From positions 1 through 59,735 of the forward strand of contig CACWJS010000003.1 of NCBI GenBank assembly GCA_902761275.1: a stretch of DNA of 59,735 bases. Reading direction: 5' to 3'. The notes beneath the pieces are model-generated. The model had not been told where the DNA came from and made no database searches. It worked only from the letters and a program-made list of their open reading frames with translations. Numbering within the stretch: the first letter of the stretch is position 1; each line of letters starts with the position of its first letter. The position numbers and the translations under genes were made by a program. Of the stretch, positions 1 to 59,735 are shown piece by piece. The stretch comes from an uncultured bacterium (GTDB lineage Bacteria; Verrucomicrobiota; Kiritimatiellia; RFP12; UBA1067).

Positions 1-674
1 GTCGGCGCGAGGCGCTCCTTGAAGCACTTGATCGGCACCTTGACTGGCCAGCGCTGCATCATCTGGACGGGAACGTCCTTGCCATCGGGACCGGTAAGCG
101 TCGCGATCGTGTCGGTCACGGTGTAGTCACCGGCAGGGGCGAGCGATTTGACGGTGTAGACGCCGCGGAGCGCGAACGGAACCATGATCTTGTGCCCAGG
201 CATCGTCTTGTCGTCGAAGATGCCTTCCGTCACCCAGCCGAGGAAGTCGCCGGCCGTAACGCGGTCACCGACCTTTGCAATCGGGTGGAAGTCCCACTTC
301 CTGTCGCGGGGAAGCCCGGAGAGGTACATGCCGCGCTGGAGGAAGAACTCCGCGTCCTTTGAAATCTTGCTCGCTTCCTTCGCAAGATCGGCGAGAGGGT
401 TCTGGAGACCGTCGTAGACCTGTGCGAGCATGCCGGGCCCGAGCTCTGCGGCAAGCAGTTCCCCCGTGAACTCTACGCGATCGTCGACCATGAGGTCTGT
501 CGTCGCGTCGAACACCTGCATGTCGCAGCGCGTGCCGCGCACGCGCACGATCTCCGCCATTAGCTTCTTTTCGCCGCACACGGCGTAGCCGACTTCGTTC
601 TGCGCCACGGCGCCGTCAAATGCGACCGTGATCATGTTGCCGTTGACGGCGACGATTTTTCCGGTAGTTGTCAT
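1..674 (-). CDS. atpA: V-type ATP synthase subunit A, N-terminal part (runs off window)
   Basis: Manual translation MTTTGKIVAVNGNMITVAFDGAVAQNEVGY...ELGPGMLAQVYDGLQNPL; ATG overlaps the stop of the upstream gene; follows subunit E and DUF2764. Confidence 0.93.
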   Translation of the reverse strand, partial: MTTTGKIVAVNGNMITVAFDGAVAQNEVGYAVCGEKKLMAEIVRVRGTRCDMQVFDATTDLMVDDRVEFTGELLAAELGPGMLAQVYDGLQNPLADLAKEASKISKDAEFFLQRGMYLSGLPRDRKWDFHPIAKVGDRVTAGDFLGWVTEGIFDDKTMPGHKIMVPFALRGVYTVKSLAPAGDYTVTDTIATLTGPDGKDVPVQMMQRWPVKVPIKCFKERLAP

Positions 675-1132
675 ACTTTTTCTTTCGTTTCTGCCGTAAG
701 CTTGTCAAACGCAGCGTTGCCCCTCTCTGCCGAGACGGCGGAGCGGCGCAGCGCGATCCTGAGCCGAACCGCGTAGGTGGCGAGCGCACCTGAACCAAGC
801 GGCGAGGCCGGCGGGGTAAGTTCGCCTGCGGCGTCCCACCAGACCCTGTCGATCATGTCCTGGCGCTTCGCGACTTCCTTCTCCTGAAAGCAGGCGGTGA
901 CGCGGTTTTTCCAGTAAAGTGAACAGCCGTCAGCTGGGCGCTCATACTTCGCGCCGCCTCTCGCGACGGCCATGGCGTTGCGGAGCTGTGTTTCGAGGTC
1001 GTTCCATCCCGACGAGGCGACGAAGCGCTCCGCGTCTGGCGCGGTTTCCGCGAACTTCTCCCACGTAATTGGCGCAGGCGCGTCGAACGCAAGCGTCGGG
1101 AGACTTGCGACTATGTAGTCGGTGGACATCAC
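671..1132 (-). CDS. DUF2764 family protein (V-ATPase operon)
   Basis: YIVASLPTL N-terminus; position between subunits E and A. Confidence 0.8.
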   Translation of the reverse strand: MMSTDYIVASLPTLAFDAPAPITWEKFAETAPDAERFVASSGWNDLETQLRNAMAVARGGAKYERPADGCSLYWKNRVTACFQEKEVAKRQDMIDRVWWDAAGELTPPASPLGSGALATYAVRLRIALRRSAVSAERGNAAFDKLTAETKEKV

Positions 1133-1698
1133 TTGAGCAGCTTCGCGAGGTCTGGCCTGAGGCGCTTTGCAAGCTCGTCCGCAATCACGTCGCCGGTGAA
1201 CGCATGCTCCACGCGGCCGCCGTCGGTCTTGACGGAGAAGCCGGTTCCGAGCGTGTCGTCCATGACTACGGTGACGTTACCCTTGGAGGCGAGCTGCGCC
1301 TTGAGGGCGGCTGCAAGCTTGGGAGCCGCCGCGACTTCGACGGAGCCGACGAGATCCTTGATCGCCTCGGCGACGAGTGCGGCAGCCGTCTTTTCGTCTG
1401 CAAGAGCGGCGTCGACGTCTGCCTTGAGGACTTTTTCGAGAAGGGCGGTCACGGACGACTCTATCTTGAGTATCGTGTCGCGCTCGGCCTGGCGCACCGT
1501 CTCTGCGGCGCGCGCGGCGTAGTCTGCCGCGGCCTTTTCCGCGTCTGCCTTGGACTTCGCGGCCTCGGCATTAGCCGTTTTCACGATGTCGGCGGCCTTT
1601 GCCTTGGCGTCGGCAATTATCTTGTCGGCTTCGGCGCGGGCCTTTTCAATGCCCTCGCGGTTGATCTTCTCCAAGAGACTCTGCAAATCTTCAGACAT
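1129..1698 (-). CDS. atpE: V-type ATP synthase subunit E
   Basis: LQSLLEKINREGIEKARAEADKII, Ala/Lys/Glu-rich helix; GGAGG RBS; operon context. Confidence 0.9.
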   Translation of the reverse strand: MSEDLQSLLEKINREGIEKARAEADKIIADAKAKAADIVKTANAEAAKSKADAEKAAADYAARAAETVRQAERDTILKIESSVTALLEKVLKADVDAALADEKTAAALVAEAIKDLVGSVEVAAAPKLAAALKAQLASKGNVTVVMDDTLGTGFSVKTDGGRVEHAFTGDVIADELAKRLRPDLAKLLK

Positions 1699-1724
1699 GT
1701 CGTTCCTCCAAAAAAGTGTTATAA

Positions 1725-1754
1725 ATTATATCTTTTTTATTGCCCGCAAGTCAA
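1725..1754 (-). promoter_or_regulatory. sigma70-type promoter for the V-ATPase operon
   Basis: TTGACT-N18-TATAAT on the minus strand. Confidence 0.65.
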
Positions 1755-1771
1755 GGCAGCGACGCATTTTT

Positions 1772-1780
1772 TGGTATAAT
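1772..1780 (+). promoter_or_regulatory. extended -10 promoter element
   Basis: TGGTATAAT upstream of the GH95 gene; the motif recurs before many genes in the window. Confidence 0.65.
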
Positions 1781-1827
1781 GAGGGTGGTAGAAAACATCG
1801 AAAACATCATAAACGAGGAATCGAGAC

Positions 1828-3915
1828 ATGAGAGCATCAAGCATAGCCGCTACGGCGTTCCTATTTTCCGCAATGACGACCTTCGCGGCCCCGGTAGAAT
1901 GGGATTTCCCGCGTATGGGGAGCTGCCACGAGGGAATTGCCTTTGGCGACGGCAAGACTGGCGTCCTCGTCTGGGGTGGCGGTGACGAGATTCGCCTCAC
2001 GGTCGGGCGCTCCGACCTATGGGACCACCGTGGCGGATATTCCTGGATGCCAGAGCAGAACTACACGAACATCGTCGCCGCCGTCCATTCTGGCGACAAG
2101 GACCGCCTCTACGGACTCTTCAAGAAGGAAACGCCGAAGGGCCAGCCGCGTAACCCATATATGCTTCCGCTTGGTCGCGTCGTGATCAAGGTTCCCGGCA
2201 AGACGCTGAAGCGTGGCACGCTTGACCCGTTCACCGGGCTCGGTAGTCTTGAGTTCGCCGAAGGCGGCGCGGTTGGCCTTGCGATGTCGAAAATGGTAGG
2301 TGGCACCTTTGCGATGGCGTTTCCCAAGGATGTCGCGTTTGAGGCCAAGACGATTCCCGCAACCGACTTCCCTGTCTATGAAAGACAGCTCAAGCCGATT
2401 GGCTTCGAGAAGGCGAGCGTGTTTGATGTTATTGACGGGGACGGAAGCTGCGGCGGCCTGCGCTGGAATCTCCCCGCAGATCCATCCGTCTGGCTTTCCT
2501 GGTTGAAGAAGGACAGCGTGATTACTCTCAAGACGGGTCGCGGCGGCGACAAGACAGTGTATGCGGACGCAAGGCATTTCGACAGCATTGCGAAGGAATC
2601 GGTCGCGTACTGGAAGCTTTTCTGGTCCGAAGGTGCGCGCGTGAAAGTGCCCGATCCCGTGATCCAGCGCGTCTACGACTACGGCATGTACCGCTTCGGC
2701 GCGATGACCGATCCGGACGGCGTTCCGGCGGGGCTCCAGGGCGTGTGGCTCGAGGATGACAGGCTCGTTCCGTGGAACGGCGACTACCACTTCAACATCA
2801 ACGTGCAGGAGTGCTACTCGCCCGCGTTCCGCGGCGGGCATTTCAAGAACCTTCTGCCGCTTTTCAGGATGGTCCTCTCGTGGCGGCCGCTTCTCAAGGA
2901 CAACGCAAAGAAGTTCGTCGGCATCGACAATGGCTATGTCCTTCCGCATTCCGTCGACGACCGCGGCGTTTGCATTGGCGGCTTTTGGACCGGCACTATC
3001 GACCACGGCTCTACGGCGTGGGTCGCTGCGATGATGATGCGGTATGTGCGCTATTCGGGCGATGTTGAGTTTCTAAAGGGCGGTGCGTTCGACTTCATGA
3101 AGGGCGCGATGAATGTCTACCGCGCGATGATGGAGGAGGAAGGCGGCAAGCTCACGCTTCCGCTTGGGCCTTCGCCTGAGTGGGGTGGCTCCGACGTGAG
3201 AAGCGCGGTCGGGCGCGATCCGAGTTTCCAACTCGCCGCGGCCCATCGTCTCGCGCGCGATCTCGTCGACGCGGCGAAGCTTCTTGGTGTGCAGCCGGAT
3301 GCGATGTGGCTCGATGTCGAAAAGCGTCTTCCGCTGTATTCTGCCGGGGAGAGCGGCATAGAACTTTTCCGAGGCCAGGCGCTGACGGAATCTCACCGTC
3401 ACCACTCCCACATGGCGGGGCTTTATCCTTTTGACACGCTCGACCTCTCCGACAAGGAGACGCGCGATGTCGCGGCGAAGACCTACGGGACATGGGTCTA
3501 CCGTGGAACCGGGCTTTGGTCGGGGTGGTGCGTCCCGTGGGCGTCGATACTCAATACGCATGTCGGGAACGCCCAGGCGGCGGTGGAGTTCCTCAGGTCG
3601 TGGGATGCGTACTTCTGCAACCCTGGTCACGGCTCTTTGCACAACGCGTACGCGCCTGGCTTTTCGACATTCACGATCTTTGGTAGCTTTGCCGGCTCTG
3701 GCGACGGGCAGATAATGCAGATGGACGGACAGTGCGCGGCGGCGACGGCCGTCCTCGAGATGATGGCGCACGAGGTGAACGGCAAGGTCGAGTTTTTCAA
3801 GGGCTGCCCCGAGTCGTGGCGCGAAGTCTCGTTCGAGAACCTTGCGCTTTCCGACGGTCGCCGCGTAAACGGCCGCCGCATCGACGGGAAGATTGCAATC
3901 GAGGAAGTGAAGTAA
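1828..3915 (+). CDS. GH95-like glycoside hydrolase (alpha-L-fucosidase family), secreted
   Basis: Signal peptide; WNGDYHFNINVQECY, HRHHSHMAGLYP and QMDG motifs. Confidence 0.85.
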   Translation: MRASSIAATAFLFSAMTTFAAPVEWDFPRMGSCHEGIAFGDGKTGVLVWGGGDEIRLTVGRSDLWDHRGGYSWMPEQNYTNIVAAVHSGDKDRLYGLFKKETPKGQPRNPYMLPLGRVVIKVPGKTLKRGTLDPFTGLGSLEFAEGGAVGLAMSKMVGGTFAMAFPKDVAFEAKTIPATDFPVYERQLKPIGFEKASVFDVIDGDGSCGGLRWNLPADPSVWLSWLKKDSVITLKTGRGGDKTVYADARHFDSIAKESVAYWKLFWSEGARVKVPDPVIQRVYDYGMYRFGAMTDPDGVPAGLQGVWLEDDRLVPWNGDYHFNINVQECYSPAFRGGHFKNLLPLFRMVLSWRPLLKDNAKKFVGIDNGYVLPHSVDDRGVCIGGFWTGTIDHGSTAWVAAMMMRYVRYSGDVEFLKGGAFDFMKGAMNVYRAMMEEEGGKLTLPLGPSPEWGGSDVRSAVGRDPSFQLAAAHRLARDLVDAAKLLGVQPDAMWLDVEKRLPLYSAGESGIELFRGQALTESHRHHSHMAGLYPFDTLDLSDKETRDVAAKTYGTWVYRGTGLWSGWCVPWASILNTHVGNAQAAVEFLRSWDAYFCNPGHGSLHNAYAPGFSTFTIFGSFAGSGDGQIMQMDGQCAAATAVLEMMAHEVNGKVEFFKGCPESWREVSFENLALSDGRRVNGRRIDGKIAIEEVK

Positions 3916-3923
3916 GCGCCTTC

Positions 3924-4337
3924 GCGCGGACGCGGTGGGGCGTGTTTCGGCTTAGGGCGAGAATCGCCGCGCCGCCCGATGGCGAGGCCTACGCCCGACC
4001 TGCTCGCACCCCGCATAGCGCCCGCTTCGCGGCTCACTTCGTTCGGGGGATACCAACCCGCAGTTTGCGGGCACCCCACCGACATGATTTTGACGCGCGC
4101 GTCTTCACGCGCGCCCTTTACGCCGGTAGTCAAAATCACGTCGGGCCCGCAAACTTGCTCGCCCTCGCTTTCGCTTCGGGTTGGTTCGTGCACTGCACGA
4201 ACCACCGACAAGCGGCGGCTACCTCGGGCGCCAGTCGGCTCTCCGGCCTCTGCGCTTCGCTCCGACCATCGGTCGGCGCGGCGACTGCCTTGCGGTAGAA
4301 AACACATTCCGCCGAAACACCCCCGCCGCGTCCGCGC
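3924..4337. repeat. ~415 bp nested inverted-repeat (rod-like) element
   Basis: Pairs 3924-3951/4311-4337, 3964-3982/4266-4284, 4053-4060/4177-4184, 4062-4072/4145-4155, 4079-4094/4129-4144. Confidence 0.85.
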
Positions 4338-4360
4338 CCTAACGCTATACCACCGCGACG

Positions 4361-4420
4361 CTATCTGACTCTAATCCCACCCTAACCGACTCTAATCGGC
4401 ACTAATCGACCCTAATCGAT
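4361..4420 (+). repeat. degenerate 10-mer tandem repeat (CTAATCGACN-like, ~6 units)
   Basis: ctaatcccac cctaaccgac tctaatcggc actaatcgac cctaatcgat. Confidence 0.75.
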
Positions 4421-4428
4421 TTGTGTCT

Positions 4429-4452
4429 GATTTCGTCCGCACCATAATCTCA
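4429..4452 (+). repeat. 24 bp direct repeat, copy 1 (copy 2 at 5959-5982)
   Basis: GATTTCGTCCGCACC(A/G)TAATCTCA, 1 mismatch. Confidence 0.85.
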
Positions 4453-4568
4453 CGAAGTCGCAACTTACGATTTTTCGGCAATCTCGCCGCAGATTTTGCT
4501 ATAATACCCACATCCCGCGAGGCGGTATGCGCGACGCGGGGTCATAGTCCGGAAAACGGAAAAGGGCA

Positions 4569-4653
4569 AGTTGATGAGTTGAGAGTTGTGAGTGGGTGAG
4601 TTAACTCCTCCACTCCCTCGCTCCTCCACTCCATCACTTCTCCCCGCTCCCAC
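4569..4653. repeat. tandem-repeat hairpin element (GAGTG/GAGTT arm + CACTC arm)
   Basis: Centre GAGTTAACTC at 4598-4607; related to 37264-37343 in the opposite orientation. Confidence 0.8.
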
Positions 4654-4893
4654 CGGGCGTTTAACAATGTAGCATCAACGCTACACGTCGTTCAGCAGAA
4701 ATACTAGCACCATTTCAAAAATAGGACGACATGTAAGTGGAGATGCGCTCAATTGGGCGCATTTTCTCTTCGTGCATCCTATTTAGCCTGTGCTAGGGCT
4801 ACTGCTGAGTGCATGAGAGGGAATGCGCTCTTTTTTATGCATGCGAGGCGGTCTCCGCGGCGAATGAAGCGCGGCAAGATTTTCCGCGTTGAA

Positions 4894-4923
4894 TTCTCGC
4901 GCAGAGGCGCAGAGACGCGGAGT
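4894..4923 (+). repeat. CGCAGAG(G/A) 8-mer arm; inverted partner at 6036-6065
   Basis: TTCTCGCGCAGAGGCGCAGAG versus the reverse complement of CTCCGCGCCTCTGCGTGAGAA (2 mismatches in 21). Confidence 0.75.
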
Positions 4924-4932
4924 TGCGGGGGC

Positions 4933-5955
4933 ATGGTAATGAATGATGCGAAAGCGTTGCTTGCTGCAAAACGGGCGAAGAAGGATGAATTCTACACGCA
5001 GCGCGTTGATATTGAGAACGAGCTAAAACACTACAAATCACATTTCAAGGGAATGACGGTTCTTTGTAACTGTGACGATCCGCGGCAGAGTGAGTTTTTC
5101 AAGTTTTTTGTTGAAAACTTCGAACGGCTTGGTTTAAGAAAATTGATAGCCACTTGTTATAGGTCGCAGGATGTCGATCTCTTTTCGCAAGGAGATTGTG
5201 AGCGTGCCATTTGTCAGGTGTACGAGGGCGACAAGAACGGCAACATGATTTTGGATGATAACGAGATAGGTGTTCGTGAACTCAAGGGTAATGGTGACTT
5301 TCGGAGCGAAGAGTGCATTGATATTTTGAAGGACTCCGACATAGTTGTAACCAATCCGCCTTTCTCCCTCTTCCGTGAGTATATTGAGCAGCTCGCCAAA
5401 TACAAAAAGAAGTTTTTGATAATTGGGAACGTCAATTCGTTGACATACAAAGAGGTGTTCCCGCTTATTAAAGGAAATGAATTGTGGCTTGGAGCATCGA
5501 TTCATAGTGGAGACAGGAAATTTGGCGTTCCTGCCGACTATCCGCTCAACGCCACATCGTGCGGTGTTGACGAAAATGGGCAGAGATTCATTAGGGTGAA
5601 AGGCGTTAGATGGTTCACGAATCTTGATTATCCACAGCGCCATGAGAAGTTGCCGCTCTATAAGAAGTATTCGCCAGAAGAGTTTCCAAAATATGACAAC
5701 TATGATGCGATAGAAGTTGCAAAGACATCTGACATACCATATGATTACGATGGTGTGATGGGTGTGCCGATTACGTTTATGGACAAATACAATCCTGAAC
5801 AGTTTGAGCTGATTGGCTGTAGTGATAATGGGGCGGTGGCCGATCAATACAAATTGCCACATTTTAAGCGGCACAACGAACCATACATAAATGGCAAGAA
5901 GATGTATAAACGGATATTCATTCGTCGCAGAAAGGAAGTGGGGAAACAGTCGTGA
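4933..5955 (+). CDS. adenine-specific DNA methyltransferase, EcoRI family
   Basis: KKDEFYT, VLCNCDDP, VTNPPFSLFREY (NPPF catalytic motif), MGVPITF; start ATG 4933 or 4939; more AT-rich than neighbours. Confidence 0.9.
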   Translation: MVMNDAKALLAAKRAKKDEFYTQRVDIENELKHYKSHFKGMTVLCNCDDPRQSEFFKFFVENFERLGLRKLIATCYRSQDVDLFSQGDCERAICQVYEGDKNGNMILDDNEIGVRELKGNGDFRSEECIDILKDSDIVVTNPPFSLFREYIEQLAKYKKKFLIIGNVNSLTYKEVFPLIKGNELWLGASIHSGDRKFGVPADYPLNATSCGVDENGQRFIRVKGVRWFTNLDYPQRHEKLPLYKKYSPEEFPKYDNYDAIEVAKTSDIPYDYDGVMGVPITFMDKYNPEQFELIGCSDNGAVADQYKLPHFKRHNEPYINGKKMYKRIFIRRRKEVGKQS

Positions 5956-5958
5956 CAA

Positions 5959-5982
5959 GATTTCGTCCGCACCGTAATCTCA
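5959..5982 (+). repeat. 24 bp direct repeat, copy 2
   Basis: Matches 4429-4452. Confidence 0.85.
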
Positions 5983-5997
5983 TTTTGCGACCGAAAC

Positions 5998-6024
5998 AAT
6001 CCTGTCAATCCTGTAAATCCTGTC
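5998..6024 (+). repeat. 9-mer tandem repeat AATCCTGT(C/A) x3
   Basis: The reverse complement recurs at 11114-11141. Confidence 0.8.
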
Positions 6025-6092
6025 TAACAAACACACCTCGCGCACTCCGCGCCTCTGCGTGAGAAGAAATATCGAAAGAAAAGGAACACGCC

Positions 6093-7208
6093 ATGAAAAT
6101 CGAACTGCATAGAATAAAGATACGCGACCTTGTCGACGGATATGTCGATGACGCGGAGAGCGGCGTGAGGGGGTGCGGCGGACTGCTCGACATCAGACCC
6201 GCCTATCAGCGCGAGTTCGTCTACAAGGAGAAGGAGCGCAATGCCGTGATCTCCACCGTGATGAAGGGCTTTCCGCTCAATGTCATGTACTGGGTCAAGA
6301 ACCCCGACGGAACATTCGAGGTGATGGACGGACAGCAGCGGACGATTTCGCTTTGCCAATACTACAACGGCGACTTCGCGTGGGGAGAGCTTGACCTCGC
6401 GGCAAAATACTTCCACCGCCAGCTCCCCGACGTGCAGGAGAAGTTTCTAAACTACGAGCTGATGGTCTACTTCTGCGAGGGAACGCCGACGGAGAAGATC
6501 GATTGGTTCAAGGTCATCAACATCGCGGGGCTGAAGCTCACCGCGCAGGAGATGCGTAACGCCGTCTACTCGGGCCCTTGGGTCGCGGACGCGAAGCGCT
6601 ACTTCTCGAAACCCGGGTGCGTCGCGCAGAAGATCGGCTCGCCATACCTGAACGGAAGCGCGGACAGGCAGGAGTATCTTGAGACAGCGATCTCGTGGAT
6701 GGTCAACTCGCAGAAGGACAAGGCGATCGAGGAATACATGGCGATTCACCAGGGCAACGGCGAGGCGACGGAGCTATGGCTCCATTTCCAGAAGGTCGTG
6801 AACTGGATCGAGACGCTGTTCCCGAAGTATCGGCGCGAGATGAAGGGGCTTGAGTGGGGGCGGCTCTACAGGGAATTCTCCGCGAAGAGCTACAACCCGA
6901 AGGCGCTGGAGCGGCGCGTCGTGGAGCTGATGACGGACAAGGAAGTGCAGAACAACAAGGGGATTTATGAGTTCCTTCTTTCCGGCGAGACGCGGCGCGA
7001 GAAGTTGAACCTGCGGCAGTTCGACGACGACGAGAAGCGCGCGGCATACGAGGCGCAGAAGGGTGTATGCCCTGTCTGCGGCGGACACTTCGAGTATGAG
7101 GAGATGGAAGGCGACCACATCGTGCCGTGGTCGAAGGGCGGCAAGACCGTTCCCGAAAACCTGCAGATGCTCTGCCGCCGCGACAATGCGCTGAAAAGCG
7201 ACAGGTAA
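6093..7208 (+). CDS. DUF262 (GmrS-like) + C-terminal HNH endonuclease
   Basis: RPAYQREFVY and DGQQR motifs; CPVC...EGDHIVPWSKGGKTVPENLQMLC. Confidence 0.9.
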   Translation: MKIELHRIKIRDLVDGYVDDAESGVRGCGGLLDIRPAYQREFVYKEKERNAVISTVMKGFPLNVMYWVKNPDGTFEVMDGQQRTISLCQYYNGDFAWGELDLAAKYFHRQLPDVQEKFLNYELMVYFCEGTPTEKIDWFKVINIAGLKLTAQEMRNAVYSGPWVADAKRYFSKPGCVAQKIGSPYLNGSADRQEYLETAISWMVNSQKDKAIEEYMAIHQGNGEATELWLHFQKVVNWIETLFPKYRREMKGLEWGRLYREFSAKSYNPKALERRVVELMTDKEVQNNKGIYEFLLSGETRREKLNLRQFDDDEKRAAYEAQKGVCPVCGGHFEYEEMEGDHIVPWSKGGKTVPENLQMLCRRDNALKSDR

Positions 7209-7266
7209 GAATATGGTAAAATGTCAGCTGATAAATCTTGGTTGGTGCAAATGAAGGGTTTGTGAA

Positions 7267-7926
7267 ATGAACGAAAAGGCAAGGCGAGTGGTCTGGACGC
7301 TGGTGCGAATCGTATCGGCATTGGTGATCGGACATGTAGGATTCTTCTGCCTTATGTGGCTTTTGCCGCTGATGACTGACGTGGTGGCTTCCGAAATAGG
7401 TTGCCTCTGCCTCAGTGCGTTTGCGTTCTTCATGCTCAGGGTTCGCCATTGGCGTTTCTGGGTTGCCGTCGTGATTGGCGTTGTTCTTTGGGTTGCCACA
7501 ATGAGGGTGCATGTATACACAGATCCTCTGTACGATGATGCTTGCGGGTATACGCGCTACATCGGGCTGCCGTTGCCGGCGCATAGAGTTAATGAATGTT
7601 CGTCTGGATTCTCGGTAATGTTTGACGGCAAGCCTGGAAGGTCGGCGATAAACTTGCTTTTCTGGTGCTTCCTCGCCTACGCGCTTGTCGTTGCGCCTCG
7701 CATTGTGCGGTGGTTTCGGGAAGTATGGCGCAATCACAAGAAGTGTGTCGTCGCCTCCGCGGCAGTTTTGTTGACGGCTATCGTGTTGGTAATTGTCTAC
7801 CGTCAGGAAATCGCTGCAAACTGGTATGCGCCTCGGAATTGGCAGTCGCCGCACGGCCATGAGCGACTGCCAAGGCATCTTTGGCCTGAGCGCACCTGGT
7901 GGGAGAATGTGAAGAGCTATTTCTGA
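7267..7926 (+). CDS. hypothetical membrane protein
   Basis: About 5 hydrophobic segments; TGGTAAAAT upstream. Confidence 0.6.
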   Translation: MNEKARRVVWTLVRIVSALVIGHVGFFCLMWLLPLMTDVVASEIGCLCLSAFAFFMLRVRHWRFWVAVVIGVVLWVATMRVHVYTDPLYDDACGYTRYIGLPLPAHRVNECSSGFSVMFDGKPGRSAINLLFWCFLAYALVVAPRIVRWFREVWRNHKKCVVASAAVLLTAIVLVIVYRQEIAANWYAPRNWQSPHGHERLPRHLWPERTWWENVKSYF

Positions 7927-7961
7927 GAGCGGCTTTTCGATTTTTCCCGTAGTGAAAACCA

Positions 7962-8042
7962 CGCCAAGCTGATGGTTGGAGCGAAGCGCAGAGGCCTGAG
8001 AGCCGATGGTCGCGGACGCGGAGGGTGTGTTTTGGCGGCATG
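7962..8042 (-). repeat. partial, rearranged inverted copy of the 3924-4337 element
   Basis: 7971-8006 matches the reverse complement of 4235-4270 (2 mismatches); 8011-8042 resembles that of ~4305-4336. Confidence 0.8.
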
Positions 8043-8075
8043 CGCGTATCCGCGGCAAAGCTAGCAAGCCCTAAG

Positions 8076-8137
8076 CCTAAGTGCGGCAGTTGAACTGGCG
8101 GAATCAACATCCCGCCAGTTCAACTGCCGCACTTAGG
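8076..8137. repeat. perfect 26 bp inverted repeat with 10 nt loop
   Basis: CCTAAGTGCGGCAGTTGAACTGGCGG-N10-CCGCCAGTTCAACTGCCGCACTTAGG. Confidence 0.95.
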
Positions 8138-8487
8138 ATAAGAATGCGCAGACAAACATCTGGGGTGTTGAAAGGTTGTATTCTGGGGGGCTGGTCGCTC
8201 TTTTGGACAAGGCGCCGGCCTATGGCAGAGTTGACGTCGTCAGAAGAAGGAACCATCGTGGAGTGATCATGACTGATCTTGTGAAGGTGAATTACGAAAA
8301 TCAGCCGGACAAGGATCCTGTCGGATGGACTGACGACCCCACTTGGAGCGTTTTCAGGAGAGGACTCGCCAGGAATTGCGGAGGGGGTAAATTGGTTACC
8401 GCACCAGATGGCGGCAAATACCACTACTCCTTCTATTTTGCTGTTGCTCCAGACGTTGACAAGTTGAACAAGTTCTACTGGAAGTAA
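8137..8487 (+). pseudogene. probable 5'-truncated gene fragment (or a 72 aa ORF from ATG 8269)
   Basis: Frame is open from the hairpin end (DKNAQTNIWGVERLYSGG...FYWK*) without a good start. Confidence 0.4.
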
Positions 8488-8539
8488 ACGCAATCATGCT
8501 ATAGCAACACTGCGGCGCAACTCGTGTTCCAGCGAGCTG

Positions 8540-8571
8540 CCGCCGCGTTCGTTGTGAGCGCGGCGGTTTTT
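8540..8571 (+). terminator. rho-independent terminator-like hairpin; repeated at 10116-10140
   Basis: CCGCCGCG-N11-CGCGGCGG followed by a T-run. Confidence 0.6.
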
Positions 8572-8658
8572 GCTGCAAAGACTAGATTCTCGCGGATTTG
8601 TTCGGCATGAGATTGAAACGTGTTGCACCGCGATGAACGTTCTGTGGACATGTGGTGC

Positions 8659-8688
8659 TTGACGTGCGGTCTGATAAGATGGTATAAT
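8659..8688 (+). promoter_or_regulatory. sigma70-type promoter of the abiE operon
   Basis: TTGACG-N18-TATAAT with extended TG. Confidence 0.7.
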
Positions 8689-8738
8689 TCGACCAAACAA
8701 ATGACTAGATCGAAGCCAATCATAGAAATAGTTTAACG

Positions 8739-9281
8739 ATGCTATTGAGATTTCAAGATTGTATGAAGCGTTTCGGATCGCCATATCAGATAGAGAAGGC
8801 GGTGCACGACGGGCGTTTGTTCAAAATGATGCCAGGCGTCTATTCCGAAACCGGCGAAGAGAGCGAGATAGAGGTGTTGCAGGCCAGGTACCCCAAGGCA
8901 GTGCTGACTTTGGACAGCGCGTACTACTACTACGACATGACGGACGAGATCCCGGAGTTGTATGTTCTTGCCACGGCGGACAATGCGCCTCGAATAAAGG
9001 AGCTGACCGTTAGGCAGGTATATGTTCCGAGCGAGGCGCTGATGGTCGGTGCGATGCAATACGATTACGAGGGGGAGTCGTTGCGCATCTACGACATTGA
9101 GCGGCTTCTGGTGGAGACAGCACGGATGAAAAACCTGATGCCCGCCGATTTATACAAGGAGGTTGTGCGCTGGTATCGTGCGAATCTTGAGAGACTTGAT
9201 TCATCGAAGATCGGCGAATACGCAGTGGCCTTTCCTCACAAGGATCGCATAATGTCGGTAATCGACGCGGAGATATATTGA
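8739..9281 (+). CDS. type IV TA antitoxin, AbiEi family
   Basis: N-terminal wHTH ending GVY; SAYYYYDMTDEIP; IYDIERLLVE; coupled to the AbiEii gene. Confidence 0.85.
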   Translation: MLLRFQDCMKRFGSPYQIEKAVHDGRLFKMMPGVYSETGEESEIEVLQARYPKAVLTLDSAYYYYDMTDEIPELYVLATADNAPRIKELTVRQVYVPSEALMVGAMQYDYEGESLRIYDIERLLVETARMKNLMPADLYKEVVRWYRANLERLDSSKIGEYAVAFPHKDRIMSVIDAEIY

Positions 9282-10087
9282 TGAAGCCACTGAAAGATCA
9301 GATAGAGGAACTTCAGTCCAAAGGCTATAGCGCCGTGTTGGCATCGGCAAAAGTCGTTCATGATGTTGTCTTGATGGCAATAAGCAGAAGTGGATTTAAG
9401 GTGAATGGGACGCTGAAGGGCGGCGTGGTGATGAGTGCGCTTACGAAAGACATCCGGCGCGCAACTCTTGACATGGACATAGACTTTGTCCATCACCCGA
9501 TAAGTGATGCCGGCGTGAGGCGGTTCGTCAATAGATTGTCAAAGTCCATGCCAGGACTTGACTTGGTCATCCGAGGCCGTGTGCTTGATCTTAAGCATGG
9601 AGACTATCGCGGCAAGCGGATATTCCTTGCGGTCAAGGATGAATCCATTCCACGGTGGATTAGGACCAAGATGGACATAGGGGTGCATACACACGAGGAT
9701 ATCAAACAAGTGGATGTGCGTTTTGACATTTCGAACGAAGATGGCTTTGTTGACCTTCAGGCGAATCCCATAGAGCAAATATTTGCAGAGAAGTTGCTTA
9801 GCCTTTTGCGGCATGGGGTTGTCTCAAATCGACCGAAAGACGTATTTGACCTTTATTACCTGTCAGAGAGAGTCTCTGTCGCAAAATTGAAGCCGTGTGT
9901 ACGGGAATTGATCTACGAGAACAAACGTTGTCGAGTGAACGACAAGGATGAAATGGTGCGAATGTTAGACATTGTCTTTAATGCGCGGCCTTTCCTGCGA
10001 CGTTTGAGCAATGCAAAAGCGAATTGGCTTCACGTTGATCCAGAAGAAGCGATCGCAGGAATCAGGCGATTGATCAAGAATTTGTAG
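9278..10087 (+). CDS. type IV TA toxin, AbiEii/AbiGii nucleotidyltransferase
   Basis: LKGG, RRATLDMDIDF, EQIFAEKL and RPKDVFDLYYL motifs. Confidence 0.9.
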   Translation: MMKPLKDQIEELQSKGYSAVLASAKVVHDVVLMAISRSGFKVNGTLKGGVVMSALTKDIRRATLDMDIDFVHHPISDAGVRRFVNRLSKSMPGLDLVIRGRVLDLKHGDYRGKRIFLAVKDESIPRWIRTKMDIGVHTHEDIKQVDVRFDISNEDGFVDLQANPIEQIFAEKLLSLLRHGVVSNRPKDVFDLYYLSERVSVAKLKPCVRELIYENKRCRVNDKDEMVRMLDIVFNARPFLRRLSNAKANWLHVDPEEAIAGIRRLIKNL

Positions 10088-10141
10088 GTCGTGGAACACG
10101 ACCTAAGCCTAAAATCGCCGCGTTCGTTGTGGGCGCGGCGT

Positions 10142-10346
10142 TATCTGCCGTCGAAGCAGGAGGGTGCACGGGGCTTCTACAAGGTCTGGGTAAGCGACGC
10201 GCCGATCGAGGCCGAGTAGAGGCGGCGCGGCAAAACTGACACCGACTGTGACAACTTCTGGCACCGACGCAAGCGGCAAGATGACTTTTGTTGTCACTCC
10301 CGGCGACGGCACGGCGGCAAAGGCGTTTTTGAGAATTCGGAAATAA
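10142..10346 (+). pseudogene. two orphan C-terminal gene remnants
   Basis: YLPSKQEGARGFYKVWVSDAPIEAE* (10142-10219) and AKLTPTVTTSGTDASGKMTFVVTPGDGTAAKAFLRIRK* (10230-10346), no starts. Confidence 0.45.
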
Positions 10347-10390
10347 CAGCGCGTGAGGTTGTGCCCGCCGGATTATGGTAAAATACCTGC

Positions 10391-10888
10391 ATGAAGTTCG
10401 GCGCGGCGATTTTGGTGGTGGCGTTGCTCGCTCTCTCCGCTTTTGCGGGGGCGCGGGTTGTCGTGCCGTCGCTGCCGGAGGCGGTGACGCCTGATGCGGA
10501 AGTAAGCACCAACATCGCGCTGAATGTCAATGCGGCGCGGCTGCGGACGCTGACGCTTTCAGTGGAGTTCGAATCGTGCGTGATGAACGAGGTGCTTGTC
10601 GCCATAGGCGCGGATGCGGACTTGGATGGTGATCTTTCGGTTGACGAAGCCGATATTGTGTTTGGCTGCGACTGCGGCGAGTGGTATCGCACCGATCTCC
10701 GCACGGGCACAGCTTCTACAGAAGGGTCTGACCCTTCTGTGGAAGCTACAAACGCGGTTGTCATCGGGAAGCGCGAGTTTGATCCTGCATGGAATCTCGT
10801 AAAGATCGTGCGGCGTGGATTCGGCGAGATAGGCGAGACGGTTTCGGTGGACGAGGAACGCATCCGGTTCGACATCAGGATCCGGTGA
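10391..10888 (+). CDS. hypothetical secreted protein
   Basis: Signal peptide; DADLDGDLSVDE Ca-binding-like motif; -10 element 6 nt upstream. Confidence 0.75.
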   Translation: MKFGAAILVVALLALSAFAGARVVVPSLPEAVTPDAEVSTNIALNVNAARLRTLTLSVEFESCVMNEVLVAIGADADLDGDLSVDEADIVFGCDCGEWYRTDLRTGTASTEGSDPSVEATNAVVIGKREFDPAWNLVKIVRRGFGEIGETVSVDEERIRFDIRIR

Positions 10889-12447
10889 TGGTGGACTGGT
10901 TCTATATCGGCTACTGCACTGTAATGGCGATGTTCGCCGTTGCGTTTGCGTACGCTGCTGCCTTTGGTCTCCGCGCGCTTCGCCGTTTGCCGCGCTCGAT
11001 TCTGCTTGGTTTTGCCGCAGCCGCGACTGTCGCAACCCTTACAGCGCAGAAGACGAACAATGTGCCGCCGAACATGAATCAGCCACAGATGCAACAGGGG
11101 GGTGGCGTTTCTCAGACAGAATTTACAGGACTGACAGGATTTGGAGAAGACAGTTCGAGTTGGAGAAATGAGAATTCCACTCTCCAACTCCAACTCGAAA
11201 CTCCAACTCTTAATCCTGTCCAAACAACAAGCGATGATATTGCGCGAGGCTGGCGCGTCGAATGTGCCGCGACAAATGAAAACATCTCCTACGAAATGCC
11301 GCCGAATGGATCGCTTGTCGGGAACTGGAACATCCACGGCGCAGCGTCATCTTTCGGAAACAATGTGGTTGATTTTGGCGTCTTGCGGACGAGCGGGACG
11401 CTCGTCCCTACCAATTGGTCGTTCCCTCTCGGCACGAATGATGAGGTGTTTTCGTCATTTTGGTATTTCATCGATGGACGCATCCGTCCAACTCCGCGAG
11501 ATGCCGCGCACGAAATCTGCGCTGTTGGCGTTCCAATGTCTGCCGTTCCAGGCCAAAGCCGACTGTGGCGGCTTGACGGCGACGATGGTGCCCGCATCCT
11601 CACATGGGAAAACTTCTTCCTCGGCGGCGACACAAACGCGCCTGTCAACGCGCAGATCATTCTCCGACCCAATGGCGATTTCATCACTCGTTCCAACGAG
11701 GTGGAAACCGCGTATCGCCGCGTCAACCCCGACGACTGGGATGATGATGGGATCCATAACGAGCGAGATGCGAACCCGGCAAGCTACGACGGAGATTTCT
11801 TTGGCGTGGTAAACAGCTTGCCGCCAAACGCGAATGCCGATGCCTACTACTTGCTTGATCTTTCGGTGGCAGGGGTTCTCGGAGTTGCGACAATCCGCGT
11901 CACGTGCGACGGAGTGGTTTTCCCGATATGCTTCACCATCGTTGAGCCTGAAAGTATTGTTGCGACGAGCGTGTGGTGCGAGACCAATGAATGTCCTGGC
12001 GTCGCGGGGAATTTTGCCGGGTACTTTGATGTTGCCGTCATGCCGACAAATGTTAGTTTTCAGGCTATCTTAACGGCAGAGCTTGGATATTCGGCGACAA
12101 ATGCCGTTGGCTTTTTTGCGTTGTCCGAGCATGTTGGTTTGCTCGACCACTCAGTTCATGGAGCGAATAATTGGCATGGAGTCGGCTGGGGCAATAGTTT
12201 TTCCGATACAGTAGCTTTCAAATATTTTCATCCACCGTGGGGGAATGGTGGATCGTTCACATGGCCGATAGAAAATGCATGGCGGTTGCGTTCTGATGGC
12301 TTTGTCACCAACCGAATGCCTTGGAGATCTTCATACGACCAACGATTTGAACTTGATGCCGATGGGACTACACGTATCAGGAAATTTGACTATGTGCTAC
12401 AACAGGGAACAAATCTAGAATTTCAAGTTATGGAGGAAGCAAGATGA
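10888..12447 (+). CDS. hypothetical membrane-anchored/exported protein, possible polymorphic effector
   Basis: ATG overlaps the upstream TGA; two N-terminal hydrophobic segments; DDWDDDGIHNERDANP Ca-binding-like repeat; AT-richer C-terminus. Confidence 0.7.
   Translation: MVDWFYIGYCTVMAMFAVAFAYAAAFGLRALRRLPRSILLGFAAAATVATLTAQKTNNVPPNMNQPQMQQGGGVSQTEFTGLTGFGEDSSSWRNENSTLQLQLETPTLNPVQTTSDDIARGWRVECAATNENISYEMPPNGSLVGNWNIHGAASSFGNNVVDFGVLRTSGTLVPTNWSFPLGTNDEVFSSFWYFIDGRIRPTPRDAAHEICAVGVPMSAVPGQSRLWRLDGDDGARILTWENFFLGGDTNAPVNAQIILRPNGDFITRSNEVETAYRRVNPDDWDDDGIHNERDANPASYDGDFFGVVNSLPPNANADAYYLLDLSVAGVLGVATIRVTCDGVVFPICFTIVEPESIVATSVWCETNECPGVAGNFAGYFDVAVMPTNVSFQAILTAELGYSATNAVGFFALSEHVGLLDHSVHGANNWHGVGWGNSFSDTVAFKYFHPPWGNGGSFTWPIENAWRLRSDGFVTNRMPWRSSYDQRFELDADGTTRIRKFDYVLQQGTNLEFQVMEEAR
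11114..11220 (+). repeat. in-frame composite hairpin element (ACAGGAT / CTCCAA units)
   Basis: 11174-11209 matches 43730-43765 with 1 mismatch; ends in AATCCTGTC. Confidence 0.8.
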
Positions 12448-13130
12448 ATGGTGTGCTTAAAACGATGGTCGGCTTGCTGGCTGCATGTCTTTTGCAGGTG
12501 GCATTTGCAACAACCGTTGAAGAGGCGCGAGCTCAGGCGCTGTCGTCGACAAACTACTGGGGTGTTTCATTTGCTGAATATCGTTTGCGGGTTGGCGAGT
12601 CTGTCCCTTTCCTCGCGACTAACGGAACGCTGTCGGCGCGTCAGGCCCTTTGCGATTGGTATGTGTCTCTTGCCGGATTCGTCTCACCAACCAATTCAGT
12701 GACTGACTATGAATCTTGGTTGGATGAGCAGGTCGTGGCGTTGTCGGCATATTCGCGCTTCCTGGTTGATCCACAGTTTACAAACGCTTGGGTGGCGGCG
12801 GCCTGTCGTCTCGGTGCTTTGCGAGATGCGATTCCGACAAAAGACGACCTCCGTATGGGTATGAAGAACAAGCTTTTTGTTGATGGACTTCTTGTAGACA
12901 ATAATACCGTCAAAGAAATCAAAGGGGATTTCCTAAGGGAACAGGATTTTGCATTTGCGCGGCAATCAGCGTCTGACATTCTTGCTCGCCCTGTTGTGGA
13001 TGTGTTTGGACAGAAGGGGATTCCCAAGCTTCCAATCGATGAGAGGAGTGCGTTTGCTTCAAATTATGTCGGCACGGCCCGCTTGTCTACGGAGGAGGCG
13101 AATGCGGTTCTTCAACAATTGAGCAGGTGA
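12444..13130 (+). CDS. hypothetical secreted protein, possible immunity partner
   Basis: ATGA overlap; signal peptide; AT-richer. Confidence 0.7.
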   Translation: MNGVLKTMVGLLAACLLQVAFATTVEEARAQALSSTNYWGVSFAEYRLRVGESVPFLATNGTLSARQALCDWYVSLAGFVSPTNSVTDYESWLDEQVVALSAYSRFLVDPQFTNAWVAAACRLGALRDAIPTKDDLRMGMKNKLFVDGLLVDNNTVKEIKGDFLREQDFAFARQSASDILARPVVDVFGQKGIPKLPIDERSAFASNYVGTARLSTEEANAVLQQLSR

Positions 13131-13175
13131 GCGGTAGAATAGTGAAGACCGTGCCAAGTTGATATCCGGAGCGGT

Positions 13176-15449
13176 TCAGCTGCAGGGTTGCGGCGTGACG
13201 GCAAGGCGTTCTGCGAGGGTGGTGCGGCGCTCGCGCACGACGTTCGTGTCGATCGCGCGGTTTACCGCGTATGGAACGCCGATGAGAAGGACGAGCTTCT
13301 TTCCGCGCGTGATGGCGGTGTAGAGGAGATTGCGCTGCAGCATCACGTAGTGCTGCGTGTGAATCAGGACGATTACCGCCGGGTATTCCGACCCCTGCGA
13401 CTTGTGGATCGTCGTCGCGTAGGCGAGCACGAGTTCGTCGAGATCTCCTGCGTCGTACTTTACAGGCCGTCCATCGAATGTGACGATGAGCGAGCGATCC
13501 GTCGGGTCGACCGCCTTTATAAACCCGACGTCGCCGTTGTAGACATCCTTGTCATAGTTGTTCCGTAGCTGCATTACGCGGTCGCCTACGCGGAACGTCG
13601 TTCCGCCGCGGATCAAGGCCGCGCCCGATGGGTTGAGCGCCTTCTGCAGCTCGAAGTTGAGACTCTCCGTGCCGAGAAGATTGCGGCGCATCGGCGTGAG
13701 CACCTGCACGTCCTCGAGCGGGTCGAGCCCGAACTTGCGCGGAATGCGCGTCGTCATGAATTCGATTGCGCGCCTAAGGCACTGCTCAGGGTCTTCGCAC
13801 CGGACGAAGTAAAAGTCGGTATCGCCGCTTCTTATCTCGAGCGGCTCACCCGCGTTCACGTGGTGGGCGTTCGTGACGATGAGCCCGCCAGCGTCTTGTC
13901 GGAAGATCTGGTCGAGGCGCGTAAAGGCGATATTGCCGGACTTTATGAGATCGCCAAGGACATTCCCTGCGCCTACGCTCGGCAACTGGTCCGTATCGCC
14001 GACGAGCACTACCGCCGCAGTGGATGGAATCGCCGATAGCAGATCGTTTGCAAGCTTGATGTCGATCATCGACGTCTCGTCGAAGATAAAGACGTCGCCT
14101 TCAAGCGGGCTTTCCTTGTTGAACGTGAACTTGTTCGTTACGGGATTCCACTTGAGAAGACGGTGAATCGTCTGCGCCGCTGCGCCGACCGACTCTGACA
14201 TGCGTTTCGCTGCGCGACCCGTCGGCGCGGCGAGGACTACTTTAAGTTTTTTCGCGCCATAGATGTCGACGAGCGCGCGGATTATCGTCGTCTTGCCGAC
14301 GCCCGGCCCGCCGGTTATGATGGAGAACTTGCTCGACAGGCACTGCTCGAGAGCGTTCGCCTGCTGCGCGGCGAGCGAGAAGCCCGCTTTTTGCTCCCAC
14401 CATGCGACGGCCTTGCCCGCGTCTACGGGCGTGAAGCCGGGGAGGGAATCCCTTATTCGCTTTACATGCGAGGCCGTCTCGCGCTCGGCCCACCAAAGCG
14501 AACGCAGGTAGATGCGGCGGGGAGAGGTGTTTGAGTGTTTGAGTGTTTGAGTGTTTGAGTGTTTGGGTTGGTTGGCTGGTAGTGGGATTGGCTGGCTGGC
14601 GGGCGCGGCTTCGCTTTCCGCGATGACGCGGCCTTCGGCAATTTCCTTCTCAAGCGCTTCGCCAAGAATCTCGGTCGGTATTTCGGTGAGTTCGTTCGCG
14701 TGGAGAAGGAGGTCGTTCTCGAAAGTCCAGCAGTGTCCTGAGTCCTCTGCCTCCGTCTCGAGCGTGTAGGAAATTGACGCGCGCGCGCGAAGGGGCGAGT
14801 CCTTCGGGATGCCGACGGAGAGCGCGATGCGGTCGGCGGTAGCAAAGCCGATTCCCCAGATGTCGCGGCAGAGCTTGTAGGGGTCGGCCTTTACGATTGC
14901 TATTGCGTCTGGACCGTATTTGCGGACGATCTTCGTCATCTTCGCTATCGAGATGCCGTAGGTCTGGCCGAAGATCATATTCTCCCTCAGGGTCTCGTTC
15001 GCATGCCAGCTTGCGCGTATCTGCTCGATCTTCGCTTTGCCGAGCTTTGGCACTTCGACGAGCCGTGCCGATTGGTGGGAGAGGACATTCAGGGTGTCTT
15101 CGCCGAAGGTTTCGACGATGCGCTTTGCGAGAACCTTGCCGACGCCCTTTATGAGTCCCGATGCGAGATAGCGCTCTATGCCGACGAGGGATCTCGGCGC
15201 TACGCAGACGATTGACTCGGCCTTGAACTGTCGTCCGTGGACCTTGTCGGTCACCCACGAGCCGGTCGCGGAAATCTCCTCGCCTTCCCATACCGCCTGT
15301 GCCTTGCCGACGACGGTTATCTCGTTTAGTTGCCTGAGAGCGAAGCCGGAAGGGAGTTCGACATGGAGGACGGTGTAGCCGTTCTCGTCGTTGTGGAATA
15401 CGACCGACTTGATCGTTCCCTCGACTGTCTCGCTCGCTTCATCTGCCAT
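13176..15449 (-). CDS. recD2: ATP-dependent RecD-like helicase RecD2
   Basis: IKGVG HhH, GGPGVGKTT, DETSM, GDTDQLPSVG, YATTIHKSQGSEY. Confidence 0.96.
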   Translation of the reverse strand: MADEASETVEGTIKSVVFHNDENGYTVLHVELPSGFALRQLNEITVVGKAQAVWEGEEISATGSWVTDKVHGRQFKAESIVCVAPRSLVGIERYLASGLIKGVGKVLAKRIVETFGEDTLNVLSHQSARLVEVPKLGKAKIEQIRASWHANETLRENMIFGQTYGISIAKMTKIVRKYGPDAIAIVKADPYKLCRDIWGIGFATADRIALSVGIPKDSPLRARASISYTLETEAEDSGHCWTFENDLLLHANELTEIPTEILGEALEKEIAEGRVIAESEAAPASQPIPLPANQPKHSNTQTLKHSNTSPRRIYLRSLWWAERETASHVKRIRDSLPGFTPVDAGKAVAWWEQKAGFSLAAQQANALEQCLSSKFSIITGGPGVGKTTIIRALVDIYGAKKLKVVLAAPTGRAAKRMSESVGAAAQTIHRLLKWNPVTNKFTFNKESPLEGDVFIFDETSMIDIKLANDLLSAIPSTAAVVLVGDTDQLPSVGAGNVLGDLIKSGNIAFTRLDQIFRQDAGGLIVTNAHHVNAGEPLEIRSGDTDFYFVRCEDPEQCLRRAIEFMTTRIPRKFGLDPLEDVQVLTPMRRNLLGTESLNFELQKALNPSGAALIRGGTTFRVGDRVMQLRNNYDKDVYNGDVGFIKAVDPTDRSLIVTFDGRPVKYDAGDLDELVLAYATTIHKSQGSEYPAVIVLIHTQHYVMLQRNLLYTAITRGKKLVLLIGVPYAVNRAIDTNVVRERRTTLAERLAVTPQPCS
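14527..14600 (-). repeat. in-frame 8-mer tandem array (TCAAACAC x~5 plus degenerate units) inside recD2
   Basis: Translated as ASQPIPLPANQPKHSNTQTLKHSNT. Confidence 0.9.
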
Positions 15450-15736
15450 TTGCGAATATTATACCAAATGTAAGTCTGCGGCGTCCGAAGGCTCCGGGTG
15501 TGCCGAGACTTTTATGAACGAAAGCTCGGCATGTCGGCATCGTATCGATTCCACATATACGGTTCCATATGTGCCGGCAAATTAGCGCTAACGCGCGGCC
15601 ACAAAAACTCGGCTGCGTTGCCGGACGGCGCTTCGCGCCCTATGCGCGGCATCCCGTCGCAACGGTCTGTAGGCCCTTGGCCTCCGCCGTGCGCCGTTCC
15701 GCCGCGCAAGCCTATCGGCTTCCGGCAGCGCACCGA

Positions 15737-15975
15737 GACACGAATGCCGCCTACGCGGCACACGAATTTTCACGAATGGAATCACAAAACCCATTGCCTC
15801 CCTGAATCCGCTGCCTATCTCGTCGTAGACTTCATAGATCGCTCTGCGAATTGCGTAGCATTCATCTGGGTAAATCAAACCTTTGTTCATAAGGCGATAG
15901 TTATAGCAAAAGTTGCCCAAATTCGTGTAGCCCCGAAGGGGCGTATTCGTGTGCCGCGTAGGCGGCATTCGTGTC
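15737..15975. mobile_element. 31 bp perfect inverted repeats (CACGAAT units) enclosing a GxxExxY remnant
   Basis: GACACGAATGCCGCCTACGCGGCACACGAAT at 15737-15767; exact reverse complement at 15945-15975; mobility itself is inferred. Confidence 0.65.
15792..15890 (-). pseudogene. truncated GxxExxY family gene
   Basis: MNKGLIYPDECYAIRRAIYEVYDEIGSGFREAM; breaks just before the motif Tyr; TGCTATAAC upstream. Confidence 0.75.
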
Positions 15976-16272
15976 CTGCGCAATGTCGCAGACCGAAGGT
16001 CGTAGCGCAGTGGCGATGCACGGCGAAGGTCTCGATAGTCAATAGTCTCCTTGAAGGGCAAAAGGGTGCTCAGACGAGACCTTCACGCCGATGCATCGAC
16101 TCTGCGCACAGGCGGCGAAGCCGCGCGACTTGCGCAGGGTTCGTGGTTGCGCGAAGCGCCCCTATCCCATTGACTTTGCATAAATAGCTCGTTGCACCCT
16201 CCGTATCAAATCCTTCGCTATGCCGCAGACCTACGGGTGAACCTTCTTGGGGTGGATGGCGTTTAACGGGGT

Positions 16273-18423
16273 ATGAAAAGCAAGATTATCGTTGTTTGCG
16301 CCGTTGTTGCAGGCGCATTGAGTGGAATGGGAGATGAGGCGAACACCTCGACGAACGCGGTGGCCGACTTGGGGACGGTCGTCGTCGAGGGCTCGGCCCT
16401 CTCAAAGTACCGGCCAGAGACGGTGGAGGGTGCGACATTCACCGGCCTTGCTCCTGAAAAGTCGCCGACGGTCGTCGACACGCTGACCGAGGACTTTATC
16501 CGCGAGCACAACCCGACTGACCTACACGACCTTCTCCGCTATGTGCCTGGTGTCGAGACTGGCGGCAAGTCGCTTCTCGTCCGCCAGCCGGGAACATTCC
16601 AGATACGCGGCATGGGCGGCACGGAGCCCGCATTTGACGGTATTGTGCCGATTGGGCTCGGCGCGGGGCTTTTCATGGATCCGTTCCTCATGGAGCGCGT
16701 CGAAATCGTGAAGGGCCCGATTGGCTCGCTTTCCGGCGGCGCGGGATCGCAGCAGAACAACTCAGGCGCGGGCGGTTCGGTCAATATGTACTTGAAGGGC
16801 GCCAACTTCCGCGGAGACAGGATCGACTTCCAGGAGAACACCTCCGTCGGGCGTCATACCTGGCGCCAGCGCGGCATGATCGACGCGAACGAGGTCTATG
16901 GCGACGACAAGTTCGCCGTCCGCGCAATCGGCGCGTTCGACGTTTTCTCGCCGGCCTATCTTGGCGAGGGTTCGCAGAAGGGTGCCGACCCGCGGCAGTC
17001 CTACACGATTGCGCCGTCGTTCGCGTGGTGTCCTGTCGAAAATGTGACGATCGGGCTCAAGTCGATGTTCCAGAAGACCGACCAGCCGAGCTACATCGGC
17101 GTCCCCGTCTGGCATGGACGGCCCGGCGGCGGCTATAGCTGGTACGAGTCGTCGTGCCGCAAGGGCGACCGCTCGAAATACGACTCGATGTACCTGAATC
17201 CCTACGTCGACTGGCAGGTCACCGACGACTGGCTTCTCAAGTTCGGCGGCGCGTTCATGTTCTCCGACTGGGAGCAGAGGACACGCGAGCCGTACATGAA
17301 CAACAGGGAACTTTCCGATTTCTACGAGACCGGCGAGTGGACGAGCGGCGAGAAGTACATGACGTCGGGCTTTTCCGAGTCTGATCGCATAAGCCGCAGC
17401 TATAACCTCTACGCGCGCTCGGTCTACACGAAGGATGAACTGCCGTGGGGCTTCAGGAACACGCTTGTCGTTCAGCCCGACTTCTGGTACCGCGAGTCGA
17501 CGAGCGGCTTCGGCGCGCCCGTCACGCGCTACGGCACGACGCTTCAGGACTCTCTTGGCTGGGGCTGGGTGACACTCCTTGGCGGCGTCCGCTACGACTG
17601 GTTCACGGAGAATCCGCAGACGACTACTGCGTCCAATGGCACGACCACGCACTACCATCGCGCAAACGAGTTTGCGTTCTCGCCGCGCGGCGGTCTCACG
17701 GTCCAGCCGCTCGACTGGCTCGTATTCTTCGGCAACCTTTCCCAGACGCGCACTCCGACACTCGGCTACCGCGATGCCGACGGCAACAGGCCGACCGATC
17801 CGTGGACGGCGACGCAGATGGAAGGGGGCTTTCGCGTCCGTCCCGTCGAGAAGCTTTGGTTCTCGGCCTCTGTCTACCGCATCGACCAGCGCAACACGCC
17901 TGTCGCCGAGACGATCAACAATGACACGTACTACTATTTCGAGGGCAAGAGCAACTCGCGTGGCGTTGAGCTCTCGCTCGCGGGCGACATCACCGAGAAC
18001 TGGACTGTCCTCGCGATGTACTCGTACAACCGCTACGAGAACCGCAACGCCACTGGAGCTGCGCCGTCGGTCTTCCGCCGCAATCCCAACCACACGTTCT
18101 CGCTCAACACCTCCTACCGGTTCGACTGCTGTGATCTCCTTCGCGACATCGTGGTCGGATGTGGCTATCGCTTCCGCTCGAAGAGCTTCGCGACGATGCG
18201 CGGCGCGTTTGTAGACAACAACCTCTATTTTGCGCACAGCCACGTCTTCGACGTCAACGTGTCTGTTCCGCTGACGAAGTTCGGCGGGCCCGAGGATTGG
18301 ACGCTGACGCTTGGCGTCCGCAACCTCTTCGGCGAGAAGTACTTCGAGTCCGCGCGGCACTTCTACGAGTGCCTCGTCGGCGAGCCGCGCACGTTCGAGA
18401 TCGGTCTCCGCGCAAGGTTCTGA
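16273..18423 (+). CDS. TonB-dependent receptor (siderophore-receptor-like)
   Basis: Signal peptide; TVVVEG TonB box; IRG and MERVEIVKGP plug motifs; C-terminal GEPRTFEIGLRARF. Confidence 0.92.
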   Translation: MKSKIIVVCAVVAGALSGMGDEANTSTNAVADLGTVVVEGSALSKYRPETVEGATFTGLAPEKSPTVVDTLTEDFIREHNPTDLHDLLRYVPGVETGGKSLLVRQPGTFQIRGMGGTEPAFDGIVPIGLGAGLFMDPFLMERVEIVKGPIGSLSGGAGSQQNNSGAGGSVNMYLKGANFRGDRIDFQENTSVGRHTWRQRGMIDANEVYGDDKFAVRAIGAFDVFSPAYLGEGSQKGADPRQSYTIAPSFAWCPVENVTIGLKSMFQKTDQPSYIGVPVWHGRPGGGYSWYESSCRKGDRSKYDSMYLNPYVDWQVTDDWLLKFGGAFMFSDWEQRTREPYMNNRELSDFYETGEWTSGEKYMTSGFSESDRISRSYNLYARSVYTKDELPWGFRNTLVVQPDFWYRESTSGFGAPVTRYGTTLQDSLGWGWVTLLGGVRYDWFTENPQTTTASNGTTTHYHRANEFAFSPRGGLTVQPLDWLVFFGNLSQTRTPTLGYRDADGNRPTDPWTATQMEGGFRVRPVEKLWFSASVYRIDQRNTPVAETINNDTYYYFEGKSNSRGVELSLAGDITENWTVLAMYSYNRYENRNATGAAPSVFRRNPNHTFSLNTSYRFDCCDLLRDIVVGCGYRFRSKSFATMRGAFVDNNLYFAHSHVFDVNVSVPLTKFGGPEDWTLTLGVRNLFGEKYFESARHFYECLVGEPRTFEIGLRARF

Positions 18424-18476
18424 CGGGTAACCCTCCCGAGAGTATGGTATAATACCTATATCACAAGGAGGATTGT

Positions 18477-20720
18477 ATGGTCGACTACAATGCGCTGAAG
18501 AAGAAGTTTCCGACGAAGGATCCCCAGAAGAAAAAGAAGCTCGCCGCAATCAAGGCGATAAAGCGCGAGTATGCCGCCAAACGTGCGGCTCTCGGCGGCG
18601 GCGCACCTACTTTCAAGAAAGGCGTCGTCTTCTATGCCGTCGTGATCCTCGGGCTCATGATCCTCGGCTCGCTCGTCCTCTCTGTAACCGGTAAGGGCGG
18701 CCCCAAGGAAATCTCCCGCGCGCAAATGCTCGTCAGGAAGTCGATAGACTCCGTAGCCGTCGCGCTCGGCCGCTACCGTTACCACGTCGGCAGCTATCCG
18801 TCGACAGAGGAAGGGCTCGAGGCGCTCGCGGCAATTACGCCGCGGAAGAAGGGCTGGAACGGCCCGTACGTGAACCATGTCGTGAAAGACCCCTGGGGGC
18901 ACGAATACGTATATGTCAACAACGGTGAGAACGAATACCCGACGCTTTACTCGAAGGGCCCCGACGGCAAGGCGGGAACGACGGACGACGTCCTTCCGGA
19001 TCGCGCGCTTTACGATGCTCCTTTCAAGGACACGTCGTGGACGAAGGGGTGGATGCCGTACTACCTGCGCGGCTACGTGCTTGCGCCAGACAAGCGTACT
19101 AAGTCCGCGATCGAGGAAGAGGTCAAGGCCGTGCTCGCGGCTGAGCAGGGATCTGCCGAGGGCGAGTTCCTCCTGCGAGACGGCTGGGAGTTTTCGCGCG
19201 ACACGACGCATGGCGACGGGCGCTGCCTTCGCACCGTAGAACTGCCTCTTGGCTCTGCTGGCAAGTTCGTTGCGCTCAGGTTCTGCGGCGTGATGGCGAG
19301 CATGGAGGTATTCCTCAACGGCGAAAAGGTCGGCGGCTGTGACGACAGCTGCACGTCGTTCGAGGTTGACATTTCCGCGAAGATCAAGTTCGGCGAGAAG
19401 AACGAGCTTCTCGTAAAGTCTGGCGCGGCGAAGCGCAATGGCCTTTTGGGCTCTTGCGCCGACGTCTGTCGCAGTGTCACGCTTGTTGTCGAGGACGCGG
19501 AAGACCGCGCGATCTGGGGCTCGGTCAAGATCACTACGCCAGAGATTTCGCCCGAGCGCGCGAAGGTGCATGTCGAATACCTTACGCCCGTGAGTACGAA
19601 CCCGATTGTCAACGAGTTCGAGGTAGAGCATCCTGTTCTCTGGGATGTCGTGAATCCGAAGCTCTACGAGACGACGATTTGCGGCAAGAAGTATCGTTAC
19701 GGCTTTCGTACCGCCGAGTTCACCGAGAACGACGGCTTTCGCCTGAACGGCCGCCGCGTCCAGCTGAAGGGCGTGAACTTGAATCCCGATTTTGGGCAGC
19801 TCGGCATGTCGTTCGACAAGGGCGCGCTACGCCGCTTGCTTGCGACCTTGAAGGACATGGGCGCTAATGCGATAAGGATGCAGAACAATCAACCGGCGGA
19901 TGAAGTGCTCGATCTCTGCGACGAGATGGGAATATTGGTTCTTGCATCCTTGCCCGAGAAGAGCAATCCCAGTGTCGTTGCACTGCCGCAGGTGGCCGAT
20001 TTCGAGGAGGTTGAGGAGTTGTTGGACGCATGCGCCATGCCAAAGGAACGCTATTGGCTCTACCGCTCGTACTGGAACGACAGGAAGGATACGATCCATC
20101 TCCTGCCGCACTGGAACTGGGATGGGCGAGAGGGCGAGAAGGTCACGATTGTATGTTACACAAGCGGCGACGAAGCGGAGCTTTTCGTCAACGGCGAGAG
20201 CGCGGGACGCATGAAGAAGGCAACGGATGCCGGCACTGTCGTCGGCAAGGACGATCCGAACCGCTACAAGCTGACGGAACGCTATCGCCTCGTCTGGGAA
20301 GTTCCCTACGAGCCGGGCGAAATCAAGGTCATTGCGTTCAGAAATGGCCGCACGATGGGCGAGGACTCGTGCAAGACGGCGTACAAAGCGGCGGCGGTGA
20401 AGCTTACGCCCGAGCAGTCTGAACTCGCTGACGGCGAGCTCGGCTTCGTGAAGGTCGAGATAGAGGATGATGACGGAACCGTGCTGCCGCTTGCAAAGGA
20501 CCGCGTGAATTTCAAGCTTGAGGGGCCTGGCGAAATCGTGGCCGTTGGCAATGGTTCGCACAACGGGCTCGACTCGTTTGCCGAGACATCGTCGCATCCG
20601 CTCTACTACGGGCGCGCGCTCGTGATCGTCCGCAGGACCGGCGGCTCGGGGCTTCCGCTAAAGCTCACGGCGTCCGCGCCGTCGGTGAGATCTGCGTCCG
20701 TGACCTTCAGCCGCAAGTAG
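18477..20720 (+). CDS. GspG-type pseudopilin domain fused to a degenerate GH2 glycosidase scaffold
   Basis: TM helix; YPSTEEGLEAL..WNGPY..KDPWGHEYVY..SKGPDG..DD; then GH2 jelly-roll, shortened barrel, LLPHWNW and Ig-like domains. Confidence 0.85.
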   Translation: MVDYNALKKKFPTKDPQKKKKLAAIKAIKREYAAKRAALGGGAPTFKKGVVFYAVVILGLMILGSLVLSVTGKGGPKEISRAQMLVRKSIDSVAVALGRYRYHVGSYPSTEEGLEALAAITPRKKGWNGPYVNHVVKDPWGHEYVYVNNGENEYPTLYSKGPDGKAGTTDDVLPDRALYDAPFKDTSWTKGWMPYYLRGYVLAPDKRTKSAIEEEVKAVLAAEQGSAEGEFLLRDGWEFSRDTTHGDGRCLRTVELPLGSAGKFVALRFCGVMASMEVFLNGEKVGGCDDSCTSFEVDISAKIKFGEKNELLVKSGAAKRNGLLGSCADVCRSVTLVVEDAEDRAIWGSVKITTPEISPERAKVHVEYLTPVSTNPIVNEFEVEHPVLWDVVNPKLYETTICGKKYRYGFRTAEFTENDGFRLNGRRVQLKGVNLNPDFGQLGMSFDKGALRRLLATLKDMGANAIRMQNNQPADEVLDLCDEMGILVLASLPEKSNPSVVALPQVADFEEVEELLDACAMPKERYWLYRSYWNDRKDTIHLLPHWNWDGREGEKVTIVCYTSGDEAELFVNGESAGRMKKATDAGTVVGKDDPNRYKLTERYRLVWEVPYEPGEIKVIAFRNGRTMGEDSCKTAYKAAAVKLTPEQSELADGELGFVKVEIEDDDGTVLPLAKDRVNFKLEGPGEIVAVGNGSHNGLDSFAETSSHPLYYGRALVIVRRTGGSGLPLKLTASAPSVRSASVTFSRK

Positions 20721-20788
20721 GGCATTTTATGGTATAATATGAAAAACGCGTTTCCGCGTCGTCGCGGGTCGCGTTGGGGCAAGTCGAC

Positions 20789-21706
20789 ATGGAATCGCTA
20801 TTCAGCATAGCGGCAATTGCGTTCTGGGCGCTTTGCGCGGCCGGAATAGCATGCTATGCCTCCGAGGTCGCGAAGGACGTTACCTACGTCACTCTCGCGG
20901 ACGGTCGCCGCCAGGAGCGGTCGATACCGATTGTGTTCAAGCTTCTTCTCCCGTTTGTGGGCAACCTCGACAAGCTTGTCTCCCGCCCGATGTTCGCGAA
21001 GCAGATCGAGACGGCCGACTGGATGCTAGTCGCGGCGGGCTTCGAGGGGCTTCTATCCGGACGCGAGTTCGTCGCGCTCAAGATTCTCTGCCCGATCGTC
21101 CTTGGCGCCGCGTGGACCATTCTCATTGCGCTTCTCGGCGCTGCGCTTCCGGACTCGCCGTTCTCGGCCGGTTTCGTGCCCATAAGTTTACTTGGCTTTG
21201 CCCTCTTCTACCTCCAGCCGATGATGTGGCTAAGGGGCGCCCTCAAGAAACGCCATCTTGCGATAATGAAGGCGTTGCCGTTTGTCCTCGACATCCTTAC
21301 TCTTTCTGTAGAGGCCGGCATGGATTTCATAAGCGCGCTTCAGCGCAACTGCCAGTCGCGGAAGCTCGACCCTCTCAACGAGGAGCTTCTTCGTATGACG
21401 AAGGAGATACAGGTGGGCCTGTCGCGCCGCGAGGCTCTCCGGAACATGGCCGATCGCGTCCGCCAGAGCGACCTGAGGTCGGTCGCGTTTGCGCTCATCC
21501 AGGCCGACGAACTGGGTGTCTCTATCGGCGCGATACTCCGCATACAGTCAGAGCAGTTGAGAAGCCGCCGCTTCGACCGGGCCGAGAAGCTGGCGCACGA
21601 GGCGCCGACGAAAATGCTCGGGCCGCTGATGCTTTGCATTTTCCCCGCAGTGTTCATAATCCTGCTCGGGCCAGTCCTGTCGCAGGCGATGAAGGGGATG
21701 CTGTAA
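20789..21706 (+). CDS. type II secretion F-family / TadC-like inner-membrane protein
   Basis: ALPFVLDILTLSVEAGMDF..QADELGVSIGAILR..AEKLAHEAPTKMLGPL. Confidence 0.9.
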   Translation: MESLFSIAAIAFWALCAAGIACYASEVAKDVTYVTLADGRRQERSIPIVFKLLLPFVGNLDKLVSRPMFAKQIETADWMLVAAGFEGLLSGREFVALKILCPIVLGAAWTILIALLGAALPDSPFSAGFVPISLLGFALFYLQPMMWLRGALKKRHLAIMKALPFVLDILTLSVEAGMDFISALQRNCQSRKLDPLNEELLRMTKEIQVGLSRREALRNMADRVRQSDLRSVAFALIQADELGVSIGAILRIQSEQLRSRRFDRAEKLAHEAPTKMLGPLMLCIFPAVFIILLGPVLSQAMKGML

Positions 21707-21724
21707 ACAGAGGAAAGACAAAAA

Positions 21725-23095
21725 ATGTCGAAACGACCAGAATTGCTTATCACGTCCGGCCCGATGTCCGGCACGCGATTCGAGGTGGGGCCAGGGGGCG
21801 TGCGTCTCGGCCGCTCCTCCTCGAACGACGTGAGCATACCCGACGAGGAGCTCTCCCGCAACCACTGCCTCTTCGAGCAGTCCGGCGAGGCGGGGATACG
21901 CGTGACGGATCTCGCGAGCGCAAACGGCACGTTCGTCAACGGCGAGCAACTTGGCTCTGATTCCCACGGGCTCAAGGTGGGCGACTCGATCGAAGTCGGC
22001 TCGACCGCGATCAGCGTAATCGGCGAGGATGCGTCTCTTGCATCGCGTCCTGCTGGCGCCAAGGTCGCCGCGACAATCGACCTTGGCCTTGGCTCGGCTT
22101 CCGCCGCAGCGCCGCAGGGAGAAGTCGCGTCGCGCAAGCCGTCCAAGGCGCAGGGCGGCCGTCAGCGCACGATGATTGCCAATGTCCTCTGGATAGTCGC
22201 CGCGCTTACGGTGGCTGCGGCGATAGCCGTCGTCCTCTGCGCCCCGCGCGAATCCGAGAAGCCAATCGCTCCCGTCGTAGAGGAGAAGCCCGAGCAGAAA
22301 CTCGTCTCGCTACGATACGAGAAGGTCGAGGCAGACGCCTCGCGGGTGTTCAGCTATAGGATGGAAATCGACGAGTCTGGGGTCCTGCGCGTCGCGTTCG
22401 ACGACGTGCCTGGCGAGAACCGCCACGTCGACAAGAAGGCGAAGCTTTCCGACAAGGCGAAGAAGAGGATCCTCGAGATTCTCGAAAAGCCCGGGTTCGC
22501 CGCGCTCGAGGACGAGTATGTCGGTTCGAGCGTGGAGGACGAAAACGCTCTCAAGAGCTTCAGGATCCGCGTCGTCCGCTGGAACAGCGTCAAGGACGTT
22601 CTCGTCGAGAACACTCAGGAGCCCGACGCCTTCCGCGAAGTGAGGGATTTGCTCGAGGCGTTCTCCCGGAACGAGCTCGGCATCTGGGCTATACAGTATT
22701 CGAAGGAAAAGCTGATCGAGCTCAGCGACGAGAGCGCGAAGGTCGGCGATTCCAAGTGGGACGACCGCGAGGTCGAGTACGGCAACCTGAGCGCCGCCGT
22801 CAAGGCCTACAAGGACGCGCTCTTCTACCTTGAGACGATCAATCCGAAGCCCGACGGCTACGCGGAGATAAAGGAGAAGCTCGCGCGCACCGAGGAGGAG
22901 CTCAAGCAACGCTACGAAGACCAGCGCTTCCTCGCTGACAAGGCGATGAACCTCGGCGACTGGGAGGCGGCGCAGAACGAGCTCAAGATACTGTGCGAGC
23001 TTGTGCCGGACAGGGACGACCCGCGCCACGCCGAGGCCAACGCGCGTCTCGTCGACGTCGAAAACCGCATGAAGAAGGCGAGGGGTGGAAAATGA
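21725..23095 (+). CDS. FHA-domain membrane protein with helical C-terminus
   Basis: LGR..LSRNH..DLASANGTFVNG; one TM helix. Confidence 0.88.
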   Translation: MSKRPELLITSGPMSGTRFEVGPGGVRLGRSSSNDVSIPDEELSRNHCLFEQSGEAGIRVTDLASANGTFVNGEQLGSDSHGLKVGDSIEVGSTAISVIGEDASLASRPAGAKVAATIDLGLGSASAAAPQGEVASRKPSKAQGGRQRTMIANVLWIVAALTVAAAIAVVLCAPRESEKPIAPVVEEKPEQKLVSLRYEKVEADASRVFSYRMEIDESGVLRVAFDDVPGENRHVDKKAKLSDKAKKRILEILEKPGFAALEDEYVGSSVEDENALKSFRIRVVRWNSVKDVLVENTQEPDAFREVRDLLEAFSRNELGIWAIQYSKEKLIELSDESAKVGDSKWDDREVEYGNLSAAVKAYKDALFYLETINPKPDGYAEIKEKLARTEEELKQRYEDQRFLADKAMNLGDWEAAQNELKILCELVPDRDDPRHAEANARLVDVENRMKKARGGK

Positions 23096-24393
23096 GGGGA
23101 ATCTTTCTTTCAATAGCGCTCGCCGCGTTCGCCGCATTCGCAGAAGAGTCGAAGGCGATACGCTGCGACTTCTCGAGCCAGCCGGAGGGCGCCACCGTGG
23201 TTGTCGACGGCGTTACGCGCGGTGTCACGCCGCTTACGCTCTACGATCTTGCGCCTGGCCGCCGCCATGTCCGTTTCGAACTGGCCAACTACGACGGCGT
23301 CGACGAGTTCATGTTTCTGCGTGAAGGCGGCGCGGTCAGCAAGAACGCCGTGCTCCGTCCTGTAAAGGGGATACTGCTCCTCGTCACCGAGCCGGAGGGG
23401 TGCGACGTTTCGCTCGACGGCATGTCTCTTGGCAAGACGCCTCGCCTCGTTACGTCGCTTGACGCCAAGGACACGTATCGTCTTCTCGTGCAGAAGCCCG
23501 GCTACCAGCCGCGCACCGTCGAGGTGAAGTTCAACGGGCGCACGCCGCTCGTAAAGAACGAGTCGCTTGTCATAGATTCCGGTGTCGTTGAGGTGACGAG
23601 CGATCCTGCCGGCGCCGAGGTTATGGTTAACGGACATCCCCGCGGGAGGACGCCGGTGAAGGTTGGTGGCGTTCCAAAGGGGCGTGCGACCGTTGCGCTC
23701 AAGAAGAACGGCTTTGCGGAGGAATCGCGCGAGCTCGCGATCGTTGCAGGCGAGAGCCAGACGCTGTTCGTGAAGCTCAAAGGGCTTCCCGGCACGATGT
23801 CGCTCTCGTCTGTTCCTGACGGGGCGAGGTTCTACGTCAACGACAGGCCAGAGGGGAAGGGCCCGATATCTCTTACTGGGCTTAATCCCGGCAGCTACAC
23901 GATCCGAGTCGAGAAGGAGGGTTTCGCCACTGCGACCAAGACCGTAACGCTCGAGAACGGCGGCTCGATTGTAGAGGAATTCCGGCTCGACAACGTAATG
24001 GGGCGCATCGAGGTGAGGACGATTCCGTCCGGCGTGGACGTGTTTCTTGACGGCGGCCGTGTCGGTACGACAAAGTCGAAAGGCGACGATGCCGAGGCGA
24101 GCGAGGTGCTTGCGATAGAGAACGTGCACGAGGGCGAGCATACCCTCGTCTTTAAGTGCGAAGGTTACGCCGACGCGACGAAGCACCCAGTCGTCGAGAA
24201 CCGCAAGACCCAGACTGTAAACGCACGGCTTAAGCGCGTCTTCACGCCGAACGTAGAGATTACGACGGACAGCGGCGTTCACCGCGGTGTTCTCATCTCC
24301 AACACGGCGAACGGTGTCGAGGTAGAGGTTTCCCTCGGCATCAACCGCATGTTCCCGCACACCGAGATCAGGAAGCTCGAGTTCATCAAGTAG
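23092..24393 (+). CDS. PEGA-domain protein, secreted
   Basis: Signal peptide; about 5 S.P.GA.V.VDG..G.TP repeats; ATGA overlap. Confidence 0.9.
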   Translation: MRGIFLSIALAAFAAFAEESKAIRCDFSSQPEGATVVVDGVTRGVTPLTLYDLAPGRRHVRFELANYDGVDEFMFLREGGAVSKNAVLRPVKGILLLVTEPEGCDVSLDGMSLGKTPRLVTSLDAKDTYRLLVQKPGYQPRTVEVKFNGRTPLVKNESLVIDSGVVEVTSDPAGAEVMVNGHPRGRTPVKVGGVPKGRATVALKKNGFAEESRELAIVAGESQTLFVKLKGLPGTMSLSSVPDGARFYVNDRPEGKGPISLTGLNPGSYTIRVEKEGFATATKTVTLENGGSIVEEFRLDNVMGRIEVRTIPSGVDVFLDGGRVGTTKSKGDDAEASEVLAIENVHEGEHTLVFKCEGYADATKHPVVENRKTQTVNARLKRVFTPNVEITTDSGVHRGVLISNTANGVEVEVSLGINRMFPHTEIRKLEFIK

Positions 24394-25140
24394 GTGAAGC
24401 GCCGTCTTGACATCCTTCTCGTGGAGCGTGGCCTTGCCGAGAGCCGCACGCGCGCGCAGGCGCTCGTTATGGAGGGCAAGGTGCGCGTCGCGGGGCAGAC
24501 CGAATACAAGGCGTCCCGGCAGATCGACGACGAAACACCAGTCGAGATAGAGTCGCCGCCGCGTTTCGTCTCGCGCGGCGGCGAGAAGCTCGAGGGCGCA
24601 TTCGAGTTGTGGGGAACGGCTTTGAGCGCCGAGGGTAAGACATGTCTCGACGTCGGCTCTTCCACCGGCGGCTTTACCGACTGCCTTCTCCAGCATGGCG
24701 CAAGGCGCGTGATGGCCGTCGACGTCGGCACGAACCAGCTCGCCTACAGTCTGCGCACGGATCCCCGCGTGTGGGTCAGGGAGAACTTCAACGCCCGCTA
24801 CATGAAGCCCGAGGACCTGCCCGAAGTTCCGACGCTCGCGGTCACGGACGTTTCCTTTATCTCGCTCAAGCTCATCCTGCCGCCGATACGCGACGTGCTC
24901 GCGTCGGGCGGCGAGATCGTCGCGCTCATAAAGCCGCAGTTCGAGGTCGGGAAGGGCAACGCCCCCGGAGGACTCGTCCGCGACGAGAGTCTTCGGCTTG
25001 CCGCGCGCGACGAAATCGTCCGCTTTGCAAAGGAGGAGCTTGGCCTCGAGCTTCTCGGACTTGCAGAATCTCCGATCAAGGGCCGCGAGATGGGAAATGT
25101 CGAGTATCTCTCCTGGTGGGCGAATCGCGAGAGAAAGTAA
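24394..25140 (+). CDS. tlyA: TlyA-family rRNA methyltransferase
   Basis: S4 domain; FVSRGGEKL; LDVGSSTGGFTDCLLQ; IKPQFE. Confidence 0.93.
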   Translation: MKRRLDILLVERGLAESRTRAQALVMEGKVRVAGQTEYKASRQIDDETPVEIESPPRFVSRGGEKLEGAFELWGTALSAEGKTCLDVGSSTGGFTDCLLQHGARRVMAVDVGTNQLAYSLRTDPRVWVRENFNARYMKPEDLPEVPTLAVTDVSFISLKLILPPIRDVLASGGEIVALIKPQFEVGKGNAPGGLVRDESLRLAARDEIVRFAKEELGLELLGLAESPIKGREMGNVEYLSWWANRERK

Positions 25141-25207
25141 GGCCAAATCGCAGATGACGCGCTGGCGGGGAAAATGGTAAAATATCCCTCTAAAGCGGAT
25201 TTAGGCA

Positions 25208-25777
25208 ATGACAGCGATAATCGACTACAAGGCCGGAAACCTCACGAGCGTGAAGCTTGCTTTCGCCGCGCTCGGAGCGGAGGCGGTCGTAACGAGCGAC
25301 CCGAAGGTGATAGCGGCGGCAGACCGCGTCGTGTTCCCGGGCGTGGGTGCGGCGAAAAGCGCAATGGAGAACTTGCGTGCGCTTGGACTCGTCGAGCCAG
25401 TGAAGGATGCCGCGGCGACAAAGCCGTTCCTCGGTATCTGTCTCGGCATGCAGATACTTTTCGACCACAGCGAAGAAGACGGCGGAGTTGACTGCCTTGG
25501 AATCATCTCGGGCCATGTCCGTCGATTTCCGACGGTTCCCGGGTTCAAGGTCCCCGAAATCGGCTGGAATGGAGTGGAAGGACTCGACGGAAAAGAGTTC
25601 TACTTCGTGCACTCCTACTATGCGGAAGTCGTTCCAGAGACTGCGGGCTTTACGGAATACGCTGGGGTGAAGTTTACGGCGATGGTCAAGAAGGGGCGTC
25701 TCTGGGCCTGCCAGTTCCATCCGGAGAAGTCCGGCAGAATCGGCCTTGAGTTGCTGAAGGAGTGGCTGTCATGCTGA
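25208..25777 (+). CDS. hisH: imidazole glycerol phosphate synthase subunit HisH
   Basis: PGVG, GICLGMQ, YFVHSY, QFHPEKS. Confidence 0.96.
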
Positions 25778-26541
25778 CGAAGCGCGTTATTCCCTGCCTC
25801 GATGTCCGCAACGGGCGTGTCACGAAGGGCGTCAAGTTCAAGAACAACGTCGATCTCGGCGATCCTGTCGAGATGGCCGTAAGGTATTCCAATGGCGGCG
25901 CAGACGAGCTTGTCTTCTACGACATCACGGCGAGCGCCGAGCGCCGTCCAATCGACATCGGCATGGTCGAGGCGGTCGCAAAGGCGATAAGGATTCCGTT
26001 TGCAGTCGGCGGCGGCATAAGCTCGGTCGAGGACATGGAGCGCGTTATCCTCGCTGGCGCGGAGAAGATTTCCGTGAACTCCCTTGCCGTCCGCAACCCC
26101 GACATCATCGCTGAGGGTGCAAAGGCGTTTGGCGCACAGTGCATCGTCCTCGGCATGGACCCTGTGAAGAACGACAAGACCGCGAGCGGCTACGAGATCA
26201 CGACGCGTGGATTTCGCGAGTTTACCGGTATGGATGCCGTCGAGTGGGCGAAACGCGCCGCGGACCTCGGAGCGGGAGAGATCGTCGTCAATTCCGTAGA
26301 CGCAGACGGCACGCGCGAGGGCTTTGAGCTTAATATCACGCGGCTTATCGCCGAGGCGGTGGATGTTCCGGTTGTCGCGTCAGGCGGGGCGGGTAGGCCA
26401 GAGCATCTCGTCACGGTCTTTCGCGAGGCGAAGGCGGACGCGGCAATCGTCGCCGGTATGATCCACGCTGGCGACTACACAATTTCAGACATAAAGGCGG
26501 CCATGTGCGCGGCGGGTGTTCCGACGCGCATGAGCTGGTGA
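25771..26541 (+). CDS. hisF: imidazole glycerol phosphate synthase subunit HisF
   Basis: [31 protein letters not shown]. Confidence 0.96.
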
Positions 26542-26545
26542 CTCA

Positions 26546-28081
26546 ATGGACAAGATAATCATCCTTGACTACGGTTCGCAGTATACGCAGCTTATTGCGC
26601 GGCGAATCCGCGAGCAGCACGTCTACTCCGAAATCGTTCCTTTCAACATCACCTCCGAAAAGGTGCGTGAGTATGCGCCGAAGGGCGTCATTCTCTCTGG
26701 CGGACCCAACAGCGTCTTTGAGGAAGGGGCTCCTGGAATCGACCGCGGCATCTTCGAGCTTGGCATCCCGATTCTTGGCGTCTGCTACGGTATGCAGCTG
26801 ATGAGCCAGGAGCTTGGCGGCAAGGTCCAGCCGGGCGAGAAGCGCGAATACGGCAAGACGGAGATGACGGTAGAGCCGGGTAATGAGCTCTTCAAGGGTC
26901 TTCCAGACAAGTTTGTTGTCTGGATGAGCCACGGCGACCGCGTGGCGGCAATCCCAGCCGGTTTCAAGGTCAGCGCAAGGTCGGCGAATTGCCCGTTTGC
27001 CGCCGTGCGCGACGAAAGCTGCCGTTTCTTCGGGATCCAGTTCCATCCCGAAGTCGTGCACACCGAACACGGCAAGCAGATCATATCCAACTTCATCTTC
27101 AATATCTGCCGCGCGAACGCCGACTGGCAGTTGACGACCTGGATCGACGACACGGTTGAGAAGATGAAGCGCCAGGTTGGCGACGACGAAGTTGTCCTCG
27201 GACTTTCCGGCGGCGTCGACTCTTCCGTCGCGGCCGTCCTTCTCCACAAGGCGATAGGACCGCGGCTTCACTGCATCTTCGTCGACAACGGGCTTCTTCG
27301 CTACCGCGAGGCGGAGCAAGTCGAGGAGATGTTCGCCAAGAACCTCGGGCTCGATCTCACCGTTGCGCGCGCGGCGCCGAAGTTCTACACGGCACTCAAG
27401 GGTCTCGACGAGCCGGAGGCGAAACGCAAGGCGATTGGCAAGACCTTCATCGACGTGTTTGCCGACGAGGCGCGCAAGTTCAAGCACTGCCGCTTCCTCG
27501 GACAAGGCACGATCTACCCCGATGTCATCGAGTCGTCGCACGCGGTAAAGGGCCCGTCGCAGACGATTAAGTCTCACCACAATGTCGGCGGCCTTCCGCC
27601 AGATCTCAAGTTCGAGCTTGTGGAGCCCTTGCGCGATCTCTTCAAGGACGAGGTTCGCGCCGTCGGGCGCGTTCTCGGAATGGCCGACGAGCTTCTCGAC
27701 CGCCAGCCGTTCCCAGGCCCCGGCCTTGGCGTCCGCATCCTCGGCGAAGTGACCGAGGAGAAGGTGAAGCTTCTGCAGCTGGCGGACATCCGCGTTCAGG
27801 AGGAAGTGAAGAAGCTTCCGAACTACAAGTCAATCTGGCAGACGTTTGCTGTGCTTCTTCCGGTGAAGTCCGTCGGCGTCATGGGCGACCAGCGCACCTA
27901 CGAGTACACGTGCGCGATTAGGTCGGTCGACTCGATCGACGCGATGACGGCAGATTGGACGCGGCTTCCCTACGAAACGCTTGGCGTCATCTCGAACCGC
28001 ATCATCAACGAGGTTCGCGGAATAAACCGCGTCGTCTACGACATCTCCTCGAAGCCGCCTGCTACGATAGAGTGGGAATGA
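26546..28081 (+). CDS. guaA: GMP synthase
   Basis: GSQYTQLIARR, SGGVDS, KSHHNVGGLP, KPPATIEWE. Confidence 0.98.
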   Translation: MDKIIILDYGSQYTQLIARRIREQHVYSEIVPFNITSEKVREYAPKGVILSGGPNSVFEEGAPGIDRGIFELGIPILGVCYGMQLMSQELGGKVQPGEKREYGKTEMTVEPGNELFKGLPDKFVVWMSHGDRVAAIPAGFKVSARSANCPFAAVRDESCRFFGIQFHPEVVHTEHGKQIISNFIFNICRANADWQLTTWIDDTVEKMKRQVGDDEVVLGLSGGVDSSVAAVLLHKAIGPRLHCIFVDNGLLRYREAEQVEEMFAKNLGLDLTVARAAPKFYTALKGLDEPEAKRKAIGKTFIDVFADEARKFKHCRFLGQGTIYPDVIESSHAVKGPSQTIKSHHNVGGLPPDLKFELVEPLRDLFKDEVRAVGRVLGMADELLDRQPFPGPGLGVRILGEVTEEKVKLLQLADIRVQEEVKKLPNYKSIWQTFAVLLPVKSVGVMGDQRTYEYTCAIRSVDSIDAMTADWTRLPYETLGVISNRIINEVRGINRVVYDISSKPPATIEWE

Positions 28082-28704
28082 CCGATGGGGATGTGATTCC
28101 GCGGCGGGAACGCAACGCGACAATAAGGCGCGCGTTCATCGATTCCCTGCCGGTACTGATGGGCTACACCACGATGGGATTTGTGGCGGGTGTCCTCCTC
28201 GCCGCGAAGGGCGACGTCGTGCTTTCTCCTCTTTGGGGTTTTCTTTCGTCTGCGCTTTGGGTGACGGGAACGATGTCTATCGCAGGCGTCGGAGAAATCG
28301 CACAACGCACTTCTTGGGCGGCGTTTGCACTTATGACGCTCGCCGTGAACTTCCGCTATGCGTTCTACGGCTTTACGATGCTCTCCCGCTGGAAGGATGT
28401 GCCGTTTTTCCGCAAGGCGTACTTGATACTGATGCTGACGGACGAGAACTATGCGCTTGAGGCGGCATGCCAGGTGCGCGACCCGCGGCGGAACCTCCTG
28501 TACTGCACCGTGCTTTCGGCGCTCAACCATTCCTACTGGGTCGTCGGCGTTACTGTCGGCGCGATTGTCGTCGTCGTTCTCGGCCATGTAGTCGACCCAG
28601 ACCGTCTCCGCGCATGGACTAACGGCATGGAGTTCTCGATGGCCGCGCTCTTCCTCGTCATCTTCACGGACCAAATCCGCAGCCGGTTCCGTGCGACGCG
28701 TTGA
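28078..28704 (+). CDS. AzlC-family amino-acid exporter subunit
   Basis: VNFRYAFYG and LTDENYA motifs; multiple TM helices; ATGA overlap. Confidence 0.85.
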   Translation: MTDGDVIPRRERNATIRRAFIDSLPVLMGYTTMGFVAGVLLAAKGDVVLSPLWGFLSSALWVTGTMSIAGVGEIAQRTSWAAFALMTLAVNFRYAFYGFTMLSRWKDVPFFRKAYLILMLTDENYALEAACQVRDPRRNLLYCTVLSALNHSYWVVGVTVGAIVVVVLGHVVDPDRLRAWTNGMEFSMAALFLVIFTDQIRSRFRATR

Positions 28705-28760
28705 ATGACCAATCGCCGTAAACTTGGTATAATAACCGTATTCAAGGACTGAGCTTTATT

Positions 28761-30191
28761 ATGGCACTTGGAAGCACGATAGCGGGAACGTGGTATCCCG
28801 GAACGGAAAGCGAAATCCGCGCTCTCGCCAAGAAGTGGGAGACTGCATGCGGCGAGGCGTCGTCGGGAGAGAAGCCGAATGTCCTCGTCTTGCCGCATGC
28901 GGGCTGGGCATATTCCGGAGAAACGGCATGGACTGCGGTGCGCACAGTGCGCGGCGCGAAGTTCCGCCGCGTTGTCATCCTTGCGCCGAGCCACCGTGCG
29001 TGGATCGAGAACCGTCTCGTCGCCCCAGAGTCCGACGCTGTTTCGACGCCGCTTGGCGAGATCAAGATCGACCGCGACTGGCTCGACCGCCTCGCGCTCA
29101 TCGCGCCTGTTGCGCGCAATGACCGCGTGCATTCCGCCGAACATTCCGCGCAGATCGAGTATCCGCTTCTCCAGCTTGCGCTTGGCAATGGCTTCACGAT
29201 CGTGCCGCTTGTGATGGGTTCCTTTGGCCAGGACCAGATGGGGATGTGCGCTCGCGCGCTGGCACGACTGATGGACGCGGAGACTTTGCTTGCCATCTCG
29301 TCAGACTTTACGCACTACGGCGACGACTTTTCATATACTCCATTTGGCAAGAGCGGCGGCGAGGATATTCGCCGCAAGGTCGCAGCTTCCGACGACGAGG
29401 CGTTCCAGCTTATTGCGAAGGGCGATGCCGACTCCTTTGCCGCGTTCATAAAGCGCACAGGCGCAACGATCTGCGGGCATGTGCCGATCGAGCTCGCGCT
29501 CCGCGCGTTTCCGAAAGGTGCGTCCATCGTCAGGCAGAAGTACGCGACGTCGAGCGACGGTGGTGGAGACTATTCGCGCTTTGTCTGCTATGTCGCCGCG
29601 ACAGGATGCGTGAAGTGGAAGGGGGAGACTGGCGCGGTTCTTTCCGCCGACGACAGGGCGTATCTTTTGCGCATCGCGCGCGCGTCGATGGAGAAGGCGG
29701 TGAGAAACGGGATGCGGCGCGGTGCAGGCATTGACGTATCTGATGCGCCAAAGTCGACGCGCGCCAAGATGGGCGCGTTCGTCACGCTGAACGACAAGAC
29801 GACCGGCGCGCTGCGCGGCTGCATAGGCGAGATTATGCCGATGCGCCCGCTCGTCGAGGCGGTGGCTGCACGCGCCGTAGACTCGGCGCTTGGAGACCCG
29901 CGCTTTTCGCCCGTCTCGGAACGCGAGCTTGGCGGAATACGCGTAGAGGTCTCGGCTCTTACGCCGCCGAAGCGCGTTGCGTCGTGGCGCGACATAGTGC
30001 TGGGCCGAGACGGCATGACGCTTGAGAAGAACGGATGCTTCGCCGTGTTCCTTCCGCAAGTCGCGCCTGAGCAGGGCTGGGATTTGCCGACGACGCTTTC
30101 GTATCTCTCGCAGAAGGCGGGGCTTTCGCCTGACGCCTGGCGTGACGGAGCGACCTTCGAGACTTTCCAGGCCGAGGTGTTTCATGAGTGA
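28761..30191 (+). CDS. AmmeMemoRadiSam protein B (MEMO1) - protein A (AMMECR1) fusion
   Basis: AGTWYP, PHAGW, EHS, SSDFTHY, TICG; then GAFVTL, LRGCIG, DPRF, FLPQVAPEQGW. Confidence 0.92.
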   Translation: MALGSTIAGTWYPGTESEIRALAKKWETACGEASSGEKPNVLVLPHAGWAYSGETAWTAVRTVRGAKFRRVVILAPSHRAWIENRLVAPESDAVSTPLGEIKIDRDWLDRLALIAPVARNDRVHSAEHSAQIEYPLLQLALGNGFTIVPLVMGSFGQDQMGMCARALARLMDAETLLAISSDFTHYGDDFSYTPFGKSGGEDIRRKVAASDDEAFQLIAKGDADSFAAFIKRTGATICGHVPIELALRAFPKGASIVRQKYATSSDGGGDYSRFVCYVAATGCVKWKGETGAVLSADDRAYLLRIARASMEKAVRNGMRRGAGIDVSDAPKSTRAKMGAFVTLNDKTTGALRGCIGEIMPMRPLVEAVAARAVDSALGDPRFSPVSERELGGIRVEVSALTPPKRVASWRDIVLGRDGMTLEKNGCFAVFLPQVAPEQGWDLPTTLSYLSQKAGLSPDAWRDGATFETFQAEVFHE

Positions 30192-31029
30192 CGTGGGCGA
30201 GGCCGTTTGCAAAACGTGCCCGCGTCATTGCCGTCTCGCAGATGGCGCGATTGGATTTTGCCGCGCACGGCGGGCGGAAGGAGGCCGGGTCGTCGCGGCG
30301 AACTATGGACAGATTTCGTCGCTCGCACTCGACCCGATTGAGAAGAAGCCTATTGCGTTCTTTCATCCAGGAAGCAATATCCTTTCCATTGGTTCGTATG
30401 GATGCAACCTTCGCTGTCCGTTCTGCCAGAACGACGGAATCTCGCAGCATGGCGTGGATGAAGTGCCCTGCAGGGCGGCGACGCCTGTCGAGCTTGCGGA
30501 TCTCGCGGCGCGGCTCAAGGACGATCGGGACAACATAGGGCTTGCCTACACTTACAACGAGCCGCTTGTCGGTTGGGAGTTTGTGCGCGACTGCGCGAAG
30601 GAGATCCGCGCGCGCGGCATGTTCAATGTTCTCGTTTCGAACGGTTGCGCGAGCGAAGAGGTGATATCGGAGCTTGCGCCTCTTATTGACGCGGCGAACA
30701 TCGACCTCAAGGGTCCCTCGCAGGATTACTACGGCTGGGTCGGCGGAGATTTCAAGGCGGTTTGTCGTACGATTTCTATGTTGCACGAGGCAGGTTGCCA
30801 TGTCGAGGTGACGACGCTCGTCGTGCCAGGGCGAAACGACGCCGATGCAGACATAGACGCCATCGCCGCTTTTGTCGCTTCCGTCTCGCCAGATATCCCG
30901 CTTCATGTCACGCGCTTCTTCCCGCGCTGGCGAATGTCTGACGCCTCGCCCACTCCCGTCGCGACCGTCCGCAGTCTCGCCGATCTCGCCCGCCGTCGCC
31001 TATCCCGCGTCCTCGTCGGCAACTGCTGA
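30184..31029 (+). CDS. amrS: AmmeMemoRadiSam radical SAM enzyme
   Basis: CxxCPRHC, DPIEKKP, CNLRCPFCQN, YTYNEP. Confidence 0.92.
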   Translation: MSDVGEAVCKTCPRHCRLADGAIGFCRARRAEGGRVVAANYGQISSLALDPIEKKPIAFFHPGSNILSIGSYGCNLRCPFCQNDGISQHGVDEVPCRAATPVELADLAARLKDDRDNIGLAYTYNEPLVGWEFVRDCAKEIRARGMFNVLVSNGCASEEVISELAPLIDAANIDLKGPSQDYYGWVGGDFKAVCRTISMLHEAGCHVEVTTLVVPGRNDADADIDAIAAFVASVSPDIPLHVTRFFPRWRMSDASPTPVATVRSLADLARRRLSRVLVGNC

Positions 31030-31105
31030 CAGAAGTTATGGTCGCCGGGCTTGGGCATGGCGGCCGGGAATATGGTAAAATATTTTCAAAAGACTCGGTG
31101 GCGAT

Positions 31106-31621
31106 ATGAGAATACTTTTTCTTAGCGATATACATGGTGTGCCTGCGGCGCTTGATGCGGCGCTGGCGGCTGGTGCCGCGCTTGGCTATGACAAGATTGC
31201 GCTCTTGGGCGATTTGCTGTATCACGGGCCGAGGAACGGCGTTCCTAACTTCTACGATCCCGTGAAGGTCGCGGAGATGCTCAACGCGCACAAGGACGAA
31301 ATCGTCGCGGTGCGCGGCAATTGCGACGCGGAAGTCGACCAGATGATGGTCAAGTTCCCGATCACCGCCGACTACCAAGTGCTTGACGCGGGGAACAAGA
31401 AGTTCTTCCTCACGCACGGTCACCTGTGGAACGAATGGAAGCTTCCCCCAATCGGAATCGCCGACGTTCTCGTTCATGGCCATACACACGTTCCCGAACT
31501 CAAGACGCTCGAGTGCGGGATGACGATCTTCAATCCTGGGTCGGTGTCGCTCCCTAAGGGCGGCTCGTCGCGTTCGTTCGGCTACTATGACGGGGAGAAC
31601 CTCAAGCACTATGTCATTTGA
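31106..31621 (+). CDS. yfcE: YfcE-family phosphodiesterase
   Basis: SDIHG, GDLLYHGPRN, RGNCD, GHTH, NPGS. Confidence 0.92.
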   Translation: MRILFLSDIHGVPAALDAALAAGAALGYDKIALLGDLLYHGPRNGVPNFYDPVKVAEMLNAHKDEIVAVRGNCDAEVDQMMVKFPITADYQVLDAGNKKFFLTHGHLWNEWKLPPIGIADVLVHGHTHVPELKTLECGMTIFNPGSVSLPKGGSSRSFGYYDGENLKHYVI

Positions 31622-32210
31622 TGCTGTGATTCTTGCAAACGGCGACTTCCCGAAGAAGGATGGCGCCGCATGGAAAATTCTCGCGGGAGCAAAGCGCGTT
31701 GTCGCGTGTGACGGCGCGTCTGACGCCTACTGCCGGCGCTTCGGCAAGTCGCCTTTCGCAGTCGTTGGCGACATGGATTCCATCGGCCACCATCCAGAGG
31801 GTTCTGAAATCGTGACAGTTCCCGACCAGTCGACGAACGACCTCTCGAAGGCAGTCGGCTGGTGCCGCGCTAAGGGCTTCAAGAAGCTTGTCGTTGTCGG
31901 CGCGATGGGAAAGCGCGAAGACCATCTTCTCGGCAACGTCTTCCGTGCGCTCGATCTCGGAGTTGAGATCGTGACGGAATTCGGGCGCTTCGTCCCTGTT
32001 GTCGGCAAGGCGTCGTTCCGCGTCTCGAAGGGAGCGCCAGTGAGCGTGTTCGCAGTAGATCCTGCAACGCGCGTGACTTCCACGGGTCTTGAATGGCCGC
32101 TTGCCGACGTGAAGTTCAAGAACCTCTATTGCGCGACTCTTAACCGCGCAAGCGCCGCGCGCGTCACGCTCACCACGACGAAACCTGTCCTCGTCTACAT
32201 TGGCTCATGA
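31611..32210 (+). CDS. thiN: thiamine diphosphokinase
   Basis: VILANG, CDGA, GDMDS, DQSTND, GKREDH. Confidence 0.88.
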   Translation: MSFDAVILANGDFPKKDGAAWKILAGAKRVVACDGASDAYCRRFGKSPFAVVGDMDSIGHHPEGSEIVTVPDQSTNDLSKAVGWCRAKGFKKLVVVGAMGKREDHLLGNVFRALDLGVEIVTEFGRFVPVVGKASFRVSKGAPVSVFAVDPATRVTSTGLEWPLADVKFKNLYCATLNRASAARVTLTTTKPVLVYIGS

Positions 32211-32731
32211 AAATCGTACTTGCAAGTGGCAGCCCACGGCGGGCGAAAATACTAAAGGATCTCGGTGTCGATTTCGAGGTCGTCAAAACAGACGCGCCTG
32301 AAGTCTCCTATCCCGCAGACCCCGAACGGACTGTGCGCGAGAACGCGCTTGCAAAGGGCGCGGCGCTTCTTGGACGCAAGGGCGTCTTGAGCGCCGACAC
32401 GATCGTGTGGTTCTCTAACCGCATCTATGGCAAGCCGCGCGATCTCGAAGAGGCGAAGGAGTTTCTGCGCGAGCTCGCGGGCAAAGTTCACACAGTCTTT
32501 ACAGGAGTCGCTTTTGACGGCGAAGTGAAGGTCGTCCGCAGTGACGTAAAGTTTCGCGAACTTTCCGAGGCGACGATAGAGGAGTATGTCGCGCGCGTGA
32601 GGCCTACCGATCGCGCGGGCGCGTATGACATAGACGAGTCTGGCGACTTGATCGTCGAGTCGTACTCTGGCAGCTACGAGAACATAATGGGGCTCCCCGT
32701 TGAGCCGCTCAAGGAATGGGGGATCGCATGA
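32207..32731 (+). CDS. maf: Maf-family nucleotide pyrophosphatase
   Basis: LASGSPRR, SADT, NIMGLP. Confidence 0.92.
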   Translation: MKIVLASGSPRRAKILKDLGVDFEVVKTDAPEVSYPADPERTVRENALAKGAALLGRKGVLSADTIVWFSNRIYGKPRDLEEAKEFLRELAGKVHTVFTGVAFDGEVKVVRSDVKFRELSEATIEEYVARVRPTDRAGAYDIDESGDLIVESYSGSYENIMGLPVEPLKEWGIA

Positions 32732-33381
32732 AGGCAGTGGTAGTTCTTTCTGGCGGGCAGGATTCCGCGACGGCGCTCGCGATGGCCGTGAAGAAGCACG
32801 GCGCAGAGAACGTCGCGGCAATTACCTACACCTATGGCCAGCGCCATGCGCTCGAGACGAAGTTCGCGCGCCGTCTCGCCAAGGGAATATTCAAGATCGC
32901 CTTGTGGAAGCGCGTGCCGCTTTCGTTCTATTCCTCGATCACAGACAACGCGCTTCTCTCGAAGGACGTCGCAATCGAGAAGAAGAAGGGCGCGAAGTGC
33001 CCCAACACAGTCGTGGAAGGGCGAAACGCCGTCTTTTTAACGCTTGCGTCCGTCTGGGCGAAGTCGCTTGGCGCGAAAGAGGTGTGGACTGGCGTTTCGG
33101 AGGCGGACTTCTCGGGCTATCCCGACTGCCGCGCGGCGTTTATTCGTGCACACGAGAAGGCGACGCGCCTTGCGCTAGACTGGCCGGTCAAGTTCGTGAC
33201 ACCGTTCATCCACATGACCAAGGCGGAGGAGTGGGCACTTGCGGCGAAGCTCGGCATCCTCGGTGTTATCGAGAACGACACCCTCACTTGCTACAACGGC
33301 ATCCCGGGGCGCGGCTGCGGCAAATGCCCCGCCTGTCGCCTCCGTGCACGCGGCTATGAAGAATTCTCCCGCAGTAGATAG
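32728..33381 (+). CDS. queC: 7-cyano-7-deazaguanine synthase
   Basis: SGGQDS, YGQRH, GYPDCR, TCY..CGKCPAC. Confidence 0.95.
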   Translation: MKAVVVLSGGQDSATALAMAVKKHGAENVAAITYTYGQRHALETKFARRLAKGIFKIALWKRVPLSFYSSITDNALLSKDVAIEKKKGAKCPNTVVEGRNAVFLTLASVWAKSLGAKEVWTGVSEADFSGYPDCRAAFIRAHEKATRLALDWPVKFVTPFIHMTKAEEWALAAKLGILGVIENDTLTCYNGIPGRGCGKCPACRLRARGYEEFSRSR

Positions 33382-33420
33382 TTTTCGGAGAACGCGAGAT
33401 AATCGTGTCTCGGGCGAGGG

Positions 33421-34638
33421 CTATCTTTGAGAGTTCTGGTCGCGGTAGTCGCGCATGGACATTCCGAATTTCTTCTTGAACAGACCCTTTGGCGGTGTTG
33501 GGTTTCCCCATCCGCAGGCGGCGGTGATTTCGGCGATCGGGTCGTTTGTCTGCCGTAGACGGCGCTTGACCTCCTCCAGCCGGACTCGCAGCATGGCTTC
33601 GTATACGCTCTCGCCTTGAAGTTGCCTGAACCGGAGTTCAAGAAGCGAGCGCGACACCTTGAATCGTCTTGCTACGTCATTTACGCCAATCCCCTTCACT
33701 GCGTTCCGCTCTATGTAGGCAAGAACCTTCTGGACGAGCCGGCCGGACTCCGACTGTACCACGGTGGATTCGCGGTGGACGATGGCGCGTATGCCGACTC
33801 TGTTGAGCCGCTTGTTCGGCAGGATCTTGCCACCTGACATCATCCGCTCCAGCAGTTCCGCAGCGAGCCGGCCTTCCTCGATGAAGTTCGGCTGGATGCT
33901 CGAAAGCCTGGGGTCGGTGTTTTCGCAGAGAATCGGGTCGTTGTTTACGCCGAGGATTCCAATTTCCGCCGGGATTTTGATGCCAATTTCGTTGCACACG
34001 TCAACAACTTCAAAGGCGCGGTCGTCGCATGCCGCGAGAATGCCGCAGGGCTTGGGAAGTCCCTGGAGCCACTTTATCAGCGTATGCTTGTCCTCGACCT
34101 TGTCCTGGAAGTGCGTGATGTCGAACATGCGCCCGATGAAGCCGGCATTCTCGAGCACGTCGCGGAATGCGGTGCCGCGCTCGCGGCTCCAGTCGTCGTC
34201 CGTGCGGTAGCCGGCGTAGCCGTAGCTTCTATAGACGCCCTGTCTGAGAAGGGCGTGTGCTGCCTCGCGTCCGACAGTCTGCGAATCGCTCTTTACGAAT
34301 GCGATTTTTTTTGTTCTTCTCTCGATGCCGCCTCCCGACACGTTCATCACGACAGTGGGGATGTCCGTCGCAGCGAGAACGCCGAGCGCGTCTTCCGTTC
34401 CTGGTATGCCAACGATGAAGCCGTCCGTGCCGCGTGAAAGCTCATGTTTCACGACTTCAGCCGTGAATTCGTGCTTCGTGCGGTAGATGATGAGCTGCCA
34501 GCGCCGCCCTGCGCTCAGGTAGTCGAAGATGCCGTTTAGCTTGTCCTGTCCGGCGATGCCGGCCATCCTGAGCGCGACTACCACTCGCCGCGGCGCGCTG
34601 GTCGGCTTGCAGTCCTGTGGTTTGCGATTCAAGGCCAT
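33421..34638 (-). CDS. XylR-type regulator (sugar-binding domain + AraC HTH)
   Basis: LPKPCGILAACDDRA, ILGVNND, SRSLLELRF; TGCTATAAT 6 nt upstream of the ATG. Confidence 0.9.
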   Translation of the reverse strand: MALNRKPQDCKPTSAPRRVVVALRMAGIAGQDKLNGIFDYLSAGRRWQLIIYRTKHEFTAEVVKHELSRGTDGFIVGIPGTEDALGVLAATDIPTVVMNVSGGGIERRTKKIAFVKSDSQTVGREAAHALLRQGVYRSYGYAGYRTDDDWSRERGTAFRDVLENAGFIGRMFDITHFQDKVEDKHTLIKWLQGLPKPCGILAACDDRAFEVVDVCNEIGIKIPAEIGILGVNNDPILCENTDPRLSSIQPNFIEEGRLAAELLERMMSGGKILPNKRLNRVGIRAIVHRESTVVQSESGRLVQKVLAYIERNAVKGIGVNDVARRFKVSRSLLELRFRQLQGESVYEAMLRVRLEEVKRRLRQTNDPIAEITAACGWGNPTPPKGLFKKKFGMSMRDYRDQNSQR

Positions 34639-34767
34639 GCGCGTATTATAGCAAACATTGAAGGCGATTTCTTTGGTTGGCGGAAAGATGATGTAATTTT
34701 GGCGTAAAAGATATTTGATTGGCGGAGAACTTTTGCTATACTCATTACAACAAAGGAGATAGTGTCT

Positions 34768-36603
34768 ATGGAAGACGATAAAAAATTCGGTTTTTCCAAG
34801 TGGGGCAATTGCTTTCTCGCAGTGTTTGCGTTCGCGTGCGCCGCGTCCGTCTGCGCGGCGGGGACGCTGCCCGCGGGCTACACCCGCGTCGTCGGCATCC
34901 AGTCGGCCGGGCTTTCGGGCAACGCGCCCTACATCGACCTCGGCTACAAGCCGACCCAGAACACCCGGGTGGACATCGATTTCGAGCTTCTGGACTGGGG
35001 TTGCGGCCAGTTTGGTGCGGCACTTGACCAATATCCATGTCCTTTTGGCGCCTGCCACGCTGGCAACACGCTTGCTTTCACTCTGACGGGCGGCGGCAGC
35101 ATAACTGATGGTCCCTGCTGGTCCTACCGCTGGGGAAATGGAAGCGATGTTACGATTATTTCCGGGGCCATCGTCGAGGGGCCGCATCGGCTTGAAGCCA
35201 ACGGTCCATCCTGGACGATGGACGGGTTGACCAAGGAGAAGACGGGCGGGTCTTCCGAGACTTTCACGTTGACACAGAGCCTCTATGTCTTCGCCCGCAA
35301 CAACAACGGGACGATGGACCATCCCGTGTACATGACGCTCTACGGCTTTGACATCTACGAGAGCGGCGTTCTCCAGCACTCCTTCGTGCCGTGCGTCAGG
35401 GATGCCGACGATGAGCCGGGGCTTTACGACACGGTCGGCGAAAAGGGGTTTCTCGTGAAGAGCGGCACGGGCGCGTTCACCGTGGTGAGGTCCTATCTTG
35501 AAATAGAGGGTGTCCCCAGAGTCGTCTGTGACTCATTTTGGGTTTCTCCTCGGCCGGTGGTGCACCCATTCGGCGACAGTTCGACCGTCCTTGTCAAAGA
35601 TGCCGACTATACATTGAGTGATGGAAGAAGGACCAGCTCGGATGGATATCGCTTCGGGTGGATCCAGGCGACCGGCATCGGCAACTATGCAGGGGTTGAT
35701 TCACGCAAGATATGGTACAGGTACATGGTTTCCACCAATGCCACGGATGCCTTTTCTGTCACCAACATCCCCCCGGTCGCATACAAGAATGGAGAGCCCT
35801 TGACGCCGCGTCCCGTTGTCCGCACGGCCGACGAAAGCCGGACGCTTGTTGAGGGCACAGACTACGATCTTTCATGGGGTAACAATTGCGAAATCGGCCG
35901 GGGCTATGTCTTAATTACCGGCAAGGGTGATTTCGCCGACAAACTCTGGGTGGAGTCTTTCTCCATTCTCCCCGTTCTTCCAGGCGGCCACAAGGCGGTG
36001 GAATGGATTCGCTCCTCCGGCACGCAGTATATCGACACCGGCTTCATGCCCGACCTCACGACCCGTGCTGATTACCATTTCAAAATGGAGTCTCAGCCGA
36101 CGATCTGGGAACAGACATTTGGCTCCCGCCAAAGCAGCAGCGCAAAAAAGTTCTACATTATCTGGAATTATTCGAGGAGTCGGTGGTCTTGCAACATCGG
36201 TGCATCTACGGCTTACGAGCCGGATTATCCGGCCGCAGTAGGCGAGCACTTCTTCTCGATCAACAGGACGACGTTTACTCTTGACGGCGTTTCGGAAACA
36301 GTCAGCGCGACTGCCTTCGAGAAGACCCACAACGCCTACATCTTCGCAACCAACCAAAACGGTATGCCGCTTAATAAGCCAGGTCCGTATGGCAAGTTCA
36401 AGCTCTATTCGCTGAAGATATGGGACGACGGCACGCTCGTGCGCAACTTTATTCCGTGCGTGAACAAGGAGGGCGTTGCGGGTCTCTACGACATCACGCC
36501 CGGCGCGGTGAAGAAGTTCTACTCCAACGACGGCACCGGCACGTTCGAGACGGGCCCGGAGCTTGAGGTTGGCCAGTCCGGTCTTACCATCTTCGTGCGA
36601 TAG
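34768..36603 (+). CDS. secreted multidomain protein (two LamG-like domains around two Ig/MBG-like repeats)
   Basis: Signal peptide; duplicated LP.GY..V..I.S.G..YID.G and F.PCV....GLYD blocks; duplicated DY.LS..TG.G.Y/F blocks; C-terminal GLTIFVR. Confidence 0.75.
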   Translation: MEDDKKFGFSKWGNCFLAVFAFACAASVCAAGTLPAGYTRVVGIQSAGLSGNAPYIDLGYKPTQNTRVDIDFELLDWGCGQFGAALDQYPCPFGACHAGNTLAFTLTGGGSITDGPCWSYRWGNGSDVTIISGAIVEGPHRLEANGPSWTMDGLTKEKTGGSSETFTLTQSLYVFARNNNGTMDHPVYMTLYGFDIYESGVLQHSFVPCVRDADDEPGLYDTVGEKGFLVKSGTGAFTVVRSYLEIEGVPRVVCDSFWVSPRPVVHPFGDSSTVLVKDADYTLSDGRRTSSDGYRFGWIQATGIGNYAGVDSRKIWYRYMVSTNATDAFSVTNIPPVAYKNGEPLTPRPVVRTADESRTLVEGTDYDLSWGNNCEIGRGYVLITGKGDFADKLWVESFSILPVLPGGHKAVEWIRSSGTQYIDTGFMPDLTTRADYHFKMESQPTIWEQTFGSRQSSSAKKFYIIWNYSRSRWSCNIGASTAYEPDYPAAVGEHFFSINRTTFTLDGVSETVSATAFEKTHNAYIFATNQNGMPLNKPGPYGKFKLYSLKIWDDGTLVRNFIPCVNKEGVAGLYDITPGAVKKFYSNDGTGTFETGPELEVGQSGLTIFVR

Positions 36604-36623
36604 CGCGGCGGCGCTATGCCAGC

Positions 36624-38006
36624 ATGAAAGTCAATGACCATATTTCCGTCCGCTATCTCCTCGCAATCGCGGGGTTAGGCGGGCTTCTCTACGGCATCGA
36701 CTTTGGCGTCATCGCCGCAGCGTCTCCCTACATCAAGGCACTCGGACTATTCACCGACGCCGAGCTTAGTTGGGTCGTCGGAGCAGTCCTCTTCGGCGGC
36801 ATCGTTTCATCGCTTACGGCGGGGATGCTTGCCGAGCGGTTCGGCAGGAAACGCATGATTGTCGCTGCGGCTGCGCTCTTCTTCGTGGCTGTTCCTACTG
36901 TCTGCCTTTCGGAAAAGTCTCTTTGGACGATGCTTTTCGGACGCGTCCTCCAGGGCATGAGCGCCGGATACATGGCCGTCGTCATGCCGATGTATCTTAC
37001 CGAGACCCTGCCGCCGGAGATTAGAGGACGCGGCACCGGCGTTTTCCAGTTCTGCCTCGGGCTTGGCCTTGTCGCGGCTGCTGCTGTCGGATATTTTGTC
37101 GCGAAGCTGTACGGCGCGGCGGACGCGCCGGCGGAGCTTGTCGCGGATGCCGCTAAATCCGCTGCGTGGAAGATGAACTTCTGGTGGACGCTCGCTCCTG
37201 TTGCGGCGCTTTTTTTCGGCAGTCTGCGGCTCCCGGAAAGCCCGGTGTGGGAGAAAAGGGTAAAGTGTGGGAGTGGAGGAGTGAGGGAGTGTGGGAGTGG
37301 AGGAGTTAACTCACCCACTCACCCACTCACCCACTCCCTCACTTTGAATTCCCGCCGCTATGTCGTGCCTTTTCTCTTGGCGGTCGCCGTCCTGACGCTC
37401 AACAAGACGACGGGGATGAGTTCCGTCACCAGCTATTCGGTGATGATATTTCAGAAGGCCGGTTTCGCCGGAGCTCTTGGGAATGTTGGCGACTTTGCGA
37501 TCAAGCTGACGAATCTCGTCGTCACGCTCGTCGCGGCGGCGATCATCGACCGCGTTGGCCGCACACGGCTCTTGAAGATCGGCACGGCGGGCATGACGCT
37601 CGGGCTTGCGGCAATTGGCGGCGTCCTTCTCGCCATTGAGCGTTTCGGAGTCGCTGCGAACAGCGTGACAGGGATTTTCTGTCTCGCGGCGTTTTTCGTG
37701 ATGCAGGTTTTTTACGCGCTGGGTCCCGGCATCTGCGTGTGGCTAGTCCTTTCCGAGCTGATGCCTTCGCGCATCCGCGCCAATGGCATGTCGATTGCGC
37801 TTTTCATGAACCAGTTCGTCGCGTGGGGGCTCGCGTCGTCGTTCCTGCCGTGGGTCAACGCCTGGGGATGGGCGTCGATGTTCTTCTTCTTCGCCGTTAA
37901 CGGAGTAATCTACTTTATTGTCTCGCTCTTCATCCCCGAGACCAGGGGCAAGACGCTGGAGGAGCTTGAACATCTTTTTGATAAAAAGCTTGGAGCTGAG
38001 AGCTGA
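36624..38006 (+). CDS. MFS sugar porter
   Basis: GGLLYGID.G, ERFGRK, PESP, DRVGR, PETRGKTLEE. Confidence 0.95.
   Translation: MKVNDHISVRYLLAIAGLGGLLYGIDFGVIAAASPYIKALGLFTDAELSWVVGAVLFGGIVSSLTAGMLAERFGRKRMIVAAAALFFVAVPTVCLSEKSLWTMLFGRVLQGMSAGYMAVVMPMYLTETLPPEIRGRGTGVFQFCLGLGLVAAAAVGYFVAKLYGAADAPAELVADAAKSAAWKMNFWWTLAPVAALFFGSLRLPESPVWEKRVKCGSGGVRECGSGGVNSPTHPLTHSLTLNSRRYVVPFLLAVAVLTLNKTTGMSSVTSYSVMIFQKAGFAGALGNVGDFAIKLTNLVVTLVAAAIIDRVGRTRLLKIGTAGMTLGLAAIGGVLLAIERFGVAANSVTGIFCLAAFFVMQVFYALGPGICVWLVLSELMPSRIRANGMSIALFMNQFVAWGLASSFLPWVNAWGWASMFFFFAVNGVIYFIVSLFIPETRGKTLEELEHLFDKKLGAES
37264..37343. repeat. in-frame 8-mer hairpin element in the MFS central loop
   Basis: AGTG(T/G/A)(G/A)GG x5 - AGTTAACT - CACCCACT x3 - CCCTCACT; translated CGSGGVRECGSGGVNSPTHPLTHSLT. 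Confidence 0.9.
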
Positions 38007-38056
38007 GAGCTTAGAGCTCAGAGCTTGAAGCTTAGAGCTTAGAGCTGGGAGCAGAG
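37987..38056 (+). repeat. AGCTNNG heptamer array 1 (~10 units)
   Basis: agcttgg agctgag agctgag agcttag...; supplies the MFS stop codon. Confidence 0.95.
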
Positions 38057-38067
38057 GAGAAGTGAGT

Positions 38068-38430
38068 ATGATAAAGAGTTATAGAGAACTGAAGGTTTGG
38101 CAAAAGGCCATGGACTTTGCAGAACATGTGTACAAGGTCCAGAGGCGCTTTCCTGCCGAGGAACGCTATGGCCTCTGCGACCAGCTGCGCCGTGCAGCAG
38201 TTTCCATTCCTTCTAATATCGCGGAAGGTCGTGGCAGGGATACGGCTAAGGACTTTTCGCACTTCCTGTCACTTGCCCGGGGCTCTTTAAATGAAGTCAC
38301 AACTCAGTTGGAACTGGCGGTTCGGCTTGGCTATCTTGATTCCGGAAGCGGCCTCGATGAGGAATCCCAGGAGATCGGGAAAATGCTGAATGCCATGATA
38401 CAACGTCTTAAACAATCAAAACAACCCTAA
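38068..38430 (+). CDS. four helix bundle protein (23S rRNA IVP / Avd-like family)
   Basis: SYRELKVWQKAM, FPAEERYGLCDQLRRAAVSIPSNIAEG, ARGSLNE. Confidence 0.95.
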   Translation: MIKSYRELKVWQKAMDFAEHVYKVQRRFPAEERYGLCDQLRRAAVSIPSNIAEGRGRDTAKDFSHFLSLARGSLNEVTTQLELAVRLGYLDSGSGLDEESQEIGKMLNAMIQRLKQSKQP

Positions 38431-38454
38431 GGAAAGGAAACGCTTAGTGACGGT

Positions 38455-38496
38455 AGCTCTCAGCTAAAAGCTAAAAGCTCCAAGCTCTAAGCTGAA
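38455..38496 (-). repeat. heptamer array 2, inverted (~6 units)
   Basis: agctctc agctaaa agctaaa agctcca agctcta agctgaa; complementary to the other arrays. Confidence 0.9.
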
Positions 38497-38501
38497 AAAC
38501 C

Positions 38502-39530
38502 ATGATAACTCAAACATCAATTAGCTACTACGGGCTCAACTACGTAGAACACGCCGAGGCGGACTTCAAGGAAATGAAGGCGCACGGCGTCACCCAGGTG
38601 ATTCTCGCAGTGACGGAGTTCGACTTCGACTTCTGGCGGCCGAACATCCCCGCCATCGTCGACAAGGCGCACGAGCTGGGGCTCCGCGTCCTCATCGACC
38701 CGTGGGGCAACGGCAAGTACTTTGGCGGCGAACAGGTCTCGAAGTTCCTTCAGGACAACGTCGAAAACCGCCAGGTCTCGGCCTTGACCGGCGAGAAGCT
38801 TCCCTACGCCTGCTTCAACACGAACAGCTATCGCGACTACTTCAAGAACTTCTGCACGACGCTCGCCCGCGAAGCGAAGCCCGACGGCTTCTTCTGGGAC
38901 GAGCCGCACTACGCCTTCCCGAAGGGCATCGCCTCCATCACTGGCGGCGTTGCGGACGACTGGACGTGCTATTGTCCCGTCTGCCGCAAGCGTTTCGAGG
39001 ACTACTATGGCTACCCGATGCCGCGCTACATGACGAACGACGTGAAGCAGTTCCGCTGGCGCGAGGCGCTCGTTGTCCTCTCCGAGACCTCGAAGGCGCT
39101 GAAGGAGATCGACCCGAAGCTGGAGATCACCTGCTGTGTCCACGCGACGCAGAACGGCTACTACGTCTCGGAGTATCGCGGCTACGACAATTGGGATATG
39201 GTTGGCGCGTGTCCTTATTTCGACGTGTTCTCGACGACGATCATCAACTGGGCGCTTCCCGAGGACTTCTTCCTCGACATCACGCGTCGCACGGTTGCCA
39301 TCGCCAAGAAGTACGGCAAGCAGTCCGAGCGCTGGCTAATGGGCTACTACAAGCAGCCGAAGGACTGGAACCAGGTTGCACGCTGGGTCGACCTCGCCGC
39401 CAAGGAGGGCGTTGACCGCCTTGCCGCCTGGACGTACCGCGGTGGCTACGGCACGGTCGTCGGCGCGCCCGATGCGCTTAAACTCTGGGATACAATTGGT
39501 GAGAACTATAGGAGGGTATTGGGGATTTAA
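38502..39530 (+). CDS. putative TIM-barrel glycoside hydrolase-like protein
   Basis: DGFFWDEPHY and CYCPVC motifs reminiscent of GH42-like barrels; no signal peptide. Confidence 0.6.
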   Translation: MITQTSISYYGLNYVEHAEADFKEMKAHGVTQVILAVTEFDFDFWRPNIPAIVDKAHELGLRVLIDPWGNGKYFGGEQVSKFLQDNVENRQVSALTGEKLPYACFNTNSYRDYFKNFCTTLAREAKPDGFFWDEPHYAFPKGIASITGGVADDWTCYCPVCRKRFEDYYGYPMPRYMTNDVKQFRWREALVVLSETSKALKEIDPKLEITCCVHATQNGYYVSEYRGYDNWDMVGACPYFDVFSTTIINWALPEDFFLDITRRTVAIAKKYGKQSERWLMGYYKQPKDWNQVARWVDLAAKEGVDRLAAWTYRGGYGTVVGAPDALKLWDTIGENYRRVLGI

Positions 39531-39592
39531 GCTTGGAGCTTAGAGCTGAGAGCTTAGAGCTTGGAGCTGAGAGCTTAGAGCTTGGAGCGGGG
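39530..39592 (+). repeat. heptamer array 3 (~9 units)
   Basis: Starts inside the TAA stop. Confidence 0.95.
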
Positions 39593-39600
39593 AGATTGGA

Positions 39601-40302
39601 ATGTCGGAATATTTGGAGAGAATTGTAGATGTCCTGCAGAGGGTTGAAGCGGAAGAGGCGGCGGCGCTTTCTTCTGCTTCGGACGCCGTTGCTGACGTAA
39701 TCTGCCGCGACGGAATCATCCATGTCTTCGGCTGCGGTCACTCCCATCTGCCTGCGCTTGACGCGTTCTATCGCGCTGGCGGGCTTGCATGTGTGTCGCC
39801 AGTCCTTGACGTTGACCTTATGCTGCATGACGGCGCGGCGAAGTCGAGCCGGATGGAGAAGATGCCGGGGATCGCGTCGGAAGTATATCGCCGCCACGGC
39901 GTGAAACAGGGCGACCTGTTCGTCGTCATATCGGCGAGCGGCAAGAACGCCGCGCCTGTGGAGATGCTTCGCGCCGCGAAGGCGGCAGGGGTAAAGACTG
40001 TAGCCGTTTCCTCGTCGGCGTACAAGCCGCATGGCGGTGTACTTCTGGACGAGGCGGACATTGCTGTCGATTGCAAAGTGCCGCATGGCGACGCAGTGAT
40101 CGACGTAGGCGAGGCAAAGATGGGCGGGCTTTCGACGTATGCCTCGCTTTTCATACTCAACACTGCGCTGATCGAAGGTGCGAAGAAGGCACTCGCGAGA
40201 GGCGTAACGCCGCCAGTCTACACGAGCGGCAACGTAGACGGCGGAACGGCGCGCAATGTCGCGCTGGAAGAGCGGTACTTCGGGAGGGTTAAGCATTTGT
40301 AG
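39601..40302 (+). CDS. SIS-domain sugar-phosphate isomerase-like protein
   Basis: FGCGHSH, YRAGGL, ISASGKN, SGNVDGG. Confidence 0.9.
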   Translation: MSEYLERIVDVLQRVEAEEAAALSSASDAVADVICRDGIIHVFGCGHSHLPALDAFYRAGGLACVSPVLDVDLMLHDGAAKSSRMEKMPGIASEVYRRHGVKQGDLFVVISASGKNAAPVEMLRAAKAAGVKTVAVSSSAYKPHGGVLLDEADIAVDCKVPHGDAVIDVGEAKMGGLSTYASLFILNTALIEGAKKALARGVTPPVYTSGNVDGGTARNVALEERYFGRVKHL

Positions 40303-40433
40303 CTTAGAGCTTGGAGCTTAGAGCTTGGAGCTTGGAGCTTAGAGCTTGGAGCTTAGAGCTTGGAGCTTAGAGCTTAGAGCTTGGAGCTTGGAGCTTAGAG
40401 CTTAGAGCTTAGAGCTTGGAGCTGGGAGCTTAG
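40301..40433 (+). repeat. heptamer array 4 (19 units)
   Basis: AGCTT(A/G)G repeats starting inside the TAG stop. Confidence 0.97.
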
Positions 40434-40434
40434 A

Positions 40435-41283
40435 GTGGGAGAGAATGTGGAAAAGAAACGCGTTAAGATAGCTGTGGTCGGCATGGTCGGCAAGTCCGTC
40501 TTCATGGAAGTCGAACGCTTCCACGAGGGTGGCGAGACTGTCATGGCTAGGTCGTGCCACGAAGATTGGGGCGGGAAGGGCTTCAACCAGGCCGTCGCGG
40601 CCGCGCGCCAGGATGCCGACGTTGCGTTTCTGGGCGCATGTGCGGAAAGAGACCGCGCGGCCATACTGTCTGACTTGGCTGGCGAGGCCGGCCTTTCGCT
40701 TAAGTTAGTTGGTCGCGACATCAACTCGGCGCTCGCGACGATCATTACCGACACGGCTGGGGCAACGCAGGTGACCTGCTGCGCAGGCGCGGAACTTGAG
40801 CCGGCCGACGTAGACGCGTTTGTCGACGAGATTGCATCCGCCGACATTCTTCTGCTGAGCAATGAGGTGCCGGAATCCGTAAACCTGCGCGCTTCCGAGA
40901 TAGCGGAGCAAAGGGGCGTAAGAATCGTGATGAACCCTGCGCCGTCGCGTCCGCTGCCAGACGTGCTGAAGCGTCGTGTCTCGCTCTTCACGCCAAACGA
41001 GTTCGAGACGGCGGGTCTTGGAGATGCCCCTGGCGAGGTGGTGACGACGCTTGGCGAGAAGGGCTGCCGCATCCGCTCGACTGGCGAGGTTGTCCCGCCT
41101 GCTCCCAGCGTCAAGGCGGTCGACGCCACTGGCGCGGGCGACACGTTCAACGGCGTTCTCGCGGTGCGCATTGCGGAAGGCGCGCCGCTTGCCGAAGCCT
41201 GTCGCGCCGCGAACGATGCGGCGGCCAAAGAGGTGTCTGTCCGCTACGTCTTGCCTGCTATACCGTATCGTAGAAGATCATGA
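40435..41283 (+). CDS. PfkB/ribokinase-family sugar kinase (start uncertain)
   Basis: GGKGFNQAVAA, NPAP, TPNEFE, DATGAGDTF. Confidence 0.9.
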   Translation: MGENVEKKRVKIAVVGMVGKSVFMEVERFHEGGETVMARSCHEDWGGKGFNQAVAAARQDADVAFLGACAERDRAAILSDLAGEAGLSLKLVGRDINSALATIITDTAGATQVTCCAGAELEPADVDAFVDEIASADILLLSNEVPESVNLRASEIAEQRGVRIVMNPAPSRPLPDVLKRRVSLFTPNEFETAGLGDAPGEVVTTLGEKGCRIRSTGEVVPPAPSVKAVDATGAGDTFNGVLAVRIAEGAPLAEACRAANDAAAKEVSVRYVLPAIPYRRRS

Positions 41284-41301
41284 ACATATTGGAGACTGTC
41301 T

Positions 41302-42849
41302 ATGCACAATGCAATTAAACTCGCTGCGGTTTGCACCGCTCTTCTGCCGTTCGCCGCGTTCGCCGGGAATAAGGCGAATCCCGACGCAATAGAACTTGCG
41401 CCGTTGCCCATGCCGGTGCAGTTCAAGGCCGACATAGACAAGCCGGTAGCTTTCGACGCATCCACGACGGTCGCTCTTGAATGTCCCGACGCCAAAGGCG
41501 CGGAATGGCTCGCCGTTCATTTCAGGGAATGGTACGGAGACCAGTCGCCGAAGGTCGTTGCCTCCAACCTTTCAACCTTTCAACCTTTCAACCTTTCAAC
41601 CTCCCCGGAGGCCTATTCCATGGCATCCGGCGTGTCGGGAGTCAAGATTGCTGCTCGCACTCTTGCGGGCATTAGGTGGGCGGCGTACACATTGCGGCAG
41701 CTCGCCATTGCGAAGCGCGGCACGTTCAAGACCGAGGGACGCATACTGCCGACGCTGGAGATTTCTGACTCTCCGCACCTCGCGTTCCGCGCAGTCCATC
41801 TCTGCTGGTTCCCCGAGGTCAGGCCGCAGCAGATGGAACGCGCGATTCGCCTCGCGGCGCTTCTCAAGTTCAACTACGCGATCATCGAGCCGTGGGGCAT
41901 GTACGCGAGCGAGAAGCATCCGTGGTGGCATTGGCCGAATCCGACGATGACGAAGGAGGAGGTGCGTCGTCTCGCGGCGATAGGACGCGACCTCGGCATC
42001 ACGCTCATCCCGCAGATCAACGCGTTCGGGCACGCCTCGTCGTCGCGCGGCTGCACGCTTAAGCACATGGTGCTTGACCTCTCCCCAGAATACGAGCCGC
42101 TGTTCGAGCCGGGCGGGTGGAACTGGTGTCTTACCAACCCCGAGACACAGCGGGTGCTACGCGAGCTGATTGCCGAGATGCACGAGGATTTCGGCAATCC
42201 ACCGTTCTTCCACCTCGGATGCGACGAGGCGCAGCCGCCGACGTGTCCGGAGTGCCGCAAGCGGCCGTACGGCGAACTCGTCTGCGAGCACATCGTCGGT
42301 CTCGCCGACTTCGTCAAGTCACGCGGCGCGAGGGCGATGATCTGGCACGACATGCTGCTTGAGAAGGGCGATCCTCGCTGGAAGGGCTTTGTTCACTTTG
42401 GCTCGAAGACGACTGCGACGCTCGCAGACACGCTTTCCAAGGACGTGATCATCTGCGACTGGCAGTATTCCTACGGCAACATGAAGGAAGCTCGCGGCGA
42501 TTGGCCGACGATGGGCTATTTCAAGGAGAAGGGCTTTGCCGTCGCAGGATGCCCGTGGATGAACTACAACTCGATGAAACCGATGGCCGACTACATCGCC
42601 AAGATCGGCGGTTTCGGTTTCATTGAGACGACGTGGCACCATTTGCGCGGCGACGACTGGATCAACATGTACAGATACGCCTCGGCCGCCGCGTGGGGGA
42701 CTTCCGTTCCGCAGACTCCGCCGATGTACAACACCCCGTTCGGCAATGCCCTGCGTCTCGTAGGACACGACATGAAGACGACGGACTATCTTGACACGGG
42801 TCACCTCAACTACCAGGTGCCGCCGGGATGGTGGGTGGATAACAATTAG
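41302..42849 (+). CDS. GH20 beta-N-acetylhexosaminidase-like protein, secreted
   Basis: Signal peptide; ISDSPHLAFRAVH; HLGCDE catalytic motif; IWHDM. Confidence 0.88.
   Translation: MHNAIKLAAVCTALLPFAAFAGNKANPDAIELAPLPMPVQFKADIDKPVAFDASTTVALECPDAKGAEWLAVHFREWYGDQSPKVVASNLSTFQPFNLSTSPEAYSMASGVSGVKIAARTLAGIRWAAYTLRQLAIAKRGTFKTEGRILPTLEISDSPHLAFRAVHLCWFPEVRPQQMERAIRLAALLKFNYAIIEPWGMYASEKHPWWHWPNPTMTKEEVRRLAAIGRDLGITLIPQINAFGHASSSRGCTLKHMVLDLSPEYEPLFEPGGWNWCLTNPETQRVLRELIAEMHEDFGNPPFFHLGCDEAQPPTCPECRKRPYGELVCEHIVGLADFVKSRGARAMIWHDMLLEKGDPRWKGFVHFGSKTTATLADTLSKDVIICDWQYSYGNMKEARGDWPTMGYFKEKGFAVAGCPWMNYNSMKPMADYIAKIGGFGFIETTWHHLRGDDWINMYRYASAAAWGTSVPQTPPMYNTPFGNALRLVGHDMKTTDYLDTGHLNYQVPPGWWVDNN
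41563..41602 (+). repeat. in-frame TTCAACCT x5 inside the GH20 gene
   Basis: Translated SNLSTFQPFNLST. Confidence 0.92.
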
Positions 42850-42903
42850 CTTGGAGCTTAGAGCTGAGAGCTTGGAGCGTAGAGCTGAGAGCTTGGAGCT
42901 GGG
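42848..42903 (+). repeat. heptamer array 5 (8 units)
   Basis: Starts inside the TAG stop. Confidence 0.95.
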
Positions 42904-42941
42904 GAATTTCTGATTGGGAAATTAAAACTGAAAGAGAGAAC

Positions 42942-43694
42942 ATGAACATAAAGAAGATGAACAAGGGGCTCGACTTCCTGCGCGAGAAGTACGGAGCCAA
43001 GAATGGTGTGATAACCATCAAGGACGGGCATTGCTTCGTCGGAGCGACGCCGCTTTTGCCCGGGCGCATGGAGCGCAAGATCGTGGAACTCAAGAAGATG
43101 ACCGAGAACGGCACGCTCGAGGGCGTCTCGACTCTGCGCTTTGCGTCGTTTGCGTCGAAGGGCGTTAGTTTGGAGGCGATGCTCGCGAAGGAACTTGACC
43201 TCGCCGCGTATCTCGGCGCGTCCGACGTGGTGCGCGTGATGGCCGTTGCAAACGGCCCTGCAATCAACGTCCTCGCCAAGCTTGCCAATGACGTGAATGT
43301 ATCCGTCGAAATCGGCGCAGGGCTTCCGAAGGGCGAAGCCGGATATGACCGCCACGAGATTATCGCGAAGCGCGGCGTTGCCTGCGACCAGACGGTTGAC
43401 ACCCACACCAAGCATGAGTCAATCCGTTGCTGGGGGTCGGACGGCATGGAGGAATATACCGACGTCGATACCGAACTCTTCGGGCTTTCCTACGATGAGA
43501 TCTGGAATGTCCGCGCGGCATTCGCGCTTCTTCAGGGGCGCGCCGACGCGAAGGTCTGGAAGGCCGCTTGGGCGAAGGCAACGAAGGCCGCCAAGCTCGC
43601 GTTCGCAGCTGACAAGTCGAAGGCGGCGAAGACCATCGCCGTAAAGAAGGGCCTTGACACCAACCAGTCGATAAAGGTTGCAGAAGTCAGATAA
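42942..43694 (+). CDS. hypothetical protein resembling a Gfo/Idh/MocA C-terminal domain without the Rossmann fold
   Basis: ELKKMTENGTLEGV and ELDLAAYLGASDVVRVMA resemble the family's C-terminal half. Confidence 0.55.
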   Translation: MNIKKMNKGLDFLREKYGAKNGVITIKDGHCFVGATPLLPGRMERKIVELKKMTENGTLEGVSTLRFASFASKGVSLEAMLAKELDLAAYLGASDVVRVMAVANGPAINVLAKLANDVNVSVEIGAGLPKGEAGYDRHEIIAKRGVACDQTVDTHTKHESIRCWGSDGMEEYTDVDTELFGLSYDEIWNVRAAFALLQGRADAKVWKAAWAKATKAAKLAFAADKSKAAKTIAVKKGLDTNQSIKVAEVR

Positions 43695-43779
43695 AGTTGA
43701 AGTGTAGAGTTCAAGTTCGAGAAAGAAAGATTCCACTCTCCAACTCCAACTCAAAACTCCAACTCGTCTCAATCCTGTC
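43695..43779. repeat. intergenic AGTTGA/CTCCAA hairpin element
   Basis: Shares 36 nt with 11174-11209; begins right after the TAA stop. Confidence 0.8.
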
Positions 43780-43800
43780 AAAAAAGAAAGACAATATTTT

Positions 43801-44883
43801 ATGAAACCTGTAAAAATCGCGATGATGGGCATGACCCACGGCCATACCCGCAAGTACTACCAGACGCTTCTCGACAACCAGAAGCTCGACTGGGTCGCTT
43901 CTTGCGCCCAGGACAAGGACGCCAAGAAGACCTACGAGCTATACAAGACTGGCGTTCCCTGCTACCTCGATCCCGAGGAGATGTATCGGGAGCATCCTGA
44001 CATCGAAGCCGTCGTCATCGCCTCGGCGAACGACCGCCACTTCGAGCAGATGAAGTGGTGCGCCGAGAAGGGCATCCACATCCTCTCGATGAAGATCCCG
44101 ACCTTCGACATGAAGGAGTACGACGAGATGATCGCCATGTGCGACAAGGCGGGCATTGTTTGCCAGATCGAGCTCGAGATGCACTACAACTCCGTCGTGC
44201 GCCGTTTGGAGAAGCTTGTGAAGGAAGGTGCCATCGGGAAGATAAAATCCGTACAGGCTACGAACATCACACTTTCGCCGGTGTGGGCGTTTCCGTGGCA
44301 GGGCGACCCGCAGGCGAGCTTTGGCAAGGTCGAGCACCTCAAGAAGGGCGACCCGCGTTACAAAGGCGGCGCTCTTTGCGACCACCCGCATATCTTTGAC
44401 CTTATCCGCCATCTGACCGGCAGCAGCTTCGACTACATCTACGCCGAAGTCGCGCCGAACCTGCGCGACGGGCTGAAGGTCGAGGACATGCTCATGGCCG
44501 TCGGCAAGATGAAGGACGGCACGGCATTCCTCTTCGATCCCTCCTGGAGTCGCCTCGAGGAGAAGCTCGCGGTGCCCGGTCCGGGCTGGGAGCGCTTCCC
44601 CAAGCGCATGGAGGTGAATCTCACCATCACCGGCGACCGTGGCGCGATCTCCTGCGACTGCTTCGGTCCGAACGTCTACCACAACGGCGCGCCGAATGAC
44701 CGCTACACCGTCCAGTACACGTACTTCGACGAGTGGGTTGGGCTCATCGACGAGTTCGTTGACTGCATCCGCAACCACAAGACGCCGCTCATCAACCTCA
44801 GGTGGCACAAGGAGACTATCCAGGCGATGCTCGGCTGCTACGAGTCGATTCAGACTGGCAAGATCGCAAGAGTGGGAGGGTAG
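43801..44883 (+). CDS. Gfo/Idh/MocA oxidoreductase
   Basis: KIAMMGMTHGH, IEAVVIAS..DRH, GGALCDHPHIFDL. Confidence 0.9.
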   Translation: MKPVKIAMMGMTHGHTRKYYQTLLDNQKLDWVASCAQDKDAKKTYELYKTGVPCYLDPEEMYREHPDIEAVVIASANDRHFEQMKWCAEKGIHILSMKIPTFDMKEYDEMIAMCDKAGIVCQIELEMHYNSVVRRLEKLVKEGAIGKIKSVQATNITLSPVWAFPWQGDPQASFGKVEHLKKGDPRYKGGALCDHPHIFDLIRHLTGSSFDYIYAEVAPNLRDGLKVEDMLMAVGKMKDGTAFLFDPSWSRLEEKLAVPGPGWERFPKRMEVNLTITGDRGAISCDCFGPNVYHNGAPNDRYTVQYTYFDEWVGLIDEFVDCIRNHKTPLINLRWHKETIQAMLGCYESIQTGKIARVGG

Positions 44884-44968
44884 AGCTTGGCTTGTCCGCC
44901 GTAGCTCCGTTAGAAGCGAAGGCGGAAGCTTAGAGCTTAGAGCTTGGAGCTTTGAGCTTAGCGCTGAA
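44884..44968 (+). repeat. heptamer array 6, interrupted by a REP-like palindrome
   Basis: agcttgg + TCCGCCGTAGCT-N8-AGCGAAGGCGGA + 5 more units. Confidence 0.88.
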
Positions 44969-45045
44969 AGATTTTTTCGGAAAAAGTGCGGAAGATGCAC
45001 CTTTACCTTGCGGCGGGAAAGAGCCGCCAGAAGGGAAGGTGCAAT

Positions 45046-46707
45046 ATGAACGACGACAAATATACTGAAAAAGGATTCTTCCGCAGGCTTTTTGAAATGT
45101 TTCAAGGCCTCAGGATGCCTCGAGACACGCGCGAATACAAACTTGCCAGGATTGAACTCCAGCGTCTTTCCGCGCCGCTCACGGCGATTGTCGTGCCTAC
45201 GCTGTTCGTTATAGTCCTTTGTGTCGTGACGGCTGTTTCGTCTAAGCCGAGGGAGTCGTTTCCCATTGACATTCCGCCAATCGATGACGATCCCGTGGAT
45301 CTGACTCCGCCCGACGAGCCAGACACGCCAGACGACGTCGTTCCACCCGAAGAGATCGAAATCACTGTCGACACTCCGACTCCTCCTGCGCCGTTTACGC
45401 CATTGCCGCCTACGCCTATCAATACACCTTCGACGGATGTTACCGTGAAGCCCGCGTCTATTGACGCAGTGATGAACATCAAGTCGCCTGTGACGATGAA
45501 AGATATAACTGGGGGGCGTGACCCGGGTAGAATCGGGGCGGTGACATCTGGCAAGTCGCAGGGCGGCGGCGATCCGCATACGGAGGCGACGGTGATGAAG
45601 GTTCTTTGGTGGCTTAAGGCGCACCAGAACACCGACGGCAGCTGGGGCAGTGCAAACAAGGTTGCGAACACCGCCCTTGCCGTGCTGACTTACCTCGCTC
45701 ATGGCGAATATCCGGGAAATCGTCTCTCGCCCTATACGCGCGACTTCGGCCCTACTGTGCAATCTGCGCTTGACTATCTCGTCGCCAGCATCTACGTCGG
45801 CAAAGACAACCTTCCCCACTTCCAGGGTACGGACGGCAACGAGTACAGCTTCCTCATCGGCACCTACGCGCTTTGCGAGGCGTTCGCCATGACGAAGAAC
45901 CCCAACTGCAAGGAGGCGGCTACGACGTGCCTCGGCCGCATCATCGAGAACCAGTCCACGACAGGCGGCTGGGACTACAAGCTCAACAGGAACTCGACAC
46001 GCGATGACCTTTCCTTCGCGGGTTGGGCTATCCAGGCGCTCAAGGCGGGCAAGATGGCCGGTCTCCACCACGAGGGGATGCAGACAGCGATCAACAAGGC
46101 GGTGAACTGCCTCAAGAAGCGCGGCTACTCGAAGTCCGGCGGCTTCACCTACACGCCGACGGCGAACAACAACGGCGGCAACACCGGACTCGCCGGCGTC
46201 GGCACGCTCGCAATGCAGTTCCTTGGGCGCGGCACTGAGCCCGAGGCATTGAACGCGCTCGAAGTGATGCGCGACTGGGTGCCCGCGTTCGAGGCGGACA
46301 AGCTATCCGAAAGGAAGCCCGGCGGCAGCCCCCAGTATTACTGCTACTACGCGACGCAGTGCAAGTATCAGGCAGGCATGAAGCCGGGCGCGACGAAGCA
46401 AGACGTCGATTCGTGGGTGAAATGGAATCTTGCGATGAGAAAGCTCTACCCGTCGTCGATCATCACCCTCCCCGAGAAGGTCGCAGACGTCAAAGGGAAG
46501 GAACACGCGCAGGGCTATTTCCAGAACGCCGACGCGCATTCGTCGCGCCCCTACATGGACACGTGCCTCGCGGCGCTCCAGCTGATGGTCTACTACCGCT
46601 ACCTCCCGACGACGTCCACGAAGGCAGGCGAGAACGACGCGGGCGAAGGCGATGGTGTCAAGGGCTTTGACAGCTCCAAGGACGTCACGGTCGTCGTCTC
46701 CTTGTGA
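45046..46707 (+). CDS. membrane-anchored prenyltransferase/squalene-oxidase-repeat protein
   Basis: TM helix, Pro/Asp linker, WLKAHQNTDGSWG, QSTTGGWDY, GGFTY repeats. Confidence 0.82.
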   Translation: MNDDKYTEKGFFRRLFEMFQGLRMPRDTREYKLARIELQRLSAPLTAIVVPTLFVIVLCVVTAVSSKPRESFPIDIPPIDDDPVDLTPPDEPDTPDDVVPPEEIEITVDTPTPPAPFTPLPPTPINTPSTDVTVKPASIDAVMNIKSPVTMKDITGGRDPGRIGAVTSGKSQGGGDPHTEATVMKVLWWLKAHQNTDGSWGSANKVANTALAVLTYLAHGEYPGNRLSPYTRDFGPTVQSALDYLVASIYVGKDNLPHFQGTDGNEYSFLIGTYALCEAFAMTKNPNCKEAATTCLGRIIENQSTTGGWDYKLNRNSTRDDLSFAGWAIQALKAGKMAGLHHEGMQTAINKAVNCLKKRGYSKSGGFTYTPTANNNGGNTGLAGVGTLAMQFLGRGTEPEALNALEVMRDWVPAFEADKLSERKPGGSPQYYCYYATQCKYQAGMKPGATKQDVDSWVKWNLAMRKLYPSSIITLPEKVADVKGKEHAQGYFQNADAHSSRPYMDTCLAALQLMVYYRYLPTTSTKAGENDAGEGDGVKGFDSSKDVTVVVSL

Positions 46708-46726
46708 AAATGGTATAATTAGGGCG

Positions 46727-47551
46727 ATGGGCGATGAGTTCACATGGAACGACCGGTATGCTGGCGACGAGGCGTGGACCGAATGGTTTGAAATCTGTTC
46801 GGTCGACCTCTGTCGCCCCGAGTTCGCCGCTCGGCTGCGCGAGCAGGTTTCCGCTGCGCTCTACTCTCGCCTCGCCCGCGCCGGAATCTCGCGCGAAGAT
46901 GCCGGAGGGGAAGATCCTGTCGCCTTTTTCGACTCGTACTTCAAGCTCAAGGGTTCGCGCGAGAAGAAGAAACCGCTCAAGTCCTACTTCGCCCACCGCA
47001 TCAAGGACGAAGGGCTCGAGATGGTCGACTTCGTCTGCGGCACTCTTTTCGGCTCGGGTTCGGGCCGTGTCCGCGACATCGCTCTCGACTGGATATCCGT
47101 TATCAAGGGCTGGAAGCCGCGCACTGTTGCTGGCGAGGACGGCCACCGCCGTCTCGTATGGGAGAACGCGGGCGACGAGAACCTTGCATCCGTCGAGCAG
47201 TCTGAAGAGCCGCAGTCGCTCGACTTCCTCGACGAAGAGCCGCTTCGCAATGACGCGGAGCGCGTCATCGTCGCAGTCGCGCAGCGCGCTCGGCTCGCGC
47301 AAGACGCTGCCTCGCTTCTCGTCTACGCCACTTCCCACGACATCTCGCTCACCGAGCCCTGCATACTCGCCGCGCTTGGCGCGGGAAAGTCGCAGGCCTA
47401 CGCCTTGCGGGAGAAGGTCGTCGCGGCGCTTGAACGGGAGCTTCGCGAAGTCGAGCTTGCGGACACGCCTCTTTTTGCGCGCGTCCTCGTTGCCGCGGCC
47501 GCGGCGCATTTGCCGCGCGACCTTCAAAAAGAACTGGGGGTGGAAGAATGA
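46727..47551 (+). CDS. hypothetical protein, possibly a divergent ECF-like sigma factor
   Basis: C-terminal ILAALGAGKSQAYALREKVVAALEREL resembles sigma region 4; -10 element 7 nt upstream. Confidence 0.5.
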   Translation: MGDEFTWNDRYAGDEAWTEWFEICSVDLCRPEFAARLREQVSAALYSRLARAGISREDAGGEDPVAFFDSYFKLKGSREKKKPLKSYFAHRIKDEGLEMVDFVCGTLFGSGSGRVRDIALDWISVIKGWKPRTVAGEDGHRRLVWENAGDENLASVEQSEEPQSLDFLDEEPLRNDAERVIVAVAQRARLAQDAASLLVYATSHDISLTEPCILAALGAGKSQAYALREKVVAALERELREVELADTPLFARVLVAAAAAHLPRDLQKELGVEE

Positions 47552-48804
47552 ACGCCGCGTTCCTGAATGAGTGGCAGCTCTATCGGCGCGGTGCACAGCT
47601 TCCGCCGATCGTCGGCCTCGAGCCGAAGACCGACTCCGAGTTCGACACCGATGTCGTAGTTGGCGAGATAAGGATATTTGCCGACACGAACCGCCCGCTC
47701 GTCGCGCTCGTCGTCGAAGACCGCCGTCTTTCCGGCTGGCGCATCGTTCCCGTCTCGCCGTTTTGCGCGCCCGCTTCCGGCCGCGAGCTGATGGTTGGCG
47801 AGCGAGTCTTCCAGCTCTGGAACGCGACGGTAGTCTCGCGCCGCTTCGCGTCGCGCAGCTGGAGAGTCGACGCTATTTCCGATTCCGATCTCGCGGAGAT
47901 CCGCGGCGCAATTGCCGCGGCGAATCCTGGGCGCGTCACTGCAGGCGACGGCGTGCAGGCGAAGTACGAGCGCGAGTTCCTCGTCGGAGAGGGAACGCTC
48001 GTTCCGTTTGCCGAGCCGCGCGCGGCGGATTTGCCGCGCTTTGCGTGGATGCCGGTTGCGTTCAAGATCGCCGCGTCGTTCGCCGTGTGTCTCGCGGCGT
48101 GGTATGTCCTTATGATGGATTCCGGACGCCAGATCGTCCGCAACTGGCGTGAGAGCTTCCATGCCGTCGATATCGCGCAGGAAGACGCGACCATCGATCT
48201 TGTCGACGCGCACGAGGTGCGCGAGGCGCCGGTGGAGATTGCGGAAGTGGACATCGACTTTACGCCGCCCTCGGCAACATGGTGCGGTCCTGCGCCAGAA
48301 GTCTTCCGTCCCGCGAAGTTCGCGGACGTGAAGGGGCCGAAGGTGCCGGAGGGTATCAAGAAGTTCACGCTCGATCGCGACAGGTTCATTTCACCGGTTT
48401 CCGCGCCGATGGAAGTCGTGTTCCTTTCAGGTGGCGAACGGAAGTCTCACGCCCCTGCGCAGAGCGGTGAGCTCCGGTATGCGGCTGCAATCGCGCCGCT
48501 CGCGGAGCCTCCGAAGGTGACGTGCAAGCTTGTGGACGACACGCGGAGCGGGCTCTGCGTCGACAAGATACTGCGCATTGAAGGAGAAGTCGCGGAAGGA
48601 GCGAAGATCACCGTGATGTTCGACTGGGATGTCGTCGAGGGGTATGGCAAACTGTCCAGCACTGCCTCTGACTACAAGGTCTGGATCGATTACGAGCTTA
48701 TGGCGTTCTCCGGCAAGACGATTTCCCCCGAGTCTGTTTTCGTTACGCTCATCTGGCCTTCGAAGGATGGCGACGAGCGCACTCCTGTTCCTGTCGGCTA
48801 TTGA
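47548..48804 (+). CDS. hypothetical single-pass membrane protein
   Basis: ATGA coupling; central TM helix. Confidence 0.7.
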   Translation: MNAAFLNEWQLYRRGAQLPPIVGLEPKTDSEFDTDVVVGEIRIFADTNRPLVALVVEDRRLSGWRIVPVSPFCAPASGRELMVGERVFQLWNATVVSRRFASRSWRVDAISDSDLAEIRGAIAAANPGRVTAGDGVQAKYEREFLVGEGTLVPFAEPRAADLPRFAWMPVAFKIAASFAVCLAAWYVLMMDSGRQIVRNWRESFHAVDIAQEDATIDLVDAHEVREAPVEIAEVDIDFTPPSATWCGPAPEVFRPAKFADVKGPKVPEGIKKFTLDRDRFISPVSAPMEVVFLSGGERKSHAPAQSGELRYAAAIAPLAEPPKVTCKLVDDTRSGLCVDKILRIEGEVAEGAKITVMFDWDVVEGYGKLSSTASDYKVWIDYELMAFSGKTISPESVFVTLIWPSKDGDERTPVPVGY

Positions 48805-48824
48805 AAAATATTGTTTGTTAGCCA

Positions 48825-48854
48825 TTGACGCGGCGGCGGCAAAATTGGTAGAAT
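48825..48854 (+). promoter_or_regulatory. sigma70-type promoter
   Basis: TTGACG-N18-TAGAAT with extended TG. Confidence 0.6.
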
Positions 48855-48923
48855 TTGCGGTGTCGAAGCGGCGAGGGCGCGTGCTTTCCCGATGAGACGG
48901 AACACAAGAAGGAAAGAATCAAG

Positions 48924-49277
48924 ATGGAAATCTATGTTGGTAACCTCGCGTACGACGATGGGCTCAAGGCGGCGTTCGCGCAGTTCGGCGAAGTTACCGC
49001 TGTTCGTGTCGTGACCGATCGCATGACCGGTCGCAGCAAGGGATTCGGCTTCGTCACGATGCCCGACGCCACCCAGGCGCAGGCCGCGATCGACGCCCTC
49101 AACGGACACGAACTCGACGGACGCACGGTCCGCGTCAATGAGTCGCAGCCCAAGCCTCGCGAAGAGCGTCGTGGCGGCTTCGGCGGTGGACGCGGCGGCT
49201 TTGGCGGCGGACGCGGCGGCTACGGTGATCGTGGCGGCTATGGCGATCGTGGCCCTCGTCGCGAGACACGCTGGTAA
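48924..49277 (+). CDS. RRM RNA-binding protein with Gly-rich tail
   Basis: IYVGNL (RNP2), KGFGFV (RNP1), RGG repeats. Confidence 0.95.
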   Translation: MEIYVGNLAYDDGLKAAFAQFGEVTAVRVVTDRMTGRSKGFGFVTMPDATQAQAAIDALNGHELDGRTVRVNESQPKPREERRGGFGGGRGGFGGGRGGYGDRGGYGDRGPRRETRW

Positions 49278-49302
49278 TCGATGGTTCGTCGATTAAAACG
49301 GG

Positions 49303-49333
49303 AAGCGCGGCCCATTCGCCGCGCTTTTTGTTT
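49303..49333 (+). terminator. rho-independent terminator
   Basis: AAGCGCGGC-N6-GCCGCGCTT plus T-tract. Confidence 0.8.
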
Positions 49334-49336
49334 ATA

Positions 49337-49392
49337 AGGTTGAAAAGTTGAAAGGTTGAAAAGTTGAAGAGTTGAAGAGTTGGAGAGTTGAA
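49337..49392 (+). repeat. (A/G)(A/G)GTTGAA 8-mer array (7 units)
   Basis: Reverse complement of the TTCAAC(C/T)T arrays in the GH20 gene and folP. Confidence 0.92.
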
Positions 49393-49408
49393 GTGGTGAG
49401 GATGTGCT

Positions 49409-50017
49409 GTGGCAGTTTCGCTTGAAATAGAAAAGACGGTAGGCGATCCCGTGATGGGGATCGACGAGGCGGGGCGAGGCCCGCTCGCGGGCGGCGTATA
49501 TGCCGCGGCCGTGTCTGTTCCGCTTGCGCTTGCGGAGCGGTTGCTCGTCGGCGCGTGGAGCGAGATAAACGATTCGAAAAAGCTGACGGAGAAAAAGCGC
49601 GAGCGCCTTGCGACGGTGATCAAGTCGACGGAAGGATGCAGGTGGGCCGTCGCGAGCGCGAGCCCGAAGGAGATCGACGAGTTAAACATCCTGAACGCGA
49701 CGCATCTTGCGATGCGAAGGGCGGCGGACGAGGTCGGCGCTGAGCACATTCTCGTCGACGGACTTCCCGTGAAGACGCTGCCGCACGCCGTGAACGTCGT
49801 GAAGGGCGACGCGAAGTCTCTTCTCATCGCGGCGGCGTCGATTCTCGCGAAGACGGCGCGAGACGCCGACTGCCTGCGTCTCGAGGCGCTCTATCCCGGC
49901 TACGGCTTTGCAAAGCACAAGGGCTATCCGACGAAAGACCATCTGGAGGCGCTTTCGCGGCTCGGCCCGTGTCCCGAACACCGCAGGAGTTTTGGCCCCG
50001 TGGCCAATGTGATTTGA
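49409..50017 (+). CDS. rnhB: ribonuclease HII
   Basis: GIDEAGRGPLAG, NDSKKL, VKGD, KHKGYPT, HRRSF. Confidence 0.96.
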   Translation: MAVSLEIEKTVGDPVMGIDEAGRGPLAGGVYAAAVSVPLALAERLLVGAWSEINDSKKLTEKKRERLATVIKSTEGCRWAVASASPKEIDELNILNATHLAMRRAADEVGAEHILVDGLPVKTLPHAVNVVKGDAKSLLIAAASILAKTARDADCLRLEALYPGYGFAKHKGYPTKDHLEALSRLGPCPEHRRSFGPVANVI

Positions 50018-50048
50018 TATAATACCATTCAATACGAAAGGAACATCA

Positions 50049-50870
50049 ATGAAGAATACGATCCCGATGATGTGCACCGCGCTCTTTGCGCTGGCTGCGT
50101 TCGCCAAGACCTCAACGCCCGAAGGGTGGCTCGACGACTATGACGCCGCTCTCAAGAAGGCCGCGGCCGAGGACAAGCATGTCGTCATCGACTTCTCGGG
50201 TAGCGACTGGTGCGGATGGTGCAAGCGCCTCGACAAGGAAGTGTTCGCGACAGACGAGTTCCGCAAGGGCGCTGCAGATAAGTATGTTCTCCTTATGGTC
50301 GACTCTCCGAGCGACAAGTCGCTTCTTACTCCCGAGGCCGCGAAGAACAACCCGAAACTTGTGAAGAAGTTTGGCATCAATGGCTACCCGACTGTCGTCG
50401 TGCTCAACCCGAAGGGCGAGGAAGTGCTGAGGACTGGCTATCAGGCGGGAGGCCCCGAGAAGTATCTCAAGATGCTCGACGAGGAGATCCGCTTCGCCCC
50501 GGAGATAAAGAAGTACATCAAGCCGATCGAAGACGTCTTGAACCGCCACGACGAGCAGATAAGGAAAGACTCCGATGCGGCGATGGAGAAGGTCAAGGCG
50601 AAGTTCCCAAAACCCGACAAGAAGATGTCGAAGTCTGAACGGCAGAAGTACCAGCAGGATGCCATGGCCTACGCCCAGAAAATCATGTTCGAGGAAGTAT
50701 ACCCTAAGTATGTGCCGCTTATCGAAAAATGCTTTGTCGATGCGAAGGCGATGAAAGTTCCCGAGGTCCTTGAAGAGCGCAAGAAAGAACTTATCGAGGG
50801 AGAGGAAAAACGATTCGATATGCTGCGCAAGGCACTCAAGGAACACGCTGAGAAGAAGAGCGAGAAGTAG
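50049..50870 (+). CDS. exported thioredoxin-family protein
   Basis: Signal peptide; FSGSDWCGWC; GYPT. Confidence 0.88.
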   Translation: MKNTIPMMCTALFALAAFAKTSTPEGWLDDYDAALKKAAAEDKHVVIDFSGSDWCGWCKRLDKEVFATDEFRKGAADKYVLLMVDSPSDKSLLTPEAAKNNPKLVKKFGINGYPTVVVLNPKGEEVLRTGYQAGGPEKYLKMLDEEIRFAPEIKKYIKPIEDVLNRHDEQIRKDSDAAMEKVKAKFPKPDKKMSKSERQKYQQDAMAYAQKIMFEEVYPKYVPLIEKCFVDAKAMKVPEVLEERKKELIEGEEKRFDMLRKALKEHAEKKSEK

Positions 50871-50874
50871 TGCC

Positions 50875-51632
<758 letters not shown>

Positions 51633-51636
<4 letters not shown>

Positions 51637-52571
51637 TGCTTGCCGCGCTCGCCTTGTTTGCCGCGCTCGGTTTCTCCGACTCGAAGACGCTCGCCGTCCA
51701 GATACACCTTGACCGTGCGGGATTCTCGTGCAGCACAATCGACGGGCAGTGGGGCGCGAAGTCGGAAAATGCGCTGAGGGCTTACGAGGCGGAGCGGACA
51801 AAGGGTCTGAATCCGGTGTTTGCAGCTTCGCCTGAACAGGCATACAACCGATACTTCATAAGCGCATCCGATCCGTTTCGCGTCGTCGAGGTGACACGGG
51901 CCGACATCGATTCGCTCGTCAAGATTCCAGATGATCCCGCCGAACGCGCGAAGTTGCCTCGCATGGGATACGAGTCTATAAAGGAGATGTTCGCGGAGCG
52001 CGGGCACCTCTCGCAGATCGCGCTTTCGAAGATGAATCCAGGAGTCGACTGGGAGAACGTTAAGCCGGGGCTTAAGCTCGTCATTCCGAACTTTCCATCG
52101 ATAGAGGAGGAACTTGCGGCGGGCGAGAGGGGAAAACCGAACAGGCCGAAACGTCCCGAGGCCGCGCTTGTGAAGATATCTATTTCATCGAGCCAGATCA
52201 GGGCGTTCGACGCCGAGGGGAAACTCCTCGCGCTTTTCCCGTGTTCCATCGCCGCGGACAAGGCGAAGGTTCCGCCTCACGGCGAACTTAAGATAACGAC
52301 TTGTATCCCTTGGCCGAACTTCACCTACACGCCTGACTTTACGCCGCCTGGAAAGAAGGTGCAACGGCACATCTGGCCGGAAGGGGAGAATTGCCCAGTC
52401 GGCGTTGCGTGGCTTGGGCTCAACCTTCCAGGCTACGGAATCCACGGAACGCCGCGCCCCGAGTCGATTGGTTTCACCGGCTCGCACGGATGCTTCCGTC
52501 TCGCTAACTGGAACGCCGCGCGGCTTTACGCGATGTGCCGCAGCGGAACGAAGGTGGTGATCGAGCCATGA
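51633..52571 (+). CDS. L,D-transpeptidase family protein
   Basis: PG-binding-like N-terminus (QIHLDRAGFS..IDGQWG); YGIHGT..SHGCFRL. Confidence 0.92.
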
Positions 52572-53035
52572 ACTTCCTCGCTATAGACTTCGAGACGACG
52601 GGCTATGACTTTGGCTGCGACAACGAGCCGTGGCAGCTCGGGTTTGCGCGCGTCGAGGACGGCGCGATAGTCGAGACTGGCGAGTGGTTCTTTGACGTTG
52701 AAGGCGCTCCTGAGCGTGCGCACGAGTCGGATGCGCTCGGCACCTTGCAGAGTTCCTTCGAGACATGGGCGCCAAAGCTTGTGGGCGTGCGGCTTGTCGC
52801 GCACAACATCGCGTGCGAGCGGACTATCCTGACGCGCGTTGCGCCGCTTACGAAGTGGGGGCCGTGGGTAGACACGATGAAGCTCGCGAAGGCGAGGTAT
52901 CCGCGTCTGCCGTCATACAAGCTCGGCGACCTCTGCGAGATGTTCGGCCAGGTGCCGCAGATCGACGGCCGCACATGGCACGACGGGCTTTACGACGCCG
53001 TCGCCTGCGCGAACCTCGCGCTGTTCCTGAGTTAG
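52568..53035 (+). CDS. DEDDh 3'-5' exonuclease
   Basis: IDFETTG, VAHN, DT, HDGLYDA. Confidence 0.88.
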   Translation: MNFLAIDFETTGYDFGCDNEPWQLGFARVEDGAIVETGEWFFDVEGAPERAHESDALGTLQSSFETWAPKLVGVRLVAHNIACERTILTRVAPLTKWGPWVDTMKLAKARYPRLPSYKLGDLCEMFGQVPQIDGRTWHDGLYDAVACANLALFLS

Positions 53036-53073
53036 CGATGGAATAGACGGCTGGTTTTTGGTATAATCATGGC

Positions 53074-54474
53074 ATGAGAATAACTTTCTACGGGGCGGCG
53101 CAGACGACGACCGGCTCCATGCATCTTGTAGAGGCGAACGGCAAGCGGATACTGCTCGACTGCGGGCTGTACCAAGGCCACCGCAAGGAGGCGTTCGAGA
53201 AGAACAGGAACCTCCCGGTCGATCCCGCGAAAATCGACTACGTGATCCTCTCCCACGCGCACATCGACCACAGCGGAAACCTGCCGCAGCTCGTCAGGCA
53301 GGGCTTTCGCGGGCGCGTTTTCGCAAGACAGTCGACGACTGACCTCTGCGACGTGATGCTGCGCGACTCGTGCTTTCTCCAGAAGCGCGACCTCGAGTAC
53401 ATCAACAAGAAGCGTCGCAAGGAAGGCAAGAAGCCGTTCGAGCCGCTTTACGAGGAGAGCGACGTAGACGCGCTGATGCAGCTGTTCGTTCCGACGCACA
53501 TGCATGAACCGCGCGAGATATGCCGCGGGATAACGCTCGAGTTCTTCAACGCGGGGCACATTCTCGGCTCGGCGCTCGTTCAGCTCGACATCCGCTCCGA
53601 TCACGGCCACAACCACCGACTGCTCTTCTCGGGCGACCTCGGGCAGCCGAACCAGCCGATACTCCGCCACTACGAGTATCCCGCGGGCGCTGACATTCTT
53701 ATCGTCGAGTCGACCTACGCCGACAAGTTCCACCCGTCGGCCGACGACGTCGAGCTGCGTCTCGAGAAGTACCTCAAGTACATCGACCGCCACAACGCGA
53801 AGCTGCTCGTTCCCGCGTTTTCTGTCGGGCGTACGCAGCAGATCATCTACTATCTGAACAAGCTGCGCGAGAAGGGCAAGGTGCCGCGCGAGGTCAAGGT
53901 CTACATCGACTCGCCTCTCTCGCAGAAGGCGACGCGCATCTACGCGAAACATCGCGAGGTCTACAACGACGAGGCGAAGAGGATGCTTGCGGAGGGCAAG
54001 GATCCGCTCGAGTACCCTGGCATGACGTTCGTCGGAACGCCCGAGGAGTCGATGGCGCTCAACGACACTCCTGGCCCCATGATCATCATTGCGGCGTCGG
54101 GCATGTGCGAAGGCGGGCGGGTTCTCCACCACTTGAAGCACTGCGTTCAGGACGAGGACAACATCATCCTCATCTGCGGCTTCCAGGCGGAGAACACGCT
54201 CGGCCGCCGCATCGTCGAGAGGCGCGAGACGATCAAGGTCTTCGGCGAGGAAGTTCCACTTCGCGCCAAGGTCGAGATCATCAACGCGCTCTCCGCGCAT
54301 GCCGACCGCACCGGTCTCATCGACTGGATAAGCGAGGTGAAGGACAACGTGCGCAATGCGTTCGCGGTCCACGGCGAGCCCGATAAGGTGGCGGCGATGG
54401 CGGACATACTCAAGGAGCAGGGCATACGCAACGTCGTCGCGCCGATGCCAGGGCAGACCTACCAATTTGAGTGA
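53074..54474 (+). CDS. MBL-fold beta-CASP ribonuclease
   Basis: SHAHIDHSG, AGHILGS, ESTY, PAFSVGRTQ, SAHAD, VHGE. Confidence 0.93.
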   Translation: MRITFYGAAQTTTGSMHLVEANGKRILLDCGLYQGHRKEAFEKNRNLPVDPAKIDYVILSHAHIDHSGNLPQLVRQGFRGRVFARQSTTDLCDVMLRDSCFLQKRDLEYINKKRRKEGKKPFEPLYEESDVDALMQLFVPTHMHEPREICRGITLEFFNAGHILGSALVQLDIRSDHGHNHRLLFSGDLGQPNQPILRHYEYPAGADILIVESTYADKFHPSADDVELRLEKYLKYIDRHNAKLLVPAFSVGRTQQIIYYLNKLREKGKVPREVKVYIDSPLSQKATRIYAKHREVYNDEAKRMLAEGKDPLEYPGMTFVGTPEESMALNDTPGPMIIIAASGMCEGGRVLHHLKHCVQDEDNIILICGFQAENTLGRRIVERRETIKVFGEEVPLRAKVEIINALSAHADRTGLIDWISEVKDNVRNAFAVHGEPDKVAAMADILKEQGIRNVVAPMPGQTYQFE

Positions 54475-54482
54475 GCGAGCTT

Positions 54483-54653
54483 GTTGGCGGTGGCCGAAAG
54501 CTCCTCCTCGGGGAACCCTCAGCGAATACGCTGTATCCCCTCGCTCGGACTTTCGCTCCACCGCCAACTTCGTCTTGGTGGCTGAAGCTTCCTCCTCTGG
54601 GGACTCTCGCTCGGACTTTCGCTCCACCGCCAACTTCATCTTGGCGGCCGAAG
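54483..54653. repeat. REP-like hairpin cluster with a 48 bp direct repeat (period 66)
   Basis: 54540-54587 matches 54606-54653 (3 mismatches); the GTTGGCGGTGG arm pairs with CCACCGCCAAC. Confidence 0.8.
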
Positions 54654-54718
54654 GCTTCTCATCGCTCATAACCCATCGGGGCGGAGATTTGATATAATAT
54701 ACTCTTCAAGGAGGAAAA

Positions 54719-56305
54719 ATGAGACCTGTTGTTTTCATCATCCGTGACGGCTGGGGCGTCAATCCCCGCGCAGACGGCAATTCTGTTTATGGCGCAAAGA
54801 CGCCTGTCATCGACCAGATCAGGGCGCGCTACCCGCACTGCCTTCTCGACTGCTGCGGCGAGGCGGTGGGACTTCCCGACGGCTATCAGGGATCGTCCGA
54901 GGTCGGTCACCTCAACATGGGCGCTGGACGCATCGTCGTCCAGGAGCTTAAGCGCATCGACGACGGTCTTTCCTCCGGCGAGCTCTTCAAGAGCCCGAAG
55001 TGGCAGAACCTCATCGCGAACTGGAAGAAGAACAACTCGCAGTTCCATTTCTTCGGGCTTCTTCAGGACGAGGGAGTTCATGCCCACCAGGAACACCTTT
55101 TCAAGCTGATGAAGCGTGCGCGTCAGGAATTCCCCGAAGGGCGCATCGTCGTTCATCCGTTCCTCGACGGCCGCGACACGCCGCCTCGTTCGACCCTGGA
55201 GTACATCGCCCGCCTCAAGACCGAGCTCGCCGCAGTCGGCAACGCGACGATCGGTACCGCGATGGGCCGTTACTACGGCATGGATCGCGTGAAGAACTGG
55301 AAGCTCACGAGCGAGGCATACGACTGCATCGTCGGCTGCAAGGGCAAGAAGGCGGCGACGATCGAGGAGTGCGTCAAGGCGGAGTACGAGAGCGGCAAGA
55401 CGCCCGACGGAACTCCCATGACCGACGAGTACATTCCATGCTACGTGATCGGCGGCTACGAGGGCATGAAGGACGGCGACGTCGTGATGCACACCAACTA
55501 CCGCCAGGACCGCGCAATCCAGCTCACTCAGGCGTTCGTCTCCGATGACTACGCTGGCGAGCGCTGTGCGCGTCCGAAAGTGACGTTCCTCGGCTTCACG
55601 CGCTACTGGGACGAGTTCGAGGACTACCTCCTCGGCGCGATGGGCGCGGGCGGTGGAATGGACAACCTTCTTGGCGAAGTCGTCTCGAAGGCCGGCATCA
55701 AGCAGCTCCGTCTCGCGGAGACGCAGAAGTTCCGCCACGTGACGAGCTTCTTCAACGGCAAGTCCACGACTCCTTCGGAAGGCGAGGATCAGGTCGAGGT
55801 GAAGAGCCGCTTCGATCCCGCGACATTCGCGTCGCATCCCGAGATGGACGCGTACAATGTCACTGACGAGCTTCTGAAGCGCCTCGAGAAGACCCCCTAC
55901 GGTTTTATCGTCGTCAACTACGCGAACTGCGACATGGTTGGCCACACGGGCGACGAGAAGGCCGCGACGAAGGCGGTCGAGGTAACCGACGAGTGCATTG
56001 GGAAGATTCTCCCGCGCCTCCTCGAGCTCGACGCGCACGTTCTAATTTTCGCTGATCACGGCAACGCTGAGCAGATGGTCGACTACAAGTCTGGTCTCAC
56101 GAAGACTTCGCACACGCTGAACCTCGTCGACTGCTTCTATGTCGCGAACGACGCTGCTGGCGTGCGCCTCACCCCGCTTGCGAAGCTCTCGGCCGTCGCG
56201 CCGACAGCGCTGCAGATGCTTGGGCTGCCGGTCCCGTCCGAAATGACCACGCCGTCGCTTCTCGCCGGCAAGGAGCCCTGGAGCAAAACCGCTCTCAACG
56301 TCTGA
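54719..56305 (+). CDS. gpmI: 2,3-bisphosphoglycerate-independent phosphoglycerate mutase
   Basis: DGWG, GSSEVGHLNMGAGR, DGRD, NCDMVGHTG, ADHGNAE. Confidence 0.96.
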   Translation: MRPVVFIIRDGWGVNPRADGNSVYGAKTPVIDQIRARYPHCLLDCCGEAVGLPDGYQGSSEVGHLNMGAGRIVVQELKRIDDGLSSGELFKSPKWQNLIANWKKNNSQFHFFGLLQDEGVHAHQEHLFKLMKRARQEFPEGRIVVHPFLDGRDTPPRSTLEYIARLKTELAAVGNATIGTAMGRYYGMDRVKNWKLTSEAYDCIVGCKGKKAATIEECVKAEYESGKTPDGTPMTDEYIPCYVIGGYEGMKDGDVVMHTNYRQDRAIQLTQAFVSDDYAGERCARPKVTFLGFTRYWDEFEDYLLGAMGAGGGMDNLLGEVVSKAGIKQLRLAETQKFRHVTSFFNGKSTTPSEGEDQVEVKSRFDPATFASHPEMDAYNVTDELLKRLEKTPYGFIVVNYANCDMVGHTGDEKAATKAVEVTDECIGKILPRLLELDAHVLIFADHGNAEQMVDYKSGLTKTSHTLNLVDCFYVANDAAGVRLTPLAKLSAVAPTALQMLGLPVPSEMTTPSLLAGKEPWSKTALNV

Positions 56306-56306
56306 T

Positions 56307-56657
56307 ATGGCGGTCGACAGGATAGAAAGGGTAGACAGTCTCCTCAAGCGGGTCATCGCCGAGGCGATGTTCTCCGTCATGCAGGGCGACACGGTCGCTC
56401 CCGGGCTCATCACCGTGACGGACGTCCACTGCGGGAAGGATCTCCGCGACGCAACCGTCAAGGTGTCGGTGTTCGGCGACGACGCCCTGAAGGAGACTGC
56501 GCTCCAGCACCTTAAGCACAACGCGAGGCGCTTCCAGCAGATCATAAACCGGGAAGTGCGGCTGAAGTTCACGCCGCGCCTTCTCTTCCAGCTCGACCGC
56601 TCGCTTGAAAAGGGCGACGAGGTGCTGGCGATCCTGGACAAGCTCGGAAATGGCTAA
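56307..56657 (+). CDS. rbfA: ribosome-binding factor A
   Basis: RIERV..DLRDATVKVS..LKFTPRLLFQLD.S. Confidence 0.93.
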   Translation: MAVDRIERVDSLLKRVIAEAMFSVMQGDTVAPGLITVTDVHCGKDLRDATVKVSVFGDDALKETALQHLKHNARRFQQIINREVRLKFTPRLLFQLDRSLEKGDEVLAILDKLGNG

Positions 56658-57333
56658 CCTGACACAGCTCAGGATGCTCGAGGAACTCGACGGGCTTCTC
56701 CTCGTCGATAAGCCTGCGGGCATCGCGTTCTCGTCTGTCGTAAAGACGGTAAAGCGCAAGTTCAATCTTGTGAAGGTCGGTCACGGTGGCTCCCTGGATG
56801 CGATGGCGTCTGGGCTTTTCGTCGTTCTCCTCGGCGGTGCGAACAAGTTCGTCGGTGACATAATGGGCGCGGACCGTTCGTACACGGGAACGATGAAGTT
56901 CGGCGAGACGACCGACACGGGCGACCGCTATGGCAGGCCGATTCCTCTTCCTGAACGCGTGATGAAGCCGGGAGAGGCGAAGGGCGATCTCTTTCAGACG
57001 GAGCCGCGCTTCTGCGCCGTTCGCCGCGAGGGCTTGGCGCAGTACGACATCGCCGATACAGGCGAGCATACGCAGTTTCTCGCGCACGTCTACCGCTTCG
57101 AAGTCGGCGAGAAGGACGCGTCGTCTGGTGAGTCCGCCTTTTCGCTCGTCGCCTCGAAGGGCGTGATAGTTCGCGCTCTCGCGCAGGACCTCGGCGCGAC
57201 GCTTATGTCGCTGCGGCGCACGAAGATCGGCAAGCTCTCCATTGATGACGCGATTCCGTTTGACAAGCTTCTTGAAACAGACATCGGAAACCTTCCGTCA
57301 TGCGTAGTGCCGATTTCCAGAGCGTTGCGGTAG
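56650..57333 (+). CDS. truB: tRNA pseudouridine(55) synthase, divergent
   Basis: DKPAG, KVGHGGSLD, TTDTGD, LRRT; rbfA-truB-ribF synteny. Confidence 0.85.
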   Translation: MANLTQLRMLEELDGLLLVDKPAGIAFSSVVKTVKRKFNLVKVGHGGSLDAMASGLFVVLLGGANKFVGDIMGADRSYTGTMKFGETTDTGDRYGRPIPLPERVMKPGEAKGDLFQTEPRFCAVRREGLAQYDIADTGEHTQFLAHVYRFEVGEKDASSGESAFSLVASKGVIVRALAQDLGATLMSLRRTKIGKLSIDDAIPFDKLLETDIGNLPSCVVPISRALR

Positions 57334-58133
57334 GCTTTTTCGACGGCGTCCACCTAGGACACCAGGCCATCCTGAAAGGCGCCGAGGCGGCGCTTACTTT
57401 CCGCAACCACCCGCTGGCCGTTCTTTCGCCCGACAGGGCGCCGCGGCTTTTGATGGACGCCGAGGAACGCCTTGCCACGATCCGCGCATGCGGAGCAAGG
57501 GAAGTCGTCGCGCTCAATTTCACGCCAGAGTTTGCACGTCTTTCGCCCGAGGAGTTTCTTGCGACGGCGGGGATCACGCGCAAGGTAAAAGTCAGGTGCG
57601 GCGACAACTGGCGCTTCGGGCGCGGCGGAGCTGCCGACGCGACTTGGCTTCGCGCGCACGGATACTCGGTCGAGGTCGTTCCGGCAGTGGAGTATCGCGG
57701 CGAAACCGTTTCCTCGACGCGCATCCGCGCCGCGCTCGAGCGTGGCGAGGTCGAGGATGCCTGTGCCATGCTTGGGCGGCCGTTCGAGGTGCGCGGCGAG
57801 GTTTTCGCGGGGAAGGGCGAGGGCTCGCGTCTTGGCTATCCAACGGTGAACTTAAAGCCGAGCTCGCTCAACATTCGGCTTCCGCTCGGCGTCTATGCGG
57901 TCGAGGCGGGCGGTGTACGCGCAGTCGCGAACTACGGCTTTGCGCCGACGTTTGGCGAACGCGCGTGGGAAGAGCCTGTCGTAGAGGTTCATTTTCTGCG
58001 GCAAGCGCCTGACACGCAGAACGGCTTTGCGGAAGTGAAGCTTCTTCGCTTCCTGCGTGCAGAGCAAAAGTTTGATTCTCCCGATGCGCTTAAATCACAG
58101 ATCGCGCGCGACTGCGCCGCCGCATTGGCGTGA
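57300..58133 (+). CDS. ribF: riboflavin kinase / FAD synthetase
   Basis: FDGVHLGHQ, SSTRIR, LGYPTVN, GVYA, FLRAEQKF. Confidence 0.93.
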   Translation: MRSADFQSVAVGFFDGVHLGHQAILKGAEAALTFRNHPLAVLSPDRAPRLLMDAEERLATIRACGAREVVALNFTPEFARLSPEEFLATAGITRKVKVRCGDNWRFGRGGAADATWLRAHGYSVEVVPAVEYRGETVSSTRIRAALERGEVEDACAMLGRPFEVRGEVFAGKGEGSRLGYPTVNLKPSSLNIRLPLGVYAVEAGGVRAVANYGFAPTFGERAWEEPVVEVHFLRQAPDTQNGFAEVKLLRFLRAEQKFDSPDALKSQIARDCAAALA

Positions 58134-58269
58134 CGCTGCTACGGTGGTTTGCTGCTACATGACCTTAATCGACTCTGGCTGTCTCTTACTATATTTCGTC
58201 CGCATCATAATCGCATTTCATCATTTCCTCGCTCTGCTACTCACGGATTTTTGGTAAACTGTTCCTGAA

Positions 58270-59304
58270 ATGAAAAAGCCGCTGCCAGTCAAGATCGTCG
58301 AGGTACTCGGTTGGATGTATGTCGCGCTGTCGGTCGTGTGGATCATCGTGCAGATCGTAGCGCAGGTTTTCGGGATAGACCAAGAGGGCGAGATCTGGCC
58401 ATTGGTTTTGTGCGGCTCTTTCCCGCTTCTGCTGTCGCTTGGAATGGCTTTGTCGCTGCGGCGCGGACGGCGCGGATGGTTCCTTGTCCCGCACACGGTT
58501 ATCTTGTCGCTCTTTCTGCTGTGTGCGATTGCGTCGCTATGCGCTTCTGTGTCGCTTGGGGGTGCTGTTGTTACGGGACTGGTCGTGCTTCTGCTGGTCG
58601 CCCCCATTGTCCTGCTTTGGTGCCCCTCTGCGTCCCGATGGTTCAATGAGATGTCTGGCGACGATTCGCCGCGTCCTGCTGGCTGTGCGCTTTTCATGCT
58701 TTTAGTCATTCTTGGCGGCATAGGTGGTTGCATCTTCTCGGATTATCAAGCCCGCAATGTCATGCGAATCTCTCGGTTGAACGTCATGTCCTTTCGCGCA
58801 AGAGAGTTGTCGGGGATGATGGCCGAGAATGAAGAAGCCAAGAAGGCAGGAGCCGAATGGATCGATCCGGCGGTCTGCACGAATTCGACGCAGTTCATCC
58901 GTGCGCTCGTGGAGAAGTCCGGTAATGACATCGGCTGTGAGGACTTCTGGTGCGTGGCGGTCAATCCGCCGGATGACGACATATTTCCAGTTCTCGTCAC
59001 GGCGAACATTGACCCTCGCGAACTGCTGAATCCATCGGACGCTGACGCGCGGCTGACGCTGGTTTGCCCGAAGAAGGTGTGGGGCGGTGTCTGTCGCGAC
59101 TTCTGCGAGAAGGGCGCGGTGGTTGTCTACAAGAACGGTGTCTCCCAGACCCTGAAGCGTAAGTGGGCGCGTCCGTGGCTGATGTTCCGAAGTGCCGATT
59201 CGTCACGTGACGACATCCCCATCCCTCGCCCCGACACCTATTACCTGACGCCGACGGGACGGGTGGAGGTCTTGTCAAATCAGCCGACACTTCCATTGCC
59301 TTAA
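58270..59304 (+). CDS. hypothetical membrane protein (~5 TM + soluble domain)
   Basis: Hydrophobic N-terminal half; TGGTAAACT upstream. Confidence 0.7.
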   Translation: MKKPLPVKIVEVLGWMYVALSVVWIIVQIVAQVFGIDQEGEIWPLVLCGSFPLLLSLGMALSLRRGRRGWFLVPHTVILSLFLLCAIASLCASVSLGGAVVTGLVVLLLVAPIVLLWCPSASRWFNEMSGDDSPRPAGCALFMLLVILGGIGGCIFSDYQARNVMRISRLNVMSFRARELSGMMAENEEAKKAGAEWIDPAVCTNSTQFIRALVEKSGNDIGCEDFWCVAVNPPDDDIFPVLVTANIDPRELLNPSDADARLTLVCPKKVWGGVCRDFCEKGAVVVYKNGVSQTLKRKWARPWLMFRSADSSRDDIPIPRPDTYYLTPTGRVEVLSNQPTLPLP

Positions 59305-59316
59305 TGCGAAATGGCT

Positions 59317-59347
59317 ACAATCCGCGGCGAATCCGCCGCGGATTTGT
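59317..59347. terminator. hairpin between convergent genes
   Basis: AATCCGCGGCG-N4-CGCCGCGGATT. Confidence 0.65.
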
Positions 59348-59370
59348 CATAAGGCGTGACTCCTTTTCCG

Positions 59371-59735
59371 CTACTGGTTGATCGTCACGTTCGAATTGAC
59401 GATGGTGATCGACTTCTGCTCAACGGTAGCTGGCGCGGACTGTGCGACGGCTACAGTGGAGAGCGTGCCGAAGTTCGACCAGCAGCTGATTGGGCTTTTG
59501 TGCGCGCGCTCGCGCTCAAGCTCGAACTTGATTGCCTCCGCGCGCGCCGCGCTTATCTTTGCGTGGAGGTTGTTGACTGGCTTCGGCGCTTCGCGGCGGA
59601 TTTCGCCGATGTTCTTCTTGTAGGTGTCGTGGAACGAGTCGTTCGGGGACGAGAATGCGCTTCTGCGCGGACCCGAATGCTGCATACGCGGGAGGTGGGT
59701 CCCGCTTTGCTGGACATGGTGCCCACGTCCGCCGG
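59371..59735 (-). CDS. hypothetical protein, 3' part (frame open to window end)
   Basis: Frame continues upstream of ATG 59685 (GGRGHHVQQSGTHLPR) with no stop. Confidence 0.55.
   Translation of the reverse strand, partial: GGRGHHVQQSGTHLPRMQHSGPRRSAFSSPNDSFHDTYKKNIGEIRREAPKPVNNLHAKISAARAEAIKFELERERAHKSPISCWSNFGTLSTVAVAQSAPATVEQKSITIVNSNVTINQ

Follow-up and report, generated by a model that had tools for sequence, protein, structure and literature searches.

In the window, a stretch of 59,735 nucleotides, one ORF on the + strand (18477..20720) encodes a protein of 747 aa (Table 1). The original prediction, which joined a basic leader, a hydrophobic helix, a GspG domain and GH2 domains in one continuous frame, is borne out by the ORF and by the Pfam matches: T2SSG (PF08334) covers residues 86-170 with 79.6 bits (cut-off 21), GH2_N residues 245-314 with profile positions 64-132 of 169 only, the GH2 TIM-barrel residues 418-492 with profile positions 5-79 of 302 only, DUF4982 residues 553-626 and GH2_C5 residues 642-743, and the GH2 Ig match (residues 349-402) is weak, with 19.3 bits under a cut-off of 23. 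All four flanking GH2 domains (sugar-binding, Ig, DUF4982 and C5) have been detected, the sugar-binding domain partially and the Ig domain below its cut-off. The motifs lie where they had been placed, FKKG/VVFYA at residues 46-54, NAIRMQNNQP at 464-473 (nt 19866-19895) and SNPSVV at 496-501, the last running straight into the end-of-barrel segment as claimed. In an AF2 model of the protein (pLDDT 84.3, pTM 0.76), residues 226-747 superpose on GH2 galactosidases with Z of 24-26 and an rmsd of 2.6-3.2 Å over 490-507 residues, with an input alignment that contained full-length relatives and may force the GH2 arrangement onto the model. The gene is preceded by a TonB-dependent receptor gene and followed by genes for a single-domain T2SSF protein, an FHA and a PEGA protein; no Rfam family has been found at threshold in 15300-21000.

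Table 1. Features of the 747-aa gene in the window.
Feature	Residues	Position	Strand	Remark
Shine-Dalgarno AAGGAGG		18466-18472	+	5 nt upstream of the ATG at 18477; read directly
Basic tail	1-48	18477..18620	+	15 K/R, 3 D/E
Single TM helix	49-70	18621..18686	+	preceded by KKG; predicted helix 50-70
Gly/Pro-rich linker from TM helix to GspG domain helix	71-80	18687..18716	+	pLDDT 57
GspG-fold globular domain	81-175	18717..19001	+	includes DPWG...GPDG..GTTDD segment
Conserved orphan-protein extension (DTSWTKGW... motif) and helical linker to GH2	176-245	19002..19211	+
GH2 sugar-binding domain remnant	246-340	19212..19496	+	directly 3' of 30-residue in-frame deletion
GH2 Ig-like domain	341-415	19497..19721	+	unchanged
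TIM-barrel stub	416-492	19722..19952	+	Pfam positions 5-79 of 302; RTSHN to RMQNN
Junction segment	493-515	19953..20021	+	stands in for ~200-220 barrel residues
Barrel end and DUF4982	516-630	20022..20366	+
GH2 C-terminal domain 5 and stop codon	631-747	20367..20720	+

The globular domain of the N-terminal module is matched by PDB chains of GspG, PulG, EpsG and XcpT with E-values of 1e-9 to 3e-12. The protein had been proposed to be a pilus or pseudopilus subunit. A prepilin peptidase would then process it, a T2SS or type IV pilus machinery would assemble it, and the GH2 shell would form its head domain. This reading can draw on the GspG domain scoring over the Pfam cut-off, on a Gly49 ahead of the hydrophobic helix that is invariant within the genus, on the presence in the genome of three homologs of prepilin peptidase and of nine matches to secretin domains, and on the T2SSF-domain gene directly downstream in the window. 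Against it stands the sequence before and in the helix, where KKG is followed by VVFYA behind a leader of 48 residues and neither F+1 nor E+5 of the prepilin consensus is present, Glu5 being required for pseudopilin assembly. The 747-aa protein lacks the G/FTLxE prepilin motif, a Pfam search with it has given no match to N_methyl (PF07963) at E ≤ 0.01, and its score of 73.6 bits for the GspG equivalog TIGR01710 falls under the cut-off of 88.85. In addition, the Gly/Pro linker lies between the TM helix and the helix of the GspG domain and interrupts the long helix used for pilin packing, and order-level homologs have no Gly at the site of Gly49. The tail is conserved genus-wide from residue 1 (K10, F11, P12, K35 and P44 are invariant), and it carries CxxC..CxxC pairs in two order-level homologs and a Pfam Zn_ribbon_3 match in a third relative (P0158). 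At another locus (G000:C29), the genome encodes a canonical 143-aa GspG (AG/FTLIE) within a pseudopilin operon. The neighbours of the gene under study in eight annotated relatives are housekeeping genes, and the T2SSF neighbour is limited to close relatives. Taken together, a pilus or pseudopilus subunit is highly unlikely, and this part of the original prediction is not supported. The module corresponds instead to a stand-alone orphan GspG-domain membrane protein of ~200-260 aa that occurs order-wide in Kiritimatiellae, with GspG-only genes in 12/12 order-level genomes fetched (12 of 16 same-order genomes) and in 11/25 genus genomes. The basic tail is probably cytoplasmic and uncleaved; the invariant Gly49 and the three prepilin-peptidase homologs would permit a cleavage.

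Two links to the surrounding genes have been considered and discarded. An operon with the T2SSF, FHA and PEGA genes is not indicated, as this gene order is common to close relatives only: in G004 and G009 these genes are either missing or found on the opposite side, and other genomes of the genus and order have different neighbours. For a glycan link via the upstream TonB-dependent receptor, the closest NCBIfam families are those of siderophore receptors, and none of them reaches its cut-off.

In the GH2 part, alignment to the solved GH2 structure 9bey_A (826 aa) pairs residues 254-372 with 92-208, 373-490 with 245-371 and 516-743 with 593-822, and ~220 barrel residues have been exchanged for ~25. 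TIM-barrel strands 3-8 are absent, including the acid/base and the nucleophile region. Full-length orthologs with 95% N-terminal identity have RTSHN, WSIGNE and (Y/T)SESAS at the matching places, and all nine catalytic marker residues are kept in 37/37 full-length rows. The acid/base column, present in the same 37 rows, is deleted in 12/12 rows of the window clade, and no row of the reduced classes (T with 30 rows, M with 6 and C with 59) retains the acid/base N-E. We take the W-S-x-G-N-E motif, a GH2 signature, to be the carrier of the acid/base Glu, and by analogy the nucleophile Glu has been assigned to the SES motif of the orthologs; the segment bearing the latter is wholly deleted in the window clade. 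With both the acid/base position and the nucleophile segment lost, the protein is a catalytically gutted GH2, as had been suspected from the motifs. A second in-frame deletion that the first reading had missed has removed 30 residues of the sugar-binding domain (246-275 of the orthologs), with its junction at nt 19211/19212. The NCBIfam scores of the protein are 334.7 bits for GalB and 287.1 bits for GalA against cut-offs of 900; a full-length ortholog likewise remains under 900 with a GalB score of 657 bits, so that the full-length orthologs are relatives of GalB rather than equivalogs. It is conceivable that the protein still acts as an enzyme, be it by other residues or as one half of a split enzyme with the missing barrel encoded elsewhere, since what has been retained is conserved and, by prediction, folded. 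Nevertheless, ~200-220 barrel residues including the acid/base are gone and RTSHN is altered, and a search of the 89% complete genome with the barrel segment that the closest full-length ortholog still has at the site of the deletion has returned only complete paralogous GH2 genes of 40% identity. A split enzyme has been discarded on the outcome of this search, and residual catalysis in either form is extremely unlikely. Judged from its sequence, the 747-aa product is predicted to be unable to hydrolyse sugars; any glycan binding would have to use something other than the ancestral sugar pocket, as six of the eight barrel units have been lost.

Because the genome bin is fragmented (256 contigs), an assembly artefact or a chimera peculiar to this bin has been considered. 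However, the same 747-aa gene is present in ENA, JGI and Logan assemblies, and two 10-kb metagenome loci carry it with the same neighbours. X3 record 8 (18836-20900) and X8 record 21 (18959-20084) each span both junctions with 0 differences, and X4 records 16 and 18 each span one; the junction-bridging contigs come from three studies and show 0 differences, and within the 12 studies listed, 15 runs contain half or more of the words sampled. An artefact is hence refuted by independent assemblies, metagenome loci and junction-crossing contigs, and its probability is negligible. Twelve rows from several sources share identical deletion end-points, so the fusion and the deletion are conserved in relatives and are not unique to one assembly. 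RNA evidence on the gene amounts to one 172-nt contig from one RNA library, which is no proof of transcription.

The lengths within this one orthologous gene form a series of about 963-997, 669-799, 594-644, 379-473 and 224-236 aa. Trees and counts have been made without the partial proteins P0010, P0013, P0017, P0018 and P0062 and without L122, which runs off its contig; G015 and G018 have been excluded. According to the best topology found, the GH2 fusion was most likely gained once, within one genus: with all 74 fusion rows constrained to one clade, the likelihood is 24.9 lnL above that of the free tree (p-AU 0.84). Quick LG+G4 trees conflict at the base of the genus, with the GspG-only rows basal in one and 15/19 of them nested in others, and basal supports under a site-heterogeneous model are 46-79. 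The barrel-gutted and the smaller forms, as read from the trees, arose several times. The N-module tree requires 9 T-class origins, at least 5 of which are forced by strongly supported branches, a single T clade has been rejected for the C-terminal tree by an AU test (p 0.0082), and the deletion end-points vary between gutted lineages. In these trees the window clade is nested among intact orthologs, and the small forms keep two beta-sandwich domains only. On one contig (L035) a full-length allele with an in-frame stop has been observed, and one 229-aa protein is nested in a gutted clade; owing to these two, truncation may have taken place in some cases.

Within the 747 clade, Nei-Gojobori counts for the three genes with DNA, which assume independence of sites, have given dN/dS values of 0.19, 0.17 and 0.16 for the remnant at residues 246-515 (Sd/Nd of 32/22, 37/23 and 13/7; P vs neutrality 1.4e-8, 2.3e-10 and 8.9e-5). 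The same columns yield 0.04-0.10 in the three closest full-length gene pairs and up to 0.28 in all 8, which places the remnant inside the intact-enzyme range of 0.04-0.28. A neutral decay, also considered in the original prediction, is contradicted by these values (0.16-0.19, P ≤ 9e-5). Other parts of the gene range from 0.04-0.08 (GspG domain) over 0.07-0.14 (C5) to 0.07-0.20 (residues 516-630); the sole near-neutral part is the junction segment 493-515 with 0.5-1.0, which is not significant. As dS is unequal between regions of one gene pair, the alleles recombine. In a gutted clade of separate origin, with 5 genomes and proteins of 743-749 aa, pS is saturated at 0.66-0.91 and the pN of the remnant is 0.27-0.51 (P ≤ 2e-6); by this comparison, the older gutted clade has outlived synonymous saturation. 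In terms of sequence, descent from an active enzyme, catalytic loss and later purifying selection would together make the protein a pseudoenzyme.

The same data have to be weighed against a slow reductive evolution in which only the GspG-like module matters: the GH2 part would be tolerated baggage whittled by in-frame deletions, and purifying selection would act only to stop the appended polypeptide from misfolding or from harming the essential N-terminal part. Such a course agrees with the graded length series, with the GspG-only orthologs in 11/25 genus genomes, with the nonsense allele in L035 and with the near-neutral junction, and the dN/dS of the GH2 part climbs from 0.04-0.10 in the closest full-length genes over 0.16-0.19 in the 747 clade to 0.37-0.46 in the smallest (C) forms, where constraint is weaker. 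On the other hand, the GH2 part could be lost most easily by a stop in the linker, yet no GspG-only gene lies inside the fusion clade (best tree, genus genomes resolved); the gutted clade has stayed open and alignable beyond synonymous saturation, and the remnant dN/dS lies inside the range of the intact enzymes. Fixed replacements, counted at positions invariant in 6 full-length genes, are many in GH2_N (18/75), the barrel stub (13/60) and the junction (6/12) and few in DUF4982 (3/83), the GspG domain (0/68), Ig (0/52) and C5 (0/76), so that Ig and C5 together show 0 replacements at 128 invariant positions. We regard tolerated baggage as unlikely, albeit as an alternative to be taken seriously. 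The weak constraint in the smallest forms and the near-neutral junction are also compatible with slow decay.

A further argument against mere baggage comes from six new Cys in the sugar-binding remnant (250, 270, 288, 292, 327 and 331, including two CxxxC), which occur in 12/12 clade rows and in 0 sister full-length rows, each by a single-base change. They belong to the 18 replacements of GH2_N and, on what used to be the active-site face, take the place of invariant Tyr, Trp and Gly; with TGC/TGT synonymous turnover at two of the six their retention resembles rebuilding and not drift. One may speculate that the exposed face has been rebuilt by selection into a new site and that the protein serves as a periplasmic receptor or a redox or metal sensor, coupled through the TM helix to the cytoplasmic tail, which is decidedly doubtful. 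If true, the recurrent excision of the barrel core would be a natural route from a tethered glycosidase to a non-catalytic receptor module. As to the machinery for disulfide formation, the 89% complete genome has given no match to DsbB or VKOR and one DSBA-family match; the new cysteines may pair or may bind metal.

We consider it probable that the protein is a pseudoenzyme GH2 ectodomain on a non-pilin, GspG-like membrane anchor, and that selection has kept the shell for a structural or binding role that needs no catalysis. The idea of a repurposed glycosidase scaffold is thereby retained as far as the gutted state, its conservation and the purifying selection are concerned, and given up with respect to the pilus or pseudopilus. 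The protein would be bitopic in the inner membrane, with a basic cytoplasmic tail, a TM anchor that is probably uncleaved, a flexible linker and a presumably periplasmic GspG-fold domain, and its N-module represents an order-wide, single-copy, stand-alone paralog of the T2SS major pseudopilin that is distinct from the pseudopilin itself. A five-domain GH2 beta-galactosidase has been joined to the C-terminus of this module in one genus, most likely once, and the fusion product would have been a membrane-tethered periplasmic galactosidase. In the window lineage the barrel core (strands 3-8, acid/base and nucleophile) has been cut out in frame. Next, 30 residues of the sugar-binding domain and the aromatic face of its active site would have been removed or replaced; a form of 777 aa suggests that the barrel was the first to go. 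The surviving remodelled N-domain, Ig, barrel stub, DUF4982 and C5 would retain the GH2 shell, which selection would maintain as an ectodomain of the GspG-like protein with a structural or binding role and no catalysis. A function of the shell of its own is deduced solely from conservation; as a counterpoint, the GspG-only orthologs work without any GH2 part.

Within one orthologous gene of one uncultured rumen Kiritimatiellae genus, the course would lead from a stand-alone GspG-like protein over a galactosidase fusion and its excisions to small forms. It may serve as a natural experiment on the parts of a five-domain glycosidase that hold up once its barrel is missing, on how a pseudoenzyme is remodelled once catalysis is gone, and on the role of the conserved orphan GspG-domain protein in this order. 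The public names in the family ('beta-galactosidase', 'GH2 TIM barrel-domain containing protein', 'type II secretion system protein GspG') fit no gutted form, and consequently rumen-metagenome CAZyme counts that include gutted forms overstate the galactosidase capacity.

Compared with GspG, PulG, EpsG and XcpT of the T2SS (PF08334, TIGR01710; 5wda, 1t92, 3g20, 3gn9, 2kep), the globular domain is alike, including DPWG and GxDG..GTxDD. In contrast to these, the window protein has no prepilin cleavage and methylation motif, carries a 48-residue conserved tail, a Gly/Pro linker and ~50 extra conserved residues after the domain, and is encoded by an orphan gene outside a secretion operon. According to the GH2 survey of Talens-Perales et al. 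(2016, PMC5145203), the central barrel is common to all five known architectures; the terms 't2ss' and 'pilin' have 0 occurrences in its text. GH2 beta-galactosidases of its 'DA type 5', which carry DUF4982 and a beta-sandwich at the C-terminus, have the same domain order as found here, and comparison structures are BuGH2A (5t98/5t99), 9bey, BgaD (4ypj) and BgaA (4cu6), besides the NCBIfam families GalA and GalB; relative to DA type 5, the window protein has lost Pfam barrel positions 80-302, both catalytic regions and 30 sugar-binding residues. In the literature searched, whose coverage lay outside subscription journals, we have found no description of a GspG-domain/glycosidase fusion or of a barrel-excised GH2 protein. 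As a rule, a pseudoenzyme is identified by point changes in its catalytic residues. Beta-amylase-like BAM9 (PMC12046210) and heparanase 2 (PMC12406646) are examples of glycosidase-derived pseudoenzymes. Chitinase-like lectins are non-catalytic glycosidase descendants, too; in all three, as far as is known, the whole catalytic fold has been kept and activity lost by point changes. The window protein resembles BAM9, heparanase 2 and the chitinase-like lectins in a glycosidase fold that has been selectively kept after catalysis was lost, but differs from them in that six of eight barrel units have been excised, repeatedly and with varied end-points, while the peripheral domains have been kept.

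The original prediction of a GspG domain fused to a GH2 glycosidase with a gutted barrel has been confirmed, since the Pfam matches, the alignment to a solved galactosidase, the NCBIfam scores and the motif positions all agree. The ORF follows a strong Shine-Dalgarno sequence 5 bases upstream, and the quoted motifs have all been located at their predicted places within it. Aligned with the GH2 galactosidase 9bey (826-aa chain), the protein jumps from ~371 to 593, and in NCBIfam it falls far under both the galactosidase and the GspG equivalog cut-offs. A second in-frame deletion, overlooked originally, removes 30 residues from the sugar-binding domain. AF2 models the protein with good confidence (pLDDT 84.3, pTM 0.76), and intact GH2 galactosidases can be superposed on residues 226-747 of the model (Z 24-26, rmsd 2.6-3.2 Å, 490-507 residues). 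Full-length relatives in the AF2 alignment may bias the model towards the GH2 arrangement. As modelled, this part keeps the GH2 shell and lacks the core.

Features of the fusion gene and its surroundings in the window
Feature	Window position	Residues	Strand	Remark
Fusion ORF, 747 aa	18477-20720		+	single ORF
GspG domain		86-170	+	Pfam
GH2 sugar-binding domain		245-314	+	Pfam, partial
Ig-like domain			+	Pfam, weak match
TIM barrel		418-492	+	Pfam, profile positions 5-79 of 302 only
DUF4982		553-626	+	Pfam
GH2 C-terminal domain 5 (C5)		642-743	+	Pfam
Six gained Cys	19224-19469	250, 270, 288, 292, 327, 331	+	sugar-binding remnant
Likely defence island	4753-10087
EcoRI-type adenine methylase	4753-5955			defence island
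GmrSD-N + HNH nuclease	6093-7208			defence island
AbiEii-family nucleotidyltransferase toxin	9278-10087			defence island
Two ORFs without any Pfam match	10789-12447, 12444-13130			after defence island
31-nt inverted repeat	15737-15767 / 15945-15975			perfect, arms 177 nt apart
Trio: single-domain T2SSF protein (310 aa), FHA-domain protein with TM segment (456 aa), five-repeat PEGA protein (466 aa)	20774-24393			directly downstream of fusion gene

The reading of the protein as a pilus subunit has not been supported: it has KKG/VVFYA, Pfam finds no N-methylation motif in it, a canonical pseudopilin operon, whose 143-aa GspG has AG/FTLIE, lies on another contig of the same genome, and in eight annotated relatives the neighbouring genes are housekeeping genes (hisI, thiC, ruvB, nucleoside phosphorylase, others), not secretion genes. 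The tail of 48 residues, 15 of them K/R, is conserved genus-wide from residue 1, and K10, F11, P12, K35, P44, G49 and Y53 do not vary across 76 sequences. In other families of the same order (12 genomes fetched from 16 searched), a gene of 199-264 aa with the plan of tail, TM helix and GspG domain has been found in 12/12 genomes, with a Gly before the helix in 0/12 homologs. The CxxC..CxxC pairs in the tails of two of these homologs (L095, L099) and a Pfam Zn_ribbon_3 match in the N-terminal tail of the representative P0158 speak for a functional tail in the cytoplasm. In an exhaustive HMMER search queried with residues 1-230, 51 representatives pass E <= 1e-30 and 747 pass E <= 1e-10; most have ~200-290 aa, and the newly found long ones are GH2-derived (12/12). 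In the AF2 model, a low-confidence Gly/Pro linker parts the TM helix (50-70) from the GspG helix (81-104). We read the N-terminal module as a putative orphan protein of the GspG fold, held by a signal anchor and with its tail in the cytoplasm, for which cleavage at G49 is still conceivable. The representatives P0145, P0157, P0177, P0179 and P0253 contain two to five tandem GspG domains, one together with leucine-rich repeats, and represent a different, likewise unusual use of the GspG fold that has no relation to the GH2 fusion.

The fusion is read-supported, as contigs of three independent studies span the two deletion junctions with zero differences. Eleven 90%-identity clusters from ENA, JGI and Logan assemblies contain the 747-aa protein, and two 10-kb metagenome loci contain its gene with the same neighbours as in the window. 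In 15 public runs, two of which may be its source, half or more of the words sampled from the stretch are present; the runs listed represent 12 studies, every label being rumen, bovine gut or metagenome. At window 19896-19939, some loose contig ends in X4 and X8 run on into sequence that resembles the intact RTSHN and post-strand-2 segments of full-length genes, and intact alleles or paralogs therefore coexist with the gutted allele in the same samples.

Across the genus, 25 species-level genomes have been compared: 11 have a GspG-only ortholog (224-236 aa), 2 the full-length fusion (plus one split over two contigs), 6 a barrel-gutted form (743-749 aa) and 2 a form of GspG with DUF4982/C5 (379-436 aa), the class being unresolved in 3. 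The 155 non-redundant rows include 37 full-length forms besides 30 gutted, 6 intermediate and 59 small ones; in 37/37 full-length rows, nine marker residues in the barrel and sugar-binding domain are intact, and the acid/base pair is kept in no reduced row. The deletion end-points vary by lineage. The N-terminal tree requires the gutted class to have arisen 9 times, with branches of support >= 95 forcing at least 5 of these origins, and nests the window's clade (n = 12, support 99) among full-length sisters, while the tree of the C-terminal module rejects one single gutted clade (p-AU 0.0082). Resolution at the base of the genus is poor, and one enlarged quick tree places the majority of the GspG-only rows within the fusion group. 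Under a site-heterogeneous model, constraining all 74 fusion rows to stay together raises the likelihood over that of the unconstrained tree (+24.9 lnL, p-AU 0.84), and therefore a single gain of the GH2 part with subsequent repeated reduction is the best reading, though not a proven one. P0127 (229 aa), whose N-terminal module is 81% identical to a 741-aa gutted form and which nests in that clade, may have been shortened secondarily or may come from an incomplete gene at the end of a contig.

Neutral decay of the remnant (codons 246-515) is rejected in the window's clade (P = 1.4e-8, 2.3e-10 and 8.9e-5). Its dN/dS, determined from three genes, is 0.16-0.19, compared to 0.05-0.08 for the N-terminal module and 0.10-0.14 for the C-terminal domains, and only a 23-codon junction is near-neutral. 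The same columns show 0.04-0.10 in comparisons among the three closest full-length genes, with values reaching 0.28 when all eight pairs are included. An older independent gutted clade of five genomes has a saturated pS of 0.66-0.91 and a remnant pN of only 0.27-0.51; in the small forms, the GH2-derived part is less constrained (0.37-0.46). The original inference that catalysis is gone and the scaffold kept stands, with the acid/base pair lost and the remnant under selection. At positions invariant in six full-length genes, clade-fixed replacements amount to 18/75 in the sugar-binding domain, 13/60 in the barrel stub and 6/12 in the junction, and to 0/52 in the Ig, 0/76 in the C5 and 0/68 in the GspG domain, and are confined to the two domains forming the active site. 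Six of the 18 sugar-binding replacements are Cys (Y->C three times, G->C twice, W->C once), each by one base change, which form two CxxxC pairs and two more Cys; they are present in 12/12 rows of the clade and in none of the sister full-length rows, with synonymous TGC/TGT turnover at 2/6. Tyr to Cys at residue 331 is also seen in three other gutted lineages (17/30 gutted rows). A 777-aa form has 17/19 barrel-stub changes in common with the clade, and 17/18 of its sugar-binding positions are as in full-length genes. From this mixed state, the barrel was probably lost before the sugar-binding domain changed, unless the 777-aa form is a recombinant; unequal dS between regions of one gene pair indicates that recombination occurs. 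With some reserve, we favour a pseudoenzyme ectodomain carried by a GspG-like protein that is no pilin and is anchored in the inner membrane, and consider the main rival, in which the GH2 part is foldability-constrained baggage on its way out, rather unlikely.

In the closest full-length relatives, two loci have a 780-aa tandem copy directly behind the fusion gene (L028 6428-8770, L025 6931-9273); this copy has kept the first ~11 residues and the TM helix, lacks the tail and GspG domain, and contains a complete GH2 with all catalytic motifs (84% identity to copy 1 over 772 aligned residues). In the locus L035 (1-2694), a full-length allele has an in-frame TAG at codon 338 of the partial ORF (Glu in relatives), possibly a sequencing error in this one metagenome contig, and a tandem copy starts after 2694, behind the stop-bearing allele. 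No close second copy of the fusion gene exists in the window's genome, and a split enzyme has been rejected, as a search of this 89% complete genome gave no gene of its own for the lost barrel segment.

Elsewhere in the window, a likely defence island stands out by its G+C of 0.50-0.56 vs ~0.60. The inverted repeat is intergenic, between a recD2-like helicase and a TonB-dependent receptor, and has no Rfam or tRNA match. The T2SSF-FHA-PEGA order is kept in close relatives only.

Full-text literature searches have yielded no description of a GspG-glycosidase fusion or of barrel-excised GH2 proteins; according to a survey of GH2 architectures, the central barrel is common to all known ones (PMC5145203).

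Follow-up and report, generated by a model that had tools for sequence, protein, structure and literature searches.

What the protein family of the rRNA intervening sequences (IVS) does and where it comes from has been a question since the 1990s, and the origin of the tandem heptamers of bacteria is a second one. The locus described here bears on both, as it appears to hold a cassette of the rRNA type that was recently inserted into an ordinary operon. It lies in a stretch of 59,735 nucleotides from an uncultured bacterium, which was analysed as a whole and is referred to as the window. In close relatives the same junction is found filled, empty or differently filled, which offers a natural experiment on how a cassette arrives and how its arms evolve. 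Moreover, a set of rules that recurs across the family, namely that the arms are inverted and have a 7-nt period, that the unit is specific to the locus, that the 5' arm is G-rich and that wobble bias is absent, turns what was a vague resemblance into a testable one. Based on this comparison we consider that the segment is probably an acquired cassette, built like the 23S rRNA IVS that carry an open reading frame (ORF).

A preliminary description of this DNA had reported a four-helix-bundle gene between inverted heptamer arrays inside an operon, and this layout was confirmed (Table 1). Tandem Repeats Finder detected an array of period 7 on either side of the gene, at 37993-38056 (9.1 copies, 79% matches) and at 38462-38497 (5.1 copies, 82% matches), and additionally called 37987-38052 and 38455-38498 as repeats of period 21. 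The top inverted pair joins 38008-38046 with 38455-38493 (39 nt, 82% complementary, separation 408 nt), and the 5' heptamer array ends 12 nt upstream of the cassette-gene ATG. The double-unit pattern AGCTNNGAGCTNNG had 41 matches in the window, where 0.21 would be expected; 40 of them are on the + strand, and the sole match on the - strand (38480-38493) is within the 3' arm. As RNA, the two arms are predicted to form a duplex of -53.6 kcal/mol, compared to -20.9 ± 4.8 kcal/mol when the downstream arm was shuffled 300 times (z = -6.8), and both arrays are also paired in the minimum-energy fold of 37960-38520 (z = -3.6).

Table 1. Position of the cassette, its parts, the adjoining operon genes and the other spacer arrays in the window.
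Feature	Coordinates	Strand	Remarks
Cassette	37980..38501	+	About 520 nt; bounds from comparison with the empty junctions in L007, L009 and L013
5' arm	37987..38056	+	About 10 AGCTNNG heptamers; G-rich partner of the arm pair
3' arm	38455..38497	+	C-rich; about 6 units, the complement of those in the 5' arm; 4 nt separate its end from the next gene start
Putative Shine-Dalgarno-like GAGGAG	38054..38059	+	8 nt 5' of the cassette-gene ATG, on the loop side of the 5' arm; read from the sequence
Four-helix-bundle gene (PF05635 / TIGR02436 family)	38068..38430	+	120 aa; alternative GTG start at 38062
MFS sugar transporter gene, upstream in the operon	36624..38006	+	PF00083, E 1.3e-66
Downstream operon gene	38502..39530	+	342 aa; no Pfam match
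AGCTNNG-type spacer array	39530..39588	+	8.4 copies; -61.3 kcal/mol with the 3' arm
AGCTNNG-type spacer array between SIS and PfkB genes	40301..40435	+	19.3 copies; -64.1 kcal/mol with the 3' arm
AGCTNNG-type spacer array 3' of a GH20 gene	42848..42900	+	7.6 copies; -60.9 kcal/mol with the 3' arm
AGCTNNG-type spacer array	44927..44965	+	5.6 copies; -51.0 kcal/mol with the 3' arm

The ORF was assigned to PF05635 with an E-value of 1.4e-40 (138.2 bits, cut-off 33.8) and to TIGR02436 with 134.8 bits (cut-off 24). Among solved structures, 2GSC (XCC0516, five chains) is its nearest relative with E 2.1e-27, and 2RLD comes next. Diversity-generating retroelements (DGRs) have an accessory protein, Avd, with a homologous four-helix-bundle fold; in the passages seen of PMC10053308 it works with nucleic acid in these retroelements. 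The cassette protein matches the Avd profiles weakly, but stays below both curated cut-offs (bAvd, 28.2 bits against 40; DivGenRetAVD, 31.1 against 80), and an identity as Avd was rejected. A DGR was rejected as well: there is no reverse transcriptase gene next to the cassette, the only RVT_1 match of the genome is on contig C157, and the neighbours are genes of sugar metabolism.

The placement of the gene inside an operon also held. The adjoining genes are co-directional with it, and between 36400 and 40500 no promoter-like site was found (1.0 expected) and terminator-like sites were at chance level (5 against 4.0 expected); neither a private promoter nor a private terminator of the cassette was identified. 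Together with the overlapping stop and start codons in relatives, these observations fit an operon. The last six codons and the stop codon (38004-38006) of the transporter gene fall within the 5' arm, and the C terminus of the transporter departs from that of its relatives from the insertion point onward. The protein encoded downstream is 87-97% identical across eight related genomes, and no Shine-Dalgarno-like motif was found between the 3' arm and its ATG. Counting the 5' arm, the operon has five spacer arrays of the AGCTNNG type, of which the other four are also in + orientation. A search of sequencing runs turned up no RNA run that contains the stretch; one run (X17), labelled metatranscriptomic and probably of DNA, covered parts of both flanking genes and left 37912-38517 uncovered; it is uninformative on expression.

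An empty junction in relatives, which had been proposed as a check, was found in three related species. In L007 (genome G003), L009 (G019) and L013 (G020) the stop codon of the transporter gene overlaps the ATG of the next gene, with zero spacer and no cassette, and L008, L010 and L012 have spacers of 74-98 nt without a cassette gene. This comparison indicates that the two operon genes were originally translationally coupled, and that the segment of about 520 nt between them is an acquired insertion. Visual comparison of the filled with the empty junctions showed only an A-rich stretch on both sides of the insertion and no clean target-site duplication. In a different species the same junction is filled differently (L016, G030): its gene is 76.5-78% identical to the one in the window, and its arms are of the GGGTTAG and CTAACCC types, compared to AGCTTAG and its complement in the window. 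Three of the seven unit positions differ, and the cross-arm score between the two loci, 7.5, is at background. On contig C125 two copies were found whose shared homology begins at the arm, which shows the arms and the gene to be the unit of duplication; they move and duplicate together. Among contigs with at least 90% likeness to the stretch, from four sequencing runs, no joint that skips the cassette was found; it was bridged by contigs of X2 (a 1512-nt piece with 69 differences) and X5 (a 685-nt piece with 5 differences). In X3, one contig departs from the stretch at 38497 and a second joins it at 38466; we take this for assembly branching at repeats and not for variants.

The arrangement could in principle be incidental, with arrays that are generic, fast-evolving spacer repeats, one of them inverted by chance, beside an unrelated gene. 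Consistent with this, arrays of the heptamer type fill another four operon spacers and are equally good pairing partners for the 3' arm. The genome as a whole has 434 arrays of period 6-9, and of 311 neighbouring pairs 29 are inverted and 31 direct. We compared the flanks of family members by their local-alignment complementarity against cross-locus pairs; this replaced RNAduplex on long flanks, which was a poor statistic (null mean -82.6 kcal/mol). Stable inheritance of the gene without arms, named in the preliminary description as the finding that would speak against it, was not the pattern that emerged. In the genus, of which 61 related genomes were sampled, complementarity exceeded the 95th percentile of the cross-locus controls at 28 of 32 loci and the 99th at 17, and in a set covering Planctomycetota, Acidobacteriota, Bacteroidota, Clostridia, Proteobacteria and other groups it did so at 68 and 49 of 76 loci, respectively. 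Significant arms were missing at 4 loci of the genus set and 8 of the cross-phylum set. In the genome of the window a score of at least 17 was reached by 22 of 2359 approximate genes, and among these were all three complete PF05635 genes and a distant relative of 229 aa. At the junction in G030, moreover, both arms carry the changed heptamer together. An incidental origin is already strongly disfavoured by these results, and we hold it to be very improbable.

Nearly all members of the PF05635 family, in this genus and in many phyla, bear such arms, and the arms follow common rules. Among upstream arms 55 of 111, and among downstream arms 66 of 106, had a dominant period of 7 or 14, compared to 0 of 113, 3 of 107 and 7 of 102 control stretches. 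The 5' arm is the G-rich one in 85 of 93 loci, and the cassette gene is sense-oriented in 51 of 63 co-directional contexts. The unit sequences of the cross-phylum set have no common core. The unit varies from locus to locus, yet the two arms within a locus remain complementary.

How this complementarity is maintained bears on the nature of the element. Among the arm mismatches at 93 loci, 162 were G.U and 152 A.C (p = 0.61), and in the genus set the numbers were 57 and 48. As selection on a sense-strand RNA helix should give an excess of G.U, the missing wobble excess counts against a tailored RNA stem, and so does the order of the unit variants, which is not mirrored between the arms in the window (permutation p = 0.87) and was mirrored in just 15 of the 47 loci tested. 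Alternative partners count against it too: the 3' arm pairs with the four other operon arrays at -51.0 to -64.1 kcal/mol, as well as or better than with the 5' arm, and the 5' arm folds on itself (-31.6 kcal/mol) because AGCT is a palindrome. The stem that encloses the gene is therefore not the sole structure available to the RNA.

Some of these observations would also suit a mobile element with hairpin ends that acts at the DNA level. Insertion, excision or repair might then make use of the arrays as a cruciform or a hairpin in single-stranded DNA, or the arrays might be repeats laid down at insertion; the RNA stem would be a by-product without specific RNA processing. Besides the lack of wobble bias and the unmirrored unit order (32 of 47 loci, this one included), the turnover of the arms, which is much faster than that of the protein, argues for such an element, as do the filled, empty and differently filled junctions among related species and the duplicated copies bounded at the arm. 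The same genome additionally holds 14 pairs of arrays that form gene-less hairpins with loops of 12-130 nt, and encodes IS200/RAYT-like Y1 transposases with palindromes on their flanks. However, the arms vary between copies, unlike terminal repeats recognised by a transposase, a clear target-site duplication was not apparent at the boundaries, and the cassette encodes no recombinase. The predominant sense orientation points to dependence on host transcription, and members of the family in rRNA have been processed as RNA in experiments, according to the passages seen of PMC4990558. We regard a purely DNA-level element as possible, though somewhat unlikely.

It had also been proposed that the product of the gene may recognise its own repeat arms. 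In that case the heptamer arrays, in RNA or in DNA, would be the binding site of a pentamer of this four-helix-bundle protein, which would regulate or mobilise the cassette. In line with this, the arrays have a 7-nt periodicity and are tightly linked to the gene across phyla, the solved relatives (2GSC, 2RLD) are five-chain assemblies, and the homologous Avd works with nucleic acid. Similar arms are indeed found with very similar proteins: a cross-arm score of at least 17 was obtained for 40% of the pairs with at least 70% protein identity and for 1-4% of those below 60%, and where proteins are less than about 70% identical the cross-locus arm score is at background. Shared descent alone would give the same result in close relatives, however, and in general the arms diverge far faster than the protein. 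The G030 copy, with its 78% identical protein and changed units at background score, and the missing common core both argue against recognition of the arms, and this part of the earlier proposal is not supported; we find such binding quite unlikely.

The other part, an IVS-like element in mRNA, is supported by its anatomy, that is, the protein family, the ORF in the loop and the heptamers upstream of it. The closest described counterpart is the IVS in helix 45 of the Coxiella burnetii 23S rRNA, for which the passages seen of PMC4990558 give a length of 428 nt, a stem of 28-bp inverted repeats, an S23p ORF and tandem GACAGAT heptamers of variable copy number before its start codon; they also cite Ralph and McClelland 1993 for 23S rRNA IVS with an ORF in Leptospira. 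As in these IVS, a PF05635 ORF lies here in the loop of a stem of terminal inverted repeats, and as in Coxiella the heptamers directly precede the start codon and the element is of similar size (428 nt compared to about 520 nt; PMC4990558, in part). The host differs, being the spacer of a polycistronic mRNA, between the MFS transporter gene and the 342-aa gene, and not a helix of 23S or 16S rRNA. The Coxiella IVS also has fewer units, 2-4 compared to about 10 and 6 in the cassette arms, and according to the same passages of PMC4990558 it is cleaved by RNase III in vitro with mapped ends within the stem. A gene for RNase III is present in the genome of the window (C51:25296-25661). Among open-licence PMC papers and bioRxiv preprints, none was found in which inverted heptamer arrays are connected with PF05635 genes outside rRNA.

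As an acquired IVS-like cassette, the segment would consist of a PF05635 gene with its own ribosome-binding site between inverted arrays of one heptamer, wedged into a coupled pair of operon genes. It may be a selfish or passenger element that is transcribed together with the operon. In the transcript the arms could zip into an imperfect duplex of about 40 bp with the gene looped out. Such a duplex is likely to serve as a substrate of RNase III, by analogy with the rRNA IVS. We infer that the mRNA may be processed at the cassette; cutting would free the RNA of the loop and leave the operon mRNA in two pieces, divided at this point. The complementarity of the arms would be upheld mainly by turnover of the arrays at the DNA level, through slippage and exchange between the arms, and base-by-base selection on the RNA would not be its main keeper.

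Small elements that form hairpins in intergenic DNA are known as MITEs, REP/RAYT elements and integron attC sites; among them gene-less and gene-carrying forms coexist, and recognition may be by structure rather than by sequence. The cassette is unlike them in that its arms are tandem arrays with a locus-specific unit and that it encodes no transposase or integrase, and it is unlike transposons or MITEs with terminal inverted repeats in that its terminal repeats are not conserved among copies. Its arms also resemble the heptamer arrays (STRR-like) of other bacteria in their head-to-tail 7-nt spacer units, of which there are many copies in this genome. The passages seen of PMC4692102 describe GGGAATC arrays in Xanthomonas, with 70-75 convergent (inverted) pairs, and GGGGA(C/T)T arrays in Nostoc/Anabaena, and those of PMC4679880 describe TAACTGA arrays in Beggiatoaceae, cyanobacteria and Bacteroidetes. 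In both, the 7-nt units stand in tandem between genes, often just 5' of starts, and the arrays vary in length between strains. In contrast, these passages mention no four-helix-bundle gene or IVS, and they describe one unit per genome (PMC4692102, PMC4679880), compared to 66 unit families of period 7-8 in this genome, which has 278 arrays of period 7-8 with at least 3.5 copies.

It is conceivable, though we think it unlikely, that the PF05635 cassettes and the similarly bracketed GxxExxY/PDDEXK_3 cassettes belong to a single, very widespread class of mobile hairpins, as those of its members that carry a gene. The unexplained tandem heptamers seen in many bacteria would then be gene-less derivatives and single-arm remnants of this class, and the rRNA IVS would be no more than its insertions into rRNA. 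Synthesis or renewal of the arms would take place in the DNA, for instance through templated addition of repeats to the two 3' ends of a break, or through hairpin-templated repair. Such a mechanism would account for the near-universal G-rich 5' arm, for units that are specific to the locus and for the missing wobble bias.

Some further features of the arrays were noted. Stop codons in all three frames occur in 32 of 91 G-rich arms, where shuffles would give about 17. They were rejected as an explanation of the 7-nt period because they are not defining: 19 of the 91 arms have none. The median distance from the upstream stop codon to the arm start is -1 nt, and 66 of 82 lie within 30 nt, which is partly an artefact because ORFs were called crudely and arrays that contain stops end any open frame entering them. 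In co-directional spacers of the whole genome, 98 arrays have the G-rich and 69 the C-rich strand in sense, a weak bias obtained with crude gene calls. A few ordinary genes of this genome, among them a trpB-like gene and an MFS gene, also lie between inverted pairs of arrays.

The sugar-use genes of the window form a run on the + strand according to gene calls and Pfam, and a four-helix-bundle gene lies within this run in a ~520-nt segment (37980-38501), here called the cassette. Among solved structures, 2GSC (E 2.1e-27) and 2RLD, both with five chains, are nearest to its protein. The array downstream of the gene (3′ arm) is the reverse complement of the upstream one (5′ arm), and among 41 matches to the AGCTNNG double-unit in the window (0.21 expected) the sole minus-strand one falls in the 3′ array. 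This bears out the preliminary description, which had placed ten AGCTNNG units before the gene and six complementary units after it. The imperfect stem of ~40 bp that it proposed can also form, as the top arm pair spans 39 nt at 82% complementarity and the arm-arm duplex has an energy of −53.6 kcal/mol, compared to −20.9 ± 4.8 for shuffles. The first units of the 5′ arm encode the final codons and stop of the transporter gene. The ATG of the 342-aa gene lies 4 nt past the 3′ arm, and no Shine-Dalgarno-like motif could be read in the sequence before it. The unit is spread through the whole operon, with 7 of the 12 strict AGCTNNG arrays of the genome falling in the window.

Features of the window and of other contigs (C numbers) of the same genome, G000
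Feature	Location	Strand	Evidence or remark
MFS transporter gene	window 36624-38006	+	Pfam
Octamer array hairpin in transporter gene	window 37264-37336		GGAGTGGA, 4.6 copies, then near-complement ACTCACCC, 3.5 copies
5′ arm, period-7 array, 9.1 copies	window 37993-38056		Tandem Repeats Finder; ten AGCTNNG units if counted from 37987
Cassette ORF, 120 aa, between transporter and 342-aa genes	window 38068-38430		PF05635 E 1.4e-40; TIGR02436 134.8 bits
3′ arm, period-7 array, 5.1 copies	window 38462-38497		Tandem Repeats Finder; ~six units from 38455
342-aa protein gene, without Pfam match	window 38502-39530	+	Gene calls, Pfam
Spacer after 342-aa gene	window 39530-39588		AGCTTAG-type
SIS-domain protein, PfkB kinase and GH20 hydrolase genes	same operon run	+	Pfam
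Octamer array in GH20 gene	window 41565-41602		CAACCTTT, 4.8 copies, 100% matches
Complete PF05635 gene	C16:50498-50914		Inverted octamer arrays, ~100 nt per side
Complete PF05635 gene	C125:7189-7563		Inverted hexamer/heptamer arrays
PF13366 gene	C6:6786-7193		Inverted-flank score 31.5
PF13366 gene	C60:4386-4763		Inverted-flank score 22.5
PF13366 gene	C60:2425-2892		Inverted-flank score 17.5
PF13366 gene	C1:85943-86284		Inverted-flank score 36
Y1 transposase gene	C100:19565-20641		IS200/RAYT-like, by eye (HxH motif region)
Y1 transposase gene	C57:13201-14328		IS200/RAYT-like, by eye (HxH motif region)
Giant secreted protein gene	C48:9431-16333		Paralogue of C12 gene
Giant secreted protein gene	C12:21533-27553		Paralogue of C48 gene

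The 342-aa gene is present in 10 of 61 related genomes, in which we compared its junction with the transporter gene. An empty junction in relatives, which the preliminary description had suggested looking for, was found in three species (loci L007, L009 and L013 in genomes G003, G019 and G020), where the transporter stop overlaps the next ATG with zero spacer. Three other species (L008/G006, L010/G028, L012/G017) have spacers of 74-98 nt without the cassette gene, one resembling a gene-less array hairpin and one a single C-rich array, and at L011 and L014 different genes lie upstream of the 342-aa gene. The closest species by identity of both flanking genes, G003 and G006, both lack the cassette gene, and we therefore take the tight junction to be ancestral and the cassette derived. 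Genome G030 (L016) carries a four-helix-bundle gene at the same junction, with an identity of 76.5% in tblastn and 78% in a global alignment. We conclude that the segment is a real, acquired cassette of the type found as intervening sequences (IVS) in rRNA.

The arms of G030 are GGGTTAG-type upstream and CTAACCC-type downstream, compared to AGCTTAG-type and its complement in the window, so that 3 of 7 unit positions differ on both sides; across the two loci the arms mismatch (cross score 7.5 versus own scores of 21.5 and 37). The earlier idea of a protein reading its own arms finds no support here, since two copies at one junction, 78% identical, have different units. Arm units across the cross-phylum set of loci have no evident common core. 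Judged from these sequences, self-recognition of the arms is unlikely; structure-specific binding by the protein is possible. The spacer after the 342-aa gene is AAGTGTA-type in G003, CTAGAAA-type in G019 and AAAAGT-type in G030, and such spacer arrays are replaced completely between species of one genus.

An inverted-flank score of at least 17 was reached by just 22 of 2359 approximate genes of G000, among them each of the three complete PF05635 genes and, on contig C26, a distant relative of 229 aa. PF05635 matches were obtained in 43 of the 61 genus genomes. From 29 best-per-genome loci and four others, L035 was left out because its contig ends inside the gene; 992 cross-locus pairings served as the control for the 32 scored, of which 28 lay above the 95th percentile and 17 above the 99th, and L031, L040, L041 and L044 did not exceed the 95th. 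A 12-sequence alignment run against species-representative genomes gave 604 relatives, and for the 76 of the best 80 with sufficient flank, 5700 cross-locus pairs were the reference: 68 exceeded the 95th percentile and 49 the 99th. The two sets overlap slightly (L046/L025, L047/L027 and L060/L030 are the same genomes, with proteins 96-100% identical). The arms consist of tandem arrays, and the dominant self-match period was 7 or 14 in 55/111 upstream and 66/106 downstream flanks and 8 in a further 13 and 10, compared to 0/113, 3/107 and 7/102 in control stretches. The median arm length was 37 nt, with a median gap of 21 nt from the end of the 5′ arm to the start codon. The cassette is typical of a class that spans phyla and is seemingly undescribed in print outside rRNA. 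The best 80 relatives also included L121, from a Methanophagales archaeon MAG (JAUWNY010000121.1), with only 69 nt of contig upstream of the gene, leaving the flanks unscored.

The IVS of Coxiella burnetii is described as lying in 23S rRNA helix 45, with terminal inverted repeats that form a stem of 28 bp and, before the start of the IVS-encoded PF05635 protein S23p, GACAGAT heptamers in tandem (two to three, and one degenerate copy) whose number varies by strain (PMC4990558). Each of these anatomical features is common to this IVS and the cassette, except the rRNA host. Insertions in rRNA of CPR bacteria are also reported to contain PF05635 ORFs (PMC11270868). Abundant bacterial heptamer arrays have been reported, with 70-75 inverted pairs in Xanthomonas (PMC4692102, PMC4679880); a term search of these two papers returned no mention of the PF05635 family. 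Full-text searches of open-licence papers and preprints found no paper in which inverted heptamer arrays are linked to PF05635 genes outside rRNA. The gene was also considered as a retroelement accessory gene (Avd), which we rejected as the Avd profile scores under the cut-offs and the sole reverse transcriptase match of the genome is on another contig.

Action of the cassette in RNA is the best supported reading, as the cassette would be co-transcribed with the operon, the arms in the transcript could pair as an imperfect duplex of ~40 bp, the genome has an RNase III gene and rRNA members are processed in this way. By analogy with these members, cutting of the duplex by RNase III is plausible. 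Three tests could have lent further strength to this reading, and all failed to do so. Among mismatched positions in the arms there was no wobble excess (162 G.U versus 152 A.C in 93 loci, p 0.61; 57 versus 48 in the genus set), which gives no hint that wobble pairs were selected for in the sense RNA. Permuting 7-mers within one arm lowered the best fit significantly in just 15 of 47 loci, and unit order in the window arms was not mirrored (p 0.87); the two arms simply carry one unit family in opposite directions and do not mirror each other unit by unit. Pairing of the 3′ arm with four other same-heptamer arrays further along the operon is at least equally good (−51.0 to −64.1 kcal/mol), and the 5′ arm folds on itself (−31.6 kcal/mol) because the AGCT core is palindromic. 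We therefore think that complementarity is maintained mainly by DNA-level turnover, as arrays slip and the two arms exchange sequence, and the RNA duplex may be a tolerated or useful consequence of it.

The cassette behaves as a single unit; contig C125 has two copies at a distance of 3.6 kb, and their shared homology starts at the arm, not before. The arms diverge faster than the protein: cross-locus fit was at background under ~60% protein identity, and the share of pairs with a cross score of at least 17 was 17% for identities of 60-70% and 40% from 70% upwards. The gene was in sense in 51 of 63 contexts with both neighbours co-directional, based on crude ORF calls (18 loci incomplete; L039, a broken gene, excluded). 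The G-rich arm was the 5′ arm in 85 of 93 loci, a rule accounted for by neither the RNA nor the DNA-turnover view. A possible reason is that a C-rich arm, if it came first in the transcript, would lie open to Rho loading until the partner arm had been transcribed. By eye, short-loop array hairpins of G000 seem to keep the same G-rich-first order.

The genome (3.4 Mb) contains 434 arrays of period 6-9 with at least three copies, of which 278 have period 7-8, in 66 unit families, and fourteen inverted array pairs with 12-130 nt loops are gene-less hairpins. The octamer hairpin in the transporter gene is in frame, gene-less, and encodes the central cytoplasmic loop, which in seven related species is similar in length and unrelated in sequence. 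The GH20 array falls in the N-terminal GH20b domain match and reads as a repeated peptide. All four small PF13366 genes (PDDEXK_3, GxxExxY-type) are bracketed by inverted repeats and form a second small-gene family with the looped-out layout. Both Y1 transposase genes are flanked by palindromic repeat copies, like REP/RAYT systems. The giant secreted proteins (2000-2300 aa) have identical N-termini, and the same 26-nt palindrome lies on the upstream and downstream sides of each gene.

Follow-up and report, generated by a model that had tools for sequence, protein, structure and literature searches.

REP/BIME repeats and the RAYT transposase form a system in which the gene is bracketed by inverted short repeats that are also scattered, gene-free, in spacers after stop codons. 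Another kind of repeat, the STRR (short tandemly repeated repetitive) heptamers, was reportedly originally described in 1990. STRR heptamers occur in heterocystous cyanobacteria as a few named units, and roles in transcript stability or translational coupling have been suggested for them (PMC2670836). Heptamer arrays that are G-rich on the sense strand, anchored at stop codons and located between co-directional genes constitute a class described, and left unexplained, in two papers (PMC4692102; PMC4679880). The heptamers GGGAATC of Xanthomonas and GGGGA(C/T)T of Nostoc PCC 7120 are stop-proximal (Rehm et al. 2015, PMC4692102), and TAACTGA intergenic direct repeats are found in marine Beggiatoaceae, some Cyanobacteria and Bacteroidetes, where both mobility and regulator binding have been considered (MacGregor 2015, PMC4679880). 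ORF-bearing 23S rRNA intervening sequences, known from Coxiella burnetii and Leptospira, are regarded as selfish elements whose stem is cut by RNase III (PMC4990558).

Here we describe a sugar operon of a rumen bacterium in which six AGCT(T/G)(A/G)G arrays, five sense and one inverted, lie within 7 kb. Arrays were called with Tandem Repeats Finder over the window, that is, the whole 59,735-nt stretch of DNA analysed, and its 62 rows contain no further AGCT-type array. All coordinates refer to the + strand. Array 1 (37987..38056) comprises about 9-10 units of AGCTTGG/AGCTGAG/AGCTTAG (row 37993-38056 with 9.1 copies, and a 21-nt row from 37987). Array 2 (38455..38498; rows 38462-38497, with 5.1 copies, and 38455-38498) is made of AGCTCTC/AGCTAAA/AGCTCCA/AGCTCTA units of the reverse-complement type and is the sole inverted copy. 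Array 3 (39530..39588; 8.4 units with a 21-nt super-period) lies between a 342-aa gene and a SIS-domain gene, array 4 (40301..40435; 19.3 units) between the SIS gene and a PfkB kinase gene, and array 5 (42848..42900; 7.6 units), identical to array 3 over the first 26 nt, begins in the stop of a GH20 gene. Array 6 (44881..44965) is a composite, in which the TAG of the last gene (44881-44883) is followed by a single AGCTTGG unit, a 36-nt hairpin insert (44891-44926) and 5.6 units (44927-44965). The arrays are imperfect, with 78-89% matches in Tandem Repeats Finder. The initial annotation had counted five sense arrays of about 10, 9, 19, 8 and 6 units and a single inverted one, and the copy numbers and orientations given above bear it out.

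Four of the six arrays overlap a stop codon. The TGA of the MFS transporter gene (38004-38006) falls within array 1, and the first base or bases of arrays 3, 4 and 5 overlap the TAA of the 342-aa gene (39528-39530), the TAG of the SIS gene (40300-40302) and the TAG of the GH20 gene (42847-42849), respectively; array 6 has one unit directly after its stop. Gaps of 11, 12 and 11 nt, holding a GGAG-type motif, separate arrays 1, 3 and 4 from the downstream starts (38068, 39601 and 40447), and 3 nt lie between array 2 and the ATG that opens the following gene (38502). It had been claimed that the arrays begin in, contain or follow stop codons and that three of them reach the next ribosome-binding site or start, and both statements are accurate. 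The preference extends to the whole genome, as the initial annotation had asked to be checked: 67/125 sense G-rich arrays start at most 3 nt from the upstream stop, and only 11/84 sense C-rich arrays are stop-anchored. Where the free room measures 20 nt or more, 37/90 sense G-rich arrays are stop-anchored versus 4.3 expected.

Arrays 1 and 2 enclose a PF05635 gene ('four helix bundle protein', 23S rRNA intervening-sequence protein; 38068..38430, 120 aa, Pfam E 1.3e-40), of which they form the G-rich 5' arm and the C-rich 3' arm. The two arrays are paired in the minimum-energy fold of the sense strand, which places the gene in the loop of the predicted stem. GC content is 0.48-0.52 in this region versus 0.59-0.63 in the flanks, a codon-usage gene caller makes no call at the PF05635 gene, and the C-terminal tail of the MFS transporter is replaced by array 1, which provides the stop. 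Relatives of the same genus, in which the operon genes are kept at 60-97% protein identity, lack the PF05635 gene at the MFS junction in 6/6 cases (G003, G017, G019, G006, G020 and G064); relatives have an MFS gene ending in ERKRK before the stop, and an ATGA stop/start overlap is present at that junction in two of the six. In G064 an array-2-like relic (AGCTAAAAGCTCTATGCTCTAAGCT) occupies the junction. On sequence grounds, this region is an inserted PF05635 cassette (37987-38498), with arrays 1 and 2 as inverted arms and a layout like that of an rRNA intervening sequence. The association of the arrays with a four-helix-bundle gene advanced by the initial annotation is therefore real, two of the arrays being the arms of that gene, but it takes a different form from the one proposed.

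The inverted-arm layout is the rule for the PF05635 family. Flanks with a complementarity of z > 5 versus shuffles are present at 24/29 testable loci of the genus (window locus included), at 23/29 loci that belong to the same phylum but to different families, orders and classes, and at 63/77 loci spread over at least 15 phyla or classes. In 63/68 loci the period of the best neighbouring array is 7, the order G-rich then C-rich is fixed, the arms remain complementary though their units change, and the most similar PF05635 proteins carry similar units within mostly unrelated flanks. Such arms could be modelled as an RNA switch with alternative pairing, in which the C-rich arm (38455-38498) would have a choice of five G-rich partners along a polycistronic RNA, setting RNase III sites or looping out genes and thereby tuning relative expression. 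The arrays all share the strand of a single apparent operon, the predicted fold joins the two arms, and the RNase III cleavage mentioned above concerns the stems of PF05635-bearing rRNA intervening sequences (PMC4990558). However, the predicted fold takes the nearest partner only, none of the five AGCTKRG arrays of other contigs is close to an inverted partner, and G-U versus A-C arm mismatches are balanced at 55:55, so that there is no sign of selection on sense-strand RNA pairing; we consider such a switch very unlikely.

The AGCTKRG arrays of the window have no counterpart at the orthologous junctions of relatives, which hold spacers of 2-20 nt, other units or nothing. The array 3 junction contains AAAGTGT units in G003, CTAGAAAC-type units in G019, or no array; the array 4 junction measures 2-20 nt in G003, G017 and G006, without an array, and TAG and AGTGG flanks are preserved on both sides of the array 4 insert; the array 5 junction is devoid of arrays in G003, G017, G006 and G004. 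As judged from these junctions, the AGCTKRG arrays were gained recently. Three other elements of the operon are of the same class with other units: a hairpin pair GGAGTGGA / ACTCACCC (37264..37336; fold z -7.3) that is read through in frame as part of the MFS transporter's central loop, a perfect octamer array CAACCTTT x4.8 (41565..41602) within the GH20 reading frame, and a degenerate AGTTGA.../CTCCAA hairpin array (43695..43765) between a 250-aa gene and a Gfo/Idh/MocA gene. The orthologous MFS loops of G003, G019 and G064 carry hairpins from different units, and the junction of the degenerate array holds other-unit hairpins in G003 and G017 and none in G019, G006 and G032.

Operon gene order also varies among same-genus relatives, with breakpoints at junctions. 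Same-sense arrays at successive junctions might be regarded as a recombination or contingency device, providing homology for the deletion, duplication or reshuffling of operon genes, or acting as a copy-number expression switch. RecA substrates of 40-135 nt suffice for homologous exchange, which is the length of the arrays, and perfect 8-nt arrays exist within reading frames. Breakpoints would nevertheless be expected at gene junctions in any case, these arrays are missing from relatives whose gene order differs, array imperfection reduces slippage, and arrays running from stop to ribosome-binding site are unable to shift a frame, which makes this device extremely improbable.

The genome contains 538 arrays, 130 unit types of 6-8 nt, most of these types without G runs, and three full and one partial PF05635 genes. 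AGCTKRG-family arrays number 11, six in the 7 kb and five on other contigs, and the pattern AGCTKRG x3 + AGCT has 42 matches versus 0 for the backwards-read control. The unit had been described as forming no other array in the window, which stands, and as confined to the vicinity of the four-helix-bundle gene, which does not, since the five other arrays sit on contigs without such a gene. The array 6 composite, hairpin included, recurs on contig C40 at 92% identity, which shows that blocks have been copied from one locus to another. Direct same-family neighbours (21 versus about 16 by permutation) and inverted ones (24 versus about 15) are weakly enriched genome-wide, so the local burst in the operon is an exception. 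With neighbours barely above permutation and so few PF05635 genes for 538 arrays, the idea that each unit type clusters around its own paralogue is not general here.

Three associations at the genome level are new: a link between array density and PF05635 copy number, near genome-specific arm units, and a frequent match of the dispersed arrays of the genome under study to its own cassette arms. Array density follows PF05635 copy number in 28 genus genomes (Spearman 0.60; 0.58 with genome size removed), a correlation that overstates independence since the genomes are kin and incomplete metagenome bins. In the 12 genus genomes that lack a strong PF05635 hit, 1 high-quality array was counted in 465 kb; the 16 with a strong hit have 12 in 519 kb sampled away from the genes. 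Arm units are cassette-specific, AGCTKRG being found in 3/101 genus genomes and GGTGCAG in 1/101 (G074), at its cassette and at least 8 other loci. In the genome under study, 255/402 dispersed arrays (63%) differ by at most one edit from the arms of the three cassettes present there, compared with a mean of 7.8% for the arms of other genomes. The own-arm match does not recur in other genomes, at 2/24 arrays versus 1.8 expected, an underpowered comparison, and of three arm units tested, one (AGATGGTT, G007) is without dispersed copies. G064 contains at least 12 AGCTKRG arrays and no cassette with AGCTKRG arms in its assembled contigs. Y1-transposase-like genes give 16 hits in 5 array-rich genomes versus 2 hits in 5, and those of the present genome have no flanking arrays.

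Ordinary slippage would make and resize heptamer arrays wherever selection allows, the PF05635 gene being an unrelated passenger that prefers such sites and the shared operon unit resulting from gene conversion between adjacent arrays. Heptamers are indeed the over-represented class of long repeats in bacteria, for which polymerase-footprint slippage has been proposed (PMC4692102; PMC4679880), array length and sequence differ between close relatives both here and in the published cases (PMC4692102), and sense-strand stop anchoring was already described in Xanthomonas and Nostoc (PMC4692102). Slippage alone, however, does not put the same unit at 11 loci or copy a hairpin-bearing composite to another contig, and it leaves unexplained the arms that stay complementary despite unit change, their fixed order and the near absence of arrays in genus genomes without PF05635. 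We regard it as quite unlikely.

By analogy with TRAP and CsrA, the arrays could also be putative protein-binding tracks, 7-nt-phased RNA or single-stranded DNA bound by the PF05635 protein, which forms a ring of five four-helix bundles in solved relatives; the cassette would thus regulate itself and each operon junction bearing its unit. The period of 7 beside PF05635 across phyla suggests a molecular ruler, arm units follow protein similarity, and both the array load and the 63% own-arm match agree with this possibility. The PDB relative of the window protein, 2gsc (E 2e-27), is deposited with 5 chains and has been called a homopentamer (PMC4990558), and regulator binding was proposed for TAACTGA repeats (MacGregor 2015, PMC4679880). 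We still find this explanation unlikely: 130 unit types face 3-4 PF05635 genes, the window protein is mildly basic (19 K/R versus 16 D/E by sequence count), the lack of conservation at orthologous junctions is odd for regulatory sites, and the arrays of G064 exist there with no cassette to match. Neither a TRAP nor a CsrA gene was found.

The reading we prefer, at about an even chance, is that the six arrays are one strand-asymmetric short-tandem-repeat family belonging to a PF05635 'intervening-sequence-like' cassette. The cassette (G-rich arm, four-helix-bundle gene, C-rich arm) was inserted as DNA between the transporter and the next gene and, if the operon is co-transcribed, its arms could pair into a long, imperfect stem that encloses the small gene. 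The four downstream and the five off-contig arrays would be solo copies of the G-rich arm, produced by DNA-level block copying through template switching, conversion or an unknown cassette-linked transposition, presumably more often nearby than far away. Whether the downstream arrays are such solo-arm offspring, tolerated as stop-to-RBS spacers, seems to us evenly balanced, and the 'scars of local hopping' suggested by the initial annotation come close to this reading. Arrays would persist directly after the last constrained codon, probably the one position that a tight operon junction leaves permissive, where a C-poor sense array should be nearly harmless and may be useful. It has TAG/TGA in all three frames as well as GGAG ribosome-binding motifs, and would have too few C to self-pair stably or to hide the next ribosome-binding site. 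A promoter and terminator scan returned chance level.

Alternatively, cassettes could land in existing arrays and take over their unit. To our knowledge, the four-helix bundle has no catalytic activity able to move DNA. Several observations count against a cassette origin: the G064 arrays without a matching cassette and the relic without a gene at its MFS junction, the 2/24 own-arm match elsewhere, the undispersed AGATGGTT, the weak neighbour enrichment and the Y1-like genes, which also track arrays.

Set against known systems, the proposed cassette family resembles REP/BIME-RAYT in combining a bracketed gene with solo repeats after stop codons; unlike it, the gene is a four-helix bundle instead of a Y1 transposase, and in place of a fixed palindrome there are tandem arrays whose units vary. 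As in the rRNA intervening sequences, terminal inverted repeats close a stem whose loop carries the PF05635/S23p frame (PMC4990558), but the host here is a protein-coding operon, the arms are tandem heptamer arrays versus a unique 28-bp stem (PMC4990558), and solo arms are dispersed in the genome. The TAACTGA repeats are likewise heptamer arrays with forward-sense stops in all three frames, 13-14 sets of which overlap the upstream gene's stop and extend toward the next start, and their reverse-sense copies are tolerated within reading frames, as here (PMC4679880). In contrast to our arrays, they consist of one unit common to distant phyla, in 2-6 copies and almost without inverted pairs, and are anchored to the start codon, not the stop; the text of that paper makes no use of 'S23', 'helix bundle' or 'intervening sequence' (PMC4679880). 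STRR repeats are also 7-bp, hairpin-capable tandem repeats of operon spacers (e.g. hupS-hupL), with no PF05635 link stated in the available text (PMC2670836), and in cyanobacterial plasmids we find PF05635 genes flanked by STRR-like heptamer arrays in 9/10 loci fetched. The Xanthomonas and Nostoc repeats share with ours 7-nt tandem arrays mostly between co-directional genes, the sense strand, an overlap with or a distance of <50 bp from the upstream stop, an upstream gene closer than the downstream one, length and sequence variable in close relatives, and some inverted pairs (PMC4692102). They differ in having one G-quadruplex-prone unit per genome, compared with 130 types of 6-8 nt, and no link to PF05635 genes appears in the text available (PMC4692102); here, by contrast, each cassette has its own unit family, and arrays have multiplied locally inside an operon. 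The heptamer repeats of bacteria, long without an explanation, may be accounted for by a cassette of this type.

Tandem Repeats Finder (TRF), run on the whole window and read together with the sequence and the open frames, resolves six arrays between 37987 and 44965 that share one heptamer unit, AGCT plus TAG, TGG or GAG (the AGCTKRG family), and that all lie on the strand encoding a row of eight co-directional genes. In order, Pfam assigns these genes to an MFS sugar transporter, a 120-aa PF05635 'four helix bundle' protein, a 342-aa protein of no family, a SIS-domain protein, a PfkB kinase, a GH20-like hydrolase, a 250-aa protein of no family and a Gfo/Idh/MocA oxidoreductase. The arrays hold 5.1-19.3 copies at 78-89% matches; five run in the sense direction (9.1, 8.4, 19.3, 7.6 and 5.6 copies) and the one at 38455-38498 (array 2) alone is of the reverse-complement type. 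The TGA stop of the MFS transporter falls within array 1 (37987-38056), arrays 3, 4 and 5 each open on a stop codon (of the 342-aa, SIS and GH20 genes, respectively), their initial bases overlapping it, and behind the TAG of the last gene, the oxidoreductase, come a single unit, a hairpin insert of 36 nt (44891-44926) and array 6. The next start codon lies 11-12 nt beyond the ends of arrays 1, 3 and 4. The arrangement described in the initial annotation, a single heptamer at successive operon stops with one array inverted, is confirmed. A promoter and terminator scan across the operon stayed at chance level.

A three-unit AGCTKRG pattern matches 42 times in the source genome and its backwards-read control not once. 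The family accounts for 11 arrays there, six of them within the 7 kb of the window, and the remaining five show the same placement behaviour. Orthologous junctions in relatives carry 2-20 nt spacers, arrays of AAAGTGT, CTAACCA, CTCCAA or CTAGAAAC-type units, or hairpins of other units; the AGCTKRG arrays of the operon are recent. The source, an uncultured Kiritimatiellae genome, is from the cattle rumen or gut: about half of the sampled words from this stretch are present in cattle rumen and gut DNA runs. A metagenome scan with a 17-mer of the SIS gene returned 79 loci, of which five were related, all five from other species (68-86% identity), with no strain of the source species. The order of the sugar operon genes is itself reshuffled among species of the genus (loci L013-L019; genomes G003, G017, G019, G006, G020 and G032), at protein identities of 60-97%, with breakpoints at gene junctions; the G006 operon is split between two places 37 kb apart.

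The source genome is a fragmented metagenome bin of 3.43 Mb in 256 contigs, 88.8% complete, for which a crude codon-usage caller of our own gave 2398 genes at 86.5% coding. In it, TRF finds 538 arrays of 3.5 or more copies whose unit measures 6-9 nt; the 482 with at least four copies fall into 130 unit types, and 211 are of high quality (score of at least 50, period 6-8). Strand asymmetry is extreme (median |G-C|/(G+C) of 0.96). Among sense G-rich arrays, those whose G-rich strand coincides with the coding strand, 67 of the 125 in spacers of co-directional gene pairs either overlap the upstream stop or begin no more than 3 nt from it by our gene calls, as the initial annotation had proposed should be checked. 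Where at least 20 nt of room is free, 37 of 90 are anchored at the stop against 4.3 expected under uniform placement; the figure for sense C-rich arrays is 11 of 84. Stops in all three frames occur in 60 of the 125 sense G-rich arrays. Spacers hold 82 G-rich and 45 C-rich sense arrays, and within genes the ratio is reversed (39 C-rich vs 18 G-rich). The punctuation of stop codons is therefore a property of the whole array class and not of the sugar operon.

Arrays are not confined to spacers: 62 of the 211 high-quality arrays lie deep within long reading frames and keep the frame. Several arrays of the window lie in reading frames. In the MFS transporter gene, an inverted octamer-array hairpin, GGAGTGGA / ACTCACCC (37264-37336), is translated in frame and encodes the central cytoplasmic loop; the orthologous loop also folds as a hairpin, of unrelated units, in the relatives G003, G019 and G064, and no significant hairpin was found there in G017, G006 and G020. 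Two perfect 8-nt arrays, CAACCTTT repeated 4.8 times within the GH20-like gene (41565-41602) and GTGTTTGA repeated 4.9 times within a minus-strand ORF (14527-14565), would shift the frame upon a change of one copy. A candidate folP ORF at 50876-51345 (dihydropteroate synthase-like, judged by eye), missed by our gene caller, holds two in-frame C-rich arrays at 51103-51138 and 51291-51343. The first of these, a TTTCAACC array, stands in inverted relation to a GTTGAAAA array 1.7 kb away at 49339-49392. Between the two lie the beginning of the folP-like ORF and genes for RNase HII and a thioredoxin-like protein; two common families have probably come together here by chance.

Catalogues of tandem heptamer repeats next to stop codons exist for cyanobacteria, Xanthomonas and Beggiatoaceae, in papers from 2009 onward, and the punctuation of stops by heptamer arrays was already published (Rehm et al., PMC4692102). 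The TAACTGA arrays described by MacGregor (2015, PMC4679880) carry stops in all frames, overlap upstream stops and extend toward the next start. The six arrays of the operon are members of this stop-anchored bacterial class (long SSR / STRR), and they share its variability among close relatives in length, sequence or presence, orthologous junctions in relatives carrying other units or none. What the window adds is the union of stop-adjacent heptamer arrays and a PF05635 gene within one operon. To our knowledge, stop-adjacent heptamer repeats have no established origin, function or partner protein, and PF05635 is a very large protein family without known function.

The PF05635 gene (38068-38430) is bracketed by arrays 1 and 2, a G-rich 5' arm and an inverted C-rich 3' arm, which are paired with each other in the predicted minimum-energy fold of the sense strand. 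Its product is assigned to the PF05635 / S23p four-helix-bundle family with an E-value of 1.3e-40, with 2gsc and 2rld as structural relatives. GC content falls from about 0.60 to 0.48-0.52 at this cassette, and the gene is absent from the MFS junction in all six orthologous operons of same-genus genomes, two of which show an ATGA overlap of stop and start at that point. Each of the three full-length PF05635 genes in the source genome is flanked by inverted arrays of its own unit. The densest array cluster seen in that genome, on contig C125 (7130-11044), has a full and a truncated PF05635 gene 3.4 kb apart among 11 arrays (AGGAGTC, CTCCAA, ACGCAGAG and CTAACCC).

Because the duplex energies of shuffled flanks were nearly as favourable as those of the real ones and did not discriminate, this layout was scored by local alignment of flank complementarity against shuffles, a locus passing at z > 5. 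The window cassette scores 43 (z 13.7), and the fold of the whole region has a z of -3.7. Complementary flanks were found at 24 of 29 testable loci of the genus, the window locus included (one of 30 lacked a flank), at 23 of 29 loci elsewhere in the phylum (other families, orders and classes), and at 63 of the 77 that could be tested across 15 or more phyla or classes. The best array adjoining the PF05635 gene has a period of 7 in 63 of 68 cross-phylum loci. A distant cassette in another class of the phylum (L231, genome G307) has AAGCTTA/AGAGCTT-like arm heptamers resembling the window unit. Plasmid-borne relatives occur overwhelmingly in heterocystous cyanobacteria (Nostoc contributing 22 of the 50 records listed), and heptamer arrays lie beside the PF05635 gene in nine of ten cyanobacterial plasmid loci fetched. 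In Anabaena sp. 90 (L325), Pseudanabaena galeata (L330) and Picosynechococcus sp. PCC 7003 (L329), PF05635 genes and heptamer arrays are wedged inside plasmid CRISPR operons, at the cas6-cas4 junction and at that of cas10/cmr2 with cmr3; the flanking arrays of the Pseudanabaena locus are direct (AAAGCTA / AAAGCCA), not inverted.

The inverted pairs read G-rich then C-rich in a nearly fixed order: 9 of 9 close pairs in the source genome, 24 of 24 genus pairs, 21 of 23 phylum pairs and 56 of 63 cross-phylum pairs. Since reverse complementation leaves this order as it is, the order says nothing on the orientation of the gene. Avoidance of Rho could be invoked as its cause, and Rho is present in the source genome; cyanobacteria, however, are said to lack this factor (PMC12642595) and share the order, which led us to drop Rho avoidance as a general explanation. 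Orthologous hairpins stay complementary while their unit changes completely, as at two places in the operon, the transporter's central loop and the junction that precedes the oxidoreductase gene. G-U and A-C mismatches between arms are equally frequent (55:55), with no strand signal and no sign of selection on RNA pairing.

Whether the solo arrays, those without the gene, are related to cassettes can be asked of the units themselves. The most alike PF05635 proteins have alike arm units, and most such pairs lie in unrelated flanks; the repeat unit travels with the PF05635 gene. AGCTKRG is present in 3 of 101 genus genomes, and GGTGCAG, the arm unit of a cassette in G074, in one of 101, at the cassette and at least eight other loci; the AGATGGTT arm unit was found in one of 61 genomes, solely at its cassette. 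Repeat units are, by these comparisons, nearly genome-specific. In the source genome, 255 of 402 dispersed arrays differ by at most one edit from the arm units of the three cassettes which that genome carries; arms from foreign genomes match the same arrays at a mean of 7.8% and a maximum of 55%. The same comparison in other genomes gave two own-arm matches vs 1.8 expected on an underpowered total of 24 arrays. A search for an exact CTCCAA-array pattern in 301 phylum genomes was too strict, with five matches even in the source genome.

At the genome level, 12 genus genomes without a strong PF05635 match contain one high-quality array in 465 kb, against 12 arrays in 519 kb, sampled away from the genes, for 16 genomes with such a match. 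Array load follows PF05635 copy number with a Spearman coefficient of 0.60, or 0.58 with genome size removed, a test that overstates independence since the genomes compared are kin and incomplete. Genes for Y1-like proteins offer a competing association, being commoner in array-rich genus genomes (16 matches in five genomes vs two in five array-poor ones); the source genome encodes five such proteins of 330-380 aa with a weak Y1 (IS200-like) transposase domain (contigs C57, C100, C139, C22 and C23). None of these five Y1_Tnp-like genes is flanked by arrays, for which reason a REP/BIME-RAYT system was rejected and the Y1-like association is kept only as a confounder. Taken together, the genome-level and unit-level comparisons add evidence that scattered arrays descend from, or depend on, the cassettes. 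The initial annotation, which had tied the heptamer to its own four-helix-bundle gene, was right in spirit, each unit having such a gene of its own, but its local clustering does not hold as a general rule: when family labels were permuted among neighbouring arrays, same-family neighbours were enriched only weakly genome-wide. The relative G064 holds many AGCTKRG arrays without a matching cassette, plus a relic of array 2 at the same MFS junction, and the array could therefore predate the gene here.

The most likely reading of the five sense arrays is that they are solo copies of the G-rich arm of the cassette, made by a block copying of DNA that would act more often near than far. Array 6 with its embedded GC hairpin has a composite copy on contig C40 (about 22593-22668, 92% identity), again directly after a stop, which shows that arrays are copied as blocks. 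Copies would be retained right behind the last constrained codon because a tight junction has nothing else dispensable; the arrays overwrite variable C-terminal tails and supply their own stop. A nearly C-free sense sequence can encode every stop codon and a GGAG motif, and it can neither mask the next ribosome-binding site nor fold stably by itself. These properties fit the sense bias, G-rich being favoured in spacers and C-rich within genes, where stops must be avoided. In this reading the course of descent from cassette to array, a copying enzyme and any influence on translation are inferred. A far-reaching extension, which we consider improbable, is that a class of mobile elements spans the bacteria, with PF05635 cassettes as its autonomous members and the heptamer arrays (STRR, GGGAATC, TAACTGA and the like) as their gene-less offspring, a five-fold four-helix-bundle ring putatively recognizing its own 7-nt unit and directing block copying to sites just past stops, G-rich strand first. 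Copying in that direction would explain the G-rich-then-C-rich order of every hairpin.

No published link between PF05635 and repeats was found in the literature searched, which included few subscription journals, and the supplementary tables of repeat papers may already list PF05635 neighbours. The comparisons made here add three elements: a dose relation at the genome level, array load rising with PF05635 copy number, the nearly genome-specific units common to cassette arms and dispersed arrays, and the fixed arm order. These tie scattered solo arrays, beyond cassette arms alone, to the PF05635 family. Two questions become a single testable one: does the PF05635 protein bind its own repeat, or help to copy it? 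The matter has practical weight as well, since arrays rewrite protein C-termini, supply stops, inflate operon spacers and occur in frame inside genes such as the MFS transporter and the folP-like gene, and both gene calling and operon prediction should allow for them.

Several known systems were considered as counterparts. Binding by a TRAP-like protein had been suggested initially; the source genome (88.8% complete) has no match to TrpBP (PF02081) that would encode the known regulator, and none to CsrA. A phase-variable contingency locus was discarded, the six arrays lying between stop and ribosome-binding site and not, as such a locus would have them, inside a reading frame or promoter. A diversity-generating retroelement was likewise set aside: the sole reverse transcriptase lies on another contig and looks like the group II intron type, and the match to bAvd is below the cut-off of that model. 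In layout the cassette corresponds to the ORF-bearing intervening sequences of 23S rRNA, the stems of which are cut by RNase III (PMC4990558). Like them, the window cassette consists of a PF05635 / S23p frame inside terminal inverted repeats able to form a stem, and it is present or absent as one block among relatives; unlike the 23S rRNA intervening sequence proper, it is hosted by a protein-coding sugar-utilisation operon and its arms are repeat arrays.
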